Origin: a virus | Virus genome (UHGV): UHGV-0144373 | Strand: one strand, 5' to 3' | DNA: 64,000 bases | Shown here: in pieces, positions 1 to 64,000 of the stretch | Numbering within the stretch: the stretch's first letter is position 1 | Layout: every line of letters starts with the position of its first letter | Notes under the pieces: model-generated | Database searches by the model: none | The model's input: only the letters and a program-made list of their open reading frames with translations | What the model was told of the DNA's origin: nothing | Program-made: the position numbers and the translations under genes

Positions 1-731
1 ATGAATTAAAGGAAGCACACGCAGAACTATCTAAAGGCCGTCGTATCCACATCGTAGACCATCAAGGGGCAATTGACCAAGATAACCTGCTGGAATTTGT
101 TGACTATCTTGTTAACAGCTTAGACTGTAAGATTATAATTCTTGACCCTATTACGTTGGCTCTGTCACGTTCAGATACAGATGAAGAGGAGGTTTTGTCT
201 GAACTATTACGTCGTTGCAAACGCTACCAGTATGCACAGGTTAACGTCTGTCACGTTCGTAAGAGTGCAGGTGGTCAGAAAGCCAACTCTGAAGGTGGAG
301 ACATCTCTGAAGAGGATATTAAGGGTTCTGGTGCATATTTTCAGATTTCTATGAATAACATTCTGTTAATGCGTAATAAGGTTGACCCAGACCCTGTTAA
401 GAAAAACTTGACAAAAATCAAGTTAACTAAGTGTCGTCGTCATGGTAAGTCAACAGGTATTGCTGGTCATACTTGGTACAATCCAGACACAGGACGTCTT
501 ATCAAAGCTTCTGGGTGTGGTGTTGACATTGATGGTGCAGCAGAAAATATTCGTCAACAGTTTGGTATTGGTGAAGCTGAAGACCATTATGACGATTCTT
601 TACCTCATTATGAGGATGAAGTGTTTGACCGTGAGACTGGTGAAGCCTATACTGAAGAACAGCGTCAAAGCTCAACGATTCCACCTGTATTAAGTGAGGA
701 TGCAGATGACTGCCCATTCGAAACTGAGTGA
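1..731 (+). CDS. replicative DNA helicase (DnaB/T7 gp4-like), C-terminal part; 5' end upstream of window
   Basis: Frame open from base 3 to TGA 729-731; translation has RecA-fold helicase C-terminal motifs (CKIIILDPITLAL; GSGAYFQISMNNILLMRNK, resembling DnaB H3/H4). Family assigned from motif memory. Confidence 0.55.
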   Translation, partial: ELKEAHAELSKGRRIHIVDHQGAIDQDNLLEFVDYLVNSLDCKIIILDPITLALSRSDTDEEEVLSELLRRCKRYQYAQVNVCHVRKSAGGQKANSEGGDISEEDIKGSGAYFQISMNNILLMRNKVDPDPVKKNLTKIKLTKCRRHGKSTGIAGHTWYNPDTGRLIKASGCGVDIDGAAENIRQQFGIGEAEDHYDDSLPHYEDEVFDRETGEAYTEEQRQSSTIPPVLSEDADDCPFETE

Positions 732-987
732 TAGTTATAAAAGAGAGGGGTTTATACCCTTCTTTGAAGAAAAAAGTTTAAATGAATTTCAGGAAGAGTG
801 TTTGACAAAGATTGATAGGTTCTATAGAATGCTCCTCATGAAATGCAATGGGGGAGTTGAGGTAAAAGAAGATTTCCACCAGAGCATGATTACAGTCGTC
901 ATTGCGCTACCTAAGCATAATATTAGTTGGCTGTTTATAATTAAAGAAAATGTGTTTGAATATCAAGTATATCGGAGAATATCATGA
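706..987 (+). CDS. hypothetical protein
   Basis: ATG706 with GAGGA 5 nt upstream; overlaps helicase 3' end; no recognisable motif. The ORF-track start at 694 is an alternative codon. Confidence 0.3.
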   Translation: MTAHSKLSDSYKREGFIPFFEEKSLNEFQEECLTKIDRFYRMLLMKCNGGVEVKEDFHQSMITVVIALPKHNISWLFIIKENVFEYQVYRRIS

Positions 988-1133
988 AACACTCTAAAGC
1001 ATTTGAAAAAGTTTTTGGGGATTCCTTAAAAGCCACTGCTGGAAAACCAGCAAAATACTATGAAGAAAAACGTGTAAGAACTGGAAAAACTGCACGTAAA
1101 GCAGCTTCTAAAGATAAGCACAACATCCAGTAA
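984..1133 (+). CDS. small basic hypothetical protein (49 aa)
   Basis: ATG984 preceded by GGAGA (974-978); 49 codons to TAA 1131-1133; below the ORF-track length cutoff. Confidence 0.3.
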   Translation: MKHSKAFEKVFGDSLKATAGKPAKYYEEKRVRTGKTARKAASKDKHNIQ

Positions 1134-1140
1134 TTAATGT

Positions 1141-1169
1141 TTGACAATAGAGTATCAACAAATTAGAAT
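1141..1169 (+). promoter_or_regulatory. sigma70-like promoter
   Basis: TTGACA (1141-1146), 17-nt spacer, TAGAAT (1164-1169), about 36 nt upstream of ATG1206. Confidence 0.45.
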
Positions 1170-1205
1170 TGATGCTCTTCATAAATTGAGATAGAGGTTT
1201 AAATA

Positions 1206-2063
1206 ATGTCTAAAGTTGTTAAAATGAAAGCTCCGGTAGAGAAGTACAAAGGTACTGAACGTCAAACTCTACGTTACCTTCTGAAAGATGTCTGGTTTTA
1301 TTACCTGAACACTTCACCATATCCGGGGAAAGGTAAATCCATTGATAAGAAATTCCCAGGCAAAGACTGTAACTACAGCGTATCAATTCTGGCAGAAGAC
1401 GGTAACAAACTCTTTAAAGAGTTTACTAAGTCTAAGAAAAACCCAGAAGGTTGGGATAAAGTTACTACTGAAGCAGTTGATGCAGATGACTTCGAAGAGA
1501 AGTTTGGTTGTAAACCACCTTTTGAAGCAGACACTTACTACATCTTGAAAGTAAGTCGTGCAGCAGCTTATAAAGATGGTGCTGTATGGACAGCTAAACA
1601 GTCATTCCCTGTAATGCTGATTGAAGAAGTAAATGGTAAGCGTGTAGCTGTTAAGCAGCCGATGAAGAAAATCAAAGCTCAAGCATCTGATAAACATGAA
1701 GATGATAAGAACTATGATGTAATTCATCCAGATATTGCAGTTGGTAACGGTTCTTTTGGTAGTGTGATTCTTTCTACTCACTTCTACACTTTTGAGAACA
1801 ATGTTCTGACAAAACCTATTCAGGAACAGTTTATCATTGATACTCTTGTACCTTACACTGGTGGTAACGGTGCTAACGGTGAACCTGAACTGGATGAAGA
1901 CGAACTGGCTATGCTTGGTCTTGATGGTGTCGAAGATAACGGTGAAATCACTGAAGAAGACGCAAAAGACCACAAACCTTCGAATGATTCTGATGATGGT
2001 GACGATGAAGATTTGCCAGACCCAGATGACGAAGAGGATGAAGACTTCGATACAGAAGACTAA
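1206..2063 (+). CDS. putative ssDNA-binding protein (acidic C-terminal tail)
   Basis: 285 aa; last about 35 residues almost all D/E (DSDDGDDEDLPDPDDEEDEDFDTED), as in SSB tails; sits between helicase and FEN genes. Inference only. Confidence 0.35.
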   Translation: MSKVVKMKAPVEKYKGTERQTLRYLLKDVWFYYLNTSPYPGKGKSIDKKFPGKDCNYSVSILAEDGNKLFKEFTKSKKNPEGWDKVTTEAVDADDFEEKFGCKPPFEADTYYILKVSRAAAYKDGAVWTAKQSFPVMLIEEVNGKRVAVKQPMKKIKAQASDKHEDDKNYDVIHPDIAVGNGSFGSVILSTHFYTFENNVLTKPIQEQFIIDTLVPYTGGNGANGEPELDEDELAMLGLDGVEDNGEITEEDAKDHKPSNDSDDGDDEDLPDPDDEEDEDFDTED

Positions 2064-2082
2064 TCTCTAAAAGTTACTTTAA

Positions 2083-2110
2083 AGCCCTGTACTCAGTATG
2101 GGGCTTTTTC
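2083..2110 (+). terminator. rho-independent terminator-like hairpin
   Basis: AGCCC-loop-GGGCT followed by TTTTT. Confidence 0.45.
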
Positions 2111-2125
2111 ATATGGAGAGCCATA

Positions 2126-3166
2126 ATGGAGAAGTACACATTAACAAAACTTCCCGATTCAGTTACACACGTCTTTATTGACTCTGACAGTATTGCCTAT
2201 AAAGGTGCTTGTGTAGTTGAGAAAGCAAAATATAAATACGTCAATAAACTCACAGCAGAAGAATCTGAGCCATTTGATAATGCGAAAGATGCTGCAAGAT
2301 GGTTAGCAGACCAGAGAATCCTTGTGGAAGAGCTTGGCCTGACATTTGATGAAGATGAATGGGAAAGACAGACTTGGAAAGAAGCTAAGAGTGAAAAAGA
2401 AGCTATCATGGCTACTCAACAGGTTCTTCAGGAATGGCTTAAGGTTGTTGGTAAAGAGAGAACTTGGGTAGGTTATTTAACAGAGAAAGGTGTGCATAAG
2501 CATAAAGACATTAAAGGTCTTGAGCACCAATATCAAGGTAACCGCAAAGATGCTGTCACGCCAACACACTTAGTTGCTTGTCGTGAATATCTTCTGTCAA
2601 GACCAGAGTTCAAACTGATTCTTGATGGATTTGAAGCTGACTCCATCGTTATTGCTAAAGCTGAAAAGATGGGTAAAAAAGCTGCCTTAATGAGTATTGA
2701 CAAAGACCTTCGACAAGCTGAAGGGACTTATTGTATTGATATGACCTATGAAAAGTCACCTTTGATTTTCATTGCTGACAACAACGTAGGTGAAATTTGG
2801 GATTGCCCAATAAAATCGACACCAAAAGCTAAGAAGACAGTTGGGGTAGGTTTTAAATTTCTTTGTTACCAAGCTGTGGCTGGTGATAATGCTGATAATT
2901 ATTTTGGTTTAAAGGGTGTTGGTAAGGTTACTATAATGAAAGCCCTTGAAGGTAAAACCACTTACAAAGAGTGTCTTGATGCAATTTATGAGCTTTATGC
3001 TAAGAAAGAGTCATACACTTATGTCTCGTGGGATGGTCAAACAATTACCAGAACACCTTTAGAGTTAATGCAGCAACACTTTTTCTTAGCTTATCAGGAA
3101 AGAAACAAGAAAGACGATTTTACTTTTAAGAAATATAATTGGGAGCCGTGTATGAATGAAGATTAA
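2126..3166 (+). CDS. flap endonuclease / 5'-3' exonuclease (FEN-like)
   Basis: 346 aa; motifs VFIDSDSIAYK, GFEADSIVIAKAEKMG, SIDKDLRQ and H3TH-like GLKGVGKVT match the 5'-3' exonuclease family. Confidence 0.7.
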   Translation: MEKYTLTKLPDSVTHVFIDSDSIAYKGACVVEKAKYKYVNKLTAEESEPFDNAKDAARWLADQRILVEELGLTFDEDEWERQTWKEAKSEKEAIMATQQVLQEWLKVVGKERTWVGYLTEKGVHKHKDIKGLEHQYQGNRKDAVTPTHLVACREYLLSRPEFKLILDGFEADSIVIAKAEKMGKKAALMSIDKDLRQAEGTYCIDMTYEKSPLIFIADNNVGEIWDCPIKSTPKAKKTVGVGFKFLCYQAVAGDNADNYFGLKGVGKVTIMKALEGKTTYKECLDAIYELYAKKESYTYVSWDGQTITRTPLELMQQHFFLAYQERNKKDDFTFKKYNWEPCMNED

Positions 3167-3653
3167 AGGATTTGGCAATTGCCCTACCTATGGTCATTGG
3201 GTATCTTTATGTGGGGAAGTTGACCCCACTAAACATTTTGGCTTTGTCTATTTAGTACACTGTAAGAAAACCGGACAATATTATATAGGAAAAAAACAGT
3301 TTAACAGTGTTACTAAAAGAAAAGTTGCTGGGAAGACCCGTAAGAAGATAGTCACTAAGGAAAGTGATTGGATGACTTACGAGACTTCTTCTGAGTATAT
3401 CAAAAAAGATATTGAAAGCTTTGGAAAAGAGTTTTTTGACTTTTACATTATCCAAACCTACTACACAAAAGGTGGCCTAGTCTATGGTGAAGCAAACCTT
3501 CAACATAAATTCGATGTAATGACAAAAAGAATTGACTCGAAGCTCAGACTCTTCTACAATGCCAATATTGCAGCAATTAAGTTTATTACTAAAGAAACTT
3601 ATGAAGATGCTGAAAAAAGAATCAATAAGGTAATGAAAGCAAATTGTGCTTGA
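3156..3653 (+). CDS. GIY-YIG-like nuclease domain protein (possible homing endonuclease)
   Basis: 165 aa; FGFVYLVHCKKTGQYYIGKK fits the GIY...YIG motif pattern; overlaps the FEN gene 3' end. Confidence 0.4.
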   Translation: MKIKGFGNCPTYGHWVSLCGEVDPTKHFGFVYLVHCKKTGQYYIGKKQFNSVTKRKVAGKTRKKIVTKESDWMTYETSSEYIKKDIESFGKEFFDFYIIQTYYTKGGLVYGEANLQHKFDVMTKRIDSKLRLFYNANIAAIKFITKETYEDAEKRINKVMKANCA

Positions 3654-3674
3654 CAACTATTGAGAGAGAATAAA

Positions 3675-3923
3675 ATGTTTAACAAAAGCAAAGCTGTGAG
3701 TCATGTAGCAAAAGTTGACAGCAAGATTGAAGAACTTGAGCGCACTCTTGCAAATGCTAGAGAGTCAATAATTAAAGAAGTTGAAGCTGTTGAATCTCAA
3801 ATGCAGCACCTAATGCTTAAACGCCAAGAGCTACGTGAGCATCTAGAATATATTGAAACACGAGAGCTAAAGGTTAACAAATATTTTAAGGAGTCCGAAT
3901 GTTTAACTCAAGAGAATCAGTAA
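3675..3923 (+). CDS. hypothetical protein (predicted coiled coil)
   Basis: ATG3675 after GAGAGAG; track start 3660 is TTG. Confidence 0.4.
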   Translation: MFNKSKAVSHVAKVDSKIEELERTLANARESIIKEVEAVESQMQHLMLKRQELREHLEYIETRELKVNKYFKESECLTQENQ

Positions 3924-4654
3924 AAAACTGGAACCTTCGTTGTGGAAACACTCAAAAGCAACCTTACAGTAATGAGTATTGGGAATCTTTGAAATCTCAA
4001 TCTCTGTGTATGCTTGAAGAAGCAAAAGAGCTTGTAAAAGCAATTGAAGAGAAAGACCCCATTGAGACACTGGATGCTCAGGCAGATTTGCAATATGTTC
4101 TTGACGGTTTGATTTACCTGTCACAACATGACCATAATGGTGCTATGAAAGCTGTTTGCCATAATAATGACCTGAAGTACACAGACGATTATGAAGAAGC
4201 TTTAAAACGTCTTGCAGACATTGAAAAGCATACTGGTCAAGAGTGTATTATCAGAATGTCAGTAGTTGATGGTAAAGAGTGGTATGCGATTGTTCGTGTA
4301 GCCGATGGGAAGGTTATGAAGCAATCGAACCTCCCTAAAGTACAGCTTGGTGAATACATTGTAGAACTTGAAAGCCAAGAACTTTTTGTGGTAGTATCTG
4401 AGACATGCGTTATCTGCAAAGGTATTGTAGGTAGCTTAAAGGATTTGGGTGTAGATGGTTTTGTAGAAGTTAATCCAATTACCTCTAAAGCAGATAAAGA
4501 CTTCTGTAAAGAGAATGGACTATGGATTGCAGATATTGTCTACTATGATGGTGAGCAGTTCCATGTAACCTCATACCCGAAACTGAATTATGATGCTAAT
4601 AACCTGAAGTGCTGGTTAAAAGGGGTTGGTTATAATGGATTCACAGAACATTAA
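3899..4654 (+). CDS. hypothetical protein with N-terminal MazG-like NTP pyrophosphohydrolase motif
   Basis: AAGGAG SD; LEEAKELVKAIEE...DAQADLQYVLDG resembles the EExxE...D metal-binding pattern of MazG-like domains. Weak. Confidence 0.3.
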   Translation: MFNSRESVKNWNLRCGNTQKQPYSNEYWESLKSQSLCMLEEAKELVKAIEEKDPIETLDAQADLQYVLDGLIYLSQHDHNGAMKAVCHNNDLKYTDDYEEALKRLADIEKHTGQECIIRMSVVDGKEWYAIVRVADGKVMKQSNLPKVQLGEYIVELESQELFVVVSETCVICKGIVGSLKDLGVDGFVEVNPITSKADKDFCKENGLWIADIVYYDGEQFHVTSYPKLNYDANNLKCWLKGVGYNGFTEH

Positions 4655-4958
4655 TAAAGAAGATGTGGCTCAGAAGAGCCACTTCTCAAACTACAATATC
4701 TCTATGACGGTGTTTATGAATGACCCGTTACTTGAGAAGTATGGTGAGACTCCAGATACACTTCTGGATAATGAACAAGTTTTAAAAGCAGTCCTGTACA
4801 AATACGGGATTGACATTGAGAAAGAGTATTCTTTTGAAATCTGCCAACACAGGAATACTTTCGGTAAAGTTGTGATGGCTCCACTCTTTATGGGTGTAGA
4901 AAGGACTGACTATGGTTGGTTGTATCTAAAAAGAAACTTGGAGAAATACCGTGTCTAA
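4635..4958 (+). CDS. hypothetical protein
   Basis: ATG4635 after AAGGGG; no motif. Confidence 0.4.
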   Translation: MDSQNINKEDVAQKSHFSNYNISMTVFMNDPLLEKYGETPDTLLDNEQVLKAVLYKYGIDIEKEYSFEICQHRNTFGKVVMAPLFMGVERTDYGWLYLKRNLEKYRV

Positions 4959-5289
4959 AACAAAAAAGTTATCTTATGATGACATTATCTCAGGTGCTAA
5001 ATTAGGTGTTGATAGTATCGGACAAGATGTTAAGCACGGAGACACAGTTATGTACTGTGACGACCTAAGAGGCAGAAGTGCAATCTTGTTTGGAAGAATT
5101 GTTTGCAAGATACGAGGTAATTACATTGTTGCAGACATGGATGTGAATATTACACAAAAACTTGAAACACTTATGGACGATAATACACCATCATGGTTCT
5201 CCCTGAATTGTATGCACACCTCTTCAGTCACAAAGGTAAGTGATAAGTTTTACGATATGTGGCAGAATGAGCAAATTTTCAAGATTTAA
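4951..5289 (+). CDS. hypothetical protein
   Basis: GTG start with GGAGAAA SD; no motif. Confidence 0.4.
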   Translation: MSKTKKLSYDDIISGAKLGVDSIGQDVKHGDTVMYCDDLRGRSAILFGRIVCKIRGNYIVADMDVNITQKLETLMDDNTPSWFSLNCMHTSSVTKVSDKFYDMWQNEQIFKI

Positions 5290-5294
5290 ACTAC

Positions 5295-5318
5295 GGAGCC
5301 TCTTCGGAGGCTCTTTTC
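5295..5318 (+). terminator. rho-independent terminator-like hairpin
   Basis: GGAGCCTC-TTCG-GAGGCTC then TTTT. Confidence 0.5.
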
Positions 5319-5335
5319 ACCTGTAGGATTCAAAA

Positions 5336-7570
5336 ATGATTAAGACAATTAAAAAATCAAACGGTACAGTAGTAAGCTTTGACCCAGAAAGACTGAATAA
5401 GTGGGCATCATGGGCAGATAAACGTGGAATTATCTGGTCAGAAGTCACTATGGAAGCCATGAAGCGTGTCTATGAGGGTTGCACTACAAAAGAGATGCAC
5501 CAAGCCATGATTGATGTTTGTGTTGATAAACAAACTCAAGAGTACTCAGATATGGCTGGACGGCTACTTCTGGGGATTATCTACAAAGAAGCCTTTGGAG
5601 GCTTTACTAAGGTTCCTACTCTGATTACCTTCGTTAAAAATATGGAGAGAGCAGGACTTTGGGAGAAGATGGATTATTCACAGGAAGAGCTTGAATATCT
5701 GCAAGGTTACATCGTACACTCAAAAGATATCTCTTACGGCTATGCAGTATTGAAACAGTTCAGAGACAAGTATGGTATCCGTGATATTAAAACTGGAAGA
5801 CTTTTTGAGTCACCACAATTTATGTTTATGGGTATGGCTATGAAAGCCTTTGAGAAGCAACCAAAGCACCGTAGACTGCAAGATGTTATCAAGCTGTACA
5901 CTTACCTATCTGACCTGAAGATTAACGCTCCTACGCCTTATTTAAACGGTTTAAGAGCCACCAAGTCAGGCTATGCGTCATGCTGTTTGATTAAGGCAAA
6001 TGATACTGCCGAATCTCTCGGTATTGCTGCAAAGGTTGCTTATGATATGACTACAAAGCAAGCTGGTATTGGTATGCTGATGGAGACACGTACTATTGGT
6101 GATGGTATCCGTCAAAATACAATTGAGCACATGGGTAAACTACCTTATTACAAGCTTGTACGTTCATCTGTAGAGGCAAATAAACAGAAGAGTCGTGGTG
6201 GTTCAGCTAATAACTTCTACACTGCTCTAGACCCGCAGATTGAAGATTTACTGCGTTTGAAGCACCCTACAACGGTTCCTTCTAAACGTATTAATGAGAT
6301 GGACTACTCATTCGGCACAAACGATTACTTCTGGCAGTGTGTTCAGTATGATACAGATTGGTTGCTATTCTCTTACAAAGATGCACCAAAACTCTATGAC
6401 ATGTTCTACACAGCATCTGCTGATGAGTTTGCTATGGCAGTTGGTCACGCAGTACATTCAGGAGTTAAGCACAGACGAGTAAAGGCTCGTGAAATTGCTA
6501 AGCTGTTTATTCAACAGCGTTATGCTACAGGTCGTGTGTATCCATTCTTCACTAACAATGCAAACACACATACACCATTTAAAGAACCATTGAAGATGTC
6601 AAATCTTTGTATGGAAATTGTGTTGCCAGTGTATGGTTTTGAGAAAGAGACAGACCTTTACAGAGATGATGCTGTGAAAGAGGATGGTGAGGTGGCTCTT
6701 TGCTTCCTAGCTAGTTTGGTTGCAGGGAGAATTTCAGAAGATGAATACGCTGACGTTGCTTATTATGCTCTTGCAATGGTTGACTCCGTTATTGACCTTA
6801 TGGATTATCCGTATCCGTCGATGCGCAACCATGTTCAGAAGCGTCGTTCTGTTGGGATTGGCCTTACAAATGTGGCTCATTACCTTGCGAAGAACTATGT
6901 GAACTACTCTTCACGAGCAGGTAAAACGAAACTTCATGAACTTGCAGAGATGCACTCTTACTATCTGCATGAAGCTTCTCTGAGACTTGCTAAAGAGCGT
7001 GGCGTTCCAGAGTACATGAAGTTCACTAAGTATCCTGAAGGCTGGGTTCCTCCAAAGACAGCTAACCAGAAGATTGATGAAAAGCATGATGCAAAACTAC
7101 GATATGATTGGGATGACTTAGCACAACGTATCAAAGAGAATGGTGGAATCCGAAACTCTGTATTAGAAGCTTACATGCCTAATGAGAGTTCTTCACTAGC
7201 AACTAATACGACAAATGGCTTGTACCCAATTCGTGACTTTATTTTAACTAAAAAGTCTGCAACTGGTAACGTACTGTTTATTGTTCCAGATTATGAAGAG
7301 TTGAAGTATGTTTATGAAATTGCTTGGGATATTGACACCTTTGATATGATTGATTGTTATGCAATTGTTCAAAAGTTCACTGGTCAAGCTATTTCTTCAG
7401 ACTTCTATGTTGACTATGCAAAGTCTAAGAAGGTATCATTGGCTCAAGCTTTGAAGTACATGATTTATGCCAACTCGGTAGGTATGAAAACCATGTACTA
7501 CCTTAACAGTCGCATTGGTGTAGGTAAATCTGCACTGCAAGATGCTTATTGCGAGGGTTGTGGTGTTTAG
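5336..7570 (+). CDS. nrdA: ribonucleoside-diphosphate reductase alpha subunit (class Ia)
   Basis: 744 aa; N-terminal ATP-cone (MIKTIKKSNGTVVSFDPERL), active-site NLCMEI motif, C-terminal Cys pair (YCEGCG). Confidence 0.9.
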   Translation: MIKTIKKSNGTVVSFDPERLNKWASWADKRGIIWSEVTMEAMKRVYEGCTTKEMHQAMIDVCVDKQTQEYSDMAGRLLLGIIYKEAFGGFTKVPTLITFVKNMERAGLWEKMDYSQEELEYLQGYIVHSKDISYGYAVLKQFRDKYGIRDIKTGRLFESPQFMFMGMAMKAFEKQPKHRRLQDVIKLYTYLSDLKINAPTPYLNGLRATKSGYASCCLIKANDTAESLGIAAKVAYDMTTKQAGIGMLMETRTIGDGIRQNTIEHMGKLPYYKLVRSSVEANKQKSRGGSANNFYTALDPQIEDLLRLKHPTTVPSKRINEMDYSFGTNDYFWQCVQYDTDWLLFSYKDAPKLYDMFYTASADEFAMAVGHAVHSGVKHRRVKAREIAKLFIQQRYATGRVYPFFTNNANTHTPFKEPLKMSNLCMEIVLPVYGFEKETDLYRDDAVKEDGEVALCFLASLVAGRISEDEYADVAYYALAMVDSVIDLMDYPYPSMRNHVQKRRSVGIGLTNVAHYLAKNYVNYSSRAGKTKLHELAEMHSYYLHEASLRLAKERGVPEYMKFTKYPEGWVPPKTANQKIDEKHDAKLRYDWDDLAQRIKENGGIRNSVLEAYMPNESSSLATNTTNGLYPIRDFILTKKSATGNVLFIVPDYEELKYVYEIAWDIDTFDMIDCYAIVQKFTGQAISSDFYVDYAKSKKVSLAQALKYMIYANSVGMKTMYYLNSRIGVGKSALQDAYCEGCGV

Positions 7571-7625
7571 TTTTAACAACTATGAGGGTCGTAAAAGACC
7601 CTCTAAAAATAACTTTGGAGAGACC

Positions 7626-7883
7626 ATGAAAGATTTAATAGAAAAACATGAGCGGCCTATATACTTGCTCCACAAGCCTCGGAAAACGATGTACTATGTG
7701 AGTAGCACAGACATGATGATAAAACAAAATGATGACTCATGGGTTGCTGGTATCTCTTACATCTCTACAGCAGATGGTAAAATCTACGCAAGACCTTATG
7801 AGATGTTTAACAAAGAAAATTGGGAAGTTTTAGACAGAAAACAAGCCTTAGAAATGATAAAGAAAGGAGAAATCACGCTATGA
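7626..7883 (+). CDS. hypothetical protein
   Basis: ATG7626 after GGAGAG; lies between nrdA and nrdB. Confidence 0.4.
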   Translation: MKDLIEKHERPIYLLHKPRKTMYYVSSTDMMIKQNDDSWVAGISYISTADGKIYARPYEMFNKENWEVLDRKQALEMIKKGEITL

Positions 7884-8953
7884 TTAACCAGCACCCAATC
7901 TTTTTAGGTGGTGAGAGAAAAACTTTTGACTCACTTAATAAGCACTACCCAAAAATCTTTGAACTTTATAAGCAACAAAAAGCACAAGACTGGTCAGAAG
8001 ATGAGTTCCCTTTTGAACAATCACGTCTTGATTTTGAGAGTGTCCCAGCATCAATGTCAGGTGTAATGCTTGAGATTCTTAAGTGGCAATGGGAAGCAGA
8101 CACTCAAGTTGCTAAGAGCTTGGCATTTGCCTTTGCACCATTTATCTCTGATGACATCTATGCAACTGCAATTATGAAGCAGTCTGAGATTGAAAACCTA
8201 CATGCCCTCACTTACTCGGAGATTGTAAGGCAATGTATTAAAAACCCTGAAACAATCTTAGATGAGATTAACCAGAATGTTGCTGTGCAAGAACGATTAA
8301 AAACTGTGAATCGTGTTCTTGAAGAATTACTGGATGAAGGCATAAACTATCGGCTGAGTTATGTCCGTGACTCACTTCTGGACAAAGACCCTTTACACTT
8401 CCATAAAGTGATTCTGAAAGGGCTGTTTGCAGTGACTGCACTTGAAGGTATATCTTTTATGGCATCCTTTGCATGTACTTTTGCACTTGATGCTCAAGAT
8501 AAATTTCAGGGTATTGCTCAAGCTGTCCAGAAAATTATGCTTGACGAAATCCTTCACACTAAAATTGATATTGAAGTTTTAAAAGAAACTTTAAGAGATG
8601 ATGAGTGGCAGAAAGCTTTTCAACAAATTCTTCCAGAGATTAAAGTAATCTTAGATGAAGTAGTTGAAAGTGAAGAGAAATGGTCGTATTATATCTTCTC
8701 CGAAGGACGTGCTGTAGTTGGCTTAAATACAAAGCTTCTTCATGAGTGGGTTTACTATAATGCTGCCCCACTGTATGATATGTTTGGCATTCCCAGAGAT
8801 TTTGTAGCTCCTAAAGAACCACCTTTGAAGTACATGATTAAGAAGATGGAAATTGATAAAGAGCAGAATGCTAATCAGGAGCAACAGAATGGTGCGTACC
8901 TATTGAATACTGTTGTAGATGATTTGAATAGTGGATTTTTAGAGGTTCCTTAA
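7880..8953 (+). CDS. nrdB: ribonucleoside-diphosphate reductase beta subunit
   Basis: ATG7880 after AAGGAGA; about 357 aa; di-iron ExxH-type motifs; immediately follows nrdA. Confidence 0.8.
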   Translation: MINQHPIFLGGERKTFDSLNKHYPKIFELYKQQKAQDWSEDEFPFEQSRLDFESVPASMSGVMLEILKWQWEADTQVAKSLAFAFAPFISDDIYATAIMKQSEIENLHALTYSEIVRQCIKNPETILDEINQNVAVQERLKTVNRVLEELLDEGINYRLSYVRDSLLDKDPLHFHKVILKGLFAVTALEGISFMASFACTFALDAQDKFQGIAQAVQKIMLDEILHTKIDIEVLKETLRDDEWQKAFQQILPEIKVILDEVVESEEKWSYYIFSEGRAVVGLNTKLLHEWVYYNAAPLYDMFGIPRDFVAPKEPPLKYMIKKMEIDKEQNANQEQQNGAYLLNTVVDDLNSGFLEVP

Positions 8954-9195
8954 TGACTTATATAATTTACTCCAAAACTGGATGCCCTCAGTGTGAGACT
9001 GCAAAGAATTTTGCAAAAGCTCGTGGTATTGACCATGTTGTAAGAATGTTAGGGCAGGACTATGAACTATCAGACCTGATGGATATTGCACAGATGCCAG
9101 TTCGTCAGATGCCATTCATCATGAAAACTGATGGACAAAACCTAAAGCCTGTTGGTACGCTACAGAATTTTATGGCAGAGGTGAATAATGCTTAA
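8953..9195 (+). CDS. glutaredoxin/NrdH-like redoxin
   Basis: 80 aa; CPQC dithiol motif near N-terminus; TAATG overlap with nrdB stop. Confidence 0.6.
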   Translation: MTYIIYSKTGCPQCETAKNFAKARGIDHVVRMLGQDYELSDLMDIAQMPVRQMPFIMKTDGQNLKPVGTLQNFMAEVNNA

Positions 9196-9394
9196 ACGCA
9201 TTTGGGAAGGTTTGGTTGTTGATGCACCAGCTATTGTGATTGGTATGCTGATTGTTAACCTATTTACTGACTTTGAACAAGGTTCATTGTTTGGAGCCAT
9301 GTTACTATGGGTTATCTTCGAAATATTAGAGATACAGTTAGGTATCACTGAAAAGCTAAGAGAACTCTTTTCGAAGTTTTCTAAAAAGATTTAA
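9188..9394 (+). CDS. small membrane protein (hypothetical)
   Basis: 68 aa with a hydrophobic core. Confidence 0.35.
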   Translation: MLKRIWEGLVVDAPAIVIGMLIVNLFTDFEQGSLFGAMLLWVIFEILEIQLGITEKLRELFSKFSKKI

Positions 9395-9402
9395 AATGAA
9401 AT

Positions 9403-9423
9403 GGTCTCTTCGGAGACCTTTTT
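9403..9423 (+). terminator. rho-independent terminator
   Basis: GGTCTC-TTCG-GAGACC followed by TTTTT. Confidence 0.55.
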
Positions 9424-9442
9424 AGCATGTAAAGGGGCAATA

Positions 9443-11587
9443 ATGAACAAAGTACAGATTATTAAAAAGAATGGCTCACTCGAAGAACCTGATATCAAAA
9501 AAGTTTTAGTAGCAGTCACAAAGTCAGCTAACAGAGTTGGTTATAAAGAGCTTCCACCAGATGTTACTCAAGCTCTTGAGTCAGCATTTATGAGGATTCT
9601 GGTAAAGTCCACTAAACAGAATAATTTGCTAATTTCGGTAAATGATATTCACAGTATTGTTGAGGGTGCTTTGGCAGAAGTCAATCACGAAATCTATGAG
9701 TCTTACTCAACATATAGAAATTACCGTAAAGAAGTTGCTCAAAATTGGGATGAACTCTACCAGAAGACCAGAGATACACTCTTCTTAGGTGACAGAGAGA
9801 ATGCTAACTTTGACAGCAGTTTAATTTCTACAAAAGGTTCAATTATTCGTGGTTATCTGACTAAAGAAATCTTTAAACAGTACCATTTAACACCAGAGGA
9901 ACTTGAAGCCATTGAAAAAGGGTTTATCTATATCCATGATTTAAGAGACCTAATTTTTGGTGGTATCAACTGTTGCCTGTTTGACATTGGTAAAGTCCTG
10001 AAAGGTGGCTTTGAAATGTCTGGCATCGAATATTGTGAACCGAAGTCTGTGCTGTCGGCCTTACAGGTTATTGGTGACGTAGTTCTTTCAGCAACTGCAC
10101 AGCAATTTGGTGGTTTTACTTTAGCAGAGATTGATAAGGTACTTGTGCCGTATGCTAAGAAGTCTCTACGCTATCATGCTGAGAAAGCAGCATCTTATGG
10201 TATTCCTAAAGAACATTACCACAATTATGTCATGGAGCAGCTACAGCTTGAATTAACTCAGGGTTTCCAGTCACTCGAAATGAAACTAAATACTGTACCT
10301 TGTAGCCGTGGTGATTTTGCATTTACAACTTTGACATTTGGATTACTTGACTCAGATATGTCTAATGAAGACAACCGACTGCAATACATGATTGCAAACA
10401 CCATTCTTGATGTTCGCATGAATGGACAAGGTAAGAGCAAGAAGCCTGTTGTATTCCCTAAACTGGTTTATATTCATGACCAGAAGAGACACGATGAGGA
10501 TATCTGTCAAGGCCAACTGTACAGCAAAGCTATTGAGTGTTGCTCTAAAGCGATGTATCCAGATTTCTTAAGTGTATCTGGTCATGGTGCTGTAGCAGAA
10601 GCTTTTGAGCGTTCTGGCAAGGTAATTTCACCGATGGGTTGCAGAGCTTTCTTATCCCCATATCTTAACGAGAATGGAGAAGAGTTCTACGTTGGTCGTG
10701 CTAATATTGGTGCTGTATCTTTGAACTTACCAATGATTTACCAGTATTCTAAAGAGAATGGTTTAGATTTCTGGAAAGAGCTTGATAAGTACCTAGAAAT
10801 GATTCGTAGCTTCCATAAGAAACGTTACGAAATGATTGCCAATATGCCAGCAAGTTCTAACCCTCTTGCATTCACACAAGGTGGTCTGTATAAAGGGACT
10901 AAGAAGCCTACTGACAAGGTTGGTTGGGATATTGTGAAGTCCTTCACAGCTTCTTTTGGGGTTACTGCTCTTGATGAGTTATCTGTTCTTGCTGAAGGTA
11001 AACGACTTCATGAAGTTGGAAGTTCTAGTTTTGCATACGATGTTCTGGCATACATTAACATGAAAACTGAAGAGTTTAAGAATGAAGATGGCTTCCTGTA
11101 TGCAGTATATGGCACTCCAGCAGAGTCATTGTGTGGAACTCAGCTAAAACAGTTCAGAGATATGTTTGGTGTTATTAAAGGCGTTTCTGACAAGGAATAC
11201 TTTACAAACAGTTTCCATATGAATGTTGCAGCAAACATCTCACCATTTGAGAAGCAGGACTTAGAAGAGCCATTCTTCCATATCTGTAGAGGTGGCAGAA
11301 TCCAGTATGTAAGGGTAGCTAACCCAGAAAACTTACCAGCACTTAAAAGTTGTATTACCAGAGGGATGTTGAAGGGTTTTTATCAGGGACTTAACTTTGA
11401 CTTAGCAATCTGTGAACATTGTGGTAACAGACCAAAGGCTGATGTGGAAGAATGTGAGGTTTGTCATTCACACGATATCTCTGTGATTAACAGGGTGTGC
11501 GGGTACTTGTCATTCACAAAAATTAAAGGTCAGTCTCGAATGAATGACGCTAAGATGGCAGAAATTAAGGATAGAGTTTCTATGTAA
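9443..11587 (+). CDS. nrdD: anaerobic ribonucleoside-triphosphate reductase (class III)
   Basis: ATG9443 after AAAGGGG; ATP-cone N-terminus; C-terminal Zn-ribbon CEHCGN...CEVCHSHD and glycyl-radical motif NRVCGYL. Confidence 0.85.
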   Translation: MNKVQIIKKNGSLEEPDIKKVLVAVTKSANRVGYKELPPDVTQALESAFMRILVKSTKQNNLLISVNDIHSIVEGALAEVNHEIYESYSTYRNYRKEVAQNWDELYQKTRDTLFLGDRENANFDSSLISTKGSIIRGYLTKEIFKQYHLTPEELEAIEKGFIYIHDLRDLIFGGINCCLFDIGKVLKGGFEMSGIEYCEPKSVLSALQVIGDVVLSATAQQFGGFTLAEIDKVLVPYAKKSLRYHAEKAASYGIPKEHYHNYVMEQLQLELTQGFQSLEMKLNTVPCSRGDFAFTTLTFGLLDSDMSNEDNRLQYMIANTILDVRMNGQGKSKKPVVFPKLVYIHDQKRHDEDICQGQLYSKAIECCSKAMYPDFLSVSGHGAVAEAFERSGKVISPMGCRAFLSPYLNENGEEFYVGRANIGAVSLNLPMIYQYSKENGLDFWKELDKYLEMIRSFHKKRYEMIANMPASSNPLAFTQGGLYKGTKKPTDKVGWDIVKSFTASFGVTALDELSVLAEGKRLHEVGSSSFAYDVLAYINMKTEEFKNEDGFLYAVYGTPAESLCGTQLKQFRDMFGVIKGVSDKEYFTNSFHMNVAANISPFEKQDLEEPFFHICRGGRIQYVRVANPENLPALKSCITRGMLKGFYQGLNFDLAICEHCGNRPKADVEECEVCHSHDISVINRVCGYLSFTKIKGQSRMNDAKMAEIKDRVSM

Positions 11588-11601
11588 AACTTGACAAGGT
11601 G

Positions 11602-11985
11602 ATGTGGGTCTTGATAGGCTTACATCACCTTTTTATTTGGAGTTACATTATGGACTTGTGGCTTTATGTAGCAGTTTGTGGGATTGTATGTCTGATAATC
11701 TTATTTATTCTTGGAATAATGCGATTTAGAGACATCATACAGTCAGATTTTTTGCCTGAGTTTGCCATGATGGTTGGAGTTATTGCACTTTGTGTCTTGG
11801 CGGTGTTCTATTCATACAAAACTGTGATACGGATGAAGGCAAACAATTGTGTAAAAACTCATCAACATCGTGAGGTTACTTATTTTGTGAGTGTACTTAG
11901 TGGGAACACCACTGTACTTGTCCCACAAACTTCTGTAGAGTATCTTTACACATGTGATAATGGTAAAACTATATGGTGGAATTAA
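11602..11985 (+). CDS. membrane protein (hypothetical)
   Basis: Two or three predicted TM helices; ATG11602. Confidence 0.4.
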   Translation: MWVLIGLHHLFIWSYIMDLWLYVAVCGIVCLIILFILGIMRFRDIIQSDFLPEFAMMVGVIALCVLAVFYSYKTVIRMKANNCVKTHQHREVTYFVSVLSGNTTVLVPQTSVEYLYTCDNGKTIWWN

Positions 11986-11987
11986 CA

Positions 11988-12188
11988 ATGACAACAATCT
12001 TAAAGGTATTGACACCCATACTACACATAGTAATCTTCTTCTTTGGTGTTAGTGTTATGGTATGGGGTTTTTCAGACCCACAATGGAATTTCTCATATCA
12101 TGGTAAGATGGATTTATGGTCATGCTTCAAACCATTTTTAGGGTTAGCTATAGCATTCAGTGCATTACCAACTAAGGCGAGATTATGA
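11988..12188 (+). CDS. small membrane protein (hypothetical)
   Basis: ATG11988 after GGTGGA; hydrophobic N-terminus. Confidence 0.3.
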   Translation: MTTILKVLTPILHIVIFFFGVSVMVWGFSDPQWNFSYHGKMDLWSCFKPFLGLAIAFSALPTKARL

Positions 12189-12580
12189 TTAAGTTGAACC
12201 AAAAACAGTTAGAGTGGATTAAAGATTACGCCTCAGAGTGTGGCTCTTGCGAAAAGAATCACGTAAGATATTCAACATTCCATACGACCTTCACATTGTA
12301 CATCAGCGACAACGTTCTAAGTGATTCTGTAGAAGATGGTGTAGCATTGCCTAATGAATTGCTTGACAAATTAGCTGTAGTCACTGGAACTTGGTCTGAA
12401 GAAGACGGTCATGAACTATCTAACGATGTTGCCTTCTACAGTCTTGAAAACATTATGAATCCAGAGTACATTATGCTAATGACTTGTGCACAAGACTGTG
12501 TGCCATTACAAAACTTTATTAAAGAGCACTGTGAAGAGTTTATTACTAAACAGGTTCCTTGTCAGGTGGTATTTGAATGA
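12185..12580 (+). CDS. hypothetical protein
   Basis: ORF with AAGGCGAG SD; Cys-rich; no motif. Confidence 0.4.
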   Translation: MIKLNQKQLEWIKDYASECGSCEKNHVRYSTFHTTFTLYISDNVLSDSVEDGVALPNELLDKLAVVTGTWSEEDGHELSNDVAFYSLENIMNPEYIMLMTCAQDCVPLQNFIKEHCEEFITKQVPCQVVFE

Positions 12581-12876
12581 GCAAAACAATTCGAAGAAAA
12601 GGTTTAAAGAACGTTCATGGACTTTATGAGTGGAGAAATGAGGTACGTAACAGAGAAAATGCTTCAGAGGTCTACTACCACTCTGATATGATGTCCAGAA
12701 AAGGTGGCTTTTACGACTTCACAAGTCAGCCTTGTAGAGAAATTAAGAAGGCTACTAAACGTCTTACAAGAACACAAATAAGGCAGCTTTCTAAGACATC
12801 CTTCTTAGATGAAGACTTTGACATTGATAGTAAGTCTCCAAAGAAAGCTGCTAAGAACACTTATATGTATTGGTGA
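12577..12876 (+). CDS. hypothetical basic protein
   Basis: ATGA overlap with upstream gene. Confidence 0.4.
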   Translation: MSKTIRRKGLKNVHGLYEWRNEVRNRENASEVYYHSDMMSRKGGFYDFTSQPCREIKKATKRLTRTQIRQLSKTSFLDEDFDIDSKSPKKAAKNTYMYW

Positions 12877-12885
12877 GGTAACTAG

Positions 12886-13371
12886 ATGAATTACATGGAG
12901 ATTAGACCATTTGACACAGCTAATGGTGAAGGGGTTCGTGTAAGCCTCTTCGTAGCTGGTTGTAAGCATCACTGTGAAGGCTGCTTTAACAGGGAGTCTT
13001 GGAAGTTTAATGCTGGTAAAGAGTTTACTTATGCAAACCTCTATGGAATCATCCAGCTAATGGGTGATAATGCTATCAGTGGGTTGTCAATACTTGGTGG
13101 AGAACCTCTGGATGATAGAAATATTCGAGAGGTCACCAATATATGCAAACGTATTAAAACTATTTATCCAGAGAAATCTATATGGCTCTGGACAGGTTTT
13201 CAACTACACGAAAAAATTCACCTAGATGTGATGAAATATGTTGACGTGGTGATTGATGGTAAGTATGATTCATCTAAACCCACAGTTAAACCATATCGTG
13301 GTTCTGATAACCAAAACCTCTGGAGAAAAGAGTATGGGTGGCAAGGTGATTGTCAGTGGAGAGCCGAGTAA
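12886..13371 (+). CDS. nrdG: anaerobic RNR activating protein (radical SAM)
   Basis: 161 aa; CKHHCEGC = CX3CX2C radical-SAM motif; follows nrdD. Confidence 0.8.
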   Translation: MNYMEIRPFDTANGEGVRVSLFVAGCKHHCEGCFNRESWKFNAGKEFTYANLYGIIQLMGDNAISGLSILGGEPLDDRNIREVTNICKRIKTIYPEKSIWLWTGFQLHEKIHLDVMKYVDVVIDGKYDSSKPTVKPYRGSDNQNLWRKEYGWQGDCQWRAE

Positions 13372-13495
13372 GTCTCGTCATAAAGTAGGTTATCGGTAAA
13401 GGACACTTTACAATGTTCTACAGAACAAACTTAACCGTTTGTGTCACTGAAAAAGAACTTAAAACATTTTGTGAAAATATTGAGAGAGATACGAA

Positions 13496-13753
13496 ATGGG
13501 ACTCTGGAACAGTTTTAAATCAAGAGTAAAAGCAGCACTAGCCTCATTAGGTATGCTCACTGGCGTTGATGTGACTCATCTTATGCAGAACTTTAAGATG
13601 GATGAGAAGCTGGCTAATGAGATTATGAAAAGTATCTATGTAGGCCGTGGTAAAGGTGGTAAGAAACAAGCCCACCGTCCGTCTGGTGCAGCAGCTATTA
13701 AACGAGCAGCTAAGAAAGCTCGTAACCGTAAACGTAATAAGAAGGCTAAATAA
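13496..13753 (+). CDS. hypothetical protein with basic C-terminus
   Basis: 85 aa; C-terminal K/R-rich tail. Confidence 0.4.
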   Translation: MGLWNSFKSRVKAALASLGMLTGVDVTHLMQNFKMDEKLANEIMKSIYVGRGKGGKKQAHRPSGAAAIKRAAKKARNRKRNKKAK

Positions 13754-13755
13754 TC

Positions 13756-14076
13756 ATGAGCAAAGTTTATAACACTCGTAAATTACAGATTTTCGTACTG
13801 TGCCAGTTTATGGCTAAAGAATACAACTTCTACTATTGTGGTACAGGTTTTATTAGCGACGATGATGGTTCATACCTACCATTCAAAGAAGCTGTAAAAC
13901 TCTTTAATGAAGAGAAAAGCTCTAAGAAAGATATTGAAAAGGTTAAGCTAACCTACAGTAAGAAAGATAAGAAAATTATCTGCCTAGATAACTTTGTAAA
14001 AGTTACTGGAGAAGCAAAAGAGTTTATGGATGAGAGTGAGATTTCATTCACAAGCATCTTGAAAGTAGCTCAGTAA
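13756..14076 (+). CDS. hypothetical protein
   Basis: ORF; no motif. Confidence 0.4.
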   Translation: MSKVYNTRKLQIFVLCQFMAKEYNFYYCGTGFISDDDGSYLPFKEAVKLFNEEKSSKKDIEKVKLTYSKKDKKIICLDNFVKVTGEAKEFMDESEISFTSILKVAQ

Positions 14077-14087
14077 ACAGATACTAT

Positions 14088-14118
14088 AAGGGAACTGTAA
14101 AGGTTCCCTTTTTATTTT
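14088..14118 (+). terminator. rho-independent terminator
   Basis: AAGGGAAC-loop-GGTTCCCTT then TTTTATTTT. Confidence 0.5.
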
Positions 14119-14127
14119 GGAGATGAT

Positions 14128-14643
14128 ATGTATCTGTCAAACCTGAAACGTTCTGCTGCAATGTCAGTGTTAAGACTCAGCTTTGAGGAACGTCAAGAGT
14201 TCATTGACTCCCACCAATACGACCCTTCCAACTCGAATCACATGATACTCTGGAATCGTGAGAGTACTCGTGAAAGAGCACTATTCCGCTATTACCCACA
14301 CTACACTATAGATAACCTGTATGAATTGTTTGTTGTGAAGAACACCATTACAGTGCTCAATCAACTTTGCAGATACACAGGTAGTCAATCCTTCACATTA
14401 GGCCACCACAAACCTGTTACAAAGGGTGGTGAGCATCACTGTGCAAACTGGTTTATCCAGACTAAACTTGATAACCAGAAGCAGGGAGATAACCTTCTAA
14501 GCACACCTAAGATGACCTACGAAGAGCAAGAGAAATATATCAAAAATAATATGCCAGATGTGCTTGACAACAACTATACAGATTTGGCAATATCTCTCCT
14601 GTTGAAGTTCGAGACAGTTTATAGGGCAACTTACAATGGCTAA
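14128..14643 (+). CDS. HNH endonuclease-like protein
   Basis: GHHKPVTKGGEHHCANWFIQTKLDNQKQGD fits the HNH pattern (HH...GG...N...N..K). Confidence 0.5.
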   Translation: MYLSNLKRSAAMSVLRLSFEERQEFIDSHQYDPSNSNHMILWNRESTRERALFRYYPHYTIDNLYELFVVKNTITVLNQLCRYTGSQSFTLGHHKPVTKGGEHHCANWFIQTKLDNQKQGDNLLSTPKMTYEEQEKYIKNNMPDVLDNNYTDLAISLLLKFETVYRATYNG

Positions 14644-14914
14644 AGAGAAGTGGGAGATTTTACCATTAGTCAGTGAAGGCGGTAATGGTTGCGAAATGTA
14701 CATGATACGTGGTCATGTTCCAGAACCAATTGCACTTGAGATGGTAAACAACTTTACAGATGGCTCTTACAAAGACTTAGGGGAGCCAACTATAAAGCAG
14801 CAATGGGTAAAGCCTGTACCAGACAGCACAGGTGGCTGTAGTGTACTTTATCACGTTGTAGACCCTGCAAAATGCAAATCTGCAATGGCAGTAACAAACG
14901 TAACTTTTGATTGA
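14636..14914 (+). CDS. hypothetical protein
   Basis: ORF overlapping the HNH gene end. Confidence 0.4.
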   Translation: MAKEKWEILPLVSEGGNGCEMYMIRGHVPEPIALEMVNNFTDGSYKDLGEPTIKQQWVKPVPDSTGGCSVLYHVVDPAKCKSAMAVTNVTFD

Positions 14915-14923
14915 GAGAAAATT

Positions 14924-15379
14924 ATGATTTTTTGCAGCTTCCAAAAAAGAATTATTGAGATTCTATACAATAAGTTTGGGACAGATAACACATTTGACTC
15001 AAATGAAGCTATTGAAGCCCTACAAGAAGGAAGTGATTATATCAAAAAACAGCCAATAGCAAACATCAGGTACTACTTGACTCAGATGAGAAAGTGGGGT
15101 GTGCTCATCGTGGTAGGACAGATTAAGCAACAAGGGAGGATGCTCATCAACCAATTAAACAGAGGTTTTATTGAGAAGCACATTCAGCTAGACTATTTAC
15201 TTAAAGAGCCACGAAACCAACGTGAAGAGCAGCAAAAAGACTTAAGTGGTGGTGTAGGTGTGTCTCCAGACATAAAATTCTTTATTGGTGAGTTGATGTT
15301 TGATACACTCCAAGATGCTGTTGAACACTGCAAAAAGTATATTATCAAAGTAAAACGTGCAAAAATTATTTGGGAGTAA
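14924..15379 (+). CDS. paralog family protein, subtype A (copy 1)
   Basis: Starts MIFCSFQKRIIEILYNKFGTDNTFDSNEAIE; ends AVEHCKKYIIKVKRAKIIWE; homologous to 15801-16265. Confidence 0.5.
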   Translation: MIFCSFQKRIIEILYNKFGTDNTFDSNEAIEALQEGSDYIKKQPIANIRYYLTQMRKWGVLIVVGQIKQQGRMLINQLNRGFIEKHIQLDYLLKEPRNQREEQQKDLSGGVGVSPDIKFFIGELMFDTLQDAVEHCKKYIIKVKRAKIIWE

Positions 15380-15383
15380 TAAC

Positions 15384-15779
15384 ATGTTTGAGCTTCTGAA
15401 GGTTCTGTATATAAATTTTGGCTATGATAAAACATTTTCTGGCTCACAACTAACTAAGGTTTTTAATAAATATCTACCACATGCTTCAATCAGGGATAAA
15501 GCTAATTGGTCTCACAGATTACGTAAAAGTGGGTATATTAGCGTTGTTGGGGCGACAGGCTTTAATAATGAGTATCTTATGAGAATCAATGAAAGCAAAG
15601 CTAAAAATGTGCTTTTAAATTGTAATGACTATCAACAAAAGGATGAAGAGGTCAGTGTAGGTGAAGTAGGGTACTTCATAGGTGACATACACTTTACCAG
15701 TATGGAGGCAGCAGTTGAGCATTGTAAGAGAACGGTTATCCAAACAAAAAGAAAGCGTATTGTTTGGGAAGAAGTTTAA
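15384..15779 (+). CDS. paralog family protein, subtype B (copy 1)
   Basis: ATG15384 (MFELLKVLYINFGYDKTF); shared C-terminal EHCK...K(R/K)xK(I/V)(I/V)WE motif; homologous to 16270-16650. Confidence 0.5.
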   Translation: MFELLKVLYINFGYDKTFSGSQLTKVFNKYLPHASIRDKANWSHRLRKSGYISVVGATGFNNEYLMRINESKAKNVLLNCNDYQQKDEEVSVGEVGYFIGDIHFTSMEAAVEHCKRTVIQTKRKRIVWEEV

Positions 15780-15800
15780 ACATTTGATTAGGAATACACT

Positions 15801-16265
15801 ATGATTTTTTGCAATTTACAGAAGCACGTAATAGAGATTTTATACAAAACCTTCGGGACAGAAAACACTTTTGACTCTAACGAAGCAATTGACACATTAA
15901 GAGAGAATAGCCTTTTTATACGAGGCCAGTCAATCAGTAATACCCGTGGGTATCTGACAATGTTAAGACAGTCTGGTGTACTGCTGACTGTAGGGCAGGT
16001 AAAAAGCAAAGGTAGACTAAGTATTAATCAATTAAATCGAGCCTTTATGGAGAAGCACATACAACTGTCAAGGATGCTAGATAATACGTGTGAAGAGTTG
16101 GGGAGTCCACAAAAAGCGAGTTCATCTGATGTTAAAGATGTGGATGCACAACCTGACGTAAGATACTTTATTGCTGATGTTATGTTTAAAACACTCGATG
16201 AAGCTATTGAGCACTGCAAAAAGCATCTTATTAAAGTTAAACATGCAAAAGTTATTTGGGAGTGA
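15801..16265 (+). CDS. paralog family protein, subtype A (copy 2)
   Basis: MIFCNLQKHVIEILYKTFGTENTFDSNEAID...EHCKKHLIKVKHAKVIWE. Confidence 0.5.
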   Translation: MIFCNLQKHVIEILYKTFGTENTFDSNEAIDTLRENSLFIRGQSISNTRGYLTMLRQSGVLLTVGQVKSKGRLSINQLNRAFMEKHIQLSRMLDNTCEELGSPQKASSSDVKDVDAQPDVRYFIADVMFKTLDEAIEHCKKHLIKVKHAKVIWE

Positions 16266-16269
16266 TGCT

Positions 16270-16650
16270 ATGATTGAACTGTTAAAAGTCCTATATAATA
16301 AGTTTGGTTATGATAAAACTTTTACTTGTTCACAGATACGTAGTATCCATGATAAGGAATTTCCAAATGTATCCAAGACAAACAAGTCAACTCGGTTCAA
16401 TCGTCTTCGCCAGAGGGGTTACATTAAAATAGTTGGATACAAGAATAACTCTTTCGAGTATGTAATGCAGATTAATAGAGAAGTGTCAAGTAAAATACTT
16501 GAAGAGCCAACAGCCGAAGAACAAAAGATACAAGACGGTGAAGTTCGCTTCTTTGTGGAGAAGGAAAGTTTTGGGTCAATAGATGAAGCTATCGAATATT
16601 GTAAAAAGAACATTATTCAGGTAAAGCGTAGAAAGGTTATTTGGGAATAA
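16270..16650 (+). CDS. paralog family protein, subtype B (copy 2)
   Basis: ATG16270 (MIELLKVLYNKFGYDKTF...EYCKKNIIQVKRRKVIWE). Confidence 0.5.
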   Translation: MIELLKVLYNKFGYDKTFTCSQIRSIHDKEFPNVSKTNKSTRFNRLRQRGYIKIVGYKNNSFEYVMQINREVSSKILEEPTAEEQKIQDGEVRFFVEKESFGSIDEAIEYCKKNIIQVKRRKVIWE

Positions 16651-16667
16651 AGAGAGAGAGAGAGAGA
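16651..16667 (+). repeat. (AG)8 dinucleotide repeat in the 5' leader of the prs-like gene
   Basis: AGAGAGAGAGAGAGAGA directly upstream of ATG16672. Confidence 0.9.
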
Positions 16668-16671
16668 AGCT

Positions 16672-17553
16672 ATGAAAACATCTATCCGTGTTACAGTTCA
16701 TTCACCGACTAAAGGGACTCACGAAGAAGAGTTTAACATTATCCAATTCCCTTCTGGTGAGATTGGTGGACACTTTTCACAAGAGCTTGTTGATTTTACT
16801 GCTTATGCAGCATCATCCATCAACAACGTGGTTATGATTGTAAAGGGTTATGACAAAGACACATTGTTTGCTGTTGCACTTGCTAAAGAAGCAATTGATG
16901 ATTTAGTTCCTCATGATTATGCTCTGAAGACTGTCATTTTTTACTACTTGCCAAATGCACGATATGACCGTCACATGTTTAAAGGCGACGCAGCAGCTTT
17001 AAAGGTTTTTGCTAAACAGATTAATGCAATGGGGTTTGGCGCAGTCTGTGCAGTTGACCCTCACAGCTATGTACCAGATAACCTGTTTAACTGCTTCCAG
17101 AGTATCCCTCAAAAGGAAATTGCAGTCCACTATGCAAATGACCCTCTGATTGATTACTTAGTAGCTCCAGATGCAGGTGCTTCTAAGAAGATTGCAGAGA
17201 CTGCTAAAGAGGTAGATAAACCATACATCACAATGTCTAAAGTACGCAACCTCAAGACTGGTGAAATCACTGGTATGCGAATCCTTGATGATGTTGATTT
17301 GACAGATAAAACTGTCATGATTCTGGATGATATTTGTGATGGAGGCCGAACCTTCATAGAAGCAGCTAAACACCTCCGTAAAGCAGGTGCAAAACGTGTG
17401 GAACTATATGTAACACATGGTATCTTCTCTAAAGGTGTTGAAAACTTACTTGACAATGGTATTGACCATATCTACACTACAAACTCTTTAGGCGAAGCTA
17501 AAGACCGTGGCTTAACACATTACGGCCAAGTTACTGTAGCAACCATTGATTGA
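16672..17553 (+). CDS. ribose-phosphate pyrophosphokinase-like protein (PRPP synthetase homolog; possible ADPR-PP synthetase)
   Basis: 293 aa; PRPP-binding loop MILDDICDGGRTF and VAPDAGASKK; Prs family by motif. Confidence 0.75.
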   Translation: MKTSIRVTVHSPTKGTHEEEFNIIQFPSGEIGGHFSQELVDFTAYAASSINNVVMIVKGYDKDTLFAVALAKEAIDDLVPHDYALKTVIFYYLPNARYDRHMFKGDAAALKVFAKQINAMGFGAVCAVDPHSYVPDNLFNCFQSIPQKEIAVHYANDPLIDYLVAPDAGASKKIAETAKEVDKPYITMSKVRNLKTGEITGMRILDDVDLTDKTVMILDDICDGGRTFIEAAKHLRKAGAKRVELYVTHGIFSKGVENLLDNGIDHIYTTNSLGEAKDRGLTHYGQVTVATID

Positions 17554-17563
17554 AACTTTATAG

Positions 17564-17584
17564 GGGCTTAAAAGCCCCATTTTG
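17564..17584 (+). terminator. hairpin (terminator/processing-like)
   Basis: GGGGCTT-AAA-AGCCCC followed by ATTTTG. Confidence 0.4.
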
Positions 17585-17598
17585 AGAGAGATTAAAAG

Positions 17599-19380
17599 AT
17601 GACTAAATCACTTTATGCAGTACCAGCAGGTCTTAATGCAGATGCTTACAAGGCATCACATATATATCAGTATCCAGATGCTACACAATATCTTATGTTG
17701 AACCTGACACCACGTAGTGATAAATGGTTTAACAGTCCTTTAGCAATTGACGGTGTAGTGGCTTTTGGTATTCAACGTTTTGTTAAAGATTACTTGATAG
17801 ACCACTGGAATGCCACTTTCTTTGAACGTGATAAAAAAGAAGCAATTGACGAAATCTTAGAAGTCATGAATGGTGTTCTGGGTAAAGATGCTATCGGTCG
17901 AGAGCATTGGGAAGCACTTCACGACTTAGGCTATCTACCAGTTGAAGTATACGCTGTAGAAGAAGGTGCAGTTGTTCCTATGCGTGTCCCAATGATTGTC
18001 TTCCAGAACACTGTTTCAGGCTTCCATTGGGTAGCAGGGTATCTGGAAGATGCTTTCTCTGCTGAGATTTGGAAGGCTTGCACTATTGCAACTATTGCAT
18101 TGCATTACAAACGCATCTGTAAGAAGTGGGCTGACCTTACTTGCGACAATGACTTACATTTACCCTATCAGTGCCATGACTTTGCTATGCGTGGTATGTC
18201 CGGCTTTACTGATGACGCATTTAACGCTGTAGGTCACTTAACCAGCTTTAAAGGAACTGATAGCTTCCCTGCTGTGTATACGGCTAAACGAATCTATGGA
18301 CAGTCCTACCCAATCTCTGATATTGGTAGCTCTGTACCAGCCACTGAACACTCTGTGATGTGTGCAAACATTGCTTGGGAAGGTGGTAATGAATTGATTG
18401 AAGATGAAAGACGTTTTAAAGGTGAGTTACAAACCTTCCGTCGTTTCTTAACAGAAACTTACCCAACTGGTATTGCAAGTATTGTTTCAGACACTTATAA
18501 CTTCTGGAGAACTGTGTCAGAAATCTTACCAGCACTACGTAAAGAAATTATGGAACGTGACGGTAAACTGGTAATTCGCCCTGACTCTGGAGACCCTGTA
18601 CATATTGTCACAGGTTATAAAGCAATCCACTTAGAGTGTGCTAAAAAGGCTTATTATGAGCACCTAAGCAAGCTGGAAGCCAGTGACACAATGCTGAATG
18701 CTGTTCTGAACATGAAGCTTGAAAACATCAGCTATGGTATTGCTGGATGGCTACTGTCAGAAGGATACGAAATGGTTGTTGATAGAGAAGACTTTGAAGT
18801 TGCTGATACAGTGATGTTGAAAAATGCTTATATGGTTGGTTCTGCAAACGTTATAACACGTCCTGTGGCTGAGATTGATGGAGCTATTAAGACACTGTAC
18901 AACATCTTTGGAGGAACTATTAACTCTAAAGGGTTTAAGGTACTGGATGAGCATATCGGTCTTATCTATGGTGACTCTATCACACTGGAACGTGCAAACG
19001 AAATCCTGAAGCGTCTGTATGAAATGGGTTTTGCAAGCTCTAACGTAGTATTTGGTGTAGGCTCTTACACTTACCAGTACATGACTCGTGACACCTTTGC
19101 ATTTGCTGTCAAAGCAACTCTTGCAAGCATTGGTGGTAAAGAGATTATGCTTGCAAAAGACCCTAAAACAGATAGTGGTGTTAAGAAATCTGCTTTTGGC
19201 GGTGTAGCACCTATGTGGGATGGTGATAAGTTGAAAGCTGTAGATGGCTATGGATTCCAGAGCTTTGCAGATGCACTTGAACATCCAGCTTGTGCTTTAC
19301 GTTTAGTCTTTAGTGACTCTGAGCAGTACGGTTACACATCTCTTGGTGATATTCGAAATAATATTGACAAGCAGCTTTAA
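17599..19380 (+). CDS. nicotinamide phosphoribosyltransferase-like protein (Nampt/NadV homolog)
   Basis: 593 aa; GFTDDAFNAVGHL, GTDSFPAVY and SVPATEHSVMC segments recalled as Nampt-family-like (from memory); immediately downstream of the prs-like gene. Confidence 0.7.
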   Translation: MTKSLYAVPAGLNADAYKASHIYQYPDATQYLMLNLTPRSDKWFNSPLAIDGVVAFGIQRFVKDYLIDHWNATFFERDKKEAIDEILEVMNGVLGKDAIGREHWEALHDLGYLPVEVYAVEEGAVVPMRVPMIVFQNTVSGFHWVAGYLEDAFSAEIWKACTIATIALHYKRICKKWADLTCDNDLHLPYQCHDFAMRGMSGFTDDAFNAVGHLTSFKGTDSFPAVYTAKRIYGQSYPISDIGSSVPATEHSVMCANIAWEGGNELIEDERRFKGELQTFRRFLTETYPTGIASIVSDTYNFWRTVSEILPALRKEIMERDGKLVIRPDSGDPVHIVTGYKAIHLECAKKAYYEHLSKLEASDTMLNAVLNMKLENISYGIAGWLLSEGYEMVVDREDFEVADTVMLKNAYMVGSANVITRPVAEIDGAIKTLYNIFGGTINSKGFKVLDEHIGLIYGDSITLERANEILKRLYEMGFASSNVVFGVGSYTYQYMTRDTFAFAVKATLASIGGKEIMLAKDPKTDSGVKKSAFGGVAPMWDGDKLKAVDGYGFQSFADALEHPACALRLVFSDSEQYGYTSLGDIRNNIDKQL

Positions 19381-19394
19381 AAGTATATGATAAG

Positions 19395-19417
19395 AGGCTC
19401 CTACGGGAGCCTTTTTA
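19395..19417 (+). terminator. rho-independent terminator
   Basis: AGGCTCC-TACG-GGAGCCT then TTTTT. Confidence 0.55.
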
Positions 19418-19433
19418 ATTTCTGGAGAAAACT

Positions 19434-19769
19434 ATGAAAATCAAAGAGATGAATATCAACATTGTCCTAGAAGAACGTTGGGAGAATATTAAGAAATCTG
19501 AAGATGGTAAAAAGTTCCTTAACAAAATTTTAGTAGCAGCTAAAGAAGAACTAACAGGTAAGGTTGCAGCAGCAATCACAATAAAGGTTTGTGTAAAAGG
19601 TCTCCCAGACAATCACCAATTTGCACTTGACGAGTTTAAAGAAGGCTTCTACAATCCAAACAAACAGATGATTGAAAGTAACTTTGCAGTATCTACAAGT
19701 ATCGTCCATGACAGAAGCTTTATCCTTTACAAAAATATGAGAGGTGAGTCATGCAAGCATATTGGATAG
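19434..19769 (+). CDS. hypothetical protein
   Basis: ORF with GGAGAAAA SD. Confidence 0.4.
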   Translation: MKIKEMNINIVLEERWENIKKSEDGKKFLNKILVAAKEELTGKVAAAITIKVCVKGLPDNHQFALDEFKEGFYNPNKQMIESNFAVSTSIVHDRSFILYKNMRGESCKHIG

Positions 19770-19927
19770 AAATTTTACTGTCACTTGGTAGTGTAGCAGT
19801 ATTTGTTTACCTTCTTTGCAAGTACTATGCAGAGTGCAAGAAGTGTGATTACTGCAACGGGGAAGGGTATACAAGAGCAGGTTGTTGCCCTATTTGTGGT
19901 GGTTCTGGTAAAATGTTTAATAAGTAA
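19751..19927 (+). CDS. small Cys-rich membrane protein (58 aa, hypothetical)
   Basis: ATG19751 to TAA 19925-19927; TM segment then CxxC...CCPICGG; below the ORF-track cutoff. Confidence 0.3.
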   Translation: MQAYWIEILLSLGSVAVFVYLLCKYYAECKKCDYCNGEGYTRAGCCPICGGSGKMFNK

Positions 19928-19955
19928 TTTAACAGTAAACTAAGAGGAAAGTATT

Positions 19956-22322
19956 ATGCGCATGGTAAACGACCACGCAGAAGTGCTTAAGAGTTCAACT
20001 TCTTTGGAGACATCTCAAGCACAGATTACAATGACACCTGAAATGTTCAGCCTTTTGAGTTCTGGTGTATACACATTTAAAGAGCGAGCAGTGATTCGTG
20101 AACTGTCATGTAATGCAGTGGATGCTCAGAAAGAAGCTGGAAAAGAGAACATCCCGTTCCATGTGCATTTACCTACTCGATTTGAGCCTTACTTTGAAGT
20201 CCGTGACTTTGGAACTGGATTGACTCATGATAAAGTTATGAGTTTGTACCTAAACTACGGAGCTTCTACGAAGAATGACTCTAATGATTACATTGGTGCA
20301 ATGGGTATCGGCTCAAAATCTCCATTTGCAATTGCTCAGTCATTCACAGTATCTAGCTATGTTGACGGTGTTGTTAATAAGTACTCTGTTTACCTTGAGA
20401 ATGGTATCCCTCAAGTAACTAAGCTTACTACTAACCAAACAAATGAACCTAATGGTTTAGCTGTACGTGTGGCAGTTGCTGACCACCGTATTTCAAAGTT
20501 CTTTGAAGAGGCTGGTCACGTATACTCATACTTTGCTGTAAAACCAGAAAGTAACATTGTATATGATGACGTGTTAGCAGATATGAACGTCATTGCCCGT
20601 GAAGAAGGTGTTTATGATGCTATGATTCATAAGCAAAGCTGGCGTTCTAGTGGCAACAGGACAGATTTTAATGTGGTAATGGGTAATATTGCCTACCCAG
20701 TTAATATGGAAGCATTACTTGGCGATGATTTCTTCAAAGTCTTGCCAGAATTTTTCCGTAGGAGCGTAGACCTTGTAAACATTTACATGCCTATTGGTTC
20801 AGTGGCTATTGCAGCTTCTCGTGAAGCATTGCAGATGAATGATACGACAAAAAATGTTATTATCGAGGCCACCAAAAAGATAACTGGAGCAATTACAAAG
20901 GATGTTATCAAGAAAGTTAATAGTCAACCTACACTCATGGATGCTGCACAGGCTTATGCTGAGTTACGTTTGAACTCACGAGAGATGTTTAATGCTGTGT
21001 GTCCAAAGCTGGAGTGGGGTGGTGTTAAGCTTGATTCTCTGGAAGAAGAATTACTAAACATTCGTCGTGGGATTATCTACGCAGAAGACGGCTCAGTCAT
21101 TTATGAACGTGACGGCAAAGGTAATATTAAGGTTGATAGGAACGGGAACAATATCCCTAAAGTAGATTATCTTTATAATCCAGTTGCTTATGTCAAGTTC
21201 AACTCTTTAGAGAGTAAGATTCGTGCAACAGCACTTTCCTACACTCAAGAGGCAAGTATGTTCAATATCTTTGGTGCAATGCGTAAAAGCCAAATTGAAC
21301 AGTTTTTGTTCGTGATTAATGACCGTCGCAATAAAAATGGCACTGAGAAGACTGTAGGCCGCAATCAGATTCTGCGTGGTGCATGTCGAGATTACGCCAA
21401 TGAGTCAAGTCTGTTTCACAGATACAATGGTATTGTGTTTGTATTCTCGACTGAAAAAGAGTTAGATGATTTAATCAACCTGCATAAACTTGATAAAAGC
21501 TTGTTAAAGATTGTGAAAATGTCTGATAAGGAACACCATTACCAGCGTAAAGAAGCTGTCAGGGGTGTTGTAAAACTCTGGAAAGCTGTTCCAGCAGAAG
21601 GTGTAGCCTCATACACAGAGGTGTCAGAAGACTTTGATACAATTGAAGAACCTCAGCTTTACATTAAGGCAGTTGGTGATACAGTTGATGGCGAATGTTT
21701 TTGCTCATCTCCAGAAGATGTAGCTAAGTCAGTTGCTAATGTTACAGGGAAGACAGTCTATGTTTTCCGAAAAGCAAATTGGAAAAAGATACCAGAAGAC
21801 TGGATTGAAGTAGATGAGAAGCTCTTGAACGACAGTTTAACTGATGTTCACTGGATTAATCATAACAGGTATATGACACGCATCTGTATGCGTGGTGTCC
21901 TTAACCTTACAAGCTGTTGGATTATTACCAGAAACTTTACGTTCAATAACAGGAAGATTTCTGATGGTTATTGCTATTCACGGGACACAAACAAAACTAT
22001 CTTCCTAGAAGGTAATGAAGATGCTGTTGAGGCAATGTTCGGTAAAATCCAATACGTTGCTGCACAATTTGCATACACTTACACTATTAGTGTGTTGCAA
22101 GATTTGAAAAGGTGTCTTGACAATGATACAAAGCTTTATAAGAAAATTAAGAAAGCTGGTGACCGTATGTTTATTAAGGTGACAAACTACTTCTCAAAAA
22201 GAAAACAAGAAAACTTCTTGCTTTCTCATTTAGATTGGAATAAAGTGTCACCCATTGAAGTGAGTAAGTTCTTGGGCTTTGATGTGAAGTGTGTTCCAGA
22301 AGGGACTACAATTTACGATTAA
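19956..22322 (+). CDS. rIIA: rIIA-like protein with N-terminal GHKL (Bergerat-fold) ATPase domain
   Basis: 788 aa; N-box ELSCNAVDA, G1 box VRDFGTGL, G2 box GAMGIGSKS in canonical order; rIIA assignment from architecture, size and following gene. Confidence 0.5.
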   Translation: MRMVNDHAEVLKSSTSLETSQAQITMTPEMFSLLSSGVYTFKERAVIRELSCNAVDAQKEAGKENIPFHVHLPTRFEPYFEVRDFGTGLTHDKVMSLYLNYGASTKNDSNDYIGAMGIGSKSPFAIAQSFTVSSYVDGVVNKYSVYLENGIPQVTKLTTNQTNEPNGLAVRVAVADHRISKFFEEAGHVYSYFAVKPESNIVYDDVLADMNVIAREEGVYDAMIHKQSWRSSGNRTDFNVVMGNIAYPVNMEALLGDDFFKVLPEFFRRSVDLVNIYMPIGSVAIAASREALQMNDTTKNVIIEATKKITGAITKDVIKKVNSQPTLMDAAQAYAELRLNSREMFNAVCPKLEWGGVKLDSLEEELLNIRRGIIYAEDGSVIYERDGKGNIKVDRNGNNIPKVDYLYNPVAYVKFNSLESKIRATALSYTQEASMFNIFGAMRKSQIEQFLFVINDRRNKNGTEKTVGRNQILRGACRDYANESSLFHRYNGIVFVFSTEKELDDLINLHKLDKSLLKIVKMSDKEHHYQRKEAVRGVVKLWKAVPAEGVASYTEVSEDFDTIEEPQLYIKAVGDTVDGECFCSSPEDVAKSVANVTGKTVYVFRKANWKKIPEDWIEVDEKLLNDSLTDVHWINHNRYMTRICMRGVLNLTSCWIITRNFTFNNRKISDGYCYSRDTNKTIFLEGNEDAVEAMFGKIQYVAAQFAYTYTISVLQDLKRCLDNDTKLYKKIKKAGDRMFIKVTNYFSKRKQENFLLSHLDWNKVSPIEVSKFLGFDVKCVPEGTTIYD

Positions 22323-22327
22323 AGTGT

Positions 22328-22357
22328 TTGACAAGGGGCTTTGAAGCCCCTTAGAAT
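22328..22357 (+). promoter_or_regulatory. promoter-like element with GC hairpin in the spacer
   Basis: TTGACA, 18-nt spacer containing GGGGCTTTGAAGCCCC, then TAGAAT. Confidence 0.35.
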
Positions 22358-22401
22358 AGCCTCACAAAATGAGTTATTAACTAACAAGAGAGAGTAATAA
22401 G

Positions 22402-23511
22402 ATGACTACTAAAACTAAAGCACAGATTGACGCAGAAATTTACAAACTGGTTAAAGAAGGTAAGCTTACTAAAACAGCTATTGCACAGAAGTTCAATACT
22501 TCAACCCGTTCAGTTGGTCGTGCTGTAGAGCGTCATGAAGCAACCTTAAAAGGTAAGAAAAAGGTAGCTTCTAAACCAGCTACGAAGACTTTGAAGCAAG
22601 TTGCTAAGTCAGTTAAAAAGAAAGCTGGAAAACCAGTTGAAAAGGTTGTTAAAGAGGTTGTACAAAAGGCTCCGGTAAATAAACTACACGAAGCTATGCA
22701 GAATGGCAACCAGATTGAGTACATGATTACTGGTGACTCTGTTATCATGACTTTCGGTGCAGATTCTGAAATAGTTGAATCTACCCATCCGAACTACAAA
22801 GAAATCGTGATGGCTGTTGTATCCGGTGAGTTTAAGAAAGCCTTTGAACTGATGAACATTCGTAAGTCTATCGAAAACTTCACTCAGGGTGCTATCACAA
22901 TCAAGGGTGACAAACTATTCTACGGTGCTGTTGAGATGCGTTCTACTCTGGTTGACCGTATTCTTCACATGATGAAGACTGGAGATAAAGGTTTTGAACG
23001 CCTTGTAATGTTCTTTGAAAAACTGATGGAAAACCCATCTAAAGATTCTGTAGAACAACTTTGGGGCTTCGTATCCCACCTTGATGTTGAAATTGATGAA
23101 GAAGGTTACATCATTGGTTGGAAGAAAGTCTCTACTCGTGAAGGTAAGCTGGTTGACTCCCACACCTACAGAGTACCTAATGATTTAGGTAACATTGTAG
23201 AAATGCCACGTTGGATGGTTGATAATAACCGTAACGTGACTTGCTCACAAGGTCTTCACGTTGGTGCTTGGGATTATGTTCGTTGCTTCTCAGGTGATAC
23301 AATTCTGAAGGTTCGTGTCCATCCACGAGATGTTGTATCTGTTCCAACTGATTACAACGATATGAAGATGCGTTCATCACGTTATGAAGTTGCAGCAATC
23401 GTTGACAATCAACGTAAAGTGCTGAAAGCATGGGATGGCAAGACTGAAGCTTTGCATGTCATCGTTGGTACTGCTGGCGAACTTATTTCTCAGCGTAAAC
23501 GTGAAATCTAA
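22402..23511 (+). CDS. rIIB: rIIB-like protein (tentative)
   Basis: 369 aa, directly downstream of the rIIA-like gene; Lys-rich N-terminal region; assignment by synteny only. Confidence 0.35.
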   Translation: MTTKTKAQIDAEIYKLVKEGKLTKTAIAQKFNTSTRSVGRAVERHEATLKGKKKVASKPATKTLKQVAKSVKKKAGKPVEKVVKEVVQKAPVNKLHEAMQNGNQIEYMITGDSVIMTFGADSEIVESTHPNYKEIVMAVVSGEFKKAFELMNIRKSIENFTQGAITIKGDKLFYGAVEMRSTLVDRILHMMKTGDKGFERLVMFFEKLMENPSKDSVEQLWGFVSHLDVEIDEEGYIIGWKKVSTREGKLVDSHTYRVPNDLGNIVEMPRWMVDNNRNVTCSQGLHVGAWDYVRCFSGDTILKVRVHPRDVVSVPTDYNDMKMRSSRYEVAAIVDNQRKVLKAWDGKTEALHVIVGTAGELISQRKREI

Positions 23512-23526
23512 TAAGTAATTTCTTAA

Positions 23527-23550
23527 AAGGCTGCTTCGGCGGCCTTTTTT
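23527..23550 (+). terminator. rho-independent terminator
   Basis: GGCTGC-TTCG-GCGGCC stem then TTTTTT. Confidence 0.5.
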
Positions 23551-23552
23551 AT

Positions 23553-23580
23553 TTGTATTTTGTGCAGAGTGCTGTATAAT
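23553..23580 (+). promoter_or_regulatory. sigma70-like promoter
   Basis: TTGTAT, 16-nt spacer, TATAAT (23575-23580). Confidence 0.4.
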
Positions 23581-23611
23581 TGTTGTCACGATAAACTAAA
23601 CAGGAGAACCA

Positions 23612-24160
23612 ATGAAGAAATTGATTCTAGGTTTGTGCTTAATGTTTACAGCACACTTATCTTATGCAGTTGACTGCCCAGAGCTATCAATTAGCCAAAA
23701 AGTAAACATGTTAAAAGCTTACCAGTATGGCGAGAATAACATGGGTAAAGGTTGGGGTATCACTCTAGCTGCTATAGCCTTACAAGAGTCAGAGTTAGGT
23801 CTGAAGGTAGAGAATAAAAAGACACATGATTATGGTATTTTCCAGAACCACTTGAAGACTGTTGTAAAGCGTAACAAAATCAGTCCTAATGTGGCTAAAA
23901 AGAAACTCTTAAAAGATTTTGACTATGCTGCAAAGGAAACTCACAAAGAGCTTGAATTTTGGACTAAGGTACACGGTCAACCAAAGTCAAAGAAGACTTT
24001 ACAAAAAGTTTTAGCATCATATAATGCTGGGTATTCGTACAAAATCCCTAAAGCTAAGAAATATTCTCAAGATGTCTATAACAACATGAAAGTCATTGCT
24101 CAATGTGAATTTGCAACAAACATTTCTAAGGTAAACCATGAAAAAATTAAAAAAGTCTGA
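23612..24160 (+). CDS. secreted protein with lytic-transglycosylase-like motif
   Basis: Signal peptide MKKLILGLCLMFTAHLSYA; LAAIALQESELG resembles the SLT-domain catalytic Glu region. Confidence 0.4.
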   Translation: MKKLILGLCLMFTAHLSYAVDCPELSISQKVNMLKAYQYGENNMGKGWGITLAAIALQESELGLKVENKKTHDYGIFQNHLKTVVKRNKISPNVAKKKLLKDFDYAAKETHKELEFWTKVHGQPKSKKTLQKVLASYNAGYSYKIPKAKKYSQDVYNNMKVIAQCEFATNISKVNHEKIKKV

Positions 24161-24833
24161 TGAAGTACTGTGTCATGCTTACGACTTACATCCTCATGAG
24201 TTAGGTCTTGATTCCTGTGTATGGACTCCAGAACAGTGTAGGGATTTTGAAGACACTGCAAGAGAAGTTGTATGTTCACTCGAAGAGTTCCACACATCAG
24301 AGCCAATTGTGAATGTTGTAGATAAAGAGACTGGACAAACTATAGGTGTAAGTCATGATAGCTTAGTCATAGTCAATAAAGACCTTGTAGAAAAAGGTAA
24401 CCTCATCTTAGCAGATATTGATGGTGTTCTTACAAATTTTAATCACGAAGATTACTCAACGGAATTGACTGATGGTTCATTCTCACAGTATACCAATCTT
24501 CTTGATTCTGTAAGAGCAAAGCCAACGTATGTTTTCAATATCATTGATGCAATTGCTAATCATGCTGCCATTGGACTCTTGACAGCGAGAGGTGAATCTC
24601 AGAGAATACCTACTGAGATGTTTTTAAGGCATAACACAGAGCATGACTACATGCTCTTTATGCGTGGTTTTGGGACTAACTCTATAAGTGCAGAAAGTTT
24701 GAAAGTGAGGATGATTCAGTCTTGCATTCTGCCTTACTTTAATATAGTATGTTTTATAGAAGACACAGAGAAGAATGTGCAGAAGGTGAACAGAATCCTT
24801 CCACACATCAAAACCATGTTAGTTAAACATTGA
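24138..24833 (+). CDS. HAD-superfamily hydrolase/phosphatase-like protein
   Basis: LILADIDGVLTNF fits HAD motif I (DxDG[TV]). Confidence 0.45.
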   Translation: MKKLKKSDEVLCHAYDLHPHELGLDSCVWTPEQCRDFEDTAREVVCSLEEFHTSEPIVNVVDKETGQTIGVSHDSLVIVNKDLVEKGNLILADIDGVLTNFNHEDYSTELTDGSFSQYTNLLDSVRAKPTYVFNIIDAIANHAAIGLLTARGESQRIPTEMFLRHNTEHDYMLFMRGFGTNSISAESLKVRMIQSCILPYFNIVCFIEDTEKNVQKVNRILPHIKTMLVKH

Positions 24834-24843
24834 GAGAAAACTT

Positions 24844-25308
24844 ATGAACAATATCATTACGGTAGCACTTGACGTTACGGCAAACAAATCTGAAGTAGTT
24901 CGTAACATTATCAAGAGCAACTTTGAGGGTAAAATCTTCCGTGCTGTCAACGTAAAAGCAGACGGTAACATCCGAGAGTATCGTGCTCTTTTGAATGTTA
25001 AGAAACACGTAAAAGGTTCTGGCTCAACGACAGCACATAAAGAAAATCTGATGACTATCTATGATATGGGTATGGCTTCAGAATTAGGTGCTGAAGGTAT
25101 CGTTAAAGAAGGTGCTCCGTATCGCTCTTTCAATCTGGAAACTACTCTCATGCTTTCCTTTACAAGTGGTTCTAAAACAACTACTTATCTCTTTACTGAT
25201 GCTGCAACGGTATCTGCTATCAAGGATAGCACTGTCAAAGCTGGGGTAGCTGCTGCTGCAAAAGCTTCTTCGATGGCTGCAAATGTCCTTGCTAAAGTCC
25301 TCGGTTAA
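24844..25308 (+). CDS. hypothetical protein
   Basis: ORF with SD; Ala-rich C-terminus. Confidence 0.4.
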   Translation: MNNIITVALDVTANKSEVVRNIIKSNFEGKIFRAVNVKADGNIREYRALLNVKKHVKGSGSTTAHKENLMTIYDMGMASELGAEGIVKEGAPYRSFNLETTLMLSFTSGSKTTTYLFTDAATVSAIKDSTVKAGVAAAAKASSMAANVLAKVLG

Positions 25309-25320
25309 GGTTAAGATACA

Positions 25321-25341
25321 GGCTCCTTCGGGAGCCTTTTT
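25321..25341 (+). terminator. rho-independent terminator
   Basis: GGCTCC-TTCG-GGAGCC then TTTTT. Confidence 0.55.
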
Positions 25342-25360
25342 CATTTTAGGAGATTGTTAA

Positions 25361-25708
25361 ATGACATTTAAAGAGTTCTGTCAAGCTACCTTCATAATTG
25401 TTTTCTTAGTTGGGGCAGGTGTCTGGGGAGGATACTCTTACAGAGACTATCAAGTTGCTGAAGCTGAGCTAAACAATCAAAAGCTCATAAGTGTTGCTAA
25501 AGATGCTTATCAGGAAGGTTTAGTCACACTGAGCACCAATTACAAAAATGATTTGAAAGATGTGCTTGCTAAGAATAAGCATACAAAAGAGGTACTAACA
25601 TATGAAAAAACTAAGCCAGAGTTTTATAATGTTTGTGTTACTGATAACTATGTCAGGGTGTTCAACGAACAAAGTGAACAGTACATTCAAAAACTCCCAA
25701 GTAAGTGA
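25361..25708 (+). CDS. i-spanin-like protein (N-terminal TM helix plus periplasmic helical region)
   Basis: 115 aa; TM FIIVFLVGAGVWGGYSY then charged helical region; 3' end overlaps the next gene in a different frame. Confidence 0.4.
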   Translation: MTFKEFCQATFIIVFLVGAGVWGGYSYRDYQVAEAELNNQKLISVAKDAYQEGLVTLSTNYKNDLKDVLAKNKHTKEVLTYEKTKPEFYNVCVTDNYVRVFNEQSEQYIQKLPSK

Positions 25709-25871
25709 GAGTGACAAGTACACTCAAGAAGAATCAAGATTCACTGTCAAAGGTAATACTGGCAGCGATGTGGCAGCAGCCCTTGAGTTCTATCGTGATG
25801 GATTTTACCAGTGCACAATCAAAGCTAATAACCTTATTGATATGATTTTATTAGGAAACAAACAGCAATGA
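25602..25871 (+). CDS. o-spanin-like lipoprotein
   Basis: 89 aa; signal peptide with lipobox-like TMSGC; gene starts 107 nt inside the preceding gene. Not Pro-rich, so tentative. Confidence 0.35.
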   Translation: MKKLSQSFIMFVLLITMSGCSTNKVNSTFKNSQVSESDKYTQEESRFTVKGNTGSDVAAALEFYRDGFYQCTIKANNLIDMILLGNKQQ

Positions 25872-26137
25872 CAGAGAATGAAGATACTTTTTACATAGAA
25901 GGGTACTTACTGTTGCCACGACCAAAAGAAACTTATATGCGAATTGATTTCTCACCAACCATTATGGATAATGTGATGTGCCATATCTTTATGCAAGGTG
26001 TCACAGCACAGCTTAAGTATGTTGGTAAAGAGTGCAAAATAAAGGTTGACACTCATCCAGAAATCAAAGAGAATCACTACACATGGTTCTTACCAGACTC
26101 TAAAGAAATCTTAGCAGTTCTTAAAACGAGGAAGTAG
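25868..26137 (+). CDS. hypothetical protein
   Basis: ORF; ATGA overlap. Confidence 0.4.
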   Translation: MTENEDTFYIEGYLLLPRPKETYMRIDFSPTIMDNVMCHIFMQGVTAQLKYVGKECKIKVDTHPEIKENHYTWFLPDSKEILAVLKTRK

Positions 26138-26139
26138 CT

Positions 26140-26463
26140 ATGCAGATTAATGGAAGAGACTTTGTAGCCGTTTACTACGAGAAGGATAAAGAGGTTGGTG
26201 TAGCACAAGTAACCTATGGCAATGGTAAGTGGCTATATGGAACAATCGCAGTAGTAGGAACAAGAAGTGATACAAAAACCTTTAAAGATTGTGTTGACCT
26301 TCTTGAAGAATCCATCCAGAATCATTGGTGTCTGATATGGATGACTGACAACGAAGTGATGGAGCGTTTCAAAAAGATTGATATCAACATTGATAGTATT
26401 GAGCATGTTGATTTATATGAACTGACCGAAAAGGTAAACTATGAAAGCTCTAGAGGTAATTGA
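26140..26463 (+). CDS. hypothetical protein
   Basis: ORF. Confidence 0.4.
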   Translation: MQINGRDFVAVYYEKDKEVGVAQVTYGNGKWLYGTIAVVGTRSDTKTFKDCVDLLEESIQNHWCLIWMTDNEVMERFKKIDINIDSIEHVDLYELTEKVNYESSRGN

Positions 26464-26668
26464 CAAAGATACTGGAGAAGTCACGTCAGCATGTGTTTTC
26501 GTGAGTCACGACACAGTGATACCATTTTACAACCTCGACAGTTTTAGTTTTACAGGGATAACTTCAGAGGAATACTTTGAAGACCTCACCTTTGCCAGAA
26601 TCTCTATAGACACATTCTATAAATGCTTCTATGATGAAGGTAAAGAATTACGAGAAACTGAACTATAA
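26441..26668 (+). CDS. hypothetical protein
   Basis: ORF. Confidence 0.4.
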   Translation: MKALEVIDKDTGEVTSACVFVSHDTVIPFYNLDSFSFTGITSEEYFEDLTFARISIDTFYKCFYDEGKELRETEL

Positions 26669-26680
26669 GGTATATATTAT

Positions 26681-26881
26681 ATGGCTGACTTCTGCAAAGA
26701 CTGTTCTATCGAAATGTTCGGACGTGATACAGGTGACTTAAAAGGTCTTATCACTGAAGATGACTTTAAAGCTGGCTATGCAATGCCAGTAATCTGTGAA
26801 GGTTGTGGGTGCATCTGGGTAGACCACGAAGGACAGCGTGTAAAACCTTCAGAAGATAAAGAATCTTGGGAGAGATGTTAA
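26681..26881 (+). CDS. small Cys-rich protein (zinc-ribbon-like)
   Basis: 66 aa; CKDC...CEGCGC. Confidence 0.4.
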   Translation: MADFCKDCSIEMFGRDTGDLKGLITEDDFKAGYAMPVICEGCGCIWVDHEGQRVKPSEDKESWERC

Positions 26882-27667
26882 ATGGGTATTGTAAAAATAA
26901 TCAATGGTGATATCTTTGCCGCATTTGATAAAGGTAAGTTTGACATCATCGGTCACGGTTGCAACTGTATGAATTTAATGGGTGCAGGTATTGCAGCAAC
27001 TATTTCTAAGCGTTATCCAAAAGTGTATGATACTGACACAGAAGTTTACCTGTTTGCAGGCGGCATCCGTCACAAACCCTGTGAAAATTTACTGGGTAAT
27101 TTCTCCGTAGCACGTTTAAAACAAGGCCGTATAGCTAACCTTTACACCCAACTTCATACTGGTAAAGATGCCCGATACAGTGCTTTAGAGTCATCTTTGA
27201 AACAGCTTAACAGATACTGTGAAGTTAACCAGTTGAAGAAAGTTGGTCTACCTATGATTGGTGCAGGTATTGGTGGACTCGACCCTCAAGCCGCCACAGT
27301 TATCATTAATCAGGTGATGAAAAGTGTAGATGTTTATCTGTATGTCTACGAAGGAGAGATGTACCACAAGTTACTCTCAGGTTGGAAGAACTACTGTGAA
27401 CCAGAATACTTTGCAGGTGTAGTAACGTTCACAGATAATACAGTTACCCTCTTCAGACGAAGAAAAGGTAAGATACATCAAAGTAACCCTCCGGTTGAAA
27501 AGATGTCTCTAAGTAACGCTCTAGTTACCCACCTGTCGAAGAGCAATCACAGAATTGCTGTGACATTTGGTAGTGATGCCGATGCTTACATTTATGCAAG
27601 AACTGATGAGGATATCGAGGCAATCTTCTCTTCACCAGAAGTTACCTTCTTAGACGCAAAGAACTAA
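26882..27667 (+). CDS. macrodomain protein (TARG1/OARD1-like), possible ADP-ribose hydrolase
   Basis: GDIFAAFDKGKFDIIGHGCNCMNLMGAGIA and VGLPMIGAGIGGLDP match the macrodomain signature pattern; about 110-aa C-terminal extension. Confidence 0.55.
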   Translation: MGIVKIINGDIFAAFDKGKFDIIGHGCNCMNLMGAGIAATISKRYPKVYDTDTEVYLFAGGIRHKPCENLLGNFSVARLKQGRIANLYTQLHTGKDARYSALESSLKQLNRYCEVNQLKKVGLPMIGAGIGGLDPQAATVIINQVMKSVDVYLYVYEGEMYHKLLSGWKNYCEPEYFAGVVTFTDNTVTLFRRRKGKIHQSNPPVEKMSLSNALVTHLSKSNHRIAVTFGSDADAYIYARTDEDIEAIFSSPEVTFLDAKN

Positions 27668-27730
27668 GAAACTCTGTAGGATATTCACAATAGGCTAAGC
27701 CTTTCTTATCTGGTAAATTTTTCAGGTAAG

Positions 27731-27920
27731 GAGGGCTTTTTCATTTCAGATTTGTGCAGGTAGAGTTCTGTAGAGGAATCTATAGAGAAAATTTTGAACT
27801 CCAAAGAGCTTTTTCATTTTCAAACTGTGCAGGTAATCTCCAAAGAGCTTTTTCATTTTCAAAACGTGCAGAGAAAAATCAGGTCGGGCAAGAAAAATCA
27901 TTTTAGAATTGTGCAGGTAG
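27731..27920 (+). repeat. four direct repeats (about 33 bp; iteron-like)
   Basis: 27731-27763, 27803-27836, 27841-27873, 27888-27920 share (AAAGAGC)TTTTTCATTTTCAAA-N-GTGCAGGTA; AT-rich stretch follows. Confidence 0.6.
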
Positions 27921-28094
27921 GTGGGTGTAGGTGGGGATGTCGCCATTTCTCACAAGGCTACCACATCCGAAAAGAAAAGTCAACAGAAAAATTTGTAGCG
28001 GATTGAAAAATAATTCTTGATTTGTTTTCTGTTTTGTGGTATTCGCGTGCGCCCGTTTCATTACATTTTGCCAAAAATATTTTTAAAATTTTTC

Positions 28095-28123
28095 TTGACT
28101 CCTCGAACGGGTTTTTATAGTAT
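28095..28123 (+). promoter_or_regulatory. sigma70-like promoter
   Basis: TTGACT, 17-nt spacer, TAGTAT. Confidence 0.4.
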
Positions 28124-28171
28124 TTGCATCAGACGGGGCGACAAGCTCCCTTCCTAAAATGGAAAGTCTAG

Positions 28172-28259
28172 AAAGTACTTTACAAGGGGCTTAAAAGTTG
28201 TTACCTTAAGCCCCAGATAAAGAGCTTTACCAACAACCTTAAACTAGGAGAATATGAAA
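28172..28259 (+). promoter_or_regulatory. class-A cassette element (copy 1)
   Basis: AAAGTACTTTACAA, hairpin GGGGCTTAA-N-TTAAGCCCC, AGATAAAGAGCTTTACC, then SD GGAGA and ATG. Confidence 0.6.
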
Positions 28260-28643
28260 ATGGCATATCGTGCACCTAAATTCATCAATAAAGATAATTT
28301 CCGCAATGCACTGGAAAAATCACTTGATGAGAATTTTACAGGTCAGATTATTGTTGTTCACGCATTCAATTTTAAGTATGATATTAACGGGAATAAAATC
28401 AATCATTACACGGCAACAATGTTAGATGGCACGCTTTCAAGTGAAAAAGCCGTACTAAATGCGCTTGCAGGACGTGGTAAAAACCTGATAAGATGCGATA
28501 AGAGACGTTATCAGGGCGGCGCATATGGTTATGATGATACTGTTTATCATCTTGAAAACATGGGCTATCAAGTAGAAAAAGCTGGAGTGTCGCAGATTAT
28601 TGGTCGTGATGGTTATGTAACTATCTTCAAAATTAACAAATAA
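28260..28643 (+). CDS. hypothetical small protein (cassette gene a)
   Basis: ATG28260 aligned with the conserved SD-ATG context. Confidence 0.45.
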   Translation: MAYRAPKFINKDNFRNALEKSLDENFTGQIIVVHAFNFKYDINGNKINHYTATMLDGTLSSEKAVLNALAGRGKNLIRCDKRRYQGGAYGYDDTVYHLENMGYQVEKAGVSQIIGRDGYVTIFKINK

Positions 28644-28730
28644 AGTACTTTACAAGGGGCTTATAGTTCGATAAAGTAAGCCCCAGATAAAGAGCTTTAC
28701 CACTAAATCCTAAATTGGAGAATCTGAAAA
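28644..28730 (+). promoter_or_regulatory. class-A cassette element (copy 2)
   Basis: Same element; palindrome TAAAGTACTTTA includes the upstream stop codon. Confidence 0.6.
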
Positions 28731-28988
28731 ATGGCTATTATTAAAAACGTTGTAATTACTGCAAAAACTCGTGATGACGCTCGCGTTATGGCTAAAAAGT
28801 TATGTGGGAAAGTGGTTGACAACGGGAAAAAATCTGCTGTAAGATGGGGCGTCAAGGTTGATAAACATTTAACCTTAAGACGCAGTTCAAACAACCTTTT
28901 TAAAGGTGTAAAATCACTCGGTAAAGTGAACGTTTTTACCAAAAAAGGCTATAAAATGCACTTATCATTAACTGGCAATTTAATCTGA
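28731..28988 (+). CDS. hypothetical small protein (cassette gene b)
   Basis: ORF after class-A element. Confidence 0.45.
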   Translation: MAIIKNVVITAKTRDDARVMAKKLCGKVVDNGKKSAVRWGVKVDKHLTLRRSSNNLFKGVKSLGKVNVFTKKGYKMHLSLTGNLI

Positions 28989-29076
28989 TAAAGTACTTTA
29001 CAAGGGGCTTAAAAGTTGTTACCTTAAGCCCCAGATAAAGAGCTTTACCACTAAATCCTAAATTGGAGATTCTAAA
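28989..29076 (+). promoter_or_regulatory. class-A cassette element (copy 3)
   Basis: Same element. Confidence 0.6.
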
Positions 29077-29589
29077 ATGAAAACTGTAGACGCTACCTTT
29101 GAAGTTGTAAAAGAAAAATTTTCAATTATCTATGAAGCGGTGAATTGCTACGAACCAAGCCATAATCTTGATGATTGGAAGTTTACAGATGACCATCAAG
29201 GCGGTGTGACTATTAAAAACCCCAACTATCGTCATAATGCCTTTAAATATGCAATCCCTTTAAATTATAGCCTTAAGCAGCTTTCTAGTGACTATGCAAA
29301 GCAAGGCCGGGAAAATCCATCCCGTGAGGCTTACATCAGCTTACAAAGAGAACTGGAAAGGGATTTAGAGGCTTCAGAATACAACCTTGCTGCAAAAGTT
29401 ATTGATGCAAATGGTCAAACAATTTTAGACAGTTTTTATATTGGTTACGCTTTCGATTGGTGCTATAGCGACGGCGTCGATTTAGAGGATAGACTAAAAG
29501 AGGAAGTGAGCAATTCAGGCGCAGAATCTGAAGTTATGGAACAACTAGAAGCCTTAAAAGATTCAGTGATGAATATCTTTAAGAACTAA
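29077..29589 (+). CDS. hypothetical protein (cassette gene c)
   Basis: 170 aa. Confidence 0.45.
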   Translation: MKTVDATFEVVKEKFSIIYEAVNCYEPSHNLDDWKFTDDHQGGVTIKNPNYRHNAFKYAIPLNYSLKQLSSDYAKQGRENPSREAYISLQRELERDLEASEYNLAAKVIDANGQTILDSFYIGYAFDWCYSDGVDLEDRLKEEVSNSGAESEVMEQLEALKDSVMNIFKN

Positions 29590-29681
29590 ATAGATTTCTT
29601 TACACGGGGTTATCAAGCTGATAAGATAGCCCCAGATAAAGAGCTTTATTTAAATCAACCCTTAAACTAGGAGATTCTAAA
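29590..29681 (+). promoter_or_regulatory. class-A cassette element (variant copy 4)
   Basis: Variant hairpin GGGGTTATC...GATAGCCCC, then AGATAAAGAGCTTTA and class-B-like CTTAAACTAGGAGATTCTAAA. Confidence 0.5.
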
Positions 29682-29978
29682 ATGAAATTATCAAATAAAG
29701 TTAGGGAAAATCTAAGCAAGTTACTCAACAAAATCGATTTTATCGAGACCTCAAGAAATACTCATGAGGTTATGGAATGGTTACACGGGAAAATAAATGG
29801 CCGCCGTGTAGTGATTTGTTTATGGAATAGTTGCAGGGAGTATAAAAAACCTGTATTACAAATTAATGTTTATGATGATACTTTTAAAAGTCCAGTAAAG
29901 TCTAAAAGCGATTTATTAGAATCTTATGAGATATCTGTAAATGGTAAAATCTCACAAAAAGAGGCAATACCATGCTGA
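29682..29978 (+). CDS. hypothetical small protein (cassette gene d)
   Basis: ORF. Confidence 0.45.
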   Translation: MKLSNKVRENLSKLLNKIDFIETSRNTHEVMEWLHGKINGRRVVICLWNSCREYKKPVLQINVYDDTFKSPVKSKSDLLESYEISVNGKISQKEAIPC

Positions 29979-30304
29979 TGACTGGTGTCACCGCAATTAT
30001 AGCCATTTTCGCGCTCTATAAGGCATATAAAGCCTATAATCTGGCAAGTAAGGCAATCACGCAGCAGGTTAGTAATAGCCTTGTAGAGAGCTTTCTAGAG
30101 CGTTTAAACGATGAACAAATAAAACGGTTAGAAATGAGCTTCAGATTTCAATCAAAAACTTATCAAATCAGCGACATTTTCAAAGATGATTTTCAGCTTG
30201 TCGATGATTATAACTCTCTGATAAATGCTTTAAATATCAGTGACTTAAAAGACTACTACGCTGTAATTGTCCAAGAAATGAGCAAACGAAAACAAAATGC
30301 TTGA
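29972..30304 (+). CDS. hypothetical small membrane protein (cassette gene e)
   Basis: N-terminal TM helix; AAAGAGG SD; no private element. Confidence 0.4.
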   Translation: MLMTGVTAIIAIFALYKAYKAYNLASKAITQQVSNSLVESFLERLNDEQIKRLEMSFRFQSKTYQISDIFKDDFQLVDDYNSLINALNISDLKDYYAVIVQEMSKRKQNA

Positions 30305-30393
30305 CACTGGTTTTTAGATAAATTAAATTACACATCAACGGGGAGGAAATGACCCCCCCACTAAATAAAACCCTTAAACTAGGAGATTCAAAA
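30301..30393 (+). promoter_or_regulatory. class-B cassette element (copy 1): promoter plus 5' stem-loop plus conserved SD
   Basis: TTGACA-17-TAAATT, hairpin GGGGAGG-AAATGA-CCCCCCC, leader ACTAAATAAAACCCTTAAACTAGGAGATTCAAAA. Confidence 0.55.
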
Positions 30394-30666
30394 ATGTATG
30401 CTACTAACAATGGTCGTACTCTAAATGTCACTCTGCGTCACTATGTAGACGGTGTGATGCACTTTGAGGATTTACGGGCTGAACAATATATCTTAGATTG
30501 GCAAGTCGCAGGACTCCAAAAAACTGTTACGGGATACGGTAAAAAGATTCCAACCAGTTGGAAAGTTCACTACAAAGGACGTTTGCGCAGAATTTATCAG
30601 GATGTTTGTAGCAATAGCGCATCAAGTTACATCATGGTAAAAGGTAAAAAGCTGCATTTAGTTTAA
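30394..30666 (+). CDS. hypothetical small protein (cassette gene f)
   Basis: ATG30394 after conserved SD; upstream in-frame ATG30349 lies in the hairpin loop and is not taken as the start. Confidence 0.45.
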   Translation: MYATNNGRTLNVTLRHYVDGVMHFEDLRAEQYILDWQVAGLQKTVTGYGKKIPTSWKVHYKGRLRRIYQDVCSNSASSYIMVKGKKLHLV

Positions 30667-30751
30667 AGTACTTTACAAGGGGCTTAAAAGTTGTTACCTT
30701 AAGCCCCAGATAAAGAGCTTTACCACTAAATCCTAAATTGGAGATTCAAAA
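30667..30751 (+). promoter_or_regulatory. class-A cassette element (copy 5)
   Basis: Same as copy 1. Confidence 0.6.
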
Positions 30752-31156
30752 ATGGCTATTAATAATCGTGAATTATCAATCTTAAAAGCACGTTTGACCA
30801 TTAATAGAATTAATGTTATGACATCAGCAGCGCCAGATGAAACCTTATATAATATTATTGGAAAGATTCAAAGTGTTATCTTAGACGTTGAAAACGTGAA
30901 AAACTCATTAACTGACGTTGCAGCAGGTATCACGCTAGACGGTGCACAATACGAAATGGCTGACATGTTGGGCAAATCTAAGGTAATGAATAAAGAGCTG
31001 GATTTAAAAATTTTTAGGTTCGCCGTGAAAGTATGGCTATCCGTCGAGTATGATGCTAATTATGCAATCGCTGACTTTTTCGCCACTTGGTTACAACGTA
31101 ATTTGACAAATCACGATTTTCGTGGTATCTGCGATGCAATTTATGCAGAACTCTAA
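30752..31156 (+). CDS. hypothetical protein (cassette gene g)
   Basis: 134 aa. Confidence 0.45.
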   Translation: MAINNRELSILKARLTINRINVMTSAAPDETLYNIIGKIQSVILDVENVKNSLTDVAAGITLDGAQYEMADMLGKSKVMNKELDLKIFRFAVKVWLSVEYDANYAIADFFATWLQRNLTNHDFRGICDAIYAEL

Positions 31157-31165
31157 AAAATTTTC

Positions 31166-31258
31166 TTGACGCTGGTTTTTAGATAGATTAAATTACACAT
31201 CAACGGGGAGGGTATGACCTCCCCACTAAATAAAACCCTTAAACTAGGAGATTCTAAA
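31166..31258 (+). promoter_or_regulatory. class-B cassette element (copy 2)
   Basis: TTGACG-17-TAAATT; perfect hairpin GGGGAGG-GTATGA-CCTCCCC. Confidence 0.55.
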
Positions 31259-31462
31259 ATGGCTATTATTAACGGTTTAAACATTGAAACCACACACATC
31301 AAAGATATTAAAGTCGGTGATACAGTTCTCTTTCACGGCGTAGAAAAAACCGTCACTGCAAAGGATATAAAAGAGGATTCTTTCATGGGTAGGACTCTTT
31401 TCGGTGATTCTTATTGCTTAGGTTACCTTGCAGTTTTAAAAGTTGTCAAAAATAACAAATAA
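31259..31462 (+). CDS. hypothetical small protein (cassette gene h)
   Basis: ATG31259 after conserved SD. Confidence 0.45.
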   Translation: MAIINGLNIETTHIKDIKVGDTVLFHGVEKTVTAKDIKEDSFMGRTLFGDSYCLGYLAVLKVVKNNK

Positions 31463-31547
31463 AGTACTTTACAAGGGGCTTATAGTTCGATAAAGTAAGC
31501 CCCAGATAAAGAGCTTTACCACTAAATCCTAAACTGGAGATTCTAAA
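31463..31547 (+). promoter_or_regulatory. class-A cassette element (copy 6)
   Basis: Same as copy 2. Confidence 0.6.
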
Positions 31548-32090
31548 ATGAAATGCTTTCACGGTACTACTCAAGAAAATTTCCTCAACCTGATTAATAA
31601 CGGTGATAAACCATCAGGTGCATGGAATTGTTCGGATATGGACGGCAATTTTTACGTGTACCCAGAGAATAAAATCTATGGCGACGATGAGGAAGAGATA
31701 ATCTCTGAAGGTATCCAACAAGCTATGGGAAATGCCGCTATCACCGCAGCTTTCCAGATGAAAACTCAAAACATTGTTATCTTGGAACTTGATATTCCAG
31801 AGGATGAGTTGAATGATGATTTCTCTTGCGATAATATGTCGAGCGTGGCAAGTTTTACAGAATACTTCGATTTGAATTGGATTAAAAAGGTTTACGTAAC
31901 CGAGTTTAATGCGATGTTTTCGCCTTTTTGTCTTCCTTCATTGGATAACCCAAATTTGAACTATCTTGATGAGTCTCTGGAGCTTCTTGCGAAAAGCGTT
32001 CAACAGGCGGACAGTATTCAGGTTTTTTGTGACATCATGGACACACTAACGGGAAACATCGCAGAGGGAGATTTAAAGAGCTTTTTCTGA
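31548..32090 (+). CDS. hypothetical protein (cassette gene i)
   Basis: 180 aa. Confidence 0.45.
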   Translation: MKCFHGTTQENFLNLINNGDKPSGAWNCSDMDGNFYVYPENKIYGDDEEEIISEGIQQAMGNAAITAAFQMKTQNIVILELDIPEDELNDDFSCDNMSSVASFTEYFDLNWIKKVYVTEFNAMFSPFCLPSLDNPNLNYLDESLELLAKSVQQADSIQVFCDIMDTLTGNIAEGDLKSFF

Positions 32091-32156
32091 AAACCTATGC
32101 AATCACCTTATAAACACTAATCAGCCCCTTGTAGGGGCTTTTAGGGGGCTTAAATC

Positions 32157-32390
32157 ATGCTTATAACCGTTTATCTCATCCTTTCTATTTGTAATGGCCA
32201 TTCATGCGACTTTAAAGGGCTTGAAGCGTTTACAGGAAGTAAAGAAAACGCTATTCAGGTTTGTCAGATAGCAAGACAAGACTACCCCGCCAGTGATGAT
32301 ATTCAATGCTACTTTAAAACAGAAGATGACGATGTAATCTATTTTGACAGCGTTGACGGTCAATATGAAATTATCATAGAAAAAGACTAG
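32157..32390 (+). CDS. hypothetical small protein (cassette gene j)
   Basis: ORF after hairpin AGCCCCTTGTAGGGGCT. Confidence 0.4.
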   Translation: MLITVYLILSICNGHSCDFKGLEAFTGSKENAIQVCQIARQDYPASDDIQCYFKTEDDDVIYFDSVDGQYEIIIEKD

Positions 32391-32480
32391 ACAAGCATGA
32401 TAAAAATCTGTAAATTACTAATTAACGGGGAGGAAATGACCCCCCCACTAAATAAAACCCTTAAACTAGGAGATTCAAAA
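32388..32480 (+). promoter_or_regulatory. class-B cassette element (copy 3)
   Basis: TAGACA-17-TAAATT; hairpin GGGGAGG-AAATGA-CCCCCCC. Confidence 0.5.
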
Positions 32481-32822
32481 ATGGCTTATGTAACCGTAAT
32501 TACCGATAAAGCTGGTTCATCTTGGTCAACTCAAGTAAGTGATAAGATGACACCTATGCAGTGCCTAAAATACTTTGAGCAATGGAATAAAGGCGAGGAA
32601 ACAAGCCCCTTTCAAGTGATGCAGATTATTCATGTAGACAATGAAGGGAATAAAACGGTTTTAAGTAGTGAGTACTACGCAAACCGCTTCGAAACGAGAA
32701 GTAAAGCAATGAAGCTTCTACGTGAATCCGGTTACTCCCATATCGCCGCACTAATCTGGGATGACCTGCTAAAAAACCAACGTATCAGCTATGTAAAACC
32801 TGAAAAAATATTCATCAGTTAA
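32481..32822 (+). CDS. hypothetical protein (cassette gene k)
   Basis: ATG32481 after conserved SD. Confidence 0.45.
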   Translation: MAYVTVITDKAGSSWSTQVSDKMTPMQCLKYFEQWNKGEETSPFQVMQIIHVDNEGNKTVLSSEYYANRFETRSKAMKLLRESGYSHIAALIWDDLLKNQRISYVKPEKIFIS

Positions 32823-32956
32823 TCAATAACTTACAAAAAACTTCTAAAAAAGTGTTGACAATACCCCTTGACATTGGTAATGTTGTTCGAGGGGGTTTAT
32901 CTAAAAGGGATTAACTTAAAAGATTCTTTATAGATAAGCTTAAAAAAAAAAATTGC

Positions 32957-33047
32957 TTGCAATCAGATATCAAAACAAGTAAATTACTAATCAACGGGAG
33001 GGATGACCTCCCCACTAAATAAAATCCTTAAACTAGGAGATTCAAAG
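32957..33047 (+). promoter_or_regulatory. class-B cassette element (copy 4)
   Basis: TTGCAA-17-TAAATT; hairpin GGGAGG-GATGA-CCTCCCC. Confidence 0.5.
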
Positions 33048-33578
33048 ATGAACAAGTTCAAAGCTATCAATTACATTCGTTCAAATGCTGTAATGTCTAA
33101 ACCTGTTAAAGATACCTATGAATTTCGCTGCAATGGTGTACACTTTGCAACCATCACTAAATCAGAAAAAGGGGCTTATTACGTTCATCGTCGTAATGTT
33201 GCAACCGTTGTAGTCTCTCATTTTATGCAAGCTATAGCGGAGTTATTACCGCTATTCTTAGAAATTTACTTAGATGAGTGTAAAAACGTTCACAAACACG
33301 TTAAAAGCCTTTTAAACAGTTATAAAATGGCTTACGAGCGTTCTATCAAGTTTTTAAACAAGTTCTATAAAGCCCCTGTAAATACTGTTTCAATGGCTTA
33401 CAATGTAAGCGGTGAGTTGGTTAGTCTCTTCGAAGTGGAAGAAATCGAACTATATAACTCACGTCCTGATGGTTACGCTAAGACACTGGGGGAAGGCTTA
33501 TCTTTCAATATCAAGAACTTAGAAAAAACTCTAAAAGATATTGAAAAAGATATTGACGAGACAATCAAAAATCTGTAA
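33048..33578 (+). CDS. hypothetical protein (cassette gene l)
   Basis: ATG33048 after conserved SD. Confidence 0.45.
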   Translation: MNKFKAINYIRSNAVMSKPVKDTYEFRCNGVHFATITKSEKGAYYVHRRNVATVVVSHFMQAIAELLPLFLEIYLDECKNVHKHVKSLLNSYKMAYERSIKFLNKFYKAPVNTVSMAYNVSGELVSLFEVEEIELYNSRPDGYAKTLGEGLSFNIKNLEKTLKDIEKDIDETIKNL

Positions 33579-33643
33579 ATTGTCAATCAACGGGGAGGCG
33601 ATAACCTCCCCACTAAATAAAGTCCTAAACTGGAGTTATCAAG
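33553..33643 (+). promoter_or_regulatory. class-B cassette element (copy 5)
   Basis: TTGACG-17-TAAATT; hairpin GGGGAGG-CGATAA-CCTCCCC (no ATG in loop). Confidence 0.5.
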
Positions 33644-33907
33644 ATGGAAAACGTAGAATTAACCACACTTTTACAAATTGCAACCGACAAAGAAAACGTA
33701 GCTTTATTTCACCGCATCGAAAGTGATTTGTTCAATGGTGAAATCATCAAAGAGTCTTACGAGGTTGTTGGATTCAAAGATGGTAAAACATTTGGATTCT
33801 TTGACCTCGAAAAAGGCAACGCTGTTACAAAATATGATGTTTTATCTTGTGAGATTCTTACAAAATACAACGAAAAAAGGCTTGCAACATACGCCAATAT
33901 GCAGTAA
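33644..33907 (+). CDS. hypothetical small protein (cassette gene m)
   Basis: ORF. Confidence 0.45.
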   Translation: MENVELTTLLQIATDKENVALFHRIESDLFNGEIIKESYEVVGFKDGKTFGFFDLEKGNAVTKYDVLSCEILTKYNEKRLATYANMQ

Positions 33908-33972
33908 ATTACTAATCAACGGGAGGGATGACCTCCCCACTAAATAAAATCCTTAAACTAGGAGATTCAAAA
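33883..33972 (+). promoter_or_regulatory. class-B cassette element (copy 6)
   Basis: TTGCAA-17-TAAATT; hairpin GGGAGG-GATGA-CCTCCCC. Confidence 0.5.
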
Positions 33973-34221
33973 ATGGCAACTATCCGCGCTACTGTTAACG
34001 AGTTCGGTTTTTCCTCTCTGGATGTTAAATTTGACATTGCAGGCACTGATAACGCCTTTGAAATGGTGAAAGGTCTTATCAGTCAGACCATCAAAGATTA
34101 TAATCCTTCGGATGAGTTCTGGGAGGAAACAAAACAAGAAGTTCTCAAGGATGGTTATACTTATCACTATTGGGGCGATTTAATTGTTTCCCTGTACTAC
34201 GATAAACAAGGTTACAACTAA
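33973..34221 (+). CDS. hypothetical small protein (cassette gene n)
   Basis: ATG33973 after conserved SD. Confidence 0.45.
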   Translation: MATIRATVNEFGFSSLDVKFDIAGTDNAFEMVKGLISQTIKDYNPSDEFWEETKQEVLKDGYTYHYWGDLIVSLYYDKQGYN

Positions 34222-34261
34222 TCAACGCAGCGGGGCTAAACAGCCCCAGATACCTTTATAC

Positions 34262-34284
34262 AGCCCCTCATAGGGGCTTTTTTA
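34262..34284 (+). terminator. rho-independent terminator
   Basis: AGCCCCT-CAT-AGGGGCT then TTTTTT; preceded by a second hairpin GGGGCT-AAAC-AGCCCC (34232-34247). Confidence 0.55.
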
Positions 34285-34289
34285 CGTCT

Positions 34290-35945
34290 TATCAAATCCC
34301 TTATACAACCCTTTCCCTTTCCTTTCCAGAATCTTTCCACTGATTCGATAAAGCCTATCTCATACCTTAAAAAGCAATAACTCTATAGCCTATTCTATAG
34401 CCTTTTATCAAATCCACTAATTGGCATTGTTACCAATCCCTTAAATATAAGCCCATAACCCGAAAGGGAAGGGCAACCCCTAAAACGCTCTATAACGCTC
34501 TATAACAGCCTTATCAACCTAACTTAATGGATTGCATTACCTCACCTTAAAAAGCTCTTTACAGGGCTTTATAGAGCCTTAAAAGAACCTTATAAGGGTA
34601 TAAGCTTTATCATCTCGTTAGTATTCTTGTGAACTACTAAAAAGGGTTTGATAGTTCCTTTAAAGTATGTTATAGGGGCTATAAAGTTACTTCAAAGTAA
34701 CGTAAAAGTTGCTTAAAAGTTACGTAAATGCTAGCCACCTTTAACATTTTCTTAACAATTTCTTAACAATCCCTACATAGTTATACTTGTTAGCAACTTG
34801 TCAGCCCCTTGTTAAATCTCTGTTAAGACCATGTAAAAGCCTTGTAAGAGTCTTTGACATAGCCTTTAAAGCTCCTGTAAAGCCCTATAAAGAGCTATCC
34901 ATACAGTTGAGGGGTAAATACTAGGGAGATACTAAAAGAGCCTATAAAGAGCTATAGAGAGCTTTTAAGAGGTATGTTTAAAGAATCACTAAAAGGGAAA
35001 GGGAACGATAAGAAAGAGATAGTGACCATGTTAACAGTTTGTTAAAAAGATTAAACACTTGTTAGGAACTTGTTAATTATCTTAATTGGTATTGTTACCA
35101 ATCCCTACAAAATAACTCTTTAAAATTAACTATATAGCTCTTGTTAGTCATCTATTAAGAATCTGTAAAGACTATTCAGCACTTGTTAGAAAACTGTTAC
35201 ACTCTTGTTAGTTCTGTTAAGAATCTGTTAAGACCTTTAAAGAGATGTTAAGACGATGTGAGAACTGTTAAGAGATTGTTAAGGATATTTTAAAATTTTG
35301 CAAAGGGGGTGTTAAGGAGCTGTTAAGGGCTACCAAGCAGATATACATCCTAATCAGATATTTTTCAGTTCCTTCAAAGACCCTAAAAAATGACTTGATA
35401 GTCCTATTTTATAAAAATTTTAAAATTCTGAATAATTACCTATACAGTCTTTTAAAAATACAGGTAGAAACAGGCTTATAAGATACCTTGTTAGTACCGT
35501 GTTAGACCTTGTGAGATAAGGTCTGTAAAGATATTCCTGTTAAGTTTGTTAAAACAGTCTATATAGAGGCTTAGTAATACCTAGTGAACACCTATAGAGG
35601 GTATCATAGCTAACCTAATGGGTTACTGTTAAGTAACACAGGTAACCTAGAGATTAAGAGGTGTATAGGAGCTTCTAAGAGGGTATAGAGAGATGGTTAA
35701 GGTGATTGTATAGGTTGTTAAGAAGGCTTGTTAGAGGGCTATTTAGAAGGGTTATACAGATGGCTATTAAGACCACTAGATAGTTACTAAGATACTATAT
35801 AGTACTATATAACTATATAGAGAGTAAGATTAAGAAGGTTGTTAAGAAGGATAGATATTTTATTCACATATGATGGTGACCCAGAGGTTGGGACAACCGA
35901 TAAAATTTTATAAAAAATATAAATTTCGTAAATTTTACTCAATAA
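34290..35945. repeat. 1.65-kb ORF-free, AT-rich region dense in short repeats
   Basis: No ORF of 60 aa or more on either strand; many copies of TGTTAAG/CTTGTTAG, TAAAGAGCT and TATAGAGAGCTT; duplicated 23-mer AATTGG(C/T)ATTGTTACCAATCCCT at 34419-34441 and 35084-35106. Confidence 0.7.
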
Positions 35946-35972
35946 AAAGCCCCCAATTAAGGAGGCTCTTAA
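35946..35972 (-). terminator. rho-independent terminator (minus strand)
   Basis: Minus-strand reading: AGCCTCC-TTAATT-GGGGGCT then TTTTTATT, just downstream of the stop of the 35979-36530 gene. Confidence 0.45.
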
Positions 35973-35978
35973 GATATT

Positions 35979-36530
35979 TTAAATCAGTGTTTCCAGAACT
36001 GTTTTTAGTGATGACTTAGTTGTCTGATAAAAATGAGTGAATCCGTTGTTGTTATCGAATATCTGCATCATGATATCATCTCCCTTGATTGGGTATACTC
36101 GGATATCATAGTGAAACCCATTAAAGACAGCAGAACCATTACAGAATACACTAAAATCACTTGCTGAGATGTACTCTTCATGACCTGTGATTTTTATACA
36201 GACACCTTTACTCGGTCTCTTAGGATTGATATCTTCCATCACAGACATACTCTGTCCACCAAGAGATACCATAGTGACCACTTTACGGTTCTTCTGTTTA
36301 AAGTACATCTTAACTTTCTGTAAAGTGTCTTCATAGAACGGGTAAGACTTCTCTACAAAGACTCCTTCAAGTGGCTCTTTACCATTTTTAACTTCTCTGA
36401 TATGTCGTATTGAGAAGACAAGCTGCTCTAGTATGTCAAGGCTTTCTTTGGATAATGCTTCTCGAACATCACTCCAGTCAAGTACTAGGTAGTTACCTTC
36501 AACTTCTTTTACATCCATAAGCTCTTTCAT
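35979..36530 (-). CDS. hypothetical protein
   Basis: 183 aa; ATG with GAAGGTAG SD; no confident motif. Confidence 0.4.
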   Translation of the reverse strand: MKELMDVKEVEGNYLVLDWSDVREALSKESLDILEQLVFSIRHIREVKNGKEPLEGVFVEKSYPFYEDTLQKVKMYFKQKNRKVVTMVSLGGQSMSVMEDINPKRPSKGVCIKITGHEEYISASDFSVFCNGSAVFNGFHYDIRVYPIKGDDIMMQIFDNNNGFTHFYQTTKSSLKTVLETLI

Positions 36531-36581
36531 TTCGCTACCTTCTAAGTTCTACAAAGGGGCTATCAAGTAACCCCTAAGTTA

Positions 36582-36806
36582 TTACTCAGACTTTTCAGTC
36601 TTCTTATCGGACTTCTTACTAGTCTTCTTCTCAGCTTTCTGTTCAGGTTCCTTCTCAGAAGTTGCCTTGATAACCATATCAAGAAGCTCTGATAAGTCAC
36701 TCTTCAGCAAAGTAACAGGCTGCTCATTGTAGAAGTTTTTGTCAAGATAGACTTTAAACTCTTCTATAGAAGGAAATCCAAAAATTGGTACAGGTGTCTT
36801 AATCAT
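36582..36806 (-). CDS. hypothetical protein with Lys/Glu-rich C-terminus
   Basis: 74 aa; GGAGAGA SD. Confidence 0.4.
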   Translation of the reverse strand: MIKTPVPIFGFPSIEEFKVYLDKNFYNEQPVTLLKSDLSELLDMVIKATSEKEPEQKAEKKTSKKSDKKTEKSE

Positions 36807-36882
36807 TACTTAGTCTCTCCATAGGCATCTTTTAAGATTGCCTTGTTAATCATTTCAGCGATTGCAAAACGAACACATACAG

Positions 36883-37386
36883 CTATAATTGTAGGTTGCA
36901 TTCTTTACTTACCTCTTCAAGTTTAACCTCAGAGTCCTTAAGTCGTTTCTTATGAACTCTGAACCTCATTAGTGAGATGATGATACCAGCTAAAGGAACA
37001 GCATACAAGTACCAAACATCATGTACCTTTGCAGTAATCTGTGTAATGGTCAAGTCTTGAGCTATACAACTGATTGCTGATACTGCCAGTAACATTGCTA
37101 AGAAGAACGCCAGTACCATAACAATACTTAGGCAACCTCTGGCATGGTGTTCATGCTTAATGCACTTATTCTTTTCGTCAACAACTCTGTTGTAGTCGTT
37201 TGTAAAGTCTCTGTAGAAAGCTTTCAAGTATTCTTGACTGTAGCCCTCAAAGCAACCTGTACCGTACCAATAATCACCACCAAAATGTGCTATGATACCG
37301 GTATCTCCATTTGGTTTGGTTACTCTTAGGGAGACATGATGACCAGTCTTCTGGTAATCTATTTTGTATCTTTCTTCGTAAATCAT
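36883..37386 (-). CDS. membrane protein (hypothetical)
   Basis: ATG at 37384-37386 with AGAGGTG SD (track start 37416 also possible); two predicted TM helices. Confidence 0.4.
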   Translation of the reverse strand: MIYEERYKIDYQKTGHHVSLRVTKPNGDTGIIAHFGGDYWYGTGCFEGYSQEYLKAFYRDFTNDYNRVVDEKNKCIKHEHHARGCLSIVMVLAFFLAMLLAVSAISCIAQDLTITQITAKVHDVWYLYAVPLAGIIISLMRFRVHKKRLKDSEVKLEEVSKECNLQL

Positions 37387-37601
37387 TTTCCAACACCTCT
37401 CAATCGTTTGTTCCATTCAAGGTCAACAAGTCTTTGCAGGACTTTCCCTCTAGGTGTTACACCTTTTAAATCTGCATCGTAGCAACGGTAAAAGTCACCT
37501 TCAGCGTGTTTACCATAGCATTTTCTGATATTCTGGCTTCTGCGATACTGTTCTAACAAGGACAGTTTGTAGTAATCTTCGACTGTAGTTAGTTTTTTCA
37601 T
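37383..37601 (-). CDS. hypothetical protein
   Basis: 72 aa; stop overlaps next start (ATGA). Confidence 0.35.
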   Translation of the reverse strand: MKKLTTVEDYYKLSLLEQYRRSQNIRKCYGKHAEGDFYRCYDADLKGVTPRGKVLQRLVDLEWNKRLRGVGK

Positions 37602-37684
37602 TCTTTCACCGTAGTGTTTCTCTAGAAACTAAAAAGGGAACTACCTCTCGATAGCTCCCATCATAATTAATATTGTATACTCGG

Positions 37685-38266
37685 TCAAGAGTATTTTTTA
37701 GGCAGCAATGCACTACGCTTGTTACTCTCTTCACTCAACAGTGCAATGAAATCATCACTTTTACCTTTCCACGGGCTGAATGAAGGTATGTGTTCGCGGA
37801 TAGCCTCAATCACTGTTTTAAGTGCTGTGTTCTTCATCCACCAATCAGAATCTGCTGATGCTACCACGTAGTATCCACCGTCATCAGTTAAAATTGGCTC
37901 TGAAATACATGGTGAAATCAAAGTGGTGATGATTGAACCATTGTTCATGTAGTATGTGCGTTTCATAACCTTTTCAAGAAGCTTGTGAAGGTCACCAAAC
38001 AGTGTTACAAGTTCTTTGTGGTCAATATCTTTTTCGAGGTTTGCTCGATACTTCAATAGAGCAGCATCAACCTCTCTATCATTGAACTTGAAATATTGAA
38101 CTTCTTCAACAAGGCAAACACTGATGTTGTTAACATTCATAGTCAACTTACAAACTTTTGCAGGAGAGTTGATACTTGGTTGAAAAAGTGCAACACACCC
38201 TTCAATGTTTCCAAAATGTTGTACCAGTGTTACTTGTGGAGTGATATTCTGTTGCTCTTCGGACAT
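37685..38266 (-). CDS. hypothetical protein
   Basis: 193 aa; GAGGAAA SD. Confidence 0.4.
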   Translation of the reverse strand: MSEEQQNITPQVTLVQHFGNIEGCVALFQPSINSPAKVCKLTMNVNNISVCLVEEVQYFKFNDREVDAALLKYRANLEKDIDHKELVTLFGDLHKLLEKVMKRTYYMNNGSIITTLISPCISEPILTDDGGYYVVASADSDWWMKNTALKTVIEAIREHIPSFSPWKGKSDDFIALLSEESNKRSALLPKKYS

Positions 38267-38610
38267 TACAGTTTCCTCATTAAATACTTTTTAAGTTGTG
38301 TGTTAGGTTTCTCAAAAACTTCTATAGAAGATATCTTGACAGCTTCACCACGCATACCAGTATGTTTGAATATGTAATACTCTAACATCCCTATGTACTT
38401 TGCTGGTAAGTCATATTTGACATACACCGTCACAGAATCTTCAAATTCGACAACCTTTGTACCATCTTTGTAGTTAAACTCTTTAGGATGGTTGTAGTTG
38501 TCTATGTCGTACATTAAAAAGAGTCTTTTACGTTGTAGGTCAAGCTTATTTGTTAAAGACTCTTTGATATCTGAGAAGTTTTTGTACACTGTGACATGGA
38601 GCTTATTCAT
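38266..38610 (-). CDS. hypothetical protein
   Basis: ATG at 38608-38610 with GAGAG SD (track start 38652 is an alternative codon). Confidence 0.35.
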   Translation of the reverse strand: MNKLHVTVYKNFSDIKESLTNKLDLQRKRLFLMYDIDNYNHPKEFNYKDGTKVVEFEDSVTVYVKYDLPAKYIGMLEYYIFKHTGMRGEAVKISSIEVFEKPNTQLKKYLMRKL

Positions 38611-38896
38611 CGTTAAACTCTCTGACGAAGAAATAGTTGACTTTGTTATCACCTACCATAAGGTCAAAGCAGGTATTTTCAAAAGGTTTGTTGTAGGCAT
38701 CATATGAAACATATGGGTCAGCTACTTGCTTAGTGCTTAACTTCTTACTTGATGGTTTTAAGAGGCCACCATACAGCTTCTTGATAGCCTCTTCTACAAC
38801 AGACCAGATAATTTCGTCAGTAATTTCTTCGTACAGGTCAAGTTCACGCTCTAGTGAGAAGTCACAAATAGGGAAAATAACCTGTACTTTACTCAT
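38603..38896 (-). CDS. hypothetical protein
   Basis: 97 aa. Confidence 0.35.
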   Translation of the reverse strand: MSKVQVIFPICDFSLERELDLYEEITDEIIWSVVEEAIKKLYGGLLKPSSKKLSTKQVADPYVSYDAYNKPFENTCFDLMVGDNKVNYFFVREFNDE

Positions 38897-39285
38897 TAAC
38901 GGATAACCTGTGTGACTTGAATTGCTTCAGTTACTGATAAATCACCTACTTGCTCTTCTTTGATAAAAGTGAAGGTAAGTTCAACGGGTTCTTGCTCTTC
39001 TTGCTCAACCGGAACACCGTTAAGCTCATCAAAGATTGACTGAGTTGTCCAGTCTTCTCCACCATCTGGATAATGGATGGCGTAACGAGGAAACTCCATA
39101 TCATACCAGCCAAATACAGGACAACCATCTTCATCATCTCGCATTCTGCGAAGGGTGCTACCTGAGCCTGTAAAGCGAAGACTAATATTCCCATTACACT
39201 CAAAAATCACTGCGTCGGCAAGTCCAGTATCTTCTCGACCATCATGTCCAAAAGTGTCAACTTTTACTTGAATCTCTTTATTCAT
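38896..39285 (-). CDS. hypothetical protein
   Basis: 129 aa; GAGAGAGG SD. Confidence 0.4.
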   Translation of the reverse strand: MNKEIQVKVDTFGHDGREDTGLADAVIFECNGNISLRFTGSGSTLRRMRDDEDGCPVFGWYDMEFPRYAIHYPDGGEDWTTQSIFDELNGVPVEQEEQEPVELTFTFIKEEQVGDLSVTEAIQVTQVIR

Positions 39286-39676
39286 AAAAACCTCTCTCTG
39301 CTTGTTCGATTTTTGCTCTTAAAACTTCACAACGTTCTATGTGATATCTGGCCTCATGCTCATGTGTTGCCAAAGTCCTTTCAAGAACTGTTTTATAGTA
39401 ACTCACAAGCTGCTCTCTTGTCAAGGGATGTTCTGAAATAATATCAAGGCCGCTTTCCCCTAGAGTATTAAACTGCCCGTGTTCATTTACATGGTAAGTC
39501 TCAAACTTGAATAGGCCGTTGTTAGCAGCCTCAATAGGTGAGAGTTCAACCAACTCAACAGTAAACATTGTGTGTACCCTATCACCAATTGTAACAATGT
39601 TGCTACCAATGATTCTCACCATTGAGCCATTGCGAGTGTACTTAAAAGTTCCAAAGTCACTAGCCCAAAGTTTCAT
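39278..39676 (-). CDS. hypothetical protein
   Basis: 132 aa; AAGGAGAAA SD. Confidence 0.4.
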   Translation of the reverse strand: MKLWASDFGTFKYTRNGSMVRIIGSNIVTIGDRVHTMFTVELVELSPIEAANNGLFKFETYHVNEHGQFNTLGESGLDIISEHPLTREQLVSYYKTVLERTLATHEHEARYHIERCEVLRAKIEQAERGFYE

Positions 39677-39727
39677 AGTTTTCTCCTTAGAAAATAAAAA
39701 AGGCTCCCGAAGGAGCCTATGAAGATA

Positions 39728-40192
39728 TTACTTTGGATATACACTGTCAAGATAAATCTCAGCTTCCATTCTACGTCTGTTTTTCAGGCCGTTTGAAGTG
39801 ACATTCTTACCTTTGACTGTAACCTTGTTCCACCATTGCATAGCTTCTGCACAACCGGCCTTATTACCATCGTTGTGGCGCTTGATAAATGTGGAATCCT
39901 GCATAGCTGTGATGCCAATGTTGTATGTTTCACTTACAAGTGCATCAAACTCATTCTGAGAAGTTGGAACCTTGATAGCTTTGTTCACTGCTGCAACGAA
40001 CTTTTCAACATCTGCGAGAAGATACTGTTCAGCTTGTTCAGCGGTAATCCTCATACCCATCTTAACAGGTTTGCCAGCAATACGGATTGTCCCGTACCCA
40101 ATTGTGGGGATTCCAGCAGAATCTTCGTAAGCCTCTAGCTTAAGACCTTCAAAGAACTTAATAGCTTCTAAACCTTTTCTTGAGAGTTGCAT
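39728..40192 (-). CDS. endolysin, GH24 lysozyme (T4 e / lambda R-like)
   Basis: 154 aa; N-terminal LEAIKFFEGLKLEAYEDSAGIPTIGYGT matches the catalytic Glu/Asp/Thr region of phage lysozymes; GGAGGTATA SD. Confidence 0.8.
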   Translation of the reverse strand: MQLSRKGLEAIKFFEGLKLEAYEDSAGIPTIGYGTIRIAGKPVKMGMRITAEQAEQYLLADVEKFVAAVNKAIKVPTSQNEFDALVSETYNIGITAMQDSTFIKRHNDGNKAGCAEAMQWWNKVTVKGKNVTSNGLKNRRRMEAEIYLDSVYPK

Positions 40193-40824
40193 TATACCTC
40201 CCCTGCTGGGTTAACTGTAACTGTTGCCGCATTAGATGTTACAGAGCCACCTGCGCCAGTAACTACACAGGTGTAGCTTCCTGTATCAGCAGCGGTTGCA
40301 CCTTCTTTGGTGTAAGTTGCAGTAGTTGCATCGAGGATGTCTTCCTCACCTTTCTTCCACTGGTAACCTGTCGCACCTGTTGCCACAACATTCAGCGTTA
40401 AGGTCTCACCTTCATTGATTTCTTGATTGGTTGGTTGCTGAGTGATTGATGGTGGCTTGATAGCATCCTTCAACTTAGCATTCAACATTGAGAATGGTTT
40501 AACTCTTGCCAGCCATTCACAATAAACTGTATCAACGTCTTTACCATTGATAATTGCATATTGTAAGTCCATGAAGAAGTCAGAAGTTCTCATTTGAGCA
40601 CCGATGCTGTAAAGCAACTCATCACTAAATGGGACTTTATAGGCTGGTTTGTAGTCAAACTTCTTAACTTCTGCAATATCAGCTTCAGGCCAATACGAAC
40701 TATAGGTAAGTGGTAAAATAGCCTCTTGATATGTTCTAAAATCATATCTCTTACCAGCCTTTACGTTTGCAATGAAGCCCTTCACAAACTCTTTGAAGTC
40801 TGGGTAAGTCTTTGCTTTAATCAT
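40192..40824 (-). CDS. paralog pair member with C-terminal Ig-like domain
   Basis: 210 aa; N-terminal 125 aa homologous to the next gene; C-terminus PPSITQQP...EGETLTLNVVATGATGYQWKKGEE...DTGSYTCVVTGAGGSV is an I-set-like Ig pattern. Confidence 0.45.
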   Translation of the reverse strand: MIKAKTYPDFKEFVKGFIANVKAGKRYDFRTYQEAILPLTYSSYWPEADIAEVKKFDYKPAYKVPFSDELLYSIGAQMRTSDFFMDLQYAIINGKDVDTVYCEWLARVKPFSMLNAKLKDAIKPPSITQQPTNQEINEGETLTLNVVATGATGYQWKKGEEDILDATTATYTKEGATAADTGSYTCVVTGAGGSVTSNAATVTVNPAGEV

Positions 40825-41192
40825 TTCTTTTTAGCCTCTAAATGTGCGTTTAGTCTAAAATAACCTTTGTGATGCGGAGATACATCACCAACAACAACAC
40901 CTTTAACCTTATAACCTTTACCAATTACATACTGAATATCCATAAGGAATCTTCCCAGACCAACAATATGGAACATTGGATATAATAGATTCTCAGAGTC
41001 TGGAATATTGATTTCTGGTTTGTAGGTGCGTTGTTCGCTTGTTGGTGTAATATCTTCTTCAGGCCATTTACTGAGTCTCCATGTCAAAGGTGTTGGGATA
41101 ACATCATTAAGGTTGTACCTTTCACCATTTTGCACGGAATTGATATAGGATTGTAGGAAGCAATAAAAGTCTTTTGCACTCTTAGCTTTCAT
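40821..41192 (-). CDS. paralog pair member (no Ig domain)
   Basis: 123 aa; shares Y(P/N)DF..F(V/L)..(F/Y)I..V..G.RY and FxMDxQY(A/V)I motifs with the upstream paralog. Confidence 0.45.
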   Translation of the reverse strand: MKAKSAKDFYCFLQSYINSVQNGERYNLNDVIPTPLTWRLSKWPEEDITPTSEQRTYKPEINIPDSENLLYPMFHIVGLGRFLMDIQYVIGKGYKVKGVVVGDVSPHHKGYFRLNAHLEAKKK

Positions 41193-41239
41193 TAAATATC
41201 CTTATAAATAGTTAAAGGGGCATCAGCCCCTATTCACAC

Positions 41240-41830
41240 TTAAGCTTTGGTCTTAAGTAGGTTCTTAAGTTTTTTAAGATTCATACTCTCATCAAACTTA
41301 AAACCAAATCCATTGACATAATCAATGAACTCGGATTTCTTACTGAGTGACAGTGCGTAACTCATATCAAAGTTCTTACTTGTTTCTGCGTCTGGACTAG
41401 AGTTCACATCAAATGAAATTTCTGTAGGCTCTTGCTTACTTTTTCTCATATTATCAATTAACAAACATGTATAGTTTGCTGGATAGAAGTTTACACTACC
41501 ATCAACGTAGCTGTACTTATTATTATGGATAAGGTTGGAAAATACCTTAAGGAATGTTTCTGAGTCGTGGCAAACAAGTTTGAATTGGCTGCTCTCTCCA
41601 AGTGCAACTAATGAGTACGGACTTTCACTATCGAAGTCATAGTTTGGATTCGATGTCGTCACTGTTACACGCATCAAGTTATTAGCAATAGTCTTCTGTT
41701 TAAAAGAATTTTGAACATAGTGAAGACCTCTACCACACTGATTGACTAGCTCTTTAAGTAGGTCATTTGCATACGGTGAATTAATTGATACAGAGCCATC
41801 ACTATTGTAATTAAAACTTACTGTTAACAT
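41240..41830 (-). CDS. hypothetical protein
   Basis: 196 aa. Confidence 0.4.
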   Translation of the reverse strand: MLTVSFNYNSDGSVSINSPYANDLLKELVNQCGRGLHYVQNSFKQKTIANNLMRVTVTTSNPNYDFDSESPYSLVALGESSQFKLVCHDSETFLKVFSNLIHNNKYSYVDGSVNFYPANYTCLLIDNMRKSKQEPTEISFDVNSSPDAETSKNFDMSYALSLSKKSEFIDYVNGFGFKFDESMNLKKLKNLLKTKA

Positions 41831-42057
41831 TTTTCAGTTCTCCTGCGATTTATAATTTTGCTGCAATAGAGAAACGAAGTAAACTCACTGGAAGAAACCA
41901 TTAAGTGTTGTTCACTAGATTGAGCCATTGCCCTGAAATACATTCCAGTCAAAGCATCATAGTGACTATTCTTTCCAATTGAGGTTATATAGCCATGACT
42001 CTTTGCAGTTTGATATAAATCTATAATATCTGCGATTTCTAATTGGGAACTACACAT
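41824..42057 (-). CDS. hypothetical protein
   Basis: 77 aa; AAGAGGA SD. Confidence 0.35.
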   Translation of the reverse strand: MCSSQLEIADIIDLYQTAKSHGYITSIGKNSHYDALTGMYFRAMAQSSEQHLMVSSSEFTSFLYCSKIINRRRTEKC

Positions 42058-42200
42058 AGATAATCCTCTTGTCTTCTGTAATTTTGAAAGAACAGGTACA
42101 GACCAATTTCAGAGGATGAATAGTAGATTAATTCTACCCTTTTTGATTCCTTACAGTGATTGGTATTCTTACCTTTCTTCGGTTTATTTGATTTTCTCAT
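42039..42200 (-). CDS. small basic hypothetical protein
   Basis: ATG at 42198-42200 with AAAGGAGA SD (track start 42221 is TTG). Confidence 0.3.
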   Translation of the reverse strand: MRKSNKPKKGKNTNHCKESKRVELIYYSSSEIGLYLFFQNYRRQEDYLCVVPN

Positions 42201-42449
42201 TAAGTCTCCTTTGTAGAACAAGGCAGACCTACAGCTTTAAGTAAGATGGTACAGTAATCCATACAACAAGTCAAGAACTATTGCAAGTTAAAAAAGTTGT
42301 TGACAAAGCACTTGACAAGGTATAGGCTTATAAATACTTAGAAGATAACTTAAAAGGTTCCTCTAAAAAGGCTATTTAAACAGATATCTTTCTGGATATC
42401 TATCTTTTATCTTAAAAGCCTTTTAAGAGGTCTTATAAGAGGCATACCA

Positions 42450-42821
42450 ATGAAAAACAGAACAAACAAAGGCCAGTTTAAAAAAGGCCAGTCTGGAAAC
42501 CCATCTGGAAGACCAAAAGGCTCTCGTAACAAAAGCTCACTCGTAAAAGCTCAACTGACCATTGATAATTCTGCTGAGTTTGCTGCAAAGTTGTTTGAAG
42601 CGATTGTTACAAGGGACGCTGCTAAGCTTGCAGAGTTCGGTTTGACGACTGACGATGTAAACCTGAAGTCGATGATGGAAGCTGGTAAAACTATCATGAC
42701 CCACTCAGCAGGTGAGATGAAAGCGATTGCAGCAGACACTAAGAAGACCCCTGATAATGGTGGTCAGTCTCAGACAGATAACAAGCCAACGTTCTCTGCT
42801 GTAGCGACTCTCAAAAAATAA
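42450..42821 (+). CDS. hypothetical protein with N-terminal GNPSGRPKG motif
   Basis: 123 aa; basic N-terminus KKGQSGNPSGRPKGSRNK. Confidence 0.4.
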   Translation: MKNRTNKGQFKKGQSGNPSGRPKGSRNKSSLVKAQLTIDNSAEFAAKLFEAIVTRDAAKLAEFGLTTDDVNLKSMMEAGKTIMTHSAGEMKAIAADTKKTPDNGGQSQTDNKPTFSAVATLKK

Positions 42822-42833
42822 TTTTAAAAGGTG

Positions 42834-42869
42834 TTGACAGACTCTACAAAGTTGCTCTAAAGTCTGTCA
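42834..42869 (+). promoter_or_regulatory. promoter-like TTGACA overlapped by a perfect 9-bp inverted repeat (operator-like)
   Basis: TGACAGACT (42835-42843) and AGTCTGTCA (42861-42869) separated by 17 bp; TTGACA at 42834-42839. Confidence 0.4.
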
Positions 42870-42902
42870 CATCAAACAACAAACGAGAGAAGAGAGTAAA
42901 AT

Positions 42903-44318
42903 ATGAGCGAGTTATTTAAACATGCGCACCTTCATGCAGGTCGAACTGAAAATGGTGCTGTAAACCATACTTCATCAATGTCTGCTCTTGTAGACTTTTA
43001 CAAAGCTGCTGGTTCAAGCCGTAGCAACGTAGAAATCTTACCAGACCTGTTCTACAAAGCTTTGCGTGAGGATGTTGATGTTGCAGTTCGTATTTTGCTT
43101 CATATGCGAGATGTACGAGAAGGTATGGGTGAGCGTAAAGCCTTCAGAACTGTTTTGCTTCAAGCGATTGAAGACAAAGTTTTAGAGCCTACACAGTTTC
43201 TTCGCATTATGGATAAGATTGCAGAACTTGGTCGTTTTGATGACTTCAAAATCTTCGTAGGTACTCGTTTCGAGACAGATGCCTTCAAACATTTAGAAGC
43301 AGCATTACTAGACCCTGCAACAGCAGGTTTGGCAGCTAAGTGGTTACCACGAGTCAAACCACGTCATAAGCAGTTTGTAAAACGTTTCTGCAAGTTTGCC
43401 AACTTGAGTGAGAAAGAGTACCGCACACTGTTATCTGCACTGTCTGATACGGTTGAGCAAAAAATCTCTGCTAATGAGTTTGGTAAGATTGACTACAGTA
43501 AGATTCCTTCACTCGCTGCTGCACGTTACCAAAAGCTCTTTAACCGCAAAGATGGAGAACGTTACAAAGCTTACATCGAATCACTCTCAAAGGGTGAGTC
43601 TAAGATTAACGCTGGTGCTGTTTATCCATACGATGTGATTAAGTCTCTCAAGCATGGTAATGCAGATGTTGCCAATGAGCAGTGGAAAGCACTACCAAAC
43701 TGGATGGCAGAAGGTGAGAACATCTTGTGTATGACCGATGTTTCAGGCTCAATGTCTTGGGTGAATCTTGGTTCAATCACTGCCCTTGATATTGGTGTAT
43801 CACTTGCCTTGTATGTAGCAGAACGCAATACTGGTTGCTTTAAGGATGAGTTAATGGTTTATTCAACAAACCCTTACTTCATTGAACTGAGTGGTGATTT
43901 ACGAAACCGTCATCGTCAGGTGATGCGACACGTTGAATATGGCTCAACTAACTTACAAGCAGCTTTTGACCGCATTCTTGAGATAGGTAAGAGAAACAAC
44001 TTGACTCAGAAAGATATGCCAAGCAAGCTTATCATCTTCTCCGATATGGAGTTCAATCAGGTTGATGGAGCTAACGGTCGTACAAACTTTGAAGCAATTC
44101 GAGATAAGTACGAAAAAGCTGGATATGAGATGCCACAACTGGTATTCTGGTACTTAGCAAACCGTAATGGTACTTGCGAAGTGTCTGTTAAGGATAACGG
44201 TGTAGCAATGGTATCTGGTTTCTCTCCAGCCACTTTAAAAGCTCTGCTTGGTGGTGAGAAGTTTGACCCAATCAGCGTAATGCTCAAAGCAGTAATGATT
44301 GACCGTTACATCTGGTAA
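42903..44318 (+). CDS. von Willebrand factor A (vWA) domain protein
   Basis: 471 aa; MIDAS motif DVSGSMS in the C-terminal half; large N-terminal domain of unknown type. Confidence 0.55.
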   Translation: MSELFKHAHLHAGRTENGAVNHTSSMSALVDFYKAAGSSRSNVEILPDLFYKALREDVDVAVRILLHMRDVREGMGERKAFRTVLLQAIEDKVLEPTQFLRIMDKIAELGRFDDFKIFVGTRFETDAFKHLEAALLDPATAGLAAKWLPRVKPRHKQFVKRFCKFANLSEKEYRTLLSALSDTVEQKISANEFGKIDYSKIPSLAAARYQKLFNRKDGERYKAYIESLSKGESKINAGAVYPYDVIKSLKHGNADVANEQWKALPNWMAEGENILCMTDVSGSMSWVNLGSITALDIGVSLALYVAERNTGCFKDELMVYSTNPYFIELSGDLRNRHRQVMRHVEYGSTNLQAAFDRILEIGKRNNLTQKDMPSKLIIFSDMEFNQVDGANGRTNFEAIRDKYEKAGYEMPQLVFWYLANRNGTCEVSVKDNGVAMVSGFSPATLKALLGGEKFDPISVMLKAVMIDRYIW

Positions 44319-44337
44319 AAAGTTTTAAAAAAGGGTA

Positions 44338-44366
44338 TTGACAATGTGTTTGATACCCTTTAATAT
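44338..44366 (+). promoter_or_regulatory. sigma70-like promoter upstream of tRNA array
   Basis: TTGACA, 17-nt spacer, TAATAT; embedded in inverted repeat GGGTAT...ATACCC. Confidence 0.45.
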
Positions 44367-44484
44367 GTTCTACATAGAAACGAAATGAGAGCTTTTCTAA
44401 GATACTGAAAAATATTTTAAAAAAGTTCTTGACAACCACTAAAAAATAATGTTAAAGTGGTTACATAGAGTTTGAAAAGTTTAT

Positions 44485-44561
44485 CTCTGTTTAGCTCAGC
44501 TTGGTAGAGCGTTCCGTTTGGGGCGGTAAGGCCGGAGGTTCAAGTCCTCCAACAGAGACCA
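44485..44561 (+). tRNA. tRNA-Pro (anticodon TGG)
   Basis: Cloverleaf folded by eye: acceptor CTCTGTT/AACAGAG, anticodon loop TTTGGGG, T-loop TTCAAGT, encoded CCA. Confidence 0.65.
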
Positions 44562-44568
44562 AATTAAT

Positions 44569-44646
44569 GTTCCAGTAGACAAAATGGTATAGTCACCACT
44601 CTTTCAAAGTGGATATCTGAGGGTTCAAATCCCTTCTGGAACGCCA
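44569..44646 (+). tRNA. tRNA-Glu (anticodon TTC)
   Basis: Acceptor GTTCCAG/CTGGAAC, anticodon loop CTTTCAA, T-loop TTCAAAT, CCA. Confidence 0.6.
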
Positions 44647-44653
44647 GTTTTGA

Positions 44654-44725
44654 CAGAAGACCAATTACAGCAAACTTAATCTACTCATCTGACACGAAAT
44701 CGGACAAAGAAGATATTTGGTCTGG
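44654..44725 (+). repeat. inter-tRNA structured element, CAGAAGACC...GGTCTGG family (copy 1)
   Basis: Starts CAGAAGACCAATTACAGCAA, ends TTGGTCTGG; termini complementary. Confidence 0.45.
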
Positions 44726-44737
44726 TCATTGAGAATT

Positions 44738-44813
44738 GCGGGTATAGAGAAAGGGCGTCTCACATGTCTCATTAGCATGGTATCGGCAGGTTCGACTCCT
44801 GCACCCGCCTCCA
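44738..44813 (+). tRNA. tRNA with anticodon CAT (Met, fMet or Ile2)
   Basis: Anticodon stem CATGT/GCATG, loop CTCATTA, T-arm GCAGG-TTCGACT-CCTGC, CCA; acceptor has one mismatch. Confidence 0.45.
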
Positions 44814-44819
44814 ATTTTG

Positions 44820-44880
44820 CAGAAGACCGTATTCAGCAACAAAATACTTTTTGCGGATAAAAGAAAAAACACGGTCTGGC
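44820..44880 (+). repeat. inter-tRNA structured element (copy 2)
   Basis: CAGAAGACCGTATTCAGCAA...ACGGTCTGGC. Confidence 0.45.
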
Positions 44881-44890
44881 AATGTATTAA

Positions 44891-44967
44891 GGTTAGGAAG
44901 CACATAAGGTATGTGCGGTCGCCTGTTAAGCGAATGGCACAGGGTTCGAATCCCTGACTAACCGCCA
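44891..44967 (+). tRNA. tRNA-Asn (anticodon GTT)
   Basis: D-stem GCAC/GTGC, anticodon loop CTGTTAA, T-arm CAGGG-TTCGAAT-CCCTG, CCA. Confidence 0.6.
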
Positions 44968-45036
44968 AATTTAGGAGAGAAGCGATTGCTCACCGATTTG
45001 TAAGGTGCAAGTCCTTAGCCTGAATAGAAATTAAAT

Positions 45037-45124
45037 GTGTCGTTATCCCGTAGATGGTAGCGGTGGGGACTGTAAATCCCTTGTCATTGAGACTCGGTAG
45101 GTTCGACTCCTACACGGCACACCA
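45037..45124 (+). tRNA. tRNA-Tyr (anticodon GTA), long variable arm
   Basis: Acceptor GTGTCGT/ACGGCAC, anticodon loop CTGTAAA, 15-nt variable arm, T-arm GTAGG-TTCGACT-CCTAC, CCA. Confidence 0.6.
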
Positions 45125-45129
45125 ATAAA

Positions 45130-45207
45130 GGTTATGTAGTTTAATTTGGTTAAAATACTCCCCTGTCACGGGAGATGATGAGGGTTCAAATCCCTTCGTA
45201 ACCGCCA
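45130..45207 (+). tRNA. tRNA-Asp (anticodon GTC)
   Basis: Acceptor GGTTATG/CGTAACC, anticodon stem CTCCC/GGGAG, loop CTGTCAC, CCA. Confidence 0.65.
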
Positions 45208-45268
45208 ATTTTGAGAGGGCTATTTAGCCCCTCCCTTAAAGGGTTCTTACGAGTATCCTTTAAAGGAG

Positions 45269-45341
45269 CAGAAGACCAAATACAGCAAGAACGTATGAAA
45301 TTTCAAGCCAATTTAATTTTGAAAATTTAAACTTGGTCTGG
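45269..45341 (+). repeat. inter-tRNA structured element (copy 3)
   Basis: CAGAAGACCAAATACAGCAA...ACTTGGTCTGG. Confidence 0.45.
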
Positions 45342-45354
45342 CTCAACAAATTTA

Positions 45355-45486
45355 CAGAAGACCGTTTACAGCAAAACTTAAACAATCTATTTCTCCGGTA
45401 AAGAAAAGGCGAAGGTTCGATTCCTTCACTCGGCAGATGTCGAGTTGGTGTAATGGTAGCACTTAAGATGATAAACAACGGTCTGG
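45355..45486 (+). repeat. inter-tRNA structured element (copy 4) containing tRNA-like hairpins
   Basis: CAGAAGACCGTTTACAGCAA...CGGTCTGG; inside: T-arm-like GAAGG-TTCGATT-CCTTC, acceptor-like hairpin ACTCGGC-AGAT-GTCGAGT, D-arm-like GTG-TAATGGTAG-CAC. Confidence 0.4.
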
Positions 45487-45488
45487 TA

Positions 45489-45630
45489 ATTATCTTTGTA
45501 GATAAGTTATTAAGCTTACCTGTGAGTATGCGACCACAAAGGGTGAAAGGGTAAATTCTAGATTTAAACCCAAAAAGGCACATCGCTACAGACCTTAAGC
45601 AAGTCTGGGTAGCTTATCTACAAAGATAAT
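45489..45630 (+). repeat. perfect 18-bp inverted repeat flanking a 106-nt structured segment
   Basis: ATTATCTTTGTAGATAAG (45489-45506) and its exact reverse complement CTTATCTACAAAGATAAT (45613-45630). Confidence 0.7.
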
Positions 45631-45635
45631 TTAAT

Positions 45636-45711
45636 GGAAGTGTAGCAGAATGGTGATGCGGCAGACTTTTAATCTGACAGGCGATGGGTTCGAATCCCTC
45701 CACTTCTACCA
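45636..45711 (+). tRNA. tRNA-Lys (anticodon TTT)
   Basis: Acceptor GGAAGTG/CACTTCT, anticodon loop CTTTTAA, T-loop TTCGAAT, CCA; T-stem weak. Confidence 0.5.
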
Positions 45712-45715
45712 AAAT

Positions 45716-45792
45716 GGTTCAGTCGCAGATAAGGTAATGCAAGGGTCTCATAAGCCCTATGAATGTGGGTTCGATTCCCATCTGAACCTCCA
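45716..45792 (+). tRNA. tRNA-Met (anticodon CAT)
   Basis: Acceptor GGTTCAG/CTGAACC, anticodon stem AGGGT/GCCCT, loop CTCATAA, T-arm GTGGG-TTCGATT-CCCAT, CCA. Confidence 0.6.
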
Positions 45793-45794
45793 AT

Positions 45795-45869
45795 TGTGGG
45801 TTAGCATAAATGGTAATGCAAACGGCTGATAACCGTTAGAAGAGGGTTCGATACCCTCACCTACAACCA
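45795..45869 (+). tRNA. tRNA-Ile (anticodon GAT)
   Basis: D-stem GCAT/ATGC, anticodon stem AACGG/CCGTT, loop CTGATAA, T-arm GAGGG-TTCGATA-CCCTC, CCA. Confidence 0.65.
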
Positions 45870-45884
45870 ATTTCAATAAAGTTG

Positions 45885-45913
45885 TTGACATTGAGATGTG
45901 ACTACTTTATAGT
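45885..45913 (+). promoter_or_regulatory. sigma70-like promoter inside tRNA array
   Basis: TTGACA, 17-nt spacer, TATAGT. Confidence 0.5.
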
Positions 45914-46117
45914 AACCTTAGTTTTCGTTGCGTAGCGTCTATTTTGCAAATTTAAAATAAATGCAAACGACAATGTTTTTCTGGCAGTAGCTTGATAGGC
46001 TAAACACCAGTGAGGTCTTCCAATCCCTCATCAAAGAATTTGGCGTACTCGCCCACGGTATGATTAATAAGGTGGGCATCTTTAAGGGCTTTCTAAGAGA
46101 GTCTTTAAAGATAATTA

Positions 46118-46199
46118 CGGGGCGTATCTCAGCTGTCTTCTAAACAGCCGTTAACCGAGTAAGTGGAGTATGCGGGTTCGAGTCCTGCCGCCTCGACCA
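46118..46199 (+). tRNA. atypical tRNA-like gene, anticodon TCT (Arg); D-arm apparently missing
   Basis: Acceptor CGGGGCG/CGCCTCG, perfect anticodon arm GCTGT-CTTCTAA-ACAGC, T-arm GCGGG-TTCGAGT-CCTGC, CCA; only 5 nt between position 9 and the anticodon stem, and a 23-nt variable region. Confidence 0.35.
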
Positions 46200-46342
46200 A
46201 TTTAGTTAGCAGATTACTTAGACGACCTAAGCGGGTCTTCCTGTAGGGAGGTGGTCTGTATCTCATGTTTTCCAGAACATGTAAATAATCTGAGAAGGGG
46301 CTTTACAGTGTTGAGATAATACGGTAAGCTTCGAATTATAGT

Positions 46343-46425
46343 ATGGGATGATGTTAAGACTCTAAGGCATGAGCAACGGCTTCCAACACCGTTTCAAAGG
46401 GGTTCAACTCCTCCGTCCCATGCCA
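46343..46425 (+). tRNA. tRNA, anticodon undetermined (possibly Trp, CCA)
   Basis: Acceptor ATGGGAT/GTCCCAT, T-loop TTCAACT, CCA; best anticodon hairpin AACGG/CCGTT around TTCCAAC; about 7 extra nt in the D region. Confidence 0.3.
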
Positions 46426-46438
46426 AAGTCTTATTAGG

Positions 46439-46528
46439 GGTAGGTAGCGGCTAATGGTAGCCAAACTGTCTTGAAAACAGTTGCCACTGTAGAGATACGG
46501 TGAGGGTTCGACTCCTTTACTTACCGCC
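46439..46528 (+). tRNA. tRNA-Ser (anticodon TGA), long variable arm
   Basis: Acceptor GGTAGGT/ACTTACC, anticodon stem ACTGT/ACAGT, loop CTTGAAA, about 20-nt variable arm, discriminator G. Confidence 0.6.
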
Positions 46529-46784
46529 TAATAAGATTTTAAAGCCAAGCTTCATTCGGATGTTGCTTTGGTATCCCTCGTGTATTGTCTAACACACTGA
46601 TAAATCACCTAGTAGGTGTCACGGAGAAGAGATAATATCAAGCTCTCCAAAGGTTCTAGTCACCGGATTAAACAAGACTATGCAAAGACCTTTTTAGGTC
46701 TTTTTAGAGGGCTTCTAAGGTTATTACAGCTTGTTGTGGAACCTTGTTGCTTAGGTTCTTAGAAGTTCTCTAAAAAGATTTAAT

Positions 46785-46861
46785 GCACCTATAGCCCAAC
46801 TGGTAGAGGCAGCAGACTTAGAATCTGCTCAGTGTGAGTTCGAATCTCTCTAGGTGTACCA
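46785..46861 (+). tRNA. tRNA with anticodon TAG (Leu by anticodon) but short variable arm
   Basis: Acceptor GCACCTA/TAGGTGT, anticodon stem GCAGA/TCTGC, loop CTTAGAA, 5-nt variable loop, discriminator A, CCA. Confidence 0.5.
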
Positions 46862-46868
46862 AATTAAT

Positions 46869-46944
46869 GCAGGTGTAGCAAAATGGTTATGCGGCTGACT
46901 CTTAATCAGTAAGACGATGGGTTCAATTCCCTCCACCTGTACCA
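46869..46944 (+). tRNA. tRNA-Lys (anticodon CTT)
   Basis: Paralogous to the TTT tRNA; anticodon loop CTCTTAA; T-loop TTCAATT; CCA. Confidence 0.55.
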
Positions 46945-46950
46945 AACATT

Positions 46951-47026
46951 GGGGATGTAGTTTACATGGTTAAAACATAAGTTTTGCAAACTTAAGTACA
47001 GGGTTCAATTCCCTGCTTCTCCACCA
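46951..47026 (+). tRNA. tRNA-Ala (anticodon TGC)
   Basis: G3:U70 wobble in acceptor (Ala identity element), anticodon stem TAAGT/ACTTA, loop TTTGCAA, T-arm CAGGG-TTCAATT-CCCTG, CCA. Confidence 0.65.
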
Positions 47027-47032
47027 ATTAGT

Positions 47033-47107
47033 GCATCCATAGTTTAAATGGGAAAATTACAGTCTTCCAAACTGAGGTTGAGGGTTCGATTCCCTCTGGA
47101 TGCTCCA
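47033..47107 (+). tRNA. tRNA-Gly (anticodon TCC)
   Basis: Acceptor GCATCCA/TGGATGC, anticodon loop CTTCCAA, T-arm GAGGG-TTCGATT-CCCTC, CCA. Confidence 0.6.
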
Positions 47108-47114
47108 AATTAAT

Positions 47115-47190
47115 GCTCCTATCGTATAATTGGCTATTACGGTTGCCTTGTAAGCAACTTATCAGGGTTCGAATCCTTGTGGGAGCACCA
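47115..47190 (+). tRNA. tRNA-Thr (anticodon TGT)
   Basis: Acceptor GCTCCTA/TGGGAGC, anticodon stem GTTGC/GCAAC, loop CTTGTAA, CCA. Confidence 0.65.
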
Positions 47191-47285
47191 ATTCAGAGGT
47201 CAAGTGAAAGACCGCTGGTGTCAACTGAAGACCGTAACAAATTCCACGGAGTTGAGTTAGCGGCACAACTTCAGACCTCTTTCAT

Positions 47286-47360
47286 ACTCGCTTAGTTTAT
47301 ATGGTAAAACACCACCCTTACAAGATGAAGAAAAAGGTTCAAGTCCTTTAGTGAGTACCA
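47286..47360 (+). tRNA. tRNA-Val (anticodon TAC), weak anticodon stem
   Basis: Acceptor ACTCGCT/AGTGAGT, D-stem GTTT/AAAC, loop CTTACAA with 3 of 5 stem pairs, T-arm AAAGG-TTCAAGT-CCTTT, CCA. Confidence 0.45.
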
Positions 47361-47361
47361 T

Positions 47362-47439
47362 GTTCCAGTATCCCAATTGGCAGAGGATGCAAGCTCAAAC
47401 CTTGTATTAGTGATGGTTCGAATCCGTCTTGGAACACCA
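47362..47439 (+). tRNA. tRNA with anticodon CAA (Leu by anticodon) but short variable arm
   Basis: Acceptor GTTCCAG/TTGGAAC, anticodon stem GCAAG/CTTGT, loop CTCAAAC, discriminator A, CCA. Confidence 0.5.
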
Positions 47440-47444
47440 ATTTT

Positions 47445-47520
47445 GCAGGATTAGTTCAAATGGATAGAGCAACAGTCTACGAAGCTGTTAATAGGGGTTC
47501 GAATCCCTTATCCTGCACCA
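47445..47520 (+). tRNA. tRNA-Arg (anticodon ACG)
   Basis: Acceptor GCAGGAT/ATCCTGC, anticodon loop CTACGAA, T-arm AGGGG-TTCGAAT-CCCTT, CCA. Confidence 0.65.
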
Positions 47521-47538
47521 GACAAGTAAGAGGAATTT

Positions 47539-47781
47539 ATGCAAACATTAATCGTCATTGAACATGAAAATTCCAATAGTATTGAGTTTGTAAGGGTTCC
47601 CACTATAGATACCCACATTTTCTTGAAAGTCGGATGGGGATGTGACCCAATAAAAGTAGAAAATTTTATTGGTCATTACTTTGGTGGAAGACAACTTAAA
47701 AGCGTCAATTTTGAGACAATGTTACCAGAAAACTCAGAAACAAATAATAATGTTTATCTCCTTACGAGGATTAGACAATGA
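47539..47781 (+). CDS. hypothetical protein embedded in tRNA array
   Basis: 80 aa; AAGAGGA SD. Confidence 0.4.
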   Translation: MQTLIVIEHENSNSIEFVRVPTIDTHIFLKVGWGCDPIKVENFIGHYFGGRQLKSVNFETMLPENSETNNNVYLLTRIRQ

Positions 47782-48335
47782 GATATCTGAAGTATGCTTC
47801 ATGGATTTTCCTAGCTTTGTTAGAACCATTGGCAGCAACCTTAGCAGTTATCTTAGCACCCTTTGTAGTCCCATTCTACAGTGAGAAGAAAGGTCATCTA
47901 CCTTTTGGATTCAGATGGATGGAGACATATGACAACCCAATTGATGGTGATAAAGGTCATGTCGAACGATGGGCTAAGATTAGAAAGATTGGTAAGCTTG
48001 GTGTCTATATGCAGAGAGTTGGTTGGCTCTGGAGAAACAAAGCTTATAACTTCTCTTACCATGTGTTAGGAAGAGATGTAAAAGATGTTACTAAGTGGAA
48101 AGGTAATATCAATGTAAGTTCTAACCCTGAAGATAATCAGACAGGTTATCTCCTAATGTGGAACAGTAATGCTTGGGGATTATTCGCTTTTATCCCGTCA
48201 ATTAAAGTCTTTGGTAATCAATTCTACTGGAGAATTTATGTTGGGTGGAAACTTAAAAGTGTTGTCCCAAAAGAAAGAGCATTCTCAAGGGAAAGAGTTA
48301 TGTTGGCATTCTTTATTCATCCACTGAGAAAGTAA
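47778..48335 (+). CDS. hypothetical membrane-associated protein embedded in tRNA array
   Basis: 185 aa; hydrophobic N-terminus; ATGA overlap with upstream ORF. Confidence 0.4.
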   Translation: MRYLKYASWIFLALLEPLAATLAVILAPFVVPFYSEKKGHLPFGFRWMETYDNPIDGDKGHVERWAKIRKIGKLGVYMQRVGWLWRNKAYNFSYHVLGRDVKDVTKWKGNINVSSNPEDNQTGYLLMWNSNAWGLFAFIPSIKVFGNQFYWRIYVGWKLKSVVPKERAFSRERVMLAFFIHPLRK

Positions 48336-48343
48336 AGATTTAA

Positions 48344-48419
48344 AGGGGATTAGTTTACAAGGTTAAAACCTCGGTCTTTGAAATCGAAGAAGTTGGTTCA
48401 ATTCCAACATCCCCCGCCA
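48344..48419 (+). tRNA. tRNA-Gln (anticodon TTG)
   Basis: Acceptor AGGGGAT/ATCCCCC (1:72 mismatch), anticodon loop CTTTGAA, T-arm GTTGG-TTCAATT-CCAAC, CCA. Confidence 0.55.
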
Positions 48420-48421
48420 AT

Positions 48422-48500
48422 GCTCCATTACTCCAATTGGCAGAGAGGCCAGACTTAAAATCTGTGTTATGTATCGGTTCGAATCCGATATGGAGTACCA
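48422..48500 (+). tRNA. tRNA with anticodon TAA (Leu by anticodon) but short variable arm
   Basis: Acceptor GCTCCAT/ATGGAGT, anticodon loop CTTAAAA, T-arm ATCGG-TTCGAAT-CCGAT, discriminator A, CCA. Confidence 0.5.
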
Positions 48501-48505
48501 AATTT

Positions 48506-48581
48506 AGCGGTATAGCATAACTGGCAATGCAGCAGCCTCTGAAGCTGTCCTATTAAGGTTCAAATCCTTATGCCGCTGCCA
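48506..48581 (+). tRNA. tRNA-Gln (anticodon CTG)
   Basis: Acceptor AGCGGTA/TGCCGCT, anticodon stem GCAGC/GCTGT, loop CTCTGAA, T-arm TAAGG-TTCAAAT-CCTTA, CCA. Confidence 0.6.
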
Positions 48582-48612
48582 CTTCTAAGGATTCTTGCGA
48601 GAGTCCTTAAAT

Positions 48613-48688
48613 GTGGCCTTATCATAAACGGTAATGACCCATGCTGTGAACATGGTCTATACGGGTTCAAATCCCGTAGGTCACCCCA
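48613..48688 (+). tRNA. tRNA-His (anticodon GTG)
   Basis: Acceptor GTGGCCT/AGGTCAC, anticodon stem CCATG/CATGG, loop CTGTGAA, discriminator C, CCA. Confidence 0.65.
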
Positions 48689-48693
48689 ATTTA

Positions 48694-48770
48694 TAGTCCA
48701 AGTAGCTTATATGGTTAAAGCGCGTGTCTGAAAAACATGAGAAGAGGGTTCAAATCCCACTGGACTACCA
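48694..48770 (+). tRNA. tRNA-Phe (anticodon GAA)
   Basis: D-stem GCTT/AAGC, anticodon stem CGTGT/ACATG, loop CTGAAAA, T-loop TTCAAAT; exact 5' boundary ambiguous. Confidence 0.5.
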
Positions 48771-48786
48771 ATTTCAAAGGTGCTTA

Positions 48787-49521
48787 ATGAAAGAGATGAC
48801 AGAACAAGGTAAGGAGATTTTTAATCTCTTAAAAACCGGTAAAGGGTTCTCTAACCCGCTTATTACTGGTGCAGCAGTTCTCGGTGGAACCGTAGCTGCT
48901 TCTACATCACTTGTAAGCTCTATTAGTTCTGTAACAGACCCTACAATGAAGGAGAAACTTGTTGCTGCTGGGCTTACAACAGTCCTTCTAAACAGCTTTA
49001 CAACAAGCCTTACAAGCACTACAGCAACTACTAAAACTCTGACAGACTACGGTCAAAAGTCTATTGATGAGTTTTCATCACGTATGCAGGTAGCAAAGGG
49101 GTATTCCAATGTTATGGGTGCAGCAGGAGAACAAGTTGGTTGTACACCATTCAGTGGTATCATGGGTGTTGCTACAGAGTATGGTCAAAAAGCTATTGAC
49201 ATGATAAACAGTACACTAGATAGTGTTAATGGTGTGTTAAGTGACTTACAAGATGCTATTGATAAGGGTCTTGATACTGTTTCTGATTTAGCTAACCAAG
49301 CTGTCAGTAAGATTAATGAAGGTATCTCAAAGATTACAGCTTATGCAGATGAAGTTGTGCAGATGATTGAAGAAGAAGCTGCCCTTATTGCAGAGTACCT
49401 TAAAACGAATATCAATGGGTTCTTAGCAGGTATCTTACCAGACTGGTTTGATGATGCTTGTAAAACTGGTGTAATTGATGCTATTGCAACACCAGAAATG
49501 AAGAACGCATTACAGAAATAA
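48787..49521 (+). CDS. hypothetical Ser/Thr-rich protein
   Basis: ATG48787 after AAAGG; the track start at 48724 (GTG) would overlap tRNA-Phe. Confidence 0.4.
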   Translation: MKEMTEQGKEIFNLLKTGKGFSNPLITGAAVLGGTVAASTSLVSSISSVTDPTMKEKLVAAGLTTVLLNSFTTSLTSTTATTKTLTDYGQKSIDEFSSRMQVAKGYSNVMGAAGEQVGCTPFSGIMGVATEYGQKAIDMINSTLDSVNGVLSDLQDAIDKGLDTVSDLANQAVSKINEGISKITAYADEVVQMIEEEAALIAEYLKTNINGFLAGILPDWFDDACKTGVIDAIATPEMKNALQK

Positions 49522-49523
49522 AT

Positions 49524-49616
49524 GGAAGATTAACCCTAAAAGGTAAGGGAGCAGTTTGCTAAACTGCCAGTAGCTGAGAAATCGGTGTACCAGTTCAAGT
49601 CTGGTATCTTCCTCCA
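49524..49616 (+). tRNA. tRNA-Ser (anticodon GCT), long variable arm
   Basis: Acceptor GGAAGAT/ATCTTCC, anticodon stem GCAGT/ACTGC, loop TTGCTAA, 21-nt variable arm, T-arm ACCAG-TTCAAGT-CTGGT, CCA. Confidence 0.6.
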
Positions 49617-49620
49617 ATTT

Positions 49621-49696
49621 GAATCCGTGACAGAAATGGCTATGTGCCTGTCTGCAAAACAGGTTTATAAGGGTTTGAGTCCCTTCGGATTCTCCA
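49621..49696 (+). tRNA. tRNA-Cys (anticodon GCA)
   Basis: Acceptor GAATCCG/CGGATTC, anticodon stem CCTGT/ACAGG, loop CTGCAAA, non-canonical T-loop TTTGAGT, CCA. Confidence 0.5.
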
Positions 49697-49858
49697 ATTT
49701 ATTTTACTCTCTCTCAATTAAAATAATAATAATGCCCTGCTATAAGTATTCTTCCTTTCGCTACCGAAGAGTATTTTTAGACAGGGCTTTTTTACAGAGT
49801 TATACTTTATAGGAAGACTTATACAGTATGTCTCTGACGTACATTGTGGTTTCTCCTT

Positions 49859-49882
49859 GACGGTCTCTGTGCCGTCTTTTTT
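49859..49882 (+). terminator. rho-independent terminator
   Basis: GACGG-loop-CCGTC then TTTTTT; preceded by a larger hairpin GCCCTG...CAGGGC plus T-run at 49734-49793. Confidence 0.5.
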
Positions 49883-49918
49883 AAGGGGAAACAAGATTAA
49901 TTATTTGGAGAAAACATA

Positions 49919-50119
49919 ATGAGCGAGAACGTTTATAAAGAACTTTATGAAGCTAACAAGAAGTTAGAGTTTATGCAGAATACTATCATGGCAATTGCAG
50001 ACAGGCTATCTGTAGCAACAGGTATTGATATTAAAGAAGCATCTATGGATGCACTTCTTGATGCTGTTGATGCAAAGTTCGAAGTTAAGAAAGAAGAGAC
50101 TGCTACAGACTCTGAATAA
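49919..50119 (+). CDS. hypothetical small protein upstream of terminase
   Basis: 66 aa; GGAGAAAA SD. Confidence 0.4.
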   Translation: MSENVYKELYEANKKLEFMQNTIMAIADRLSVATGIDIKEASMDALLDAVDAKFEVKKEETATDSE

Positions 50120-50140
50120 TTCTATTTGCGGAGGCGCTTA

Positions 50141-51742
50141 ATGGACTTAAATGCTGTTAAGCAGAAGCGAGTGGAAGATGTTAGGAAAGTCCTAGCTGGA
50201 GAGTTGGGGCTTTCTGATGAAGTAAAAGAAATTATCAAATCATTCGGTAAAGACCCCTCTAAATTCCTTCCAACTCAAATTCTGACTTTATTAAGATACA
50301 CACCAGACCAAGTTCGCCTCATCTTTAAATTGATGACTGATAAGAACTATGTAGCCCCTCAACCGGGTTCTCAAGAGGTCTTTTTAAATACTAATGCTGA
50401 CTTGGTTCTCTATGGTGGTGCTGCTGGTGCTGGTAAAACTGCTGCATTGTTAATGGACTCTTTAAGATTCATTGAAGACCCTAACTATAATGCTGTATAT
50501 TTCCGTCGAAATACAACACAGCTACAAGGTGGTTTATGGCCTGCTGCAAAGAAACTATTTGGTAAGTTTGGTGGGATTCCTCACGAGCAGAAGATGACTA
50601 TCACATTCCCTTCTGGGGCAACTATCAAGTTTACCTACCTAGAACTTGAAAAGCACGCTGAAGGTCATCAGGGTATTGAATACTCAGCTATTTACTTTGA
50701 CGAAGGTACACACTTCTCTGCTTCGCAGATTTCATACCTACAAACCCGTCTGCGTTCTGGTGCTGAAGGCGATTCATACATGAAGATTTCCATGAACCCA
50801 GACAGAGACCATTTTATTTATGATTGGGTAGAACCATTCTTAGATGAAGAAGGTTATCCAGACCCTGAAAAGTGTGGTCGTATTCGTTGGTATGTAATGA
50901 ATGATGGTGTGATGGTTTCTGATTGGGAGAGAGACAAGATTCTTGAAATGTTCCCTCTTGAGATTCCTCAAACATACACCTTCATCTCTGGTACGATTGA
51001 TGATAACCCGATTCTTGACTTCTTAGAACCAAAGTATCGCGGTAAGCTTGAAAACAACACTCCTGTAAACGTTGCAAGACTTCGTTTCGGTAACTGGAAG
51101 GCTCGTGCAGAAGGTTCAAACTATTGGCAAAGGCAATGGTGTGAAATTGTTGATTCACTCCCAGAAGATGTATTTGATGTTAGAGCATGGGACTTAGCAG
51201 CAACTTTACCATCTGAGATTAACCCTAATCCAGACTGGACAGCAGGTGTTAAGATGGGTAAATCTAAAAAAGACGGTTGCTATTATATCATTGATGTAGT
51301 AAGATTTAGAGATAGACCCTCTGGAGTCGAAACACAAATTAATTTGACTGCTGAAAGTGACGGTAAGCGAACTGGTATTTTTATCCCTCAAGACCCAGGC
51401 GCTGCTGGTAAATCCTACGCAACATCCCTCATCAGGAAACTTGCCGAGAAAGGCTATCGTGCAAGAGCTAAACCAACAAATAAAGATAAAGTTACCCGCT
51501 TTGCGGGATTTTCTGCTGCTTCTGAAGCTGGACTTGTAAAAGTCTTGAGAGGTAGTTGGAATGAAGCTTACTTTCAAGAGCTTGAAGGCTTTTGTGGTGA
51601 TGGCAAAACTAAAGATGACCAAGTGGATGCTACCAGTGATGCTTTCAACAGTCTTAACGAAGTTAAACTATTCAAGCCACCATCAATGGGTGCTCACACA
51701 GACTTAGTGAGAGGAAATCCATATGAGGGGCTTAGACGTTGA
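50141..51742 (+). CDS. terminase large subunit
   Basis: ATG50141 after GCGGAGG; Walker A LYGGAAGAGKTAA; size and position immediately upstream of portal. Confidence 0.75.
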   Translation: MDLNAVKQKRVEDVRKVLAGELGLSDEVKEIIKSFGKDPSKFLPTQILTLLRYTPDQVRLIFKLMTDKNYVAPQPGSQEVFLNTNADLVLYGGAAGAGKTAALLMDSLRFIEDPNYNAVYFRRNTTQLQGGLWPAAKKLFGKFGGIPHEQKMTITFPSGATIKFTYLELEKHAEGHQGIEYSAIYFDEGTHFSASQISYLQTRLRSGAEGDSYMKISMNPDRDHFIYDWVEPFLDEEGYPDPEKCGRIRWYVMNDGVMVSDWERDKILEMFPLEIPQTYTFISGTIDDNPILDFLEPKYRGKLENNTPVNVARLRFGNWKARAEGSNYWQRQWCEIVDSLPEDVFDVRAWDLAATLPSEINPNPDWTAGVKMGKSKKDGCYYIIDVVRFRDRPSGVETQINLTAESDGKRTGIFIPQDPGAAGKSYATSLIRKLAEKGYRARAKPTNKDKVTRFAGFSAASEAGLVKVLRGSWNEAYFQELEGFCGDGKTKDDQVDATSDAFNSLNEVKLFKPPSMGAHTDLVRGNPYEGLRR

Positions 51743-51758
51743 TAGCTAGGTGAGAAGA

Positions 51759-53225
51759 ATGGCAGATATTACAGAAACACAAGAAAGCTTACCACCATTT
51801 AGAATGGGTGAAGTAGGTTCTTTGGGTCTGAAGGTTAAGAATGGAAGAATCTATGAAGAACCTCGTCAGGCACTAAGGTTCCCTGAAAGTATTAAAACTT
51901 TCCAATTAATGATGCGTGACCCTGCTGTAGCAGCATCTGTAAATATTATTAAGATGTTTGTCAGAAAAGTCAACTGGAGATTCGTACCTCCAAAGGGAAA
52001 AGAGCAAGACCCTAAAATGCTTGAAAGAGCAGACTTCTTTAATTCTTTAATGGATGACATGGAGCATGATTGGGCAGATTTTATTAACTCTGTAATGTCA
52101 TTCTGCACTTATGGGTTCTGTGTTAACGAGAAAGTTTATAAGAAGCGACAGGGCAAGAAAGGAAAGTACCAGTCTAAGTTTGATGATGGTCTAATTGGGT
52201 GGGCTAAATTACCAATCAGAAACCAATCAACACTCGATAAGTGGTATTTTGACGAAGACTTTAGAAAAGTTACTGGTGTCAGACAAAATCTGAGAAATGT
52301 TTCACATATTGCCGGAGCAATTAATCTTGGAGAGAGACCACTAACAAGAAAACTTCCACGAGCTAAATTCATGCTGTTTAAGTATGACGATGAATATGGA
52401 AATCCAGAAGGTCGTTCACCATTACTTAATGCCTATGTGCCGTGGAAGTATAAAGTTCAGATTGAAGAGTACGAAGCTGTTGGTGTTTCAAGAGACTTGG
52501 TAGGTATGCCAAAGATTGGTTTACCACCAGATTATCTGGATGAAAATGCAGAACCTGAAAAGAAAGCTTTCGTACAATACTGCAAAACTGTTGTTAATGA
52601 TATGATTGCTAATGACAGAGCAGGTTTAATCTGGCCTAGATATATTGACCCAGATACTAAAGAGGATATTTTTGAGTTCTCATTAGTTTCTAGACAGGGT
52701 GCTAAAGCATACGATACAGGTTCTATTATTGACAGATATTCTAAGCAGATTATGATGGCATTTATGTCAGATATTCTTGCTATGGGTCAGTCAAAATATG
52801 GTTCATTCTCTCTTGCAGATTCTAAGACAAGCTTACTAGCAATGTCAGTAGATATTCTGCTGAAGCAAATTAAGAACGTAATTAACCGTGATTTAGTTGC
52901 ACAGACTTATGCTCTTAATATGTGGGACGATGAAGAACATGTGCAAATCACATATGATGATATCGAAACCCCAGACCTTGAAGTAATTGGTTCTTATATC
53001 CAGAAGACTGTTGCAGTAGGTGCTTTGGAAGTTGACAAAGAGCTATCTAACAAGCTTAGAGAGCATATTGGTCTTCCTCCTGCTGATGAGTCTCAGCCAG
53101 TATCTGAAAAGCTTTCTCCAAATAGCCAAAGCCGTTCAGGAGATGGTTATAAGACCGCTGGAGAAGGTACTGCAAAGACACCTTCAGCGAAAGACCCAAG
53201 CACAGCAAATAAGGCAAATAAATAA
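51759..53225 (+). CDS. portal protein
   Basis: ATG51759 after GAGAAGA; 488 aa; between terminase and head protease. Assigned by synteny and size. Confidence 0.6.
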   Translation: MADITETQESLPPFRMGEVGSLGLKVKNGRIYEEPRQALRFPESIKTFQLMMRDPAVAASVNIIKMFVRKVNWRFVPPKGKEQDPKMLERADFFNSLMDDMEHDWADFINSVMSFCTYGFCVNEKVYKKRQGKKGKYQSKFDDGLIGWAKLPIRNQSTLDKWYFDEDFRKVTGVRQNLRNVSHIAGAINLGERPLTRKLPRAKFMLFKYDDEYGNPEGRSPLLNAYVPWKYKVQIEEYEAVGVSRDLVGMPKIGLPPDYLDENAEPEKKAFVQYCKTVVNDMIANDRAGLIWPRYIDPDTKEDIFEFSLVSRQGAKAYDTGSIIDRYSKQIMMAFMSDILAMGQSKYGSFSLADSKTSLLAMSVDILLKQIKNVINRDLVAQTYALNMWDDEEHVQITYDDIETPDLEVIGSYIQKTVAVGALEVDKELSNKLREHIGLPPADESQPVSEKLSPNSQSRSGDGYKTAGEGTAKTPSAKDPSTANKANK

Positions 53226-53725
53226 TGACTGAAGTTATCTCTATTTCAAATGCTACACGAGTGCATTCGTATAGAGGTGTCCTTATCATTACTGACAAGT
53301 TATCTGTAGAGGCTGGCTCAAGGGTCAGCCTTTCAGGTTATGTAAGTGATGGTGGAACCTCTGACGTTTTCACTATTTGCAGGTTACTTGATTCCCCAAT
53401 GAGTGGAAAACCGTTTATTTCAGGAAATTGTAGTGAAATTGTTAAAATTCCATTTGACAGTTCATGCCTTTTGGGTGTAAAGTTATATAACTGCGAGAAT
53501 AAACGTATCAATGTTAATAGCATTGAAGCCGCTTTCATTACCCTCGACACTGCATTTCAATCTCCAATGACAGTTAATAGAGAAACAAACAGACTTGAAT
53601 ACATTTTTTCACAAAATGATTACAAAGTACTTGTCAAAGGCAAAGTATATGATATGATTGTAAATGTGGTAGATGAATCTGGTAACCATTCAACAGTCCT
53701 TAAACAAAAAGTAAGGTTTAATTAA
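53225..53725 (+). CDS. hypothetical head-module protein
   Basis: 166 aa; TAATG overlap with portal stop. Confidence 0.4.
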   Translation: MTEVISISNATRVHSYRGVLIITDKLSVEAGSRVSLSGYVSDGGTSDVFTICRLLDSPMSGKPFISGNCSEIVKIPFDSSCLLGVKLYNCENKRINVNSIEAAFITLDTAFQSPMTVNRETNRLEYIFSQNDYKVLVKGKVYDMIVNVVDESGNHSTVLKQKVRFN

Positions 53726-54057
53726 TGGGAACATTAACTATTGATGGTAAGAATAAAATCCTCGCCACGCTAACCCCAACGACTATTATTTTACACAATG
53801 TAGACCCAACGGCAGACCCTACAGCAAATAAGGTTACTCAGCCAGTGGCTATTTATTTTTCTGAACCGGATAATGGCTTAATTGCCTCAGAAGACACAGT
53901 TAACATTACTGTTCCAGCTTCTGCAACGGTCTCACACTATAGCTTGTGGGATGCTAACGATAAATGCGTGGCAACTGGTGCTCTTAGCAAACCTCAATTC
54001 TTCGCTGAAGAAGGTATCTATGTTATCTCTTCAGTCTCTGTAGATTTAAACAAATAG
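53725..54057 (+). CDS. hypothetical head-module protein
   Basis: 110 aa. Confidence 0.4.
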   Translation: MGTLTIDGKNKILATLTPTTIILHNVDPTADPTANKVTQPVAIYFSEPDNGLIASEDTVNITVPASATVSHYSLWDANDKCVATGALSKPQFFAEEGIYVISSVSVDLNK

Positions 54058-54068
54058 GGTGAGTAAAA

Positions 54069-55415
54069 ATGAGTTCGAATATCTTCAGACTTGCTGATAG
54101 ATTATTCAACCAACCTTTACTAGCCACTGAATCATTAGCTCACTCAGCAGCAACTTATGTGAATAACAGATTGCTGGGTGATGTCCAAGCAGCAGTAAAC
54201 TTTGATAAACCCAAAGGTGAAGCAAGAAGTCTTTTAAAAGTAAAAGATGACATTGCTATTATCCCTATTATGGGTGGTTTAACCCATCGTATGACATTCA
54301 TTGATGCAATGTGTACAGGTGGATTAAGCTCTTATGAGGGTTTACGTAGAGGCTTTGACGAAGCTTTAGCAGATGAGTCAATTAAGACTATTGTTCTGCA
54401 CATTGATTCTGGTGGTGGTGAAGCTTCAGGTTGCTTTGAATTAGCACGTCACATCATGGCTTCAAGAGGCCAAAAGAAAATTATTGCTTATGTAGATGAG
54501 TTCGCTTGTTCCGCTGCATATGCTCTTGCATCTTCTGCTGAAGAAATTATTGCATCACCAGATGCAGATGTTGGTTCTATTGGTGTAATCATGGTTCATC
54601 AGGAATTAACTAAGGCATTTGAAAAGAATGGCGTAACAATTAACGTCATCAAAGCTGGTGAGTTTAAAGGTATGGGTTCACCATTCCAAGCACTCTCAGA
54701 AGAAAGCAAAGAAAGACTTCAAAAGAGAATTAATGATACCTACGCAACCTTTACAGGTTTTGTAGCTGAATCTCGTAATCTCTCTGAAGAAGCTGTAAAG
54801 AATACTGAGGCGAATGTTTATTCTGCTCAGGAAGCTCTTGAACTTGGTTTAATTAACTCAATCATGTCTCAAGATGATTTCTTAAATTACTTACAAGGTT
54901 CTGAAGAGGCTCCTGTAAGTTTAAACGTTAACAATTCAGGTGAAGAAATGACTGAACAAGAAAAGCAAGAACTAGAAGCTTTGCGTCTTCAGGTTGCTCA
55001 AATGAAAGCTAAAGAACAGGAAGCTGCTTTGTCAGATTTGACTAATAAGATTTCTGCTTCTGCTGAAGCTTTTGGGTTTGATGCAAAAGAAGCTGCAACG
55101 ACTATTTTAGGTGCTGGTCTTGATAACCCTCTAAGCGTTCTGTTTATGAATGCTATGGAAGGTGCTAACCAGAAACTTAATGAAACTATCGCGTCCCATG
55201 CTTCTGCAATGGAAGAAAAAGAATCAGAAATTACCAAGCTGAAAGAAACTGCTGGTGCTGTTCTTGAACATTCCAACGCTATGGAAGAAGTGGGTAATGA
55301 CGGCGAAGCTGATTTGGTTGAAGAAGAAAAAGAACCAGCTAAGAATGCTTCCGAAGACACCGCTGAACAACGCAAACTGGCTCTCCAGAATGCTCTAAAA
55401 TCTCTTATCAAATAA
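54069..55415 (+). CDS. prohead protease (S49/ClpP-like) with C-terminal scaffold-like region
   Basis: 448 aa; FACSAAYALASSAEEII matches the S49 serine-peptidase active-site region; C-terminal 200 aa is Ala/Glu-rich helical, as in lambda C/Nu3. Confidence 0.65.
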   Translation: MSSNIFRLADRLFNQPLLATESLAHSAATYVNNRLLGDVQAAVNFDKPKGEARSLLKVKDDIAIIPIMGGLTHRMTFIDAMCTGGLSSYEGLRRGFDEALADESIKTIVLHIDSGGGEASGCFELARHIMASRGQKKIIAYVDEFACSAAYALASSAEEIIASPDADVGSIGVIMVHQELTKAFEKNGVTINVIKAGEFKGMGSPFQALSEESKERLQKRINDTYATFTGFVAESRNLSEEAVKNTEANVYSAQEALELGLINSIMSQDDFLNYLQGSEEAPVSLNVNNSGEEMTEQEKQELEALRLQVAQMKAKEQEAALSDLTNKISASAEAFGFDAKEAATTILGAGLDNPLSVLFMNAMEGANQKLNETIASHASAMEEKESEITKLKETAGAVLEHSNAMEEVGNDGEADLVEEEKEPAKNASEDTAEQRKLALQNALKSLIK

Positions 55416-55426
55416 GGAACACAACA

Positions 55427-55804
55427 ATGGCATATCAAGGTTTTACTAAGTTAGGTAAAAGAGAACCTCTGAATGATATCATTCTTTGGGAACAGGTTAC
55501 CCCAACAGGTCACTCTCGTAAAGAGTACACTCCAAAAGCTTCTACAGAATACCGTGTTGGTGAAGTTCTGAAAGCAGATGGCTCTAAAGTTGCAGCAGGA
55601 GAAGAAGCTCAGGCCGATTCTGTATGTATCGTTAACTTTTATGCAGACCTGCAACTGTCTTACCATGGTCAGTTGAAAGTGGTTGGTATTTACCGTGACG
55701 CAGAACTGAAAGACATGCTTACTCTTGAATCAAGCGTTAATGCTGATGAAGTCAAGAAAGCTCTGGCTGCTAAAGGTATTGATTTCGTACCAACTGGCCT
55801 GTAA
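55427..55804 (+). CDS. putative head decoration protein
   Basis: 125 aa, between protease and major capsid gene. Synteny only. Confidence 0.35.
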   Translation: MAYQGFTKLGKREPLNDIILWEQVTPTGHSRKEYTPKASTEYRVGEVLKADGSKVAAGEEAQADSVCIVNFYADLQLSYHGQLKVVGIYRDAELKDMLTLESSVNADEVKKALAAKGIDFVPTGL

Positions 55805-55837
55805 TAACAATAATAAGACATTCTGGAGAATTTTACA

Positions 55838-56944
55838 ATGTTGACTAATTCTGAAAAAAGCAGATTTTTCCTTGCTGACCTAACTGGTGAAGTCCAGTCT
55901 ATCCCAAATACTTATGGGTATATTTCCAACTTAGGTCTGTTCCGTTCAGCACCAATCACCCAAACTACTTTCCTTATGGACTTGACTGATTGGGATGTTA
56001 GCTTGCTTGATGCGGTAGACCGTGATAGCCGTAAAGCAGAGACTAGCGCACCTGAGCGTGTTCGTCAAATCAGCTTCCCAATGATGTACTTCAAAGAAGT
56101 TGAAAGCATTACTCCTGATGAGATTCAGGGTGTACGTCAGCCAGGCACTGCAAATGAACTGACTACTGAAGCTGTAGTACGTGCTAAGAAGCTGATGAAG
56201 ATTCGTACCAAGTTCGATATTACTCGTGAGTTCCTGTTTATGCAAGCTCTGAAGGGTAAAGTTGTTGATGCTCGAGGTACTCTGTATGCTGACCTGTACA
56301 AACAGTTCGACGTTGAGAAGAAGACTGTTTACTTCGACCTTGACAATCCGAACTCTGATATTGATGCTCACATCGAAGAACTACGTATGCACATGGAAGA
56401 CGAAGCTAAGACTGGTACTGTAATCAACGGTGAAGAGATTCACGTAGTTGTTGACAGAACTTTCTTCAGTAAACTTACCAAGCATCCGAAGATTCGTGAC
56501 GCATACCTTGCACAGCAGACTCCGCTGGCATGGCAACAGATTACTGGCTCTCTGAGAACTGGTGGTTCTGATGGTGTTCAGGCTCATATGAACACTTTCT
56601 ACTACGGTGGTGTTAAGTTTGTCCAGTACAACGGTAAGTTCAAAGACAAGCGTGGTAAGGTTCACACTCTGGTGAGCATTGATAGTGTAGCAGCAACTGT
56701 TGGTGTAGGTCATGCTTTCCCTAACGTTTCTATGCTGGGTGAAGCTAACAACATCTTCGAAGTGGCATATGGTCCATGTCCTAAGATGGGTTACGCAAAT
56801 ACACTTGGTCAGGAACTGTACGTATTTGAATACGAAAAAGACCGTGACGAAGGTATTGACTTCGAAGCTCACTCTTACATGCTGCCATACTGTACTCGTC
56901 CTCAGTTGCTGGTAGATGTTCGCGCTGACGCTCAAGGTGGCTAA
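55838..56944 (+). CDS. major capsid protein (HK97-fold, lambda E-like)
   Basis: 368 aa; CTGGAGAA SD; position after protease and decoration genes. Confidence 0.65.
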   Translation: MLTNSEKSRFFLADLTGEVQSIPNTYGYISNLGLFRSAPITQTTFLMDLTDWDVSLLDAVDRDSRKAETSAPERVRQISFPMMYFKEVESITPDEIQGVRQPGTANELTTEAVVRAKKLMKIRTKFDITREFLFMQALKGKVVDARGTLYADLYKQFDVEKKTVYFDLDNPNSDIDAHIEELRMHMEDEAKTGTVINGEEIHVVVDRTFFSKLTKHPKIRDAYLAQQTPLAWQQITGSLRTGGSDGVQAHMNTFYYGGVKFVQYNGKFKDKRGKVHTLVSIDSVAATVGVGHAFPNVSMLGEANNIFEVAYGPCPKMGYANTLGQELYVFEYEKDRDEGIDFEAHSYMLPYCTRPQLLVDVRADAQGG

Positions 56945-56964
56945 TAAACTTAGGAGGGTTATGA

Positions 56965-57414
56965 ATGTGTTATACAGGCGACCCAGCCAATAACCCTCTT
57001 GATAGAGTAAGAATCCTCTGCACAGACACTAATAATGATGAAATTCTTATTGAGCAGTCTGTGCTAGAGTGGTTCTATCTAGAATCTGGAAAGGATGAAA
57101 AGAAAGCAGCCATCAAAGCTCTTAAATATTTACTCTTTCAAGTAGCCAAGATGGGAGATGAGAAGGTTGGTGGTGTTTATTTACGTAACTCTTCCAGATT
57201 CAAATCTCTGAAAGCTGTTTATGACGACCTTGTTAAAAGCTCTGTTTCAGGACTACCCTATGCAGGTGGTATTAATCAGTGTGATATTGACATGCGTCGT
57301 CAGAATCCTTGCTCTGTCAAGAAATACACAGAATATGGTGATGCTGCCAGATACGAAGGCAGAGATTACTGCAACCGTGTTAATGGCGTATTTATTATCG
57401 AGCGAGATGAATAA
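56965..57414 (+). CDS. head-tail connector/neck protein (hypothetical)
   Basis: 149 aa; TAGGAGGG SD. Confidence 0.4.
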   Translation: MCYTGDPANNPLDRVRILCTDTNNDEILIEQSVLEWFYLESGKDEKKAAIKALKYLLFQVAKMGDEKVGGVYLRNSSRFKSLKAVYDDLVKSSVSGLPYAGGINQCDIDMRRQNPCSVKKYTEYGDAARYEGRDYCNRVNGVFIIERDE

Positions 57415-57896
57415 TGGTTAAAAGGGTTATTCACCCCGCTAGAGCAAAATTAGTCGGGGCTATGAAGAACTTGCAAACGGCTAATGCTCAAGTTGGGTAT
57501 TTTCAAGAACAAGGTCAACATAGCTCTGGTTTTTCTTATCCTGCTTTAATGTATTTACAAGAAGTTATTGGGGTTCCTTCAGCTTCTGGTAAAGTATATC
57601 GTAGGTTGTTTGAAATCACTATGATGCTAAACAAACAGACCTTGTTAGAGCAGACTAAGAAGAATCTATATAAGCAACTTAGCAGTCTCAACACAGACCC
57701 TTCAAATACCTTAGAAGCATTTGCAAAGAATGCTCAAAAGGCAATTAAAAGGGGGTTTGGTAATTCTGCTATCCTCCCTCCTAACGCACCTTCCACAGTC
57801 AAGAAAAAAGGCTTTAACGCACCTCTTGTTGAGACAGGTGACTTAAGAGATAACCTTGCTTATAAAATTTCTACTAAGAAGGGTATTAAAAAATGA
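57414..57896 (+). CDS. neck/head completion protein (hypothetical)
   Basis: 160 aa. Confidence 0.4.
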   Translation: MVKRVIHPARAKLVGAMKNLQTANAQVGYFQEQGQHSSGFSYPALMYLQEVIGVPSASGKVYRRLFEITMMLNKQTLLEQTKKNLYKQLSSLNTDPSNTLEAFAKNAQKAIKRGFGNSAILPPNAPSTVKKKGFNAPLVETGDLRDNLAYKISTKKGIKK

Positions 57897-58294
57897 GACT
57901 CTTAAACAGGCACAGCTTTGTAGTAAAGCGTAAAGTCTCTGAAGACGGTTATTATAACGATGATGGTGATTGGGTAGCTTCACAAGATATTGTAGAGGTT
58001 AACTGCAAAGGTAATATCCAGCCATATATCAAAGGTTCTGTAAAGAATGGTACACAGATTGCTTTACCGGAAGGTATCAGACTTACCGATACAAGAATCC
58101 TGTATACCACATATAAACTTAGAACTTCAGATGATGTAGAGTGGAATGAGTCTGATATTGTTATGATTGATGGTCATGAGTATGAAGTATTTATGACTAT
58201 GGATTGGTCACAGCAATTAGCCCATACGTCCCATTATGAATATATTATTATTAGAAGGGATAAAATGAATGCAGTTAGAAACAGCAGAACTTGA
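57893..58294 (+). CDS. neck/tail completion protein (hypothetical)
   Basis: 133 aa. Confidence 0.4.
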   Translation: MRLLNRHSFVVKRKVSEDGYYNDDGDWVASQDIVEVNCKGNIQPYIKGSVKNGTQIALPEGIRLTDTRILYTTYKLRTSDDVEWNESDIVMIDGHEYEVFMTMDWSQQLAHTSHYEYIIIRRDKMNAVRNSRT

Positions 58295-58868
58295 AAAAGG
58301 TCTAGTTAGAACCTTAGTGGATGTTATTGGTCACAGACTAGCTCGTGATAAAAATAATAGACCGAACGTAATTAGAGCTTACCCTTCTGATAACTCAAAT
58401 GACAAAGGTTTAAAACCTGACCAGCCATTTATCACTGTATATTGTCAAGATGCTGCAACACCTTATGGTTGGGTTCTTGATAAGTTTGTTGAGGATGATG
58501 TAGTTTGCTACAGAATTGCTTTTCAGATTCCTGTATTAATTACGGTAAATGGTAAAGGTGCTCACAGTATTATGCTTGAGCTTAAACAACGATTAGAGAT
58601 GAGTTCAGTCAGGGATTTAATTCTTGAAGAGACAGGAGCTACAGTACTAGACACTGGAGCCATCCCAAATGACTACACTTATCTCAATACAGATTTCGAA
58701 AATTCTGCGCCTCTTGTTGTAACTCTTGTAAAAAACTCAGTCCTGAAGGATGAACGTGGAAGTATTATTGAGCGTGTCATTGTTGATGGTGAGTTGGTTT
58801 ATGAAGAAGGACAAGAGCCACCAGAATATACTATCCATCTAGATGTAGACTCCAAAGGGGTAAAATAA
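58269..58868 (+). CDS. neck/tail terminator protein (hypothetical)
   Basis: 199 aa. Confidence 0.4.
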   Translation: MQLETAELEKGLVRTLVDVIGHRLARDKNNRPNVIRAYPSDNSNDKGLKPDQPFITVYCQDAATPYGWVLDKFVEDDVVCYRIAFQIPVLITVNGKGAHSIMLELKQRLEMSSVRDLILEETGATVLDTGAIPNDYTYLNTDFENSAPLVVTLVKNSVLKDERGSIIERVIVDGELVYEEGQEPPEYTIHLDVDSKGVK

Positions 58869-60221
58869 ATGTGGAATCCAATTGTTAATGTAGATATTAC
58901 ATTGAACACCGCAGGAACTACAAGAGAAGGTTTTGGTTTGCCACTATTCTTAGCTTCAACAGATAACTTTGAAGAAAGAGTTCGTGGCTACACTTCCTTA
59001 ACTGAAGTTGCTGAAGATTTCGATGAGAGGTCTGCTGCATATAAGGCTGCTAAACAACTTTGGAGTCAGACTCCTAAAGTAACTCAGCTTTATATTGGTA
59101 GACGTGCTATGCAGTACACTGTATCAATTCCTAATGCCGTTGCTGAAAGTACAGACTACTCAATTACTGTAGCTGTTGGCGGTGGAATTTCTCAACCATA
59201 CCAGTACACATCAAAAAACTCAGATACTGCTGAGAAAGTTTTGCAACAGTTTAAAACACAGATTGAAGCTGACCCAACAATCAAAGATAAGGTTTCTGTG
59301 AACGTAACTGGTAGTGGTGCTTCTGCCACAATGATTATTACCAAAGCTGGTGATAATGACTTTGTGAAAGTAACAACTACAGCACAGACTGTATATATTG
59401 CAAGTACAACTGCTGATACAGCATCAACTGCTCTGGCAGCTATCGAAGCTTACTCTACTGACTGGTATTTCATTGCAGCAGAAGACAGAACGCAACAGTT
59501 TGTCTTAGCAATGGCTTCTGAGATTCAGGCTCGTAAGAAAATCTTCTTTACGGCTAACTCCGATGTAACAGCCCTACAAGGTACAGAGTTAGCCAGCGCA
59601 AATGATGTTCCAGCACAGCTTGCTAAGAGCATGTACACCCGTACAGTTTGCTTGTGGCATCACACAGCAGCAGAAGATTATCCAGAAATGGCATACATTG
59701 CTTATGGTGCTCCATACGATGCAGGTTCAATTGCTTGGGGCAATGCTCAACTAACTGGTGTAGCTGCTTCTCTACAGCCAGCTAATAAGAGACCTCTGAC
59801 AAGTATTCAGAAGTCAGCTTTAGATGCACGTCACTGTAACTTTATTGACCTTGATGGTGGTGTTCCAGTGGTTCGTAGAGGGATTACTTCTGGTGGGGAA
59901 TGGATTGATATCATCCGTGGTGTTGACTGGTTAGAATCAGACCTGAAAACTTCTCTGAGAGACTTGCTAATTAATCAGAAGGGTGGTAAGATTACTTATG
60001 ATGATACTGGTATTACCCGTATTCGTCAAGTCATTGAAACCTCTCTGCAAAGAGCAGTCAACAGAAACTTCCTGTCATCTTACACAGTTAATGTTCCTAA
60101 AGCCTCTCAAGTTGCTTTGGCAGACAAGAAAGCACGTATCCTGAAAGACGTTACCTTCGCAGGTGTCTTAGCAGGGGCTATCTTGGATGTTGACTTGAAA
60201 GGTACAGTGGCTTACGAATAA
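58869..60221 (+). CDS. tail sheath protein (putative)
   Basis: 450 aa, followed by a 148-aa tube-sized protein, chaperone pair and tape measure: myovirus-type order. Confidence 0.45.
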   Translation: MWNPIVNVDITLNTAGTTREGFGLPLFLASTDNFEERVRGYTSLTEVAEDFDERSAAYKAAKQLWSQTPKVTQLYIGRRAMQYTVSIPNAVAESTDYSITVAVGGGISQPYQYTSKNSDTAEKVLQQFKTQIEADPTIKDKVSVNVTGSGASATMIITKAGDNDFVKVTTTAQTVYIASTTADTASTALAAIEAYSTDWYFIAAEDRTQQFVLAMASEIQARKKIFFTANSDVTALQGTELASANDVPAQLAKSMYTRTVCLWHHTAAEDYPEMAYIAYGAPYDAGSIAWGNAQLTGVAASLQPANKRPLTSIQKSALDARHCNFIDLDGGVPVVRRGITSGGEWIDIIRGVDWLESDLKTSLRDLLINQKGGKITYDDTGITRIRQVIETSLQRAVNRNFLSSYTVNVPKASQVALADKKARILKDVTFAGVLAGAILDVDLKGTVAYE

Positions 60222-60236
60222 TAGAGGTAAATTGGA

Positions 60237-60683
60237 ATGGCTATGTATCAGCAATATTCCCCTAAAGACGTTGTATGTAGCTGGAATGGTATTGCCATTG
60301 AAGGCTTTGCCCCAGATTCATTCTTGCGTCTACAGAGAACATCACCGCTTGTGACACCAGTTGTTGGTGCAGGTGGTCAAGTTGCTCTGACAAGAAATGC
60401 AGACAAGACAGGTACTATTGAGATTGAGTTAATGCAGACTTCTCTCTCTAACCAGATGCTTTCTGCAATTCAAGCTAAACAAGACAATATGGAACTTGAA
60501 GAAGATATCTCTTCTAACTTCGTAATCTACGACCCATCAGGCTCTGTTCTGGCAACTGGTATTAATGCTTGGTTGCAGGAATTACCACAGATTGAACTTG
60601 GTCGTGACCAGAACTCTAAAACTTGGATTTTTGGTTGTGAGAAGCTAGACTACACTTCTACAATTCCAGCGTCAAGTGTTTAA
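60237..60683 (+). CDS. tail tube protein (putative)
   Basis: 148 aa; AGAGGTAAA SD; synteny. Confidence 0.45.
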   Translation: MAMYQQYSPKDVVCSWNGIAIEGFAPDSFLRLQRTSPLVTPVVGAGGQVALTRNADKTGTIEIELMQTSLSNQMLSAIQAKQDNMELEEDISSNFVIYDPSGSVLATGINAWLQELPQIELGRDQNSKTWIFGCEKLDYTSTIPASSV

Positions 60684-60756
60684 TAAATCCTATAAGGGGG
60701 AGACTTTAAAAGGTCTTCCCCTTTTTTGTTTCTTTTAAAAGTATTAAGGAATCACA

Positions 60757-61155
60757 ATGAAAACAGAATCTAGAGTAATTAATGGTAAGAAAGTGAATAT
60801 CATTCTGCTTGGGGCAAGAGATGGTATTAGGATGTCTATGAAGTTGGGTAAAATTGTTGTTCCAACTTTTGCACAGATGCTGTCAAGTCTGACTGACAAG
60901 GGTAAGAAAGAAGCTCCAATGGTTCCATTTAAAGAACTTGTTGAAGCTTGTTTTGACAGAATTGAAGAAATTAACCTTGAAGAAATGGCTACCCTGTTAT
61001 TTCAAGGGGCAACTGTTGATGACTTCCCACTTAATATTGATACGTACTTCCAAGCAAACTACGGTGAGTTTATTGATTACTTAGCATTTGCGCTGGAGGC
61101 AAACTTCGGAAGTTTTTTCGAAGCAAGCATTTTCAAAAGCCTAACTTCTCAGTAA
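60757..61155 (+). CDS. tail assembly chaperone (G-like)
   Basis: 132 aa immediately upstream of tape measure; slippery heptamer TTTTTTC near the 3' end. Confidence 0.5.
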   Translation: MKTESRVINGKKVNIILLGARDGIRMSMKLGKIVVPTFAQMLSSLTDKGKKEAPMVPFKELVEACFDRIEEINLEEMATLLFQGATVDDFPLNIDTYFQANYGEFIDYLAFALEANFGSFFEASIFKSLTSQ

Positions 61156-61157
61156 AC

Positions 61158-61396
61158 ATGGGTAACACTCTACAGACACCACTAACTGATGCTGCTGTAG
61201 AGGCAACCTATGAAGAAGCAGACGAGATGAAATTTGTGCTTGCTATTTATGGTATGGAAGGGTGTAAAGAAACACTTGACCAACTCTTTGCTATGACATT
61301 CTCTGATTTATTATCATTGAGACAATTTCTTGAGATTCAGAGGTCGTATAAAGAGGAAATTGCTTACAACGAACTTAGAAGAGCAGGAAAAATGTA

Positions 61397-61397
<1 letters not shown>
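61158..61397 (+). CDS. tail assembly chaperone -1 frame extension (T-like)
   Basis: ORF in the -1 frame relative to 60757-61155; frame open from the slippery site at 61113-61119 through to 61397. Confidence 0.45.

Positions 61398-64000
<2,603 letters not shown>

What the first reader, a model, noticed from the sequence alone, without database searches (positions are those of the whole stretch)
27731..28130. Four iteron-like direct repeats plus AT-rich stretch downstream of the macrodomain gene
Four copies of a 33-bp unit ((AAAGAGC)TTTTTCATTTTCAAA-N-GTGCAGGTA) lie within 190 bp, two of them directly adjacent, followed by an AT-rich segment and a sigma70-like promoter (TTGACT-17-TAGTAT). This iteron-plus-AT-rich layout is typical of replication origins or multi-site operator regions. 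The repeats share the AAAGAGCTTT core with the class-A cassette elements.
Basis: seen in the sequence. Interest (0 to 1): 0.55.

Follow-up and report, generated by a model that had tools for sequence, protein, structure and literature searches.

The report
Conserved four-repeat array in Felixounaviruses
A cluster of three to four ~28-bp direct repeats in a gene-free gap of this Felix O1-type phage is real, occurs once per genome and is conserved across four phage genera, so it is very probably a protein-binding control site (perhaps a replication origin), but its function is untested and small insertions into it do not harm a related phage in the lab.

Summary
The window is a Felixounavirus (Felix O1-like myovirus). 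The four repeats are real: cores TCATTT(T)-N7-GTGCAGGTA at 27741-27762, 27814-27835, 27853-27874 and 27898-27919. The motif occurs nowhere else in the window or in a complete 87-kb relative. The array sits at the same place, after the macrodomain-gene terminator t13, in Felixounavirus, Suspvirus, Mooglevirus and Erwinia Kolesnikvirus. It has 3-4 copies there and genus-specific but fixed spacing. It evolves 3-8 times more slowly than neighbouring third-codon positions, shows no codon periodicity and no RNA structure or covariation, and has no Rfam, plasmid or E. coli match. It is therefore a selected DNA-level element. It is not at the genome ends: the 581-bp terminal repeat maps 7 kb downstream. 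The "AT-rich stretch" is only a 37-nt UP-element-like run directly upstream of the conserved TTGACT-17-TAGTAT promoter, 138 bp from the array. The shared AAAGAGCTTT core is shallow. No initiator gene was found, and barcode insertions inside the array in phage Bas63 are neutral on the three host backgrounds whose data I read. Best guess: a multi-site protein-binding array, most likely an auxiliary origin like T4 oriE (about 0.3). A terminator/promoter insulator or regulator platform is almost as likely.

The parts
27697..27748 (+). Intrinsic terminator of the macrodomain gene (Felix O1 't13'): long hairpin plus T-tract. Its 3' arm and T-tract form the left half of repeat copy 1.
   Evidence: Terminator scan, (stem 27697-27738, tail TTTCATTTCA). 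Same sequence is listed as t13, dG -21.8, in Whichard 2010 Table 2 (PMC3185647). The stem sequence differs between genera while remaining self-complementary.
27729..27762 (+). Repeat copy 1 (core TCATTTCAGATTTGTGCAGGTA, 27741-27762)
   Evidence: PSSM 40.1 bits; present in all genera.
27767..27787 (+). Two TCTRTAGAG words 12 bp apart in the long spacer between copies 1 and 2. The word is not specific to this locus.
   Evidence: The word is frequent elsewhere (71 matches with up to 1 mismatch against 34 expected). The spacer is more variable than the copies (pi 0.073).
27799..27835 (+). Repeat copy 2 (core 27814-27835). In this phage only, its 5' part has been converted to the copy-3 type.
   Evidence: 41.2 bits; pi 0.019; conversion seen.
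27838..27874 (+). Repeat copy 3 (core 27853-27874, ends GTGCAGAGA)
   Evidence: 37.7 bits; pi 0.043.
27886..27919 (+). Repeat copy 4 (core 27898-27919, A-tract type GAAAAATCATTTTAGAATTGTGCAGGTA)
   Evidence: 34.6 bits; pi 0.018.
27917..27967 (.). Variable G/T-rich segment (GTAGGTGGGT x1.9). Many relatives, including all Suspvirus, Mooglevirus and Kolesnikvirus arrays read here, have instead a C-rich tract on the + strand; in Felixounavirus it is the homopyrimidine mirror repeat CCCCTCTCCCCCTCT-TAC-TCCCCCTCTCCCC.
   Evidence: TRF; 44% AT; alternative versions; highest variability of the gap.
27976..28022 (.). Most conserved non-coding block of the gap (AAAGTCAACAGAAAAATTTGTAGCGGATTGAAAAATAATTCTTGATT); function unknown.
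   Evidence: Pairwise difference 0-0.11 per 10-nt bin over 27976-28015 among 40 distinct sequences. A degenerate 34-mer was found in 26 viral contigs.
28058..28094 (+). AT-rich run (84% AT) directly upstream of the -35 hexamer, i.e. at the UP-element position.
28095..28123 (+). Sigma-70-type promoter TTGACT-17-TAGTAT. In relatives it drives a 68-aa ORF that is deleted in this window.
   Evidence: conserved in SUSP1, Michonne and phiEa21-4; ORF deletion.

Best explanation
The array is a DNA-level cis element made of three to four same-orientation binding sites for a sequence-specific protein that has not been identified. Each site is bipartite (TCATTT, 7 A/T-rich bases, GTGCAG) and is preceded by an A5 or T5 tract. 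The sites lie in a gap that is shielded from transcription: terminator t13 is upstream and an outward-firing early promoter is downstream. Bound proteins would build a higher-order nucleoprotein complex there. I think its most likely use is as an auxiliary, individually dispensable origin of replication. The closest precedent is the conserved iteron cluster at T4 oriE, which also sits near an early-mode promoter. What is shown: the element exists, is unique in the genome, is non-coding, is not a structured RNA, is under purifying selection and is conserved in position across four genera. What is inferred: that a protein binds it. What is a guess: that it works in replication.
For: Four sites score 35-41 bits and nothing else exceeds noise in the 64-kb window or in the whole 87.1-kb Bas63 genome. 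The array sits at the same position in Felixounavirus, Suspvirus, Mooglevirus and Kolesnikvirus. In Erwinia phages the array is the only part of the gap that BLAST still detects (query 140-248). The array is retained next to a macrodomain allele of only about 40% amino-acid identity. Diversity is 0.018-0.049 in the copies, against 0.142 at third codon positions and 0.19 in the spacer between copies 3 and 4; there is no 3-nt periodicity. RNA folding gives z = +0.97 and +1.03, and the alignment fold is weak, with 1 of 23 predicted pairs keeping a two-sided change and a covariation term that is a small penalty. Rfam gives no hit. All copies are direct and asymmetric, as iterons are. The review of T4 origins describes conserved syntenic iterons at oriE, an early-promoter dependence and an unproven role (PMC3016281).
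Against: No initiator-like protein was found among the neighbouring genes or in the replication module. Pfam and PHROGs recognise only a T7 gp4-like primase-helicase and one HTH_3 regulator; a family-A DNA polymerase is known only from the annotation of relatives. Spacing is 73/39/45 bp (75/41/45 in Suspvirus/Mooglevirus; 37/37/39 in Kolesnikvirus), so it is not the regular two-turn spacing of classical iterons. The only AT-rich run is 138 bp away and upstream of the promoter. DnaA, IHF and Fis consensus sites are not enriched. There is no GC-skew switch. Barcode insertions inside the array in Bas63 ('gene 96', record 64142-64297, which spans the four sites at 64131-64315) score +0.24 to +0.93 on three host backgrounds, against about -2.3 for the primase-helicase. 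There is no similarity to plasmid origins.
Confidence: 0.3

Rival explanations
1. The array is a transcriptional insulator or regulator platform. A protein bound to the sites, the first of which begins at the T-tract of terminator t13, would block read-through from the upstream operon (rIIA/B, spanins, macrodomain). It might also modulate the downstream early promoter.
For: Copy 1 overlaps the terminator's 3' arm and T-tract in three genera, and in phiEa21-4 it follows the terminator directly. The array lies exactly between a terminator and the first promoter of the small-gene cluster. Neutral insertions in laboratory hosts fit a fine-tuning role. The phage encodes a Cro/C1-type HTH_3 protein that is essential in Bas63.
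Against: The sites lie 176-370 bp upstream of the -35 hexamer and have no dyad symmetry, whereas HTH_3 dimers usually bind palindromes. None of the other early promoters (about seven cassettes carry the AAAGAGCTTT word) has the motif. No regulator gene is adjacent.
Confidence: 0.25
2. The array is a conserved boundary ('linker') sequence. It would persist because homologous recombination at it shuffles flanking gene modules, without a dedicated binding protein.
For: The flanks are mosaic: two macrodomain alleles of about 40% identity, G-rich or C-rich versions of the next segment, and presence or absence of small ORFs downstream. Copies exchange sequence, as in the window's copy 2 and in L029's copy 2, which carries a copy-4-type core.
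Against: Conservation is at the level of the motif. The cores stay fixed while the spacers between copies diverge, and the motif survives at about 75% overall identity in Erwinia phages. Linker homogenisation alone does not predict this.
Confidence: 0.08
3. The element acts as RNA: an unstructured U-rich/C-rich leader (for example Rho loading after read-through of t13) or a small non-coding RNA.
For: The transcript would be less structured than shuffled controls (z about +1). In many relatives a C-rich, G-poor tract follows on the + strand.
Against: The array lies downstream of a strong terminator, and the consensus scan found no promoter reading into it on either strand. The C-rich tract is replaced by a G-rich one on the same strand in this window's clade. 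There is no covariation and no Rfam hit.
Confidence: 0.05
4. The array is a packaging signal or a repeat associated with the genome ends.
For: Several assemblies (IMG/VR contigs and GenBank EC106) break within about 60 bp after copy 4, with Nextera adapters at the contig ends.
Against: The PhageTerm-defined 581-bp direct terminal repeat of Felixounavirus Pr103Blw is annotated in MW481326 and maps to window ~34735-35334. UAB_Phi87 has a 608-bp terminal repeat shown by Bal31 digestion and run-off sequencing (PMC4837284). The assembly breaks coincide with a homopyrimidine mirror repeat (a G4 motif on the other strand), which plausibly causes coverage drop-out.
Confidence: 0.02
5. The repeats encode a small repeat-containing protein; several depositors annotated ORFs here.
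For: Open frames exist on both strands, and Tribble_125, Meda_119, bas63_0096/0097 and Michonne gp098 are annotated over the array.
Against: The annotated ORFs disagree in strand and frame. There is no 3-nt periodicity of substitutions (0.049/0.051/0.046, against 0.027/0.019/0.142 in the neighbouring gene). Copy spacings of 41, 37 and 73-77 bp break any common frame between genera. There is no strong AGGAG-type RBS like those of the neighbouring genes.
Confidence: 0.03

Closest known systems
T4 oriE iteron cluster (reviewed in PMC3016281)
   Same: A cluster of direct repeats in a lytic myovirus, conserved at syntenic positions in relatives, near an early-mode promoter. It is individually non-essential and has no proven link between the repeats and initiation.
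   Different: The T4 repeats are 12 nt and evenly spaced, and candidate genes (repEA/repEB) are adjacent. Here the units are 28-38 bp with 37-75 bp spacing, no adjacent candidate gene, a T7-like rather than T4-like replisome, and no sequence similarity.
Lambda ori and iteron plasmid origins (R6K, F, pSC101) - from my own knowledge
   Same: Three to seven asymmetric or quasi-symmetric sites of about 20 bp in direct orientation, each with A/T tracts.
   Different: Those have about two-turn spacing, an immediately adjacent AT-rich unwinding element, and a cognate initiator gene at or next to the iterons. None of the three was found here. BLAST against 72,556 plasmids gave only chance hits.
Transcription-primed phage origins: T4 oriF/oriG (PMC3016281) and the T7 primary origin (own knowledge)
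   Same: A strong promoter and an AT-rich tract in a non-coding region. The replisome of this phage includes a T7 gp4-like primase-helicase and probably a gp2.5-like SSB (acidic C-terminal tail).
   Different: In those origins the unwinding element lies downstream of the promoter and no repeat array is needed. Here the AT-rich run is upstream of the promoter and the array is 176 bp further upstream.
Felix O1 terminator t13 (Whichard et al. 2010, PMC3185647)
   Same: The left half of copy 1 is the published terminator's 3' arm and T-tract. The tail CTTTTTCATTT recurs in terminators t5 and t35.
   Different: Copies 2-4 have no hairpin. The paper lists 12 direct repeats of at least 24 bp, but the repeat passages of the paper that the term search returned do not mention this array.
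Promoter-in-hairpin cassettes of the downstream small-gene cluster (Whichard's 57-bp repeat). They resemble the PeSL cassettes of T4-type phages (own knowledge).
   Same: They share the 10-mer AAAGAGCTTT with copies 2 and 3 of this window.
   Different: The cassettes are promoter plus stem-loop units repeated before many genes. The array units have no promoter or hairpin, and the shared 10-mer is not conserved in the arrays of the Erwinia phages.

Membership tests
Iteron-type replication origin | Three or more direct repeats of one asymmetric site of about 20 bp | tested here: met
   Four sites score 35-41 bits, all on the + strand; relatives have 3-4 copies.
Iteron-type replication origin | Regular, helically phased spacing (about 21-23 bp) | tested here: not met
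   Spacings are 73/39/45, 75/41/45 and 37/37/39 bp. Only some pairs are near-integral in helical turns (73 = 7.0, 84 = 8.0).
Iteron-type replication origin | Adjacent AT-rich DNA-unwinding element | tested here: not met
   The array is followed by a 44%-AT segment. The only strongly AT-rich run (28058-28094, 84%) is 138 bp away, at the UP position of the promoter.
Iteron-type replication origin | Cognate initiator protein encoded at or near the iterons | tested here: not met
   Neighbouring proteins and those of the replication module give no Rep/O/initiator family in Pfam or PHROGs. Many proteins are of unknown function, so absence is not proven.
Iteron-type replication origin | Replication initiates there, or the fragment supports or interferes with replication | not testable with these tools
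   There is no GC-skew switch, but skew follows transcription in this genome. Bas63 insertions in the array are neutral.
Transcription-primed origin (T4 oriF/G, T7 type) | Promoter followed downstream by an AT-rich unwinding element | tested here: not met
   The promoter is at 28095-28123. The downstream leader is 58.5% AT, and the AT-rich run lies upstream.
Operator array of a transcriptional regulator | Sites overlapping or adjoining the regulated promoter, usually with dyad symmetry | tested here: not met
   The cores lie 176-370 bp upstream of the -35 hexamer and have no dyad. The motif is absent from all other promoters.
pac/cos or terminal-repeat-associated repeats | Location at or next to the physical genome ends | tested here: not met
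   The terminal repeat maps to window ~34735-35334, 6.8-7.4 kb from the array; terminal repeats were shown experimentally in UAB_Phi87.
Structured non-coding RNA / CRISPR-like repeats | Conserved secondary structure with covariation, or a match to a known family | tested here: not met
   z = +0.97 and +1.03. The alignment fold gives -8.4 kcal/mol, with 1 of 23 predicted pairs keeping a two-sided change and a covariation term that is a small penalty. No Rfam match at E <= 1.
Protein-coding tandem repeat | Conserved reading frame with a third-position excess of substitutions | tested here: not met
   Diversity by phase is 0.049/0.051/0.046. Spacing is not a multiple of three in other genera.
Intrinsic terminator | G+C-rich hairpin followed by a T-tract | tested here: met
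   Met for copy 1 only, through its overlap with t13. Copies 2-4 have the T-tract-like left half but no hairpin.

The most novel reading that the evidence does not exclude
The array, together with the adjoining homopurine/homopyrimidine (H-DNA/G4-prone) tract, could be a polar barrier on DNA rather than an origin or an operator. One possibility is a stop or pause signal that delimits the terminal 7.4 kb (about 8% of the genome). That segment carries the promoter-rich cluster of small genes, which would be analogous to the first-step-transfer boundary of phage T5 (recalled from memory, not tested). Another possibility is a Ter-like trap of same-orientation sites for replication forks or RNA polymerase. 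The evidence does not exclude this: the sites are unique, all in one orientation, sit at a module boundary, and are non-essential in rich laboratory conditions.
Probability: 0.06. Interest if true: 0.75.

Novelty: new member of a known kind. Interest (0 to 1): 0.42.

Why it matters
Felix O1 and its relatives are classic diagnostic and biocontrol phages. Whichard et al. 2010 state that how their transcription is temporally regulated is not known, and my literature searches found no described replication origin for them. This array is a sharply defined, subfamily-wide, single-copy cis element with clear purifying selection. That makes it a concrete handle: a 190-bp bait to pull down the binding protein, a defined target for deletion, and a candidate origin for plasmid-based tests. 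If it is an origin, it would show an iteron-type element working with a T7-like replisome. If it is an insulator, it would explain how the small-gene cluster is separated from the upstream operon. For genome engineering it matters that barcode insertions in the array are tolerated. For assembly it matters that contigs tend to break just after it.

Tried and rejected
1. Genome ends or pac site. I suspected this when several contigs and GenBank EC106 ended just after copy 4 with Nextera adapters. I rejected it because the annotated 581-bp terminal repeat of Pr103Blw maps 7 kb downstream and the terminal repeats of UAB_Phi87 were shown by Bal31 digestion. One paper claims headful packaging for another Felixounavirus, so the literature is not unanimous.

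2. Coding. Rejected on substitution phase and frame breaks.

3. Structured RNA. Rejected.

4. Tandem sigma-70 promoters inside the units. The consensus scan finds none. Hand inspection gives only weak TTTTCA-17-TAGAGT/TAATCT matches that are lost in relatives. A possible extra promoter, TTGATT(28017)-17-TATTCG, has a conserved G at the last position of the second hexamer, where sigma-70 promoters have a near-invariant T, so I dropped it.

5. Host-factor sites (DnaA, IHF, Fis, CRP, T7-type primase sites, Chi). None is enriched. A resemblance of the core to OmpR-type direct half-sites was only recalled from memory and not tested.

6. Similarity to plasmid origins or E. coli DNA. None.

7. An adjacent initiator or regulator. 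Neighbours are all of unknown function. The essential 285-aa protein of the replication module has an acidic C-terminal tail and is more likely a gp2.5-type SSB.

8. GC-skew inflection. None at the array.

9. The same array next to distant macrodomain genes in other viral or metagenomic contigs. Absent.

10. A second motif, TCTRTAGAG. Not locus-specific.

11. Literature searches for Felix O1 or Ounavirinae together with iterons, origin or repeats. Nothing describes this array.

Full report
**Identity of the window.** The region matches 252 phage records by megablast, almost all of them Felixounavirus (Felix O1-like myoviruses of Escherichia, Salmonella and Shigella). The finding lies in a 586-bp gene-free gap. 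On one side is a 261-aa Macro-domain protein (26882-27667, Pfam Macro E = 7.7e-8), usually annotated 'phosphatase'. On the other is a 129-aa protein of unknown function starting at 28254.

**The observation.** The four repeats are there. Aligned on GTGCAG (27754, 27827, 27866, 27911), the common core is TCATTT(T)-[C/A][A/G]A[A/T][T/C][T/C]-GTGCAG(GTA). It is preceded by a T5 or A5 tract and a G.
- A 22-mer consensus with up to 3 mismatches finds three copies against 0.01 expected. Copy 1 has one T fewer.
- A 28-nt weight matrix built from 48 distinct copies scores the four sites 34.6-41.2 bits. The next site in the window scores 14.4, inside the null range (maximum 18.5). The matrix positions fixed by my extraction pattern are invariant partly by construction, but the independent MAFFT alignment shows the same invariant blocks.
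- Copies 2 and 3 form a 39-bp tandem with 94% identity. This is peculiar to this phage: every other distinct array has GAGAAAATTC or a close variant in copy 2, so the window carries a short conversion patch from copy 3.
- The promoter TTGACT-17-TAGTAT is at 28095-28123.

**The 'AT-rich segment' is weaker than stated.** The gap is 62.5% AT against 61.2% for the window. The array is followed by a 44%-AT G-rich stretch. Only 28058-28094 (84% AT) stands out, and it sits exactly where an UP element of that promoter would be.

**Conservation.** BLASTN finds the gap in 293 phage records.
- The array lies directly after the macrodomain-gene terminator in Felixounavirus, Suspvirus (SUSP1), Mooglevirus (Michonne) and Kolesnikvirus (Erwinia phage phiEa21-4). 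In the last, the core reads ...GTGCATAG.
- In the Erwinia phages the array is the only part of the gap that BLAST still aligns (query 140-248).
- Spacing is fixed within a lineage but differs between lineages: 73/39/45 in Felixounavirus, 75/41/45 (also 77/39/45 and 73/39/45) in the Suspvirus/Mooglevirus-like contigs, and 37/37/39 in Kolesnikvirus. Natural three-copy variants have 75/45 or 75/39.
- The three-copy variants sit beside a macrodomain allele of only about 40% amino-acid identity, yet their cores are nearly identical to the window's.
- More distant macrodomain contexts have no such array.

**Selection.** Among 19 distinct Felixounavirus sequences, nucleotide diversity is 0.027/0.019/0.142 at codon positions 1/2/3 of the macrodomain gene. 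It is 0.049, 0.019, 0.043 and 0.018 in copies 1-4, 0.073 in the long spacer, and 0.19 in the spacer between copies 3 and 4. The array shows no three-base periodicity (0.049/0.051/0.046). The copies therefore evolve like non-synonymous sites while the DNA between them evolves neutrally.

**What it is not.**
- Not coding. Besides the lack of periodicity, spacings of 41, 37 and 73-77 bp break any common frame. The ORFs that depositors drew over it disagree in strand and frame.
- Not a structured RNA. Both strands fold worse than shuffled controls (z = +0.97 and +1.03). A 14-sequence, four-genus alignment gives a weak consensus (-8.4 kcal/mol over 260 columns), with only 1 of 23 predicted pairs keeping a two-sided change and a covariation term that is a small penalty. 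Rfam finds nothing even at E <= 1.
- Not a general promoter or operator word. In the complete 87,100-bp genome of Bas63 only the four array sites score above noise.
- Not at the genome ends. I considered this seriously because four IMG/VR contigs and GenBank EC106 terminate within about 60 bp after copy 4, some with Nextera adapter sequence attached. However, Felixounavirus Pr103Blw has PhageTerm-defined 581-bp direct terminal repeats that are annotated in its record (PMC8303462). They map to window ~34735-35334, which puts the array about 6.8 kb from the repeat and 7.4 kb from the physical end. UAB_Phi87 has a 608-bp terminal repeat shown by Bal31 digestion and run-off sequencing (PMC4837284). 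The assembly breaks fall in a homopyrimidine mirror repeat (CCCCTCTCCCCCTCT-TAC-TCCCCCTCTCCCC, a G4 motif on the other strand). That tract replaces the window's G-rich tract in many relatives, so coverage drop-out is the simpler explanation.
- No host-factor consensus (DnaA, IHF, Fis, CRP, Chi, T7-type primase sites) is enriched.
- There is no similarity to 72,556 plasmids or to E. coli genomes.

**Anatomy of the gap.**
- The left half of copy 1 is the 3' arm and T-tract of the long terminator hairpin 27697-27738. This is terminator t13 of Felix O1 (Whichard et al. 2010, Table 2). The left halves of the other T-type copies look like that tail (GCTTTTTCATTTT) without a hairpin, so the units may have arisen by duplication of the terminator tail plus the downstream core. 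This is inference.
- After copy 4 comes a variable G- or C-rich segment. Its two versions look like diverged inversions of each other and occur on otherwise near-identical backgrounds.
- Next comes the most conserved block of the whole gap (27976-28015).
- Last come the AT-rich run and the promoter. In relatives the promoter drives a 68-aa ORF that is deleted in this window.
- The array thus sits in a pocket shielded from transcription, with a strong terminator upstream and a promoter firing away from it downstream.

**Functional data from a relative.** The PhageMaP study inserted short barcodes (16N plus flanks with stop codons) at 2-4 Cas9 sites per annotated gene of Bas63 (bioRxiv 10.1101/2024.10.10.617714).
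- Its 'gene 96' (record 64142-64297) is a spurious ORF lying inside the array, whose sites are at 64131-64315.
- Fitness scores for gene 96 are +0.65/+0.62/+0.24 (S17), +0.93/+0.83/+0.65 (a second laboratory host) and +0.57/+0.77/+0.71 (TerY-P defence background). These are typical of non-essential genes; in the second laboratory host the primase-helicase scores about -2.3.
- 'Gene 97' (copy 4, the G-rich tract and the conserved block) gave no data.
- Splitting the array by a small insertion is therefore tolerated. This argues against a unique essential origin or packaging site. It does not exclude an auxiliary origin or a fine-tuning regulatory site, because each site stays intact and phages such as T4 run several redundant origins (PMC3016281).

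**Search for a partner protein.** Ten downstream proteins and one upstream neighbour match only PHROGs of unknown function or no Pfam family, and the adjacent upstream gene has only its Macro domain. The replication module gives a T7 gp4-like Toprim + DnaB_C primase-helicase, a homing-endonuclease domain, a pyrophosphohydrolase and unknowns. The only recognisable sequence-specific DNA binder is a 99-aa HTH_3 protein, essential in Bas63 and encoded about 37 kb away. An essential 285-aa unknown ends in ...DEEDEDFDTED and is more likely a gp2.5-type SSB (inference).

**Interpretation.** I regard the DNA-level, selected, single-locus nature of the array as established (about 0.8 that it is a protein-binding element). 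What the complex does is not established.
- I rank an auxiliary origin first (about 0.3). Uniqueness, direct asymmetric repeats, a transcription-free setting next to a strong early promoter, and the precedent of the conserved but still unexplained iterons of T4 oriE all fit.
- A terminator/promoter insulator or regulator platform is nearly as likely (about 0.25), given the overlap of copy 1 with t13 and the neutrality of insertions.
- Linker, RNA, coding and packaging readings are minor.
- Classical membership in 'iteron origins' fails on spacing, on an adjacent unwinding element and on an initiator gene. I therefore describe the array as iteron-like in form only.

**Novelty.** I found no description of this array in the searchable literature. 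Whichard et al. list other repeats and the t13 terminator, state that temporal regulation of transcription in this phage is unknown, and their retrieved repeat and origin passages do not mention the array. Searches combining Felix O1, Ounavirinae, iterons, origin and repeats returned nothing relevant. It is a new, well-delimited example of a known kind of feature, of moderate interest, and directly testable.

Noticed in passing
window 1-64000: GATC is completely absent (0 sites against 184 +/- 11 expected). Many 6-bp palindromes are also missing (CTGCAG 0 vs 23.5, ATGCAT 0 vs 11.8, GAATTC 0 vs 7.9 expected). This is extreme restriction/Dam-site avoidance.
   Followed up: partly
window ~34735-35334: This segment corresponds to the 581-bp direct terminal repeat of Felixounavirus Pr103Blw. 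It is packed with CTTGTTAA/CTGTTAAG words, many at 11-bp spacing and in both orientations, and is a much denser repeat field than the finding. It is a candidate site for packaging or end-processing signals.
   Followed up: partly
window 28172-28260, 28642-28730 and further copies up to ~32100: A promoter-in-hairpin cassette precedes each small gene: TTTACA-17-TAAAGT/TACCTT embedded in GGGGCTTA...TAAGCCCC, then AGATAAAGAGCTTTAC. It equals Whichard's 57-bp repeat. AAAGAGCTTT occurs 11 times against 0.5 expected. Small ORFs between cassettes come and go among relatives; a 68-aa ORF after the 28095 promoter is deleted here.
   Followed up: partly
window 27917-27967; L012 3540-3600, L005 1400-1460: The segment after copy 4 exists in two forms on otherwise near-identical backgrounds. 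One is GT-rich on the + strand (this window). The other is a homopyrimidine mirror repeat, prone to H-DNA and G4 formation. Several assemblies break exactly in the second form, with Nextera adapters at the contig ends.
   Followed up: partly
window 27976-28022: The most conserved non-coding block of the gap (AAAGTCAACAGAAAAATTTGTAGCGGATTGAAAAATAATT...), more conserved than the repeats themselves. Function unknown. No convincing promoter on either strand is conserved across both forms of the neighbouring segment.
   Followed up: partly
window 23528-23590: The terminator after the gene whose Bas63 homologue is annotated rIIB (window ORF 22402-23511; Felix O1 terminator t2) is followed by TTTTTTATTTGTATTTTGTGCAGAG and a perfect TATAAT. 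Its tail resembles the repeat core, but it scores only 14.4 bits. The site is conserved at this position in all genera examined.
   Followed up: partly
L070 568-1347, L071 568-1347, L084-L086 1501-2274: Two very divergent alleles of the macrodomain gene (about 40% amino-acid identity) occur in otherwise closely related Felixounaviruses, next to the same repeat array. This points to allele replacement at this boundary.
   Followed up: no
window 1206-2063: A 285-aa protein of unknown family, essential in Bas63 (gene 55), has a strongly acidic C-terminal tail (...DDEEDEDFDTED). It is probably the missing T7 gp2.5-type single-strand DNA-binding protein.
   Followed up: partly
L015 (IMG/VR 3300045988_004180) 3520-3698: The contig is chimeric. 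Phage sequence is joined to GC-rich, bacterial-looking sequence right after copy 3.
   Followed up: no
window 44485-49696: A cluster of 25 tRNA genes, as expected for this phage group.
   Followed up: no

What the first reader, a model, noticed from the sequence alone, without database searches (positions are those of the whole stretch)
28172..34290. Island of 14 small ORFs, each with a private copy of one of two conserved upstream cassettes
Every ORF between 28.2 and 34.2 kb (67-180 aa, no recognisable domain) is preceded by one of two conserved 80-90 bp elements. Class A (6 copies): palindrome TAAAGTACTTTA spanning the upstream stop codon, hairpin GGGGCTTAA-N-TTAAGCCCC, then AGATAAAGAGCTTTACC-ACTAAATCC-TAAATT-GGAGATTCTAAA-ATG. 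Class B (6 copies): TTGACR/TTGCAA-17-TAAATT promoter, immediate 5' stem-loop GGGGAGG-loop-CCTCCCC, then ACTAAATAAAACCCTTAAACTAGGAGATTCAAAA-ATG. Unrelated coding sequences sharing near-identical expression signals is the layout expected of a recombination-prone accessory island (host takeover or anti-defence). The AAAGAGCTTT core recurs in the 27.8-kb direct repeats and in the 34.9-kb non-coding region.
Basis: seen in the sequence. Interest (0 to 1): 0.8.

Follow-up and report, generated by a model that had tools for sequence, protein, structure and literature searches.

The report
Promoter-hairpin gene cassettes in Felix O1-like phage
A 6-kb stretch of a Felix O1-type phage genome carries 14 small genes of unknown function, 12 of them behind one of two standard promoter-hairpin-ribosome-site cassettes that also act as recombination points, much like the PeSL cassettes known from T4-like phages, so it is a real but largely familiar design.

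Summary
The window is a Felixounavirus (Felix O1-like myovirus) genome at about 88-90% identity to known isolates. The repeats are real: six class A and six class B cassettes fill the gaps before 12 of the 14 ORFs between 28.2 and 34.2 kb.

- **Class A:** TTTACA-N17-TAnnnT, with a GGGG...CCCC hairpin lying between the -35 and the -10/+1. Two dyad boxes flank it (TAAAGTACTTTA and TAAAGAGCTTTA).
- **Class B:** TTGACA/TTGCAA-N17-TAAATT. A GC-rich hairpin starts 3-4 nt after the predicted start site.
- **Shared 3' end:** both classes end in one A-rich leader with GGAG-N8-ATG.
- **Conservation:** about 155 class A and 110 class B copies from about 25 Ounavirinae genomes keep the sigma-70-critical bases, while the hairpin sequence varies with compensation.
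- **Recombination:** gene gains and losses between relatives have their junctions inside chimeric cassettes. Cassette subtypes are spread across genes in a non-orthologous way, which points to gene conversion.
- **Dispensability:** the homologues in phage SUSP1 all scored "Not Fit" in a published knockdown screen.

The closest known system is the promoter-early stem-loop (PeSL) cassette of T4-like phages. I call this a new member of that kind in another phage subfamily. Promoter activity, RNA processing and the ORF functions remain untested.

The parts
27697..27738 (+). Intrinsic terminator closing the upstream unit (Felix O1 t13). It forms the left boundary of the island.
   Evidence: Terminator scan. 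The same sequence is listed as t13 in the Felix O1 paper.
28095..28170 (+). Orphan class-B-like promoter (TTGACT-N17-TAGTAT, 28095-28123) with an imperfect 5' hairpin. It is a deletion scar: relatives carry a 68-aa gene (F34) here.
   Evidence: Promoter scan. The alignment with JN01 and adrianh shows the deletion, with an ATCTAA microhomology at the junction.
28171..28259 (+). Class A cassette 1. Box1 28171-28182, -35 28179-28184, -10 28202-28207, hairpin 28186-28214, box2 28218-28229, SD 28247-28250. It carries the SD2-type leader. Serves ORF 28260-28643.
28641..28730 (+). Class A cassette 2 (-35 28649-28654, -10 TAAAGT 28672-28677). The stop codon of the upstream ORF is the TAA of box1. Serves ORF 28731-28988.
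   Evidence: The RNA fold gives -21.6 kcal/mol, z -5.3.
28989..29076 (+). Class A cassette 3 (-10 TACCTT 29020-29025). Serves ORF 29077-29589.
29591..29681 (+). Class A variant (A2). Box1 is degenerate (TAGATTTCTTTA), the hairpin is GGGGTTAT..ATAGCCCC, and the -10 is TAAGAT with a TG extension. Serves ORF 29682-29978 and the overlapping ORF 29972-30304.
30301..30393 (+). Class B cassette 1. TTGACA-N17-TAAATT, hairpin 30340-30359, SD 30382-30385. Serves ORF 30394-30666.
30664..30751 (+). Class A cassette 5. Serves ORF 30752-31156.
31166..31258 (+). Class B cassette 2 (TTGACG-N17-TAAATT, hairpin 31205-31224). Serves ORF 31259-31462.
31460..31547 (+). Class A cassette 6. Serves ORF 31548-32090, the candidate ADP-ribosyltransferase-fold protein.
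   Evidence: Fold search.
32123..32156 (+). Terminator-like hairpin AGCCCCTTGTAGGGGCT followed by TTTT and a private SD. This is not a cassette. Precedes ORF 32157-32390.
32388..32480 (+). Class B cassette 3 (TAGACA-N17-TAAATT, hairpin 32427-32446 with one mismatch). Serves ORF 32481-32822.
32957..33047 (+). Class B cassette 4 (TTGCAA-N17-TAAATT, A-tract upstream, hairpin 32996-33013). Serves ORF 33048-33578.
33553..33643 (+). Class B cassette 5. The -35 lies inside the upstream ORF, and that ORF's stop codon is part of the -10 TAAATT. Serves ORF 33644-33907.
33882..33972 (+). Class B cassette 6. Serves ORF 33973-34221.
34222..34284 (+). Degenerate cassette remnant (ATCAAC..GGGGCTAAACAGCCCCAGATA) followed by an intrinsic terminator (34262-34278 plus a T run). 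It forms the right boundary of the island.
   Evidence: The terminator corresponds in position to Felix O1 t23.

Best explanation
The island is the accessory early-gene region of a Felix O1-like phage. It is built from standard expression cassettes of the promoter-early stem-loop (PeSL) type.

**Layout.** Each cassette fills the whole 85-100 nt between one ORF's stop codon and the next start codon. It supplies three things:
1. A host sigma-70 promoter.
2. A GC-rich stem-loop.
3. A common unstructured A-rich leader with a fixed strong ribosome site (GGAG, 8 nt, ATG).

**Class B.** The promoter (TTGACA/TTGCAA-N17-TAAATT, with an A/T-rich upstream tract) is followed by the stem-loop 3-4 nt after the predicted start. 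There it would cap the 5' end of the mRNA and slow 5'-end-dependent decay.

**Class A.** The stem-loop lies between the -35 (TTTACA) and the -10/+1. Transcripts arriving from upstream contain the whole hairpin, so they can be attenuated or processed there. Transcripts started at the cassette itself do not contain it.

**Recombination.** The cassettes are 82-87% identical to each other and lie in direct orientation. They therefore act as portable homology. Recombination and gene conversion between them delete, insert and re-equip single genes without disturbing the neighbours.

**Shown here:** the anatomy, the conservation pattern, the hairpin compensation, crossovers inside cassettes, and dispensability in a relative.

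**Inferred:** promoter activity, start sites, the roles of the hairpins, and early timing.
For: **Promoter signature**
- In 155 class A copies from about 25 Ounavirinae genomes, CTTTACA is kept in 151 and TAnnnT lies exactly 17 bp downstream in about 149. The three middle bases of the hexamer vary freely. G at -14 is present in most copies, and TGn in about 80.
- In the 114-row alignment the only invariant loop bases are T39, A40 and T44, which are the -12, -11 and -7 positions.
- In 110 class B copies the spacing is 17 in 109, and the -10 is TAAATT, TAAAGT, TAATAT or TAGTAT.
- The regions upstream of the -35 are 68-84% A+T, against 61 +/- 8% for random 25-mers.

**Hairpins are structural**
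- The inner class A stem is paired in 98% of cells. It shows GGGG/CCCC to GGTG/CACC compensation in Erwinia phages and C-G to U-G changes in 41 rows.
- Class B-type stems differ in sequence but stay paired: GGGGAGG/CCTCCCC, GGGCAA../..GCCC, GGGAAAC/..TCCC, GAGGGG/CCCCTC.

**Standardised ribosome site**
- GGAG is present in 12 of 14 island genes, at 8-nt spacing in 10 of them. Elsewhere in the window it is present in 23 of 88 genes, at mixed spacing.

**Insulated unit**
- Intrinsic terminators bracket the island, so it needs promoters of its own.

**Recombination**
- The junction cassettes of four indels switch from left-parent to right-parent sequence inside the conserved core. The four are Felix O1 lacking F13-F15, Felix O1 lacking F6-F7, and allfine and UAB87 each lacking F18.
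- The hairpin subtype before a given gene differs between genomes, while one subtype serves several genes within a genome.
- Paralogous cassettes reach 99% identity, while some orthologous ones are only 73-80% identical.

**Same design elsewhere**
- Promoter-plus-hairpin composites occur 20 times in the window against 1.0 +/- 0.8 in shuffles. One lies between rIIA and rIIB.

**Timing and dispensability**
- Felix O1 RT-PCR put ORFs 16, 20, 21 and 22 (island homologues) at maximum expression 5 min after infection.
- The SUSP1 island homologues scored "Not Fit".

**Precedent**
- PeSLs have the same parts, including stem-loops between the -35 and -10 and GGGG..CCCC stems.
Against: - No transcript start, reporter or half-life data exist for any Ounavirinae cassette in the literature I could search.
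- Neither hairpin is followed by a U-tract, so the terminator role shown for PeSL stem-loops cannot simply be carried over.
- The near-invariance of CCAGATAAAGAGCTTTA from E. coli phages to Erwinia phages, and the dyad symmetry of both boxes, exceed what a promoter or a plain leader needs.
- Felix O1 RT-PCR placed ORFs 17, 19 and 23 at 25 min, so not all island genes peak early.
- Gene order is largely conserved across three genera, so shuffling is occasional rather than rampant.
Confidence: 0.68

Rival explanations
1. Class A is mainly an RNA processing signal. In read-through transcripts, box1 pairs with box2 to form an 11-bp lower stem. Together with a 3x3 internal loop and the 9-bp upper stem, this gives a two-turn hairpin like the RNase III sites between the early genes of phage T7. 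Cleavage would separate the cistrons and leave each upstream mRNA with a protective 3' hairpin. This reading does not exclude the promoter reading.
For: - The minimum-free-energy fold of three copies is exactly this two-stem structure (-18.5 to -22.5 kcal/mol, z -3.9 to -5.3).
- The outer helix is paired in 90% of cells. One pair covaries: G-C 93, U-A 13, against 7 breaks.
- The parts of the two boxes that would lie next to the internal loop are the invariant ones.
- One hairpin per intergenic gap is the layout of the T7 early region (established knowledge).
Against: - Each box is itself a dyad, so the two must be complementary whatever the cause. RNA pairing does not require that.
- The central pair 14-60 is unpaired in 100 of 114 rows. 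The Erwinia copies have two central mismatches with no compensation.
- The covarying pair belongs largely to one cassette lineage (A2), so it may be a single event copied by gene conversion.
- The invariant TA...T in the loop is not explained.
- There is no Rfam match.
Confidence: 0.25
2. The two dyad boxes of class A (TAAAG-NN-CTTTA) are operators for a dimeric DNA-binding protein of the phage or the host. Box1 overlaps the -35 and box2 lies at about +5 to +16. The protein would switch these promoters off, or on, after the early phase.
For: - Both boxes are dyad-symmetric and lie 47 bp apart. They straddle the promoter, and their centre dinucleotide varies freely (GT-AC, GT-GC, GA-GC). That is the usual pattern for operators.
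- AAAGNNCTTT is strongly enriched (20 against 3.6) and recurs near the island at 27803, 27842 and 32075.
- Box2 is conserved across genera beyond what a leader needs.
Against: - No candidate regulator has been identified. The one "putative transcriptional regulator" annotated in the part of a relative's genome that I inspected (positions 1-45000) is uncharacterised.
- The Felix O1 paper reports no factor that modifies RNA polymerase.
- The asymmetry of conservation (box1's right half and box2's left half are invariant, the outer halves looser) is not what a symmetric operator predicts.
- Class B has no such boxes, yet it serves the same kind of gene.
Confidence: 0.15
3. The hairpins are only transcription terminators or attenuators between genes of one operon, and the promoter-like hexamers are fossils or coincidence.
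For: - PeSL stem-loops reduced read-through in reporter constructs.
- Annotators of phage KhF1 called the class B hairpin a Rho-independent terminator, on the opposite strand.
- The terminator scan also flags two class B hairpins on the minus strand.
Against: - No U-tract follows either hairpin on the coding strand.
- There are no minus-strand genes in the island.
- The class B hairpin lies downstream of its own promoter, so as a terminator it would kill that promoter's transcript.
- The sigma-70-critical bases are invariant while their neighbours vary.
Confidence: 0.08

Closest known systems
PeSL (promoter-early stem-loop) cassettes of T4-like phages: RB49/phi1, T4/PST, KVP40/nt-1 (Arbiol et al. 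2010, PMC2839356; Comeau et al. 2014, PMC4122927)
   Same: - Repeated intergenic cassettes lie upstream of small ORFs of unknown function in plastic regions.
- Each has an A/T-rich tract, a sigma-70-like -35/N17/-10 (TTTACW in the T4/PST pair), and a stem-loop often built from a G-run and a C-run. The stem-loop can sit between, overlap or flank the promoter boxes. The SD and start codon lie at the 3' end.
- They are found at indel and replacement junctions between close relatives (compared).
   Different: - This is a different phage subfamily (Ounavirinae, about 88-kb genomes).
- There are only two sharply defined classes, which share one leader.
- No U-tract follows the stems, so the terminator function is doubtful.
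- Class A carries two conserved dyad boxes, and a box2 that stays near-invariant across genera.
- Class B places the stem-loop at the 5' end of its own transcript.
- Mini-circles and promoter or terminator activity have not been tested here.
RNase III processing sites of the phage T7 early region (established knowledge, recalled from memory)
   Same: There is one irregular two-stem hairpin with an internal loop in each gap between small early genes. The predicted class A RNA has about 20 bp in two stems around a 3x3 loop.
   Different: T7 sites lie in one long transcript from three upstream promoters and contain no promoter. Here the hairpin is embedded in a promoter-like element. Cleavage is untested.
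5'-terminal stabiliser stem-loops such as the ompA 5' UTR (Emory, Bouvet and Belasco 1992; recalled from memory)
   Same: In class B a stable GC-rich stem-loop begins 3-4 nt after the predicted 5' end. An unstructured leader and a strong SD follow it.
   Different: The start site is predicted, not mapped. No half-life data exist.
Host-takeover module of Bacillus phage SPO1 (Stewart et al. 1998; recalled from memory)
   Same: A cluster of many small early genes of unknown function, each group with its own strong host-type promoter and an unusually strong ribosome-binding site.
   Different: As far as I recall, the SPO1 signals are not near-identical repeated cassettes with hairpins, and the module lies in the terminal redundancy. 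This island does not: the physical ends map near window position 50 kb.
Intergenic repeats of halovirus HF2 that carry promoters (PMC8707807, abstract seen)
   Same: Two classes of repeated intergenic elements in a virus genome that were proposed to be promoters and were tested with reporter fusions.
   Different: HF2 is an archaeal virus with archaeal promoters. I did not read the paper beyond the start of its abstract.
Integron gene cassettes with attC hairpin sites (established knowledge)
   Same: Single genes are flanked by repeated hairpin-forming sites, and the unit can be lost or gained as a whole.
   Different: Integron cassettes have no promoter and depend on an integrase acting on folded single strands. 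No integrase is present here. The junctions look like ordinary homologous exchange.

Membership tests
PeSL (promoter-early stem-loop) cassettes | A repeated intergenic motif upstream of small ORFs of unknown function, clustered in a plastic region | tested here: met
   Twelve cassettes lie before 12 of 14 ORFs, and none lies elsewhere in the window. The ORFs belong to PHROG families of unknown function.
PeSL (promoter-early stem-loop) cassettes | Sigma-70-like -35/N17/-10 sequence | tested here: met
   Sequence level only. TTTACA-N17-TAnnnT is kept in about 149 of 155 class A copies. Spacing is 17 in 109 of 110 class B copies.
PeSL (promoter-early stem-loop) cassettes | Measured promoter activity with host RNA polymerase | not testable with these tools
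   This needs reporter fusions or transcript start mapping. No published data were found.
PeSL (promoter-early stem-loop) cassettes | A/T-rich tract upstream of the -35 | tested here: met
   68-84% A+T in the 25 nt upstream, against 61 +/- 8% for random 25-mers. The signal is strongest for class B.
PeSL (promoter-early stem-loop) cassettes | Stable stem-loop next to or overlapping the promoter, typically G-run/C-run | tested here: met
   98% of cells are paired, with compensatory changes. Folds are and position classes.
PeSL (promoter-early stem-loop) cassettes | The stem-loop terminates or attenuates upstream transcription | tested here: inconclusive
   No U-tract follows either hairpin. The function cannot be measured here.
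PeSL (promoter-early stem-loop) cassettes | SD and start codon at the 3' end of the element | tested here: met
   GGAG-N8-ATG closes 10 of the 12 cassettes; the other two have GGAG at a different spacing.
PeSL (promoter-early stem-loop) cassettes | Located at insertion, deletion or replacement junctions between close relatives | tested here: met
   Four junctions are chimeric cassettes. An extra gene, F50, in KhF1 is flanked by class A copies.
PeSL (promoter-early stem-loop) cassettes | Formation of cassette-plus-ORF mini-circles | not testable with these tools
   This needs inverse PCR on infected cells or virion DNA.
RNase III processing site (T7 early type) | About two turns of double-stranded RNA, often interrupted by an internal loop | tested here: met
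   Prediction only: 11 + 9 bp around a 3x3 loop, z down to -5.3.
RNase III processing site (T7 early type) | Base pairing maintained by selection (covariation) | tested here: inconclusive
   The inner stem is clear. The outer stem has one covarying pair (93 G-C, 13 U-A, 7 breaks), but the boxes are dyads and the copies are related by gene conversion.
RNase III processing site (T7 early type) | Cleavage dependent on RNase III | not testable with these tools
   This needs end mapping in rnc+ and rnc- hosts.
5'-terminal mRNA stabiliser hairpin | Stem-loop within a few nucleotides of the 5' end of the transcript | tested here: inconclusive
   The hairpin starts 10 nt after the -10 in all six class B copies, which is 3-4 nt after the predicted +1. 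The start site has not been mapped.
Rfam RNA families | Match to any curated covariance model | tested here: not met
   The only window hits at gathering score are tRNAs. Nothing scores at E <= 1 in 27500-36000.

The most novel reading that the evidence does not exclude
Class A is a dual-use element. As DNA it is a promoter. As read-through RNA, or as extruded DNA, it is a long hairpin whose two dyad boxes are conserved from Erwinia phages to E. coli phages. A dedicated phage factor would recognise those boxes to time expression, process the transcripts, or catalyse exchange of gene-plus-cassette units. That would amount to an integron-like gene-cassette system in a strictly lytic phage.
Probability: 0.12. 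Interest if true: 0.7.

Novelty: new member of a known kind. Interest (0 to 1): 0.4.

Why it matters
**Reach of the design.** If the reading holds, the promoter-stem-loop cassette is not a T4 peculiarity. It would be a recurrent way for large lytic phages to keep a bank of small optional genes individually expressed and easy to swap. That would extend the PeSL idea to the Felix O1 group, which is widely used for Salmonella typing and biocontrol.

**Practical uses.**
- It gives precise predicted start sites and natural landing pads for engineering these phages.
- It warns that guides or primers aimed at the ribosome-binding sites in this island will cross-hit several genes.
- It offers a compact set of natural promoter and leader parts.

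**Open problem.** The conservation of the CCAGATAAAGAGCTTTA box across genera is unexplained and worth one experiment.

Tried and rejected
1. **RegB link.** Annotators of phage Mushroom labelled the homologue of window 23612-24160 \"T4 RegB-like\". That suggested the uniform GGAG sites might be nuclease targets. The protein has no RegB match in Pfam or PDB sequences. It has a weak, sub-threshold SLT-domain match in Pfam, some distant homologues carry that domain, and UniRef names close homologues \"Lysin\". Rejected.
2. **T4 MotA-type middle promoter.** Box1 contains TGCTTTA in many copies. No MotA or AsiA is annotated in the part of a relative's genome that I inspected, positions 1-45000. Rejected as a geometry mismatch.
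3. **Minus-strand terminators.** The class B hairpin is annotated this way in KhF1 and flagged by the scan. There are no minus-strand genes here and no real T-run. Rejected.
4. **Genome terminus beside the island.** Several records open at window position ~35334. The experimentally determined 608-bp terminal repeats of UAB_Phi87, and the carefully opened BASEL record, place the ends near window position ~50 kb. Rejected.
5. **ORFs as fragments of a larger gene.** Each ORF matches a PHROG family over its full length. Rejected.
6. **Known RNA families.** Rfam gave nothing.
7. **Transcriptome literature on Felix O1-like phages.** Nothing was found in the held library.

Full report
**What the window is.** The 8-kb stretch around the finding matches 262 phage records. 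The best are Escherichia phages adrianh and JN01 at about 88% identity over the full length, and all belong to Felixounavirus and its relatives. The window also carries 25 tRNA genes, rIIA/rIIB, and a macro-domain "phosphatase" (Pfam Macro, E 7.7e-8) just before the island. It is therefore a Felix O1-like myovirus genome of about 88 kb.

- The repeat finder recovers the two families. Exact-word searches place every copy between 28.1 and 34.0 kb and none elsewhere in the 64 kb.
- A regular-expression dissection gives the coordinates of every part of the six class A and six class B copies.
- The motifs are far above chance: AAAGNNCTTT 20 against 3.6, TTTACA-N17-TAnnnT 8 against 1.9, and ATAAAGAGCT 10 against 0.25.
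- Only 12 of the 14 ORFs own a cassette. ORF 29972-30304 overlaps its upstream neighbour by 7 nt. ORF 32157-32390 follows a terminator-like hairpin and has its own ribosome site.
- The two classes are not wholly distinct. Both end in the same leader, ACTAAAT...CC(T)TAAA(C/T)T(A)GGAGATTC, then 3-4 A and ATG.
- The ORFs have no Pfam domain. Each matches a PHROG family of unknown function over its full length, so they are genuine small genes.

**Anatomy of class A.** I collected 155 copies from 13 annotated islands and about a dozen IMG/VR contigs.
- CTTTACA is kept in 151 copies.
- A hexamer TAnnnT lies exactly 17 bp downstream in about 149. Its middle three bases vary freely (AAG, TCT, AGA, TGA, GTA, CCT, GGA, ATC).
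- G at -14 is present in most copies, and a full TGn extended -10 in about 80.
- In the 114-row alignment the only invariant bases inside the otherwise variable hairpin loop are T39, A40 and T44. These are the -12, -11 and -7 positions, the three most conserved positions of sigma-70 -10 elements (established knowledge). G37 is nearly invariant.
- The stem GGGGYTTA/TAAGCCCC lies between the -35 and the -10/+1 and is paired in 98% of cells. It shows a GGGG/CCCC to GGTG/CACC double change in the Erwinia phage copies and C-G to U-G changes in 41 rows.
- The predicted start is the C or A of CCCCAGA. Transcripts born at the cassette therefore lack the hairpin, while read-through transcripts contain it.

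**The two dyad boxes.** They flank the class A hairpin.
- TAAAGTRCTTTA overlaps both the upstream stop codon and the -35.
- TAAAGAGCTTTA lies at about +5 to +16.
- The second box and the preceding CCAGA are almost invariant even in Erwinia phages.

**Anatomy of class B.**
- In 110 copies the -35 is TTGACA, TTGCAA, TTGACG, TAGACA, TTGATT or TTGACT. The spacing is 17 in 109 copies. The -10 is TAAATT in 85.
- The 25 nt upstream are 68-84% A+T, against 61 +/- 8% for random 25-mers.
- The hairpin begins 10 nt after the -10 in all six window copies, which is 3-4 nt after the predicted start.
- Its sequence differs between cassette lineages but stays paired: GGGGAGG/CCTCCCC, GGGCAA../..GCCC, GGGAAAC/..TCCC, and GAGGGG/CCCCTC in Erwinia phage.
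- A stem-loop that close to a 5' end is the classic arrangement that protects E. coli mRNAs from 5'-end-dependent decay (established knowledge). That role is inferred here, not shown.

**The common leader.** GGAG is present in 12 of 14 island genes, at 8-nt spacing in 10. Elsewhere in the window it is present in 23 of 88 genes, at mixed spacing.

**Context.**
- Intrinsic terminators bracket the island at 27697-27738 and 34262-34278. These are Felix O1's t13 and the site corresponding in position to t23. The island therefore needs its own promoters.
- At the left edge sits an orphan promoter with a hairpin (28095-28170). Alignment with JN01 and adrianh shows that a 68-aa gene present in most relatives was deleted here at an ATCTAA microhomology.
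- At the right edge sits a degenerate cassette remnant (34222-34250).
- The promoter-plus-hairpin design is not confined to the island. A scan finds 20 such composites in the window against 1.0 +/- 0.8 in shuffles. Examples are TTGACA-AGGGGCTTTGAAGCCCCT-TAGAAT between rIIA and rIIB, and cases where a -10 abuts a true terminator.

**Comparison across relatives.**
- Gene order is syntenic in Felixounavirus, Mooglevirus and Suspvirus. It is rearranged in the Erwinia phages.
- Content varies. Felix O1 lacks F6-F7 and F13-F15. F18 is missing in four genomes. KhF1 has an extra gene, F50. Mooglevirus and Suspvirus have F53, F56, F55 and F45. F33 sits at two different places.
- For four indels I aligned the junction cassette with the two parental cassettes of a genome that keeps the segment. 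In every case the junction follows the left parent through the promoter, switches inside the shared hairpin or leader, and follows the right parent into the gene. This is what homologous exchange between direct repeats leaves behind.
- Hairpin subtypes tell the same story. The gene F8 carries subtype h1, h15, h10, h4, h2 or h14 depending on the genome. Within one genome a single subtype serves up to four different genes.
- The SD-proximal module swaps freely for the same gene.
- Paralogous cassettes in the window are 82-87% identical on average and reach 99%. Some orthologous cassettes are only 73-80% identical.

**What was already known.**
- The Felix O1 genome paper lists a 57-bp repeat (class A) between genes 15/16 and 19/20, and a 39-bp repeat (the class B promoter) between 18/19 and 20/21. 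It gives them as plain direct repeats with no interpretation, and states that temporal control is not understood.
- Annotators of phage Mordin marked 14-bp repeats before the ribosome sites. Those of KhF1 called the class B hairpin a minus-strand terminator.
- A comparative paper on the genus does not mention the elements.
- The closest described system is the PeSL of T4-like phages. A PeSL has an A/T-rich tract, a sigma-70-like promoter (TTTACW-N17-TAYWAT in T4/PST), and a stem-loop, often GGGG...CCCC. The stem-loop may lie between the boxes, overlap them or flank them. The SD and start codon sit at the 3' end. PeSLs are enriched in hyperplastic regions, lie at indel junctions, and can form mini-circles.
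- Every sequence-level PeSL feature is met here. Terminator activity is doubtful because no U-tract follows the stems. Promoter activity and mini-circles cannot be tested with these tools.

**Function of the island.**
- Felix O1 RT-PCR put ORFs 16, 20, 21 and 22 at maximum 5 min after infection, and ORFs 17, 19 and 23 at 25 min. The island is therefore at least partly early.
- In the transcriptome-wide dCas13d screen of phage SUSP1, the homologues shown in the supplement (agp095 to agp109) are all "Not Fit". None of the 19 Fit genes lies in the island. The guides target the ribosome-site regions, which are near-identical between cassettes, so cross-hits are likely. That study also admits false negatives.
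- This is a weak hint of a host-modifying enzyme sitting next to a macro-domain gene. No anti-defence function was shown for any ORF.

**Rivals.**
- *RNA processing.* Class A RNA folds into an 11-bp lower stem (box1 with box2), a 3x3 loop and a 9-bp upper stem (-21.6 kcal/mol, z -5.3). This resembles T7 RNase III sites. One outer pair covaries (G-C 93, U-A 13, 7 breaks). However, the boxes are dyads and so complementary by construction. The centre is unpaired in most rows. The covarying rows belong largely to one cassette lineage.
- *Operator pair.* A pair of operators for a dimeric regulator would explain the dyads and their free centres, but no candidate regulator has been identified.
- *Terminator only.* This reading fails on the missing U-tract and on the invariant promoter bases.
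- None of these rivals excludes the composite-cassette reading. The processing idea in particular may be a second function of class A.

**Verdict.** The [quoted passage not shown] reading is largely right, while "host takeover or anti-defence" is untested. The design is a Felix O1-group counterpart of a known T4-group system. Its most puzzling residue is the cross-genus invariance of the CCAGATAAAGAGCTTTA box.

Noticed in passing
[not shown]
   Followed up: partly
window 34290-35978: A 1.7-kb non-coding stretch lies between convergent transcription units. It is dense in short repeats (CTGTTAAG/CTTGTTAG, TATAAAGAGCTAT twice, a 33-nt pair at 34418 and 35083). Several GenBank records are opened at about 35334, yet the physical genome ends map elsewhere. 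It may be a replication origin or a protein-binding array.
   Followed up: no
window 27715-27919: Three tandem copies of a roughly 40-nt unit end in TGTGCAGGTA. The first includes the real terminator hairpin. The other two carry CTCCAAAGAGCTTTTTCATTTT, which contains the same AAAGAGCTTT word as box2 of class A.
   Followed up: no
window 28095-28171: This is a deletion scar. Most relatives have a 68-aa gene here behind this promoter. The window phage lost it at an ATCTAA microhomology, which leaves two promoters in tandem before ORF 28260-28643.
   Followed up: yes
window 22320-22357, 11591-11620, 19364-19415; minus strand near 42870, 39750, 37688: Promoter-plus-hairpin composites occur outside the island. 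One is TTGACA-AGGGGCTTTGAAGCCCCT-TAGAAT between rIIA and rIIB. In others a -10 abuts an intrinsic terminator. The window total is 20 against 1.0 expected.
   Followed up: partly
window 23612-24160: The homologue in phage Mushroom is annotated "T4 RegB-like". Sequence searches show no RegB match. There is a weak, sub-threshold SLT-domain hit in Pfam, some distant homologues carry that domain, and UniRef names close homologues "Lysin".
   Followed up: yes
window 32823-32956: This is an unusually long (225 nt in all) gap before ORF 33048. It holds a weak extra promoter-like site (TTGACA-N17-TAATGT, 32855-32883) and an 11-A tract. Mooglevirus genomes carry a 46-aa ORF in the equivalent gap.
   Followed up: no
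phage records GU169904 (Staphylococcus phage SA1) and MG065664 (Campylobacter phage A132): These two records carry near-identical class A cassettes (88-98% identity) despite their unrelated nominal hosts. This suggests Felix O1-like sequence in those records rather than true spread of the element.
   Followed up: no

Follow-up and report, generated by a model that had tools for sequence, protein, structure and literature searches.

What does the short inverted repeat do that stands behind each of a series of promoters in a Felix O1-like phage? The DNA analyzed here (the window) is a 64,000-nucleotide stretch of UHGV virus genome UHGV-0144373, a Felixounavirus genome. A sequence-only reading had described six class-B elements in which the first nucleotides of the predicted transcript fold into a hairpin pairing a Shine-Dalgarno (SD)-like run with an anti-SD-like run, and had proposed a 5' stabilizer, a ribosome standby or decoy site, or a regulated alternative start. 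Typing and biocontrol of Salmonella and E. coli make wide use of Felix O1-like phages, whose promoters and timing control are little described; in the Felix O1 genome paper, the sequences in question are entered only as direct repeats.

Results

Six cassettes share a promoter, stem-loop, and ribosome-binding-site layout

All six class-B elements were found where they had been placed, within positions 30301 to 33972 and on the + strand. Each copy (6/6) runs from a −35 hexamer through 17 nt, TAAATT, 6 nt, C/TAAC, the inverted repeat, and a leader opening with CCACTAAATAAA to GGAG and ATG. The promoters are of the sigma70 type (TTGACA-like −35, 17-nt spacer, TAxxxT −10), and the real gene start has GGAG, 8 nt, and ATG in every copy (6/6). 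The elements, with a seventh promoter and hairpin outside the cluster interval, are as follows.

30301 to 30396, +, cassette 1: −35 TTGACA 30301-30306; −10 TAAATT 30324-30329; CAAC 30336-30339; SD GGAG 30382-30385; ATG 30394-30396
30340 to 30359, cassette 1 hairpin: GGGGAGG-AAATGA-CCCCCCC, A·C mismatch, −10.1 kcal/mol; loop ATG 30349-30351
31166 to 31261, +, cassette 2: −35 TTGACG 31166-31171; −10 31189-31194; CAAC 31201-31204; SD 31247-31250; ATG 31259-31261
31205 to 31224, cassette 2 hairpin: GGGGAGG-GTATGA-CCTCCCC, perfect 7 bp, −16.3 kcal/mol; loop ATG 31214-31216
32388 to 32483, +, cassette 3: −35 TAGACA 32388-32393; −10 32411-32416; TAAC 32423-32426; SD 32469-32472; ATG 32481-32483
32427 to 32446, cassette 3 hairpin: identical in sequence to the copy 1 hairpin, A·C mismatch; loop ATG 32436-32438
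32957 to 33050, +, cassette 4: −35 TTGCAA 32957-32962; −10 32980-32985; CAAC 32992-32995; SD 33036-33039; ATG 33048-33050
32996 to 33012, cassette 4 hairpin: GGGAGG-GATGA-CCTCCC, 6 bp, −12.3 kcal/mol; loop ATG 33003-33005
33553 to 33646, +, cassette 5: −35 TTGACG 33553-33558; −10 33576-33581; CAAC 33588-33591; SD 33632-33635; ATG 33644-33646
33592 to 33611, cassette 5 hairpin: GGGGAGG-CGATAA-CCTCCCC, perfect 7 bp, −14.9 kcal/mol; loop without ATG
33882 to 33975, +, cassette 6: −35 TTGCAA 33882-33887; −10 33905-33910; CAAC 33917-33920; SD 33961-33964; ATG 33973-33975
33921 to 33937, cassette 6 hairpin: identical in sequence to the copy 4 hairpin, 6 bp; loop ATG 33928-33930
28095 to 28149, +, seventh promoter and hairpin: TTGACT 28095-28100; TAGTAT 28118-28123; CAGAC 28130-28134; GGGGC-GACAA-GCTCC 28135-28149

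The seventh promoter lies downstream of a canonical terminator (27697-27738); its hairpin is placed as in class B, the stem is not SD-like, and the leader and gene are degenerate. An AT-rich tract upstream of the −35 is clear at the cluster's first promoter (AAAAATATTTTTAAAATTTTTC), and elsewhere the upstream DNA is coding sequence. In cassette 5, the TAA of the −10 doubles as the stop codon of the upstream gene. Promoter geometry alone places the hairpin at the 5' terminus: transcription is predicted to start at the A of CAAC (7 to 8 nt after the −10), which would leave 3 nt unpaired. The hairpins also lie 15 to 55 nt past the upstream stop codon and would therefore be carried in read-through RNA as well.

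The hairpin is predicted in all copies, with a variable stem

The perfect GGGGAGG/CCTCCCC pairing that had been ascribed to all six copies held for two of them (the exact pattern has two matches in the window and none in shuffles); two have a 6-bp GGGAGG/CCTCCC stem, and two have GGGGAGG/CCCCCCC with an A·C mismatch. A relaxed pattern, GGGAGG-N3-9-CCYCCC, matched 6/6 copies on the + strand against 0 expected, and a covariance model run over the 64-kb window recovered precisely the six class-B copies. Compared with dinucleotide shuffles, the 62-nt leaders of copies 2, 4, 5, and 6 were more stable (z = −2.4, −2.5, −3.3, and −2.8, respectively). On the + strand, the mismatch copies 1 and 3 folded no better than shuffles (z = −1.2, with a leader fold of −12.5 kcal/mol, and z = −1.0); both were more stable on the − strand (−14.5 versus −10.1 kcal/mol). 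Stem pair probabilities ranged from 0.78 to 1.0 across copies (∼0.78 in copy 1; 1.0 in copy 2), and the unpaired probability of the stem GGAGG was ∼0 except at the mismatched A of copies 1 and 3. Folding and covariation had been named among the checks on the hairpin; the pairing stood up, with four of the six copies below shuffles, and formal covariation was weak, as described below.

Different hairpins occupy one position among relatives

We compared 81 distinct leaders from ∼20 relatives in Felixounavirus and Mooglevirus. A hairpin was present at the class-B position in 81/81 leaders, variable in sequence and size (total length, 12 to 21 nt; stems, 3 to 8 bp; loops, 4 to 9 nt), and some orthologous promoters in the comparison had no hairpin. 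Most Felixounavirus stems contain GGAGG. However, stems of the form GGGGC..GCCCC, GGGC..GCCC, and GGGA..UCCC, some without any SD-like run, occupy the same site, so that a perfect SD/anti-SD duplex is not the conserved feature it was taken to be. GAAA or GAGA tetraloops cap several of the Mooglevirus stems. Across 70 distinct promoter regions, T1, A2, and T6 of the −10 were invariant, TTG of the −35 stood at the exact 17-nt spacing in 68, and the 6 nt plus CAAC and the G-run were invariant while other positions varied.

The best support for the hairpin is, on comparative grounds, a single orthologous promoter, the first of the cluster, where one position is taken by several unrelated hairpins. 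Depending on the phage, this promoter is followed by GGGC-AAGCAA-GCCC, GGGGU-AAGCAA-GCCCC, GGGA-AACA-UCCC, GGGGC-GACAA-GCUCC, or GGGGAGGG-AAUGA-CCUUCCCC, with the stem starting 4 to 6 nt after CA in every case. Formal covariation added little: in a model-based alignment, 95.5% of cells pair, compared with 94.5% after shuffling and 95.4% when the partner is displaced by +1, and just one pair changed on both sides. This weakness arises because the arms are of low complexity: whatever the register, a G-run arm can pair with a C-run arm. Read on the + strand, 50 G·U/U·G pairs comprised 48 G·U and 2 U·G, an asymmetry that may stem from only a few ancestral changes. The fold was more stable on the + strand in 34 and on the − strand in 18 of 53 distinct sequences.

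A probably incidental loop ATG and SD-like run

An in-frame loop ATG had been counted in four of the six copies; there are five (30349, 31214, 32436, 33003, and 33928), which are indeed in frame and stay open for 15 codons (MTPPLNKTLKLGDSK, MTSPLNKTLKLGDSK, or MTSPLNKILKLGDSK). As noted previously, one copy lacks it: copy 5 (33592), whose frame is closed by TAA. Among relatives, a loop ATG is present in 46/81 leaders and absent in 35/81; reading from it stays in frame and uninterrupted as far as the real start in just 9/81 and stops after 6 codons (MTFPTK-stop) in 28/81. Set against a hairpin in 81/81, these counts bear out the proposal that the hairpin and not the peptide is conserved. The in-frame extension is an accident of the indel state of this phage, and the loop ATG with its 15-codon extension is most likely incidental.

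GGGGAGG could nevertheless serve to decoy ribosomes, to hold them on standby, or to stabilize the message in the STAB-SD manner, or the loop ATG could be a regulated start adding 15 amino acids at the N terminus. The GGAGG in most Felixounavirus stems, the in-frame ATG in 5/6 window loops, and the RefSeq record of Felix O1, which annotates ORF19 from the loop ATG, all favor such a role. However, the GGAGG is fully paired and only 1 to 2 nt from the loop ATG, and standby, decoy, and alternative-start functions are therefore unlikely; the real start already has its own GGAG, 8 nt, and ATG. The usual SD-to-ATG spacing is 5 to 9 nt (Ringquist 1992; Chen 1994), far above the gap seen here. Together with the stems that lack an SD-like run at the same site and the rarity of an open frame, this makes any SD-centered role highly improbable. 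STAB-SD or polypurine 5' stabilizers (cryIIIA and phage SP82, in Gram-positive hosts) pair with 16S rRNA and must be accessible; class-B elements share an SD-like purine run near the 5' end of the message but have it fully paired, and their hosts are enterobacteria without RNase J, unlike the STAB-SD systems. The SD/anti-SD look arises because a stable stem is built here by setting a G(A)-run against a C(U)-run. What made the finding look unusual, the idea of an SD/anti-SD duplex and an alternative start, does not hold up.

Gene-cassette breakpoints fall inside the elements

Felix O1 lacks window segments 31264-32411 and 33635-33904; the alignments flanking them share 78 and 63 bp, with these overlaps located in class-B elements. 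Breakpoints relative to wV8 and Mordin likewise fall inside class-A or class-B elements. Pfam searches returned no family for 9 neighboring proteins, including those of the downstream genes. Judged from these alignments, class-B elements are promoter/stem-loop/ribosome-binding-site cassettes that double as recombination junctions, a feature that the sequence-only reading missed.

Because cassette indels end inside the elements, class B resembles the PeSL (promoter-early stem-loop) cassettes of T4-like phages (RB49/phi1, PST, and nt-1; Arbiol 2010, PMC2839356; Comeau 2014, PMC4122927). In both, intergenic repeats of ∼100 bp bring a strong sigma70-like promoter together with a GGGG...CCCC stem-loop, an SD, and an ATG, cluster among small ORFan early genes, and contain the ends of interphage indels. 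Four traits of PeSLs could be matched to a result here: an early promoter close to the sigma70 consensus (the −10 invariant at T1, A2, and T6 in 70 distinct promoters), a stable stem-loop adjoining the promoter (−10 to −16 kcal/mol, starting 10 nt after the −10), a motif ending 3' in an SD and start codon (6/6 copies), and an ORFan hyperplastic region with indels ending in the motifs (overlaps of 63 to 78 bp). PeSL features further include an AT-rich tract upstream of the −35, transcription termination or attenuation by the stem-loop, and cassette excision as mini-circles. The present phage belongs instead to the Ounavirinae, and class B is to be taken as an analogue of PeSLs and not a member. 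In addition, the class-B stem-loop, being downstream of the predicted start, would be transcribed; that position is not among the five described PeSL subclasses, which have the stem-loop upstream of the start, inside it, or immediately ahead of it.

Discussion

We interpret class B as a composite early-gene cassette in which the hairpin is most likely an ordinary 5'-terminal stabilizing and insulating stem-loop, a role to which we give about an even chance. Among the functions offered previously, 5' stabilizer is the most plausible. A host sigma70-type promoter would be followed by a short GC-rich stem-loop whose transcription begins at about +4, then by an unstructured A/U-rich leader, a GGAG SD, and ATG. 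On the + strand, mRNA from the cassette's own promoter would carry ∼3 to 4 unpaired nt at its 5' triphosphate end, and so short an end would hinder RppH and 5'-end-dependent RNase E attack, giving longer-lived short early messages. Both enzymes require single-stranded 5' ends (PMC3997798), which explains stabilization by 5' structures. The ompA, papA, and T7 gene 10 stem-loops provide precedents (Emory 1992, Arnold 1998, and Mertens 1996, as cited in PMC3997798 and PMC6146998); for T7 gene 10, PMC6146998, citing Mertens 1996, attributes increased mRNA stability to the stem-loop as well as the A/U-rich leader. Class B shares with these leaders a stable hairpin predicted within a few nucleotides of the 5' end (pair probabilities, 0.78 to 1.0; z ∼ −1 in copies 1 and 3) and, with T7 gene 10, the succession of hairpin, A/U-rich leader, and strong SD. 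The known leaders are defined by a shorter mRNA half-life upon stem removal; the class-B stem is shorter (6 to 8 bp), and the transcript start and the stabilizing effect are predicted. On read-through RNA, the hairpin may serve as an insulator or 3' protector, and the ∼60-nt conserved hairpin plus leader would supply the homology by which cassettes are gained and lost, as has been reported of PeSLs. In Felix O1, genes that follow such elements are expressed at 5 min (ORF21 and ORF22) or 25 min (ORF19 and ORF23).

An action of the hairpin mainly on upstream RNA, as an attenuator or terminator or as a 3'-protecting structure after processing in the A/U-rich leader, with the 5' position on its own transcript secondary, is unlikely but deserves weight; such a role has been proposed for PeSL stem-loops, one of which reduced downstream lacZ as much as rrnB T1 did (PMC2839356). 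The hairpin is the first structure past each upstream stop, promoters overlap stops, and passage through the many terminators was called unexplained by the Felix O1 authors. Moreover, in class-A elements of the window and in phiEa21-4 cassettes, a GGGG..CCCC hairpin resembling that of class B sits between or over the promoter hexamers, upstream of the predicted start and hence only in read-through RNA; a function common to all classes could therefore not be 5'-end protection. On the other hand, no U-tract follows the stem (ACUAAAUAAA), a + strand terminator scan made no call, and canonical T-run terminators stand at the cluster borders (27697-27738 and 34262-34278). With a canonical terminator just ahead of it, the cluster's first promoter has little upstream RNA to attenuate, and it keeps its hairpin at the same position in every phage compared. 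The hairpin does not qualify as an intrinsic (Rho-independent) terminator on the + strand, and on the − strand only copies 1 and 2 were flagged. That − strand signal, the complement-strand terminators that the wV8 GenBank record places on some of these hairpins, and the greater − strand stability of copies 1 and 3 would suit a minus-strand terminator, which is nonetheless scarcely credible: neighboring genes are all on the + strand, the + strand fold is the more stable family-wide (34 versus 18), the dominant CCTTCCCC variant has an A·C mismatch on the − strand, and the T-tail is poor.

The inverted repeat might instead work mainly as DNA, as a homology patch or protein target for cassette-shuffling recombination or as an operator at which a phage repressor controls early promoters. 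Breakpoints inside the elements and a location at +5 to +25, the classical operator position, speak for this; however, the variable dimensions of the repeat make a poor fit to a single dimeric DNA-binding protein, the arms of the dominant variant are not DNA-complementary (GGGGAGGG/CCTTCCCC requires G·U), GNRA tetraloops suggest selection at the RNA level, and the conserved leader alone suffices for homologous recombination, leaving the hairpin unneeded. We consider a DNA-level role improbable. Decidedly improbable as well is a site for a phage RNA-binding regulator, with the hairpin, including a purine-rich loop (RAURA or GNRA), recognized by a translational repressor or an N/boxB-like antiterminator that coordinates the early ORFans. 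Many early messages are headed by the same structure, temporal control in Felix O1 is unexplained, and GAUGA and GAUAA (Felixounavirus) and GAAA and GAGA (Mooglevirus) loops could adopt GNRA-like folds, a comparison with boxB loops that serves as a lead only. However, loops are highly diverse (AAUGA, CGAUAA, AAGAUAGAA, AACA, and GACAA), and neither an Rfam match nor a candidate protein was identified. The small promoter-proximal hairpin with purine-rich, partly GNRA-like loops recalls a lambda-type nut site (boxA plus boxB), but the 3 to 4 nt upstream of the hairpin leave no room for boxA, stems and loops are too variable, and no N-like protein was identified; we rejected this assignment. It is very doubtful that the hairpin is a common RNA handle for a phage regulator or host factor (for example, a ribosome sensing the SD/anti-SD duplex) that switches early ORFan messages jointly; if true, Felix O1-like phages, for which no transcription-timing factors are known, would thereby possess a posttranscriptional early-to-middle switch.

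Reading class B as promoter, 5' hairpin, and leader would provide a promoter map of the early ORFan region. This reading would also correct start codons annotated at the loop ATG, such as that of Felix O1 ORF19, explain the sites of gene-cassette gain and loss, and carry PeSL-style modular shuffling beyond the T4-like phages.

Results

All six class-B elements, the plus-strand promoter-hairpin-leader units at 30301-33972, share one order: a TTGACA-like -35, a 17-nt spacer, a TAAATT -10, 6 nt, C/TAAC, and an inverted repeat, 3' of which each carries CCACTAAATAAA(A/G)(C/T)CC(T)TAAACT(A)GGAG, 8 nt, and ATG. The six elements of the sequence-only reading are real; its uniform GGGGAGG/CCTCCCC stem does not hold, being perfect in 2/6 copies only.

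Stems of the class-B elements
31205-31224 and 33592-33611, plus strand: perfect GGGGAGG/CCTCCCC stems (2/6)
32996-33012 and 33921-33937, plus strand: 6-bp GGGAGG/CCTCCC stems (2/6)
30340-30359 and 32427-32446, plus strand: GGGGAGG/CCCCCCC stems with an A.C mismatch (2/6)

A relaxed stem pattern gave six plus-strand matches versus none expected, and a covariance model searched over the 64 kb recovered these six copies and no others. Leaders folded better than shuffles in four copies (z of -2.4 to -3.3) and no better in both mismatch copies (z of about -1). Loop ATGA occurs in five copies, not four as first counted, and each of the five reads in frame, without a stop, into the real ATG; copy 5 (at 33592) does lack a loop ATG, as reported, and its frame is also closed. 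A second, weak hairpin, UCCU-UAAACU-AGGA, overlaps the real Shine-Dalgarno (SD) sequence at 30375-30388 and at the same spot in every class-A and class-B leader. Its variants CCT..CTGG and CCTT..CTAGG always go together, a T insertion being paired by an A insertion to form an extra U-A pair, and, in the partition function, the first two G of the real SD are paired most of the time. This hairpin could tune translation or could simply mark two linked haplotypes.

A search with 30301-33972 matched 252 phage records. Almost all come from Felix O1-like phages (Felixounavirus) that infect Escherichia, Salmonella, or Shigella (top match, 91.7% identity); Citrobacter and Shigella Mooglevirus records also matched, at 60 to 80%. 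In Felix O1-like genomes, the region sits in a small plus-strand gene block downstream of rIIA/rIIB. No family was found in a Pfam scan of nine neighboring proteins (ORFan surroundings) or in an Rfam scan of 27500-35500 at E ≤ 1. The one hint of a link to a RegB-type GGAG endonuclease is in the annotation of the Mooglevirus Mordin, whose gp003 is noted as "similar to T4 endoribonuclease RegB"; the counterpart notes in Felix O1 and phiEa21-4 name T4 Vs.1 (vs-regB intergenic region), not RegB.

Among relatives, a hairpin beginning 4 to 6 nt into CAAC was present in 81/81 distinct leaders. Within the genus, GGGGAGGG-AAUGA-CCUUCCCC (8 bp with one G.U pair) predominates; this is not the window's form.

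Other hairpin forms
GGGGAGG-GAAA/GAGA-CUUCCCC
GGGGC-(8-9 nt)-GCCCC
GGGGU-AAGCAA-GCCCC
GGGC-AAGCAA-GCCC
GGGA-AACA-UCCC

The cluster's first promoter is orthologous across phages, with a conserved AT-rich upstream tract, and lies 3' of a canonical terminator. Its hairpin site holds at least four unrelated sequences among phages at a constant position (in the window, GGGGC-GACAA-GCUCC at 28135-28149). Hairpin potential has therefore been kept and the SD-like sequence has not, and we regard this promoter as the strongest single argument for conservation of the hairpin.

In the partition function, the GGAGG of the stem is practically always paired, and its gap to the loop ATG is 1 to 2 nt, compared to GGAG, 8 nt, and ATG at the real start. 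A loop ATG occurs in 46/81 leaders and is in frame and open in 9/81. Given this pairing, spacing, and scarcity of open frames, the decoy, standby, and alternative-start roles suggested earlier are unsupported, while the proposal that the hairpin rather than the peptide is conserved holds across the 81 leaders. A STAB-SD-like reading is also unsupported, since the GGAGG is paired. In 28/81 leaders, the extra base pair of the dominant stem makes the loop ATG the start of a 6-codon ORF (MTFPTK-stop). The window's 15-codon extension, which represents about three independent copies (copies 1 and 3 are identical, as are copies 4 and 6), is therefore an accident of the window's indel state. Felix O1 RefSeq ORF19 (L001 7028-7345) is annotated from a loop ATG, a start regarded here as an annotation artifact. 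The features that made the hairpin look special are by-products.

We compared 70 distinct promoter regions, drawn from the window and from 21 related loci. The -10 never varies at T1, A2, or T6, the -35 TTG lies at exactly 17-nt spacing in 68/70, and 6 nt, CAAC, and a G-run always follow 3' of the -10; other positions vary. This pattern is characteristic of a host sigma70 promoter, and the predicted start is therefore the CA of CAAC, a placement from promoter geometry that would leave 3 to 4 nt 5' of the stem. Our literature search turned up neither mapped transcript starts nor transcriptomes for Felix O1-like phages; by RT-PCR in Felix O1, genes behind such elements appear at 5 min (ORF21 and ORF22) or 25 min (ORF19 and ORF23).

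In the covariance-model alignment, 95.5% of cells were paired, compared to 94.5% in shuffles and 95.4% with the partner slid by +1, and both sides changed in one pair only. Classical covariation cannot be demonstrated because a G-run arm can pair with a C/U-run arm in every register. In a script-built table, the fifth pair occurs as A-U, C-G, G-C, and U.G, and inner positions pair at 96% versus 78%; these values are biased, because every sequence was aligned by its own fold. When 34 leaders were run through MAFFT with RNAalifold, register shifts left the hairpin unaligned, and only the small SD-overlapping helix was returned. Covariation across relatives, proposed earlier as a check, thus gave a weak signal only, and we claim no proof from it; folding beat shuffles in 4/6 copies. 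Of 53 distinct sequences, 34 were more stable as plus-strand RNA and 18 as minus-strand RNA; 50 G.U/U.G pairs are read on the plus strand (48 G.U and 2 U.G). This asymmetry is reversed in window copies 1 and 3 and, because the sequences are related, may reflect few independent events.

Class-A elements consist of a TTTACA-17-TAxxxT promoter enclosing an GGGGCUUA..UAAGCCCC hairpin, followed by AGATAAAGAGCTTTACC and the same leader as class B. Their transcripts would lack the hairpin, because the predicted start is 3' of it. The GCTTTAC of class A bears a faint resemblance to a boxA core.

Class-A elements
TTTACA at ~28179, 28649, 28997, 30672, and 31468: GGGGCTTA..TAAGCCCC hairpin between and over the hexamers

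Analogous cassettes occupy 10000-16300 of the more distant phiEa21-4 (L022, Kolesnikvirus). Their GGGG..CCCC hairpin is inside the promoter, either separating the -35 from the -10 or holding the -10 in its loop, and ATCAAC comes next; one example has TTGACA-N17 and a hairpin loop containing TTAAAA, then ATCAAC and an SD of the AAGGAA type. This design is therefore subfamily-wide, with a shifting hairpin position.

Cassettes are also gained and lost. Felix O1 is without window 31264-32411 (three genes) and 33635-33904 (one gene), and the flanking alignments at these gaps overlap by 78 and 63 bp, inside a single chimeric class-B element; wV8 and Mordin breakpoints likewise fall within class-A or class-B elements. 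A seventh sigma70-like promoter (28095-28262; 5' hairpin GGGGC-GACAA-GCTCC at 28135-28149) has a degenerate leader (CTTCCTAAAATGGAAAG, no GGAG) and no gene after it and abuts a class-A element, which suggests a scar left when a cassette was deleted.

Two noncoding stretches lie nearby. Four loose direct repeats of about 35 to 40 nt (..AGAGCTTTTTCATTTTCAAA.TGTGCAGGTA..) occupy 27740-27910, 3' of the terminator at 27697-27738, and were not called by Tandem Repeats Finder. About 130 nt at 32823-32956 contain two TTGACA hexamers and GGGGGTTTATCTAAAAGGG, and similar sequence lies upstream of gp029 in Mordin.

Discussion

The promoter-proximal hairpin is real, family-wide, and ordinary in kind. The reading with the best support makes it a 5'-terminal stem-loop of early messages, which would limit access of RppH and the RNase E 5' sensor. 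The principle of 5' structure opposing RppH/RNase E is described in PMC3997798, and the closest phage parallel is the T7 g10 stem-loop with its A/U-rich leader. The earlier idea of a 5' stabilizer thus fares best among those proposed, the stabilizing effect being one that we infer.

In the main rival, the hairpin works on read-through RNA, where it would attenuate transcription or protect a 3' end. The geometry of class A and phiEa21-4 favors such a role, but the U-tract is missing, and the hairpin is also present at the first promoter, directly after a canonical terminator. Roles at the 5' end and on read-through RNA can coexist. Other readings are less likely: a DNA-level operator is rejected on the variable repeat geometry, a minus-strand terminator on gene orientation and strand asymmetry, and SD-centered and nut-like readings rank with them.

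The 5'-terminal stem-loop would be embedded in a cassette like the promoter-early stem-loops (PeSLs) of T4-like phages, its conserved hairpin-plus-leader doubling as recombination homology. The likeness extends to varied hairpin positions, GGGG..CCCC stems, a terminal SD and ATG, ORFan surroundings, and cassette indels that end within elements. In the literature searched, PeSLs came up only for T4-like phages, cyanophages, or jumbo phages, and no paper applied the concept to Felix O1-like phages. The Felix O1 paper gives 39-bp and 57-bp repeats without comment, and the wV8 record marks the repeats as direct repeats and some class-B hairpins (L006 10379-10399) as complement-strand Rho-independent terminators. 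These labels and the Felix O1 ORF19 start are the public annotations touched by our analysis. Of modest interest, it offers a first functional interpretation of these Felix O1 repeats, along with a PeSL analogue outside T4-like phages.
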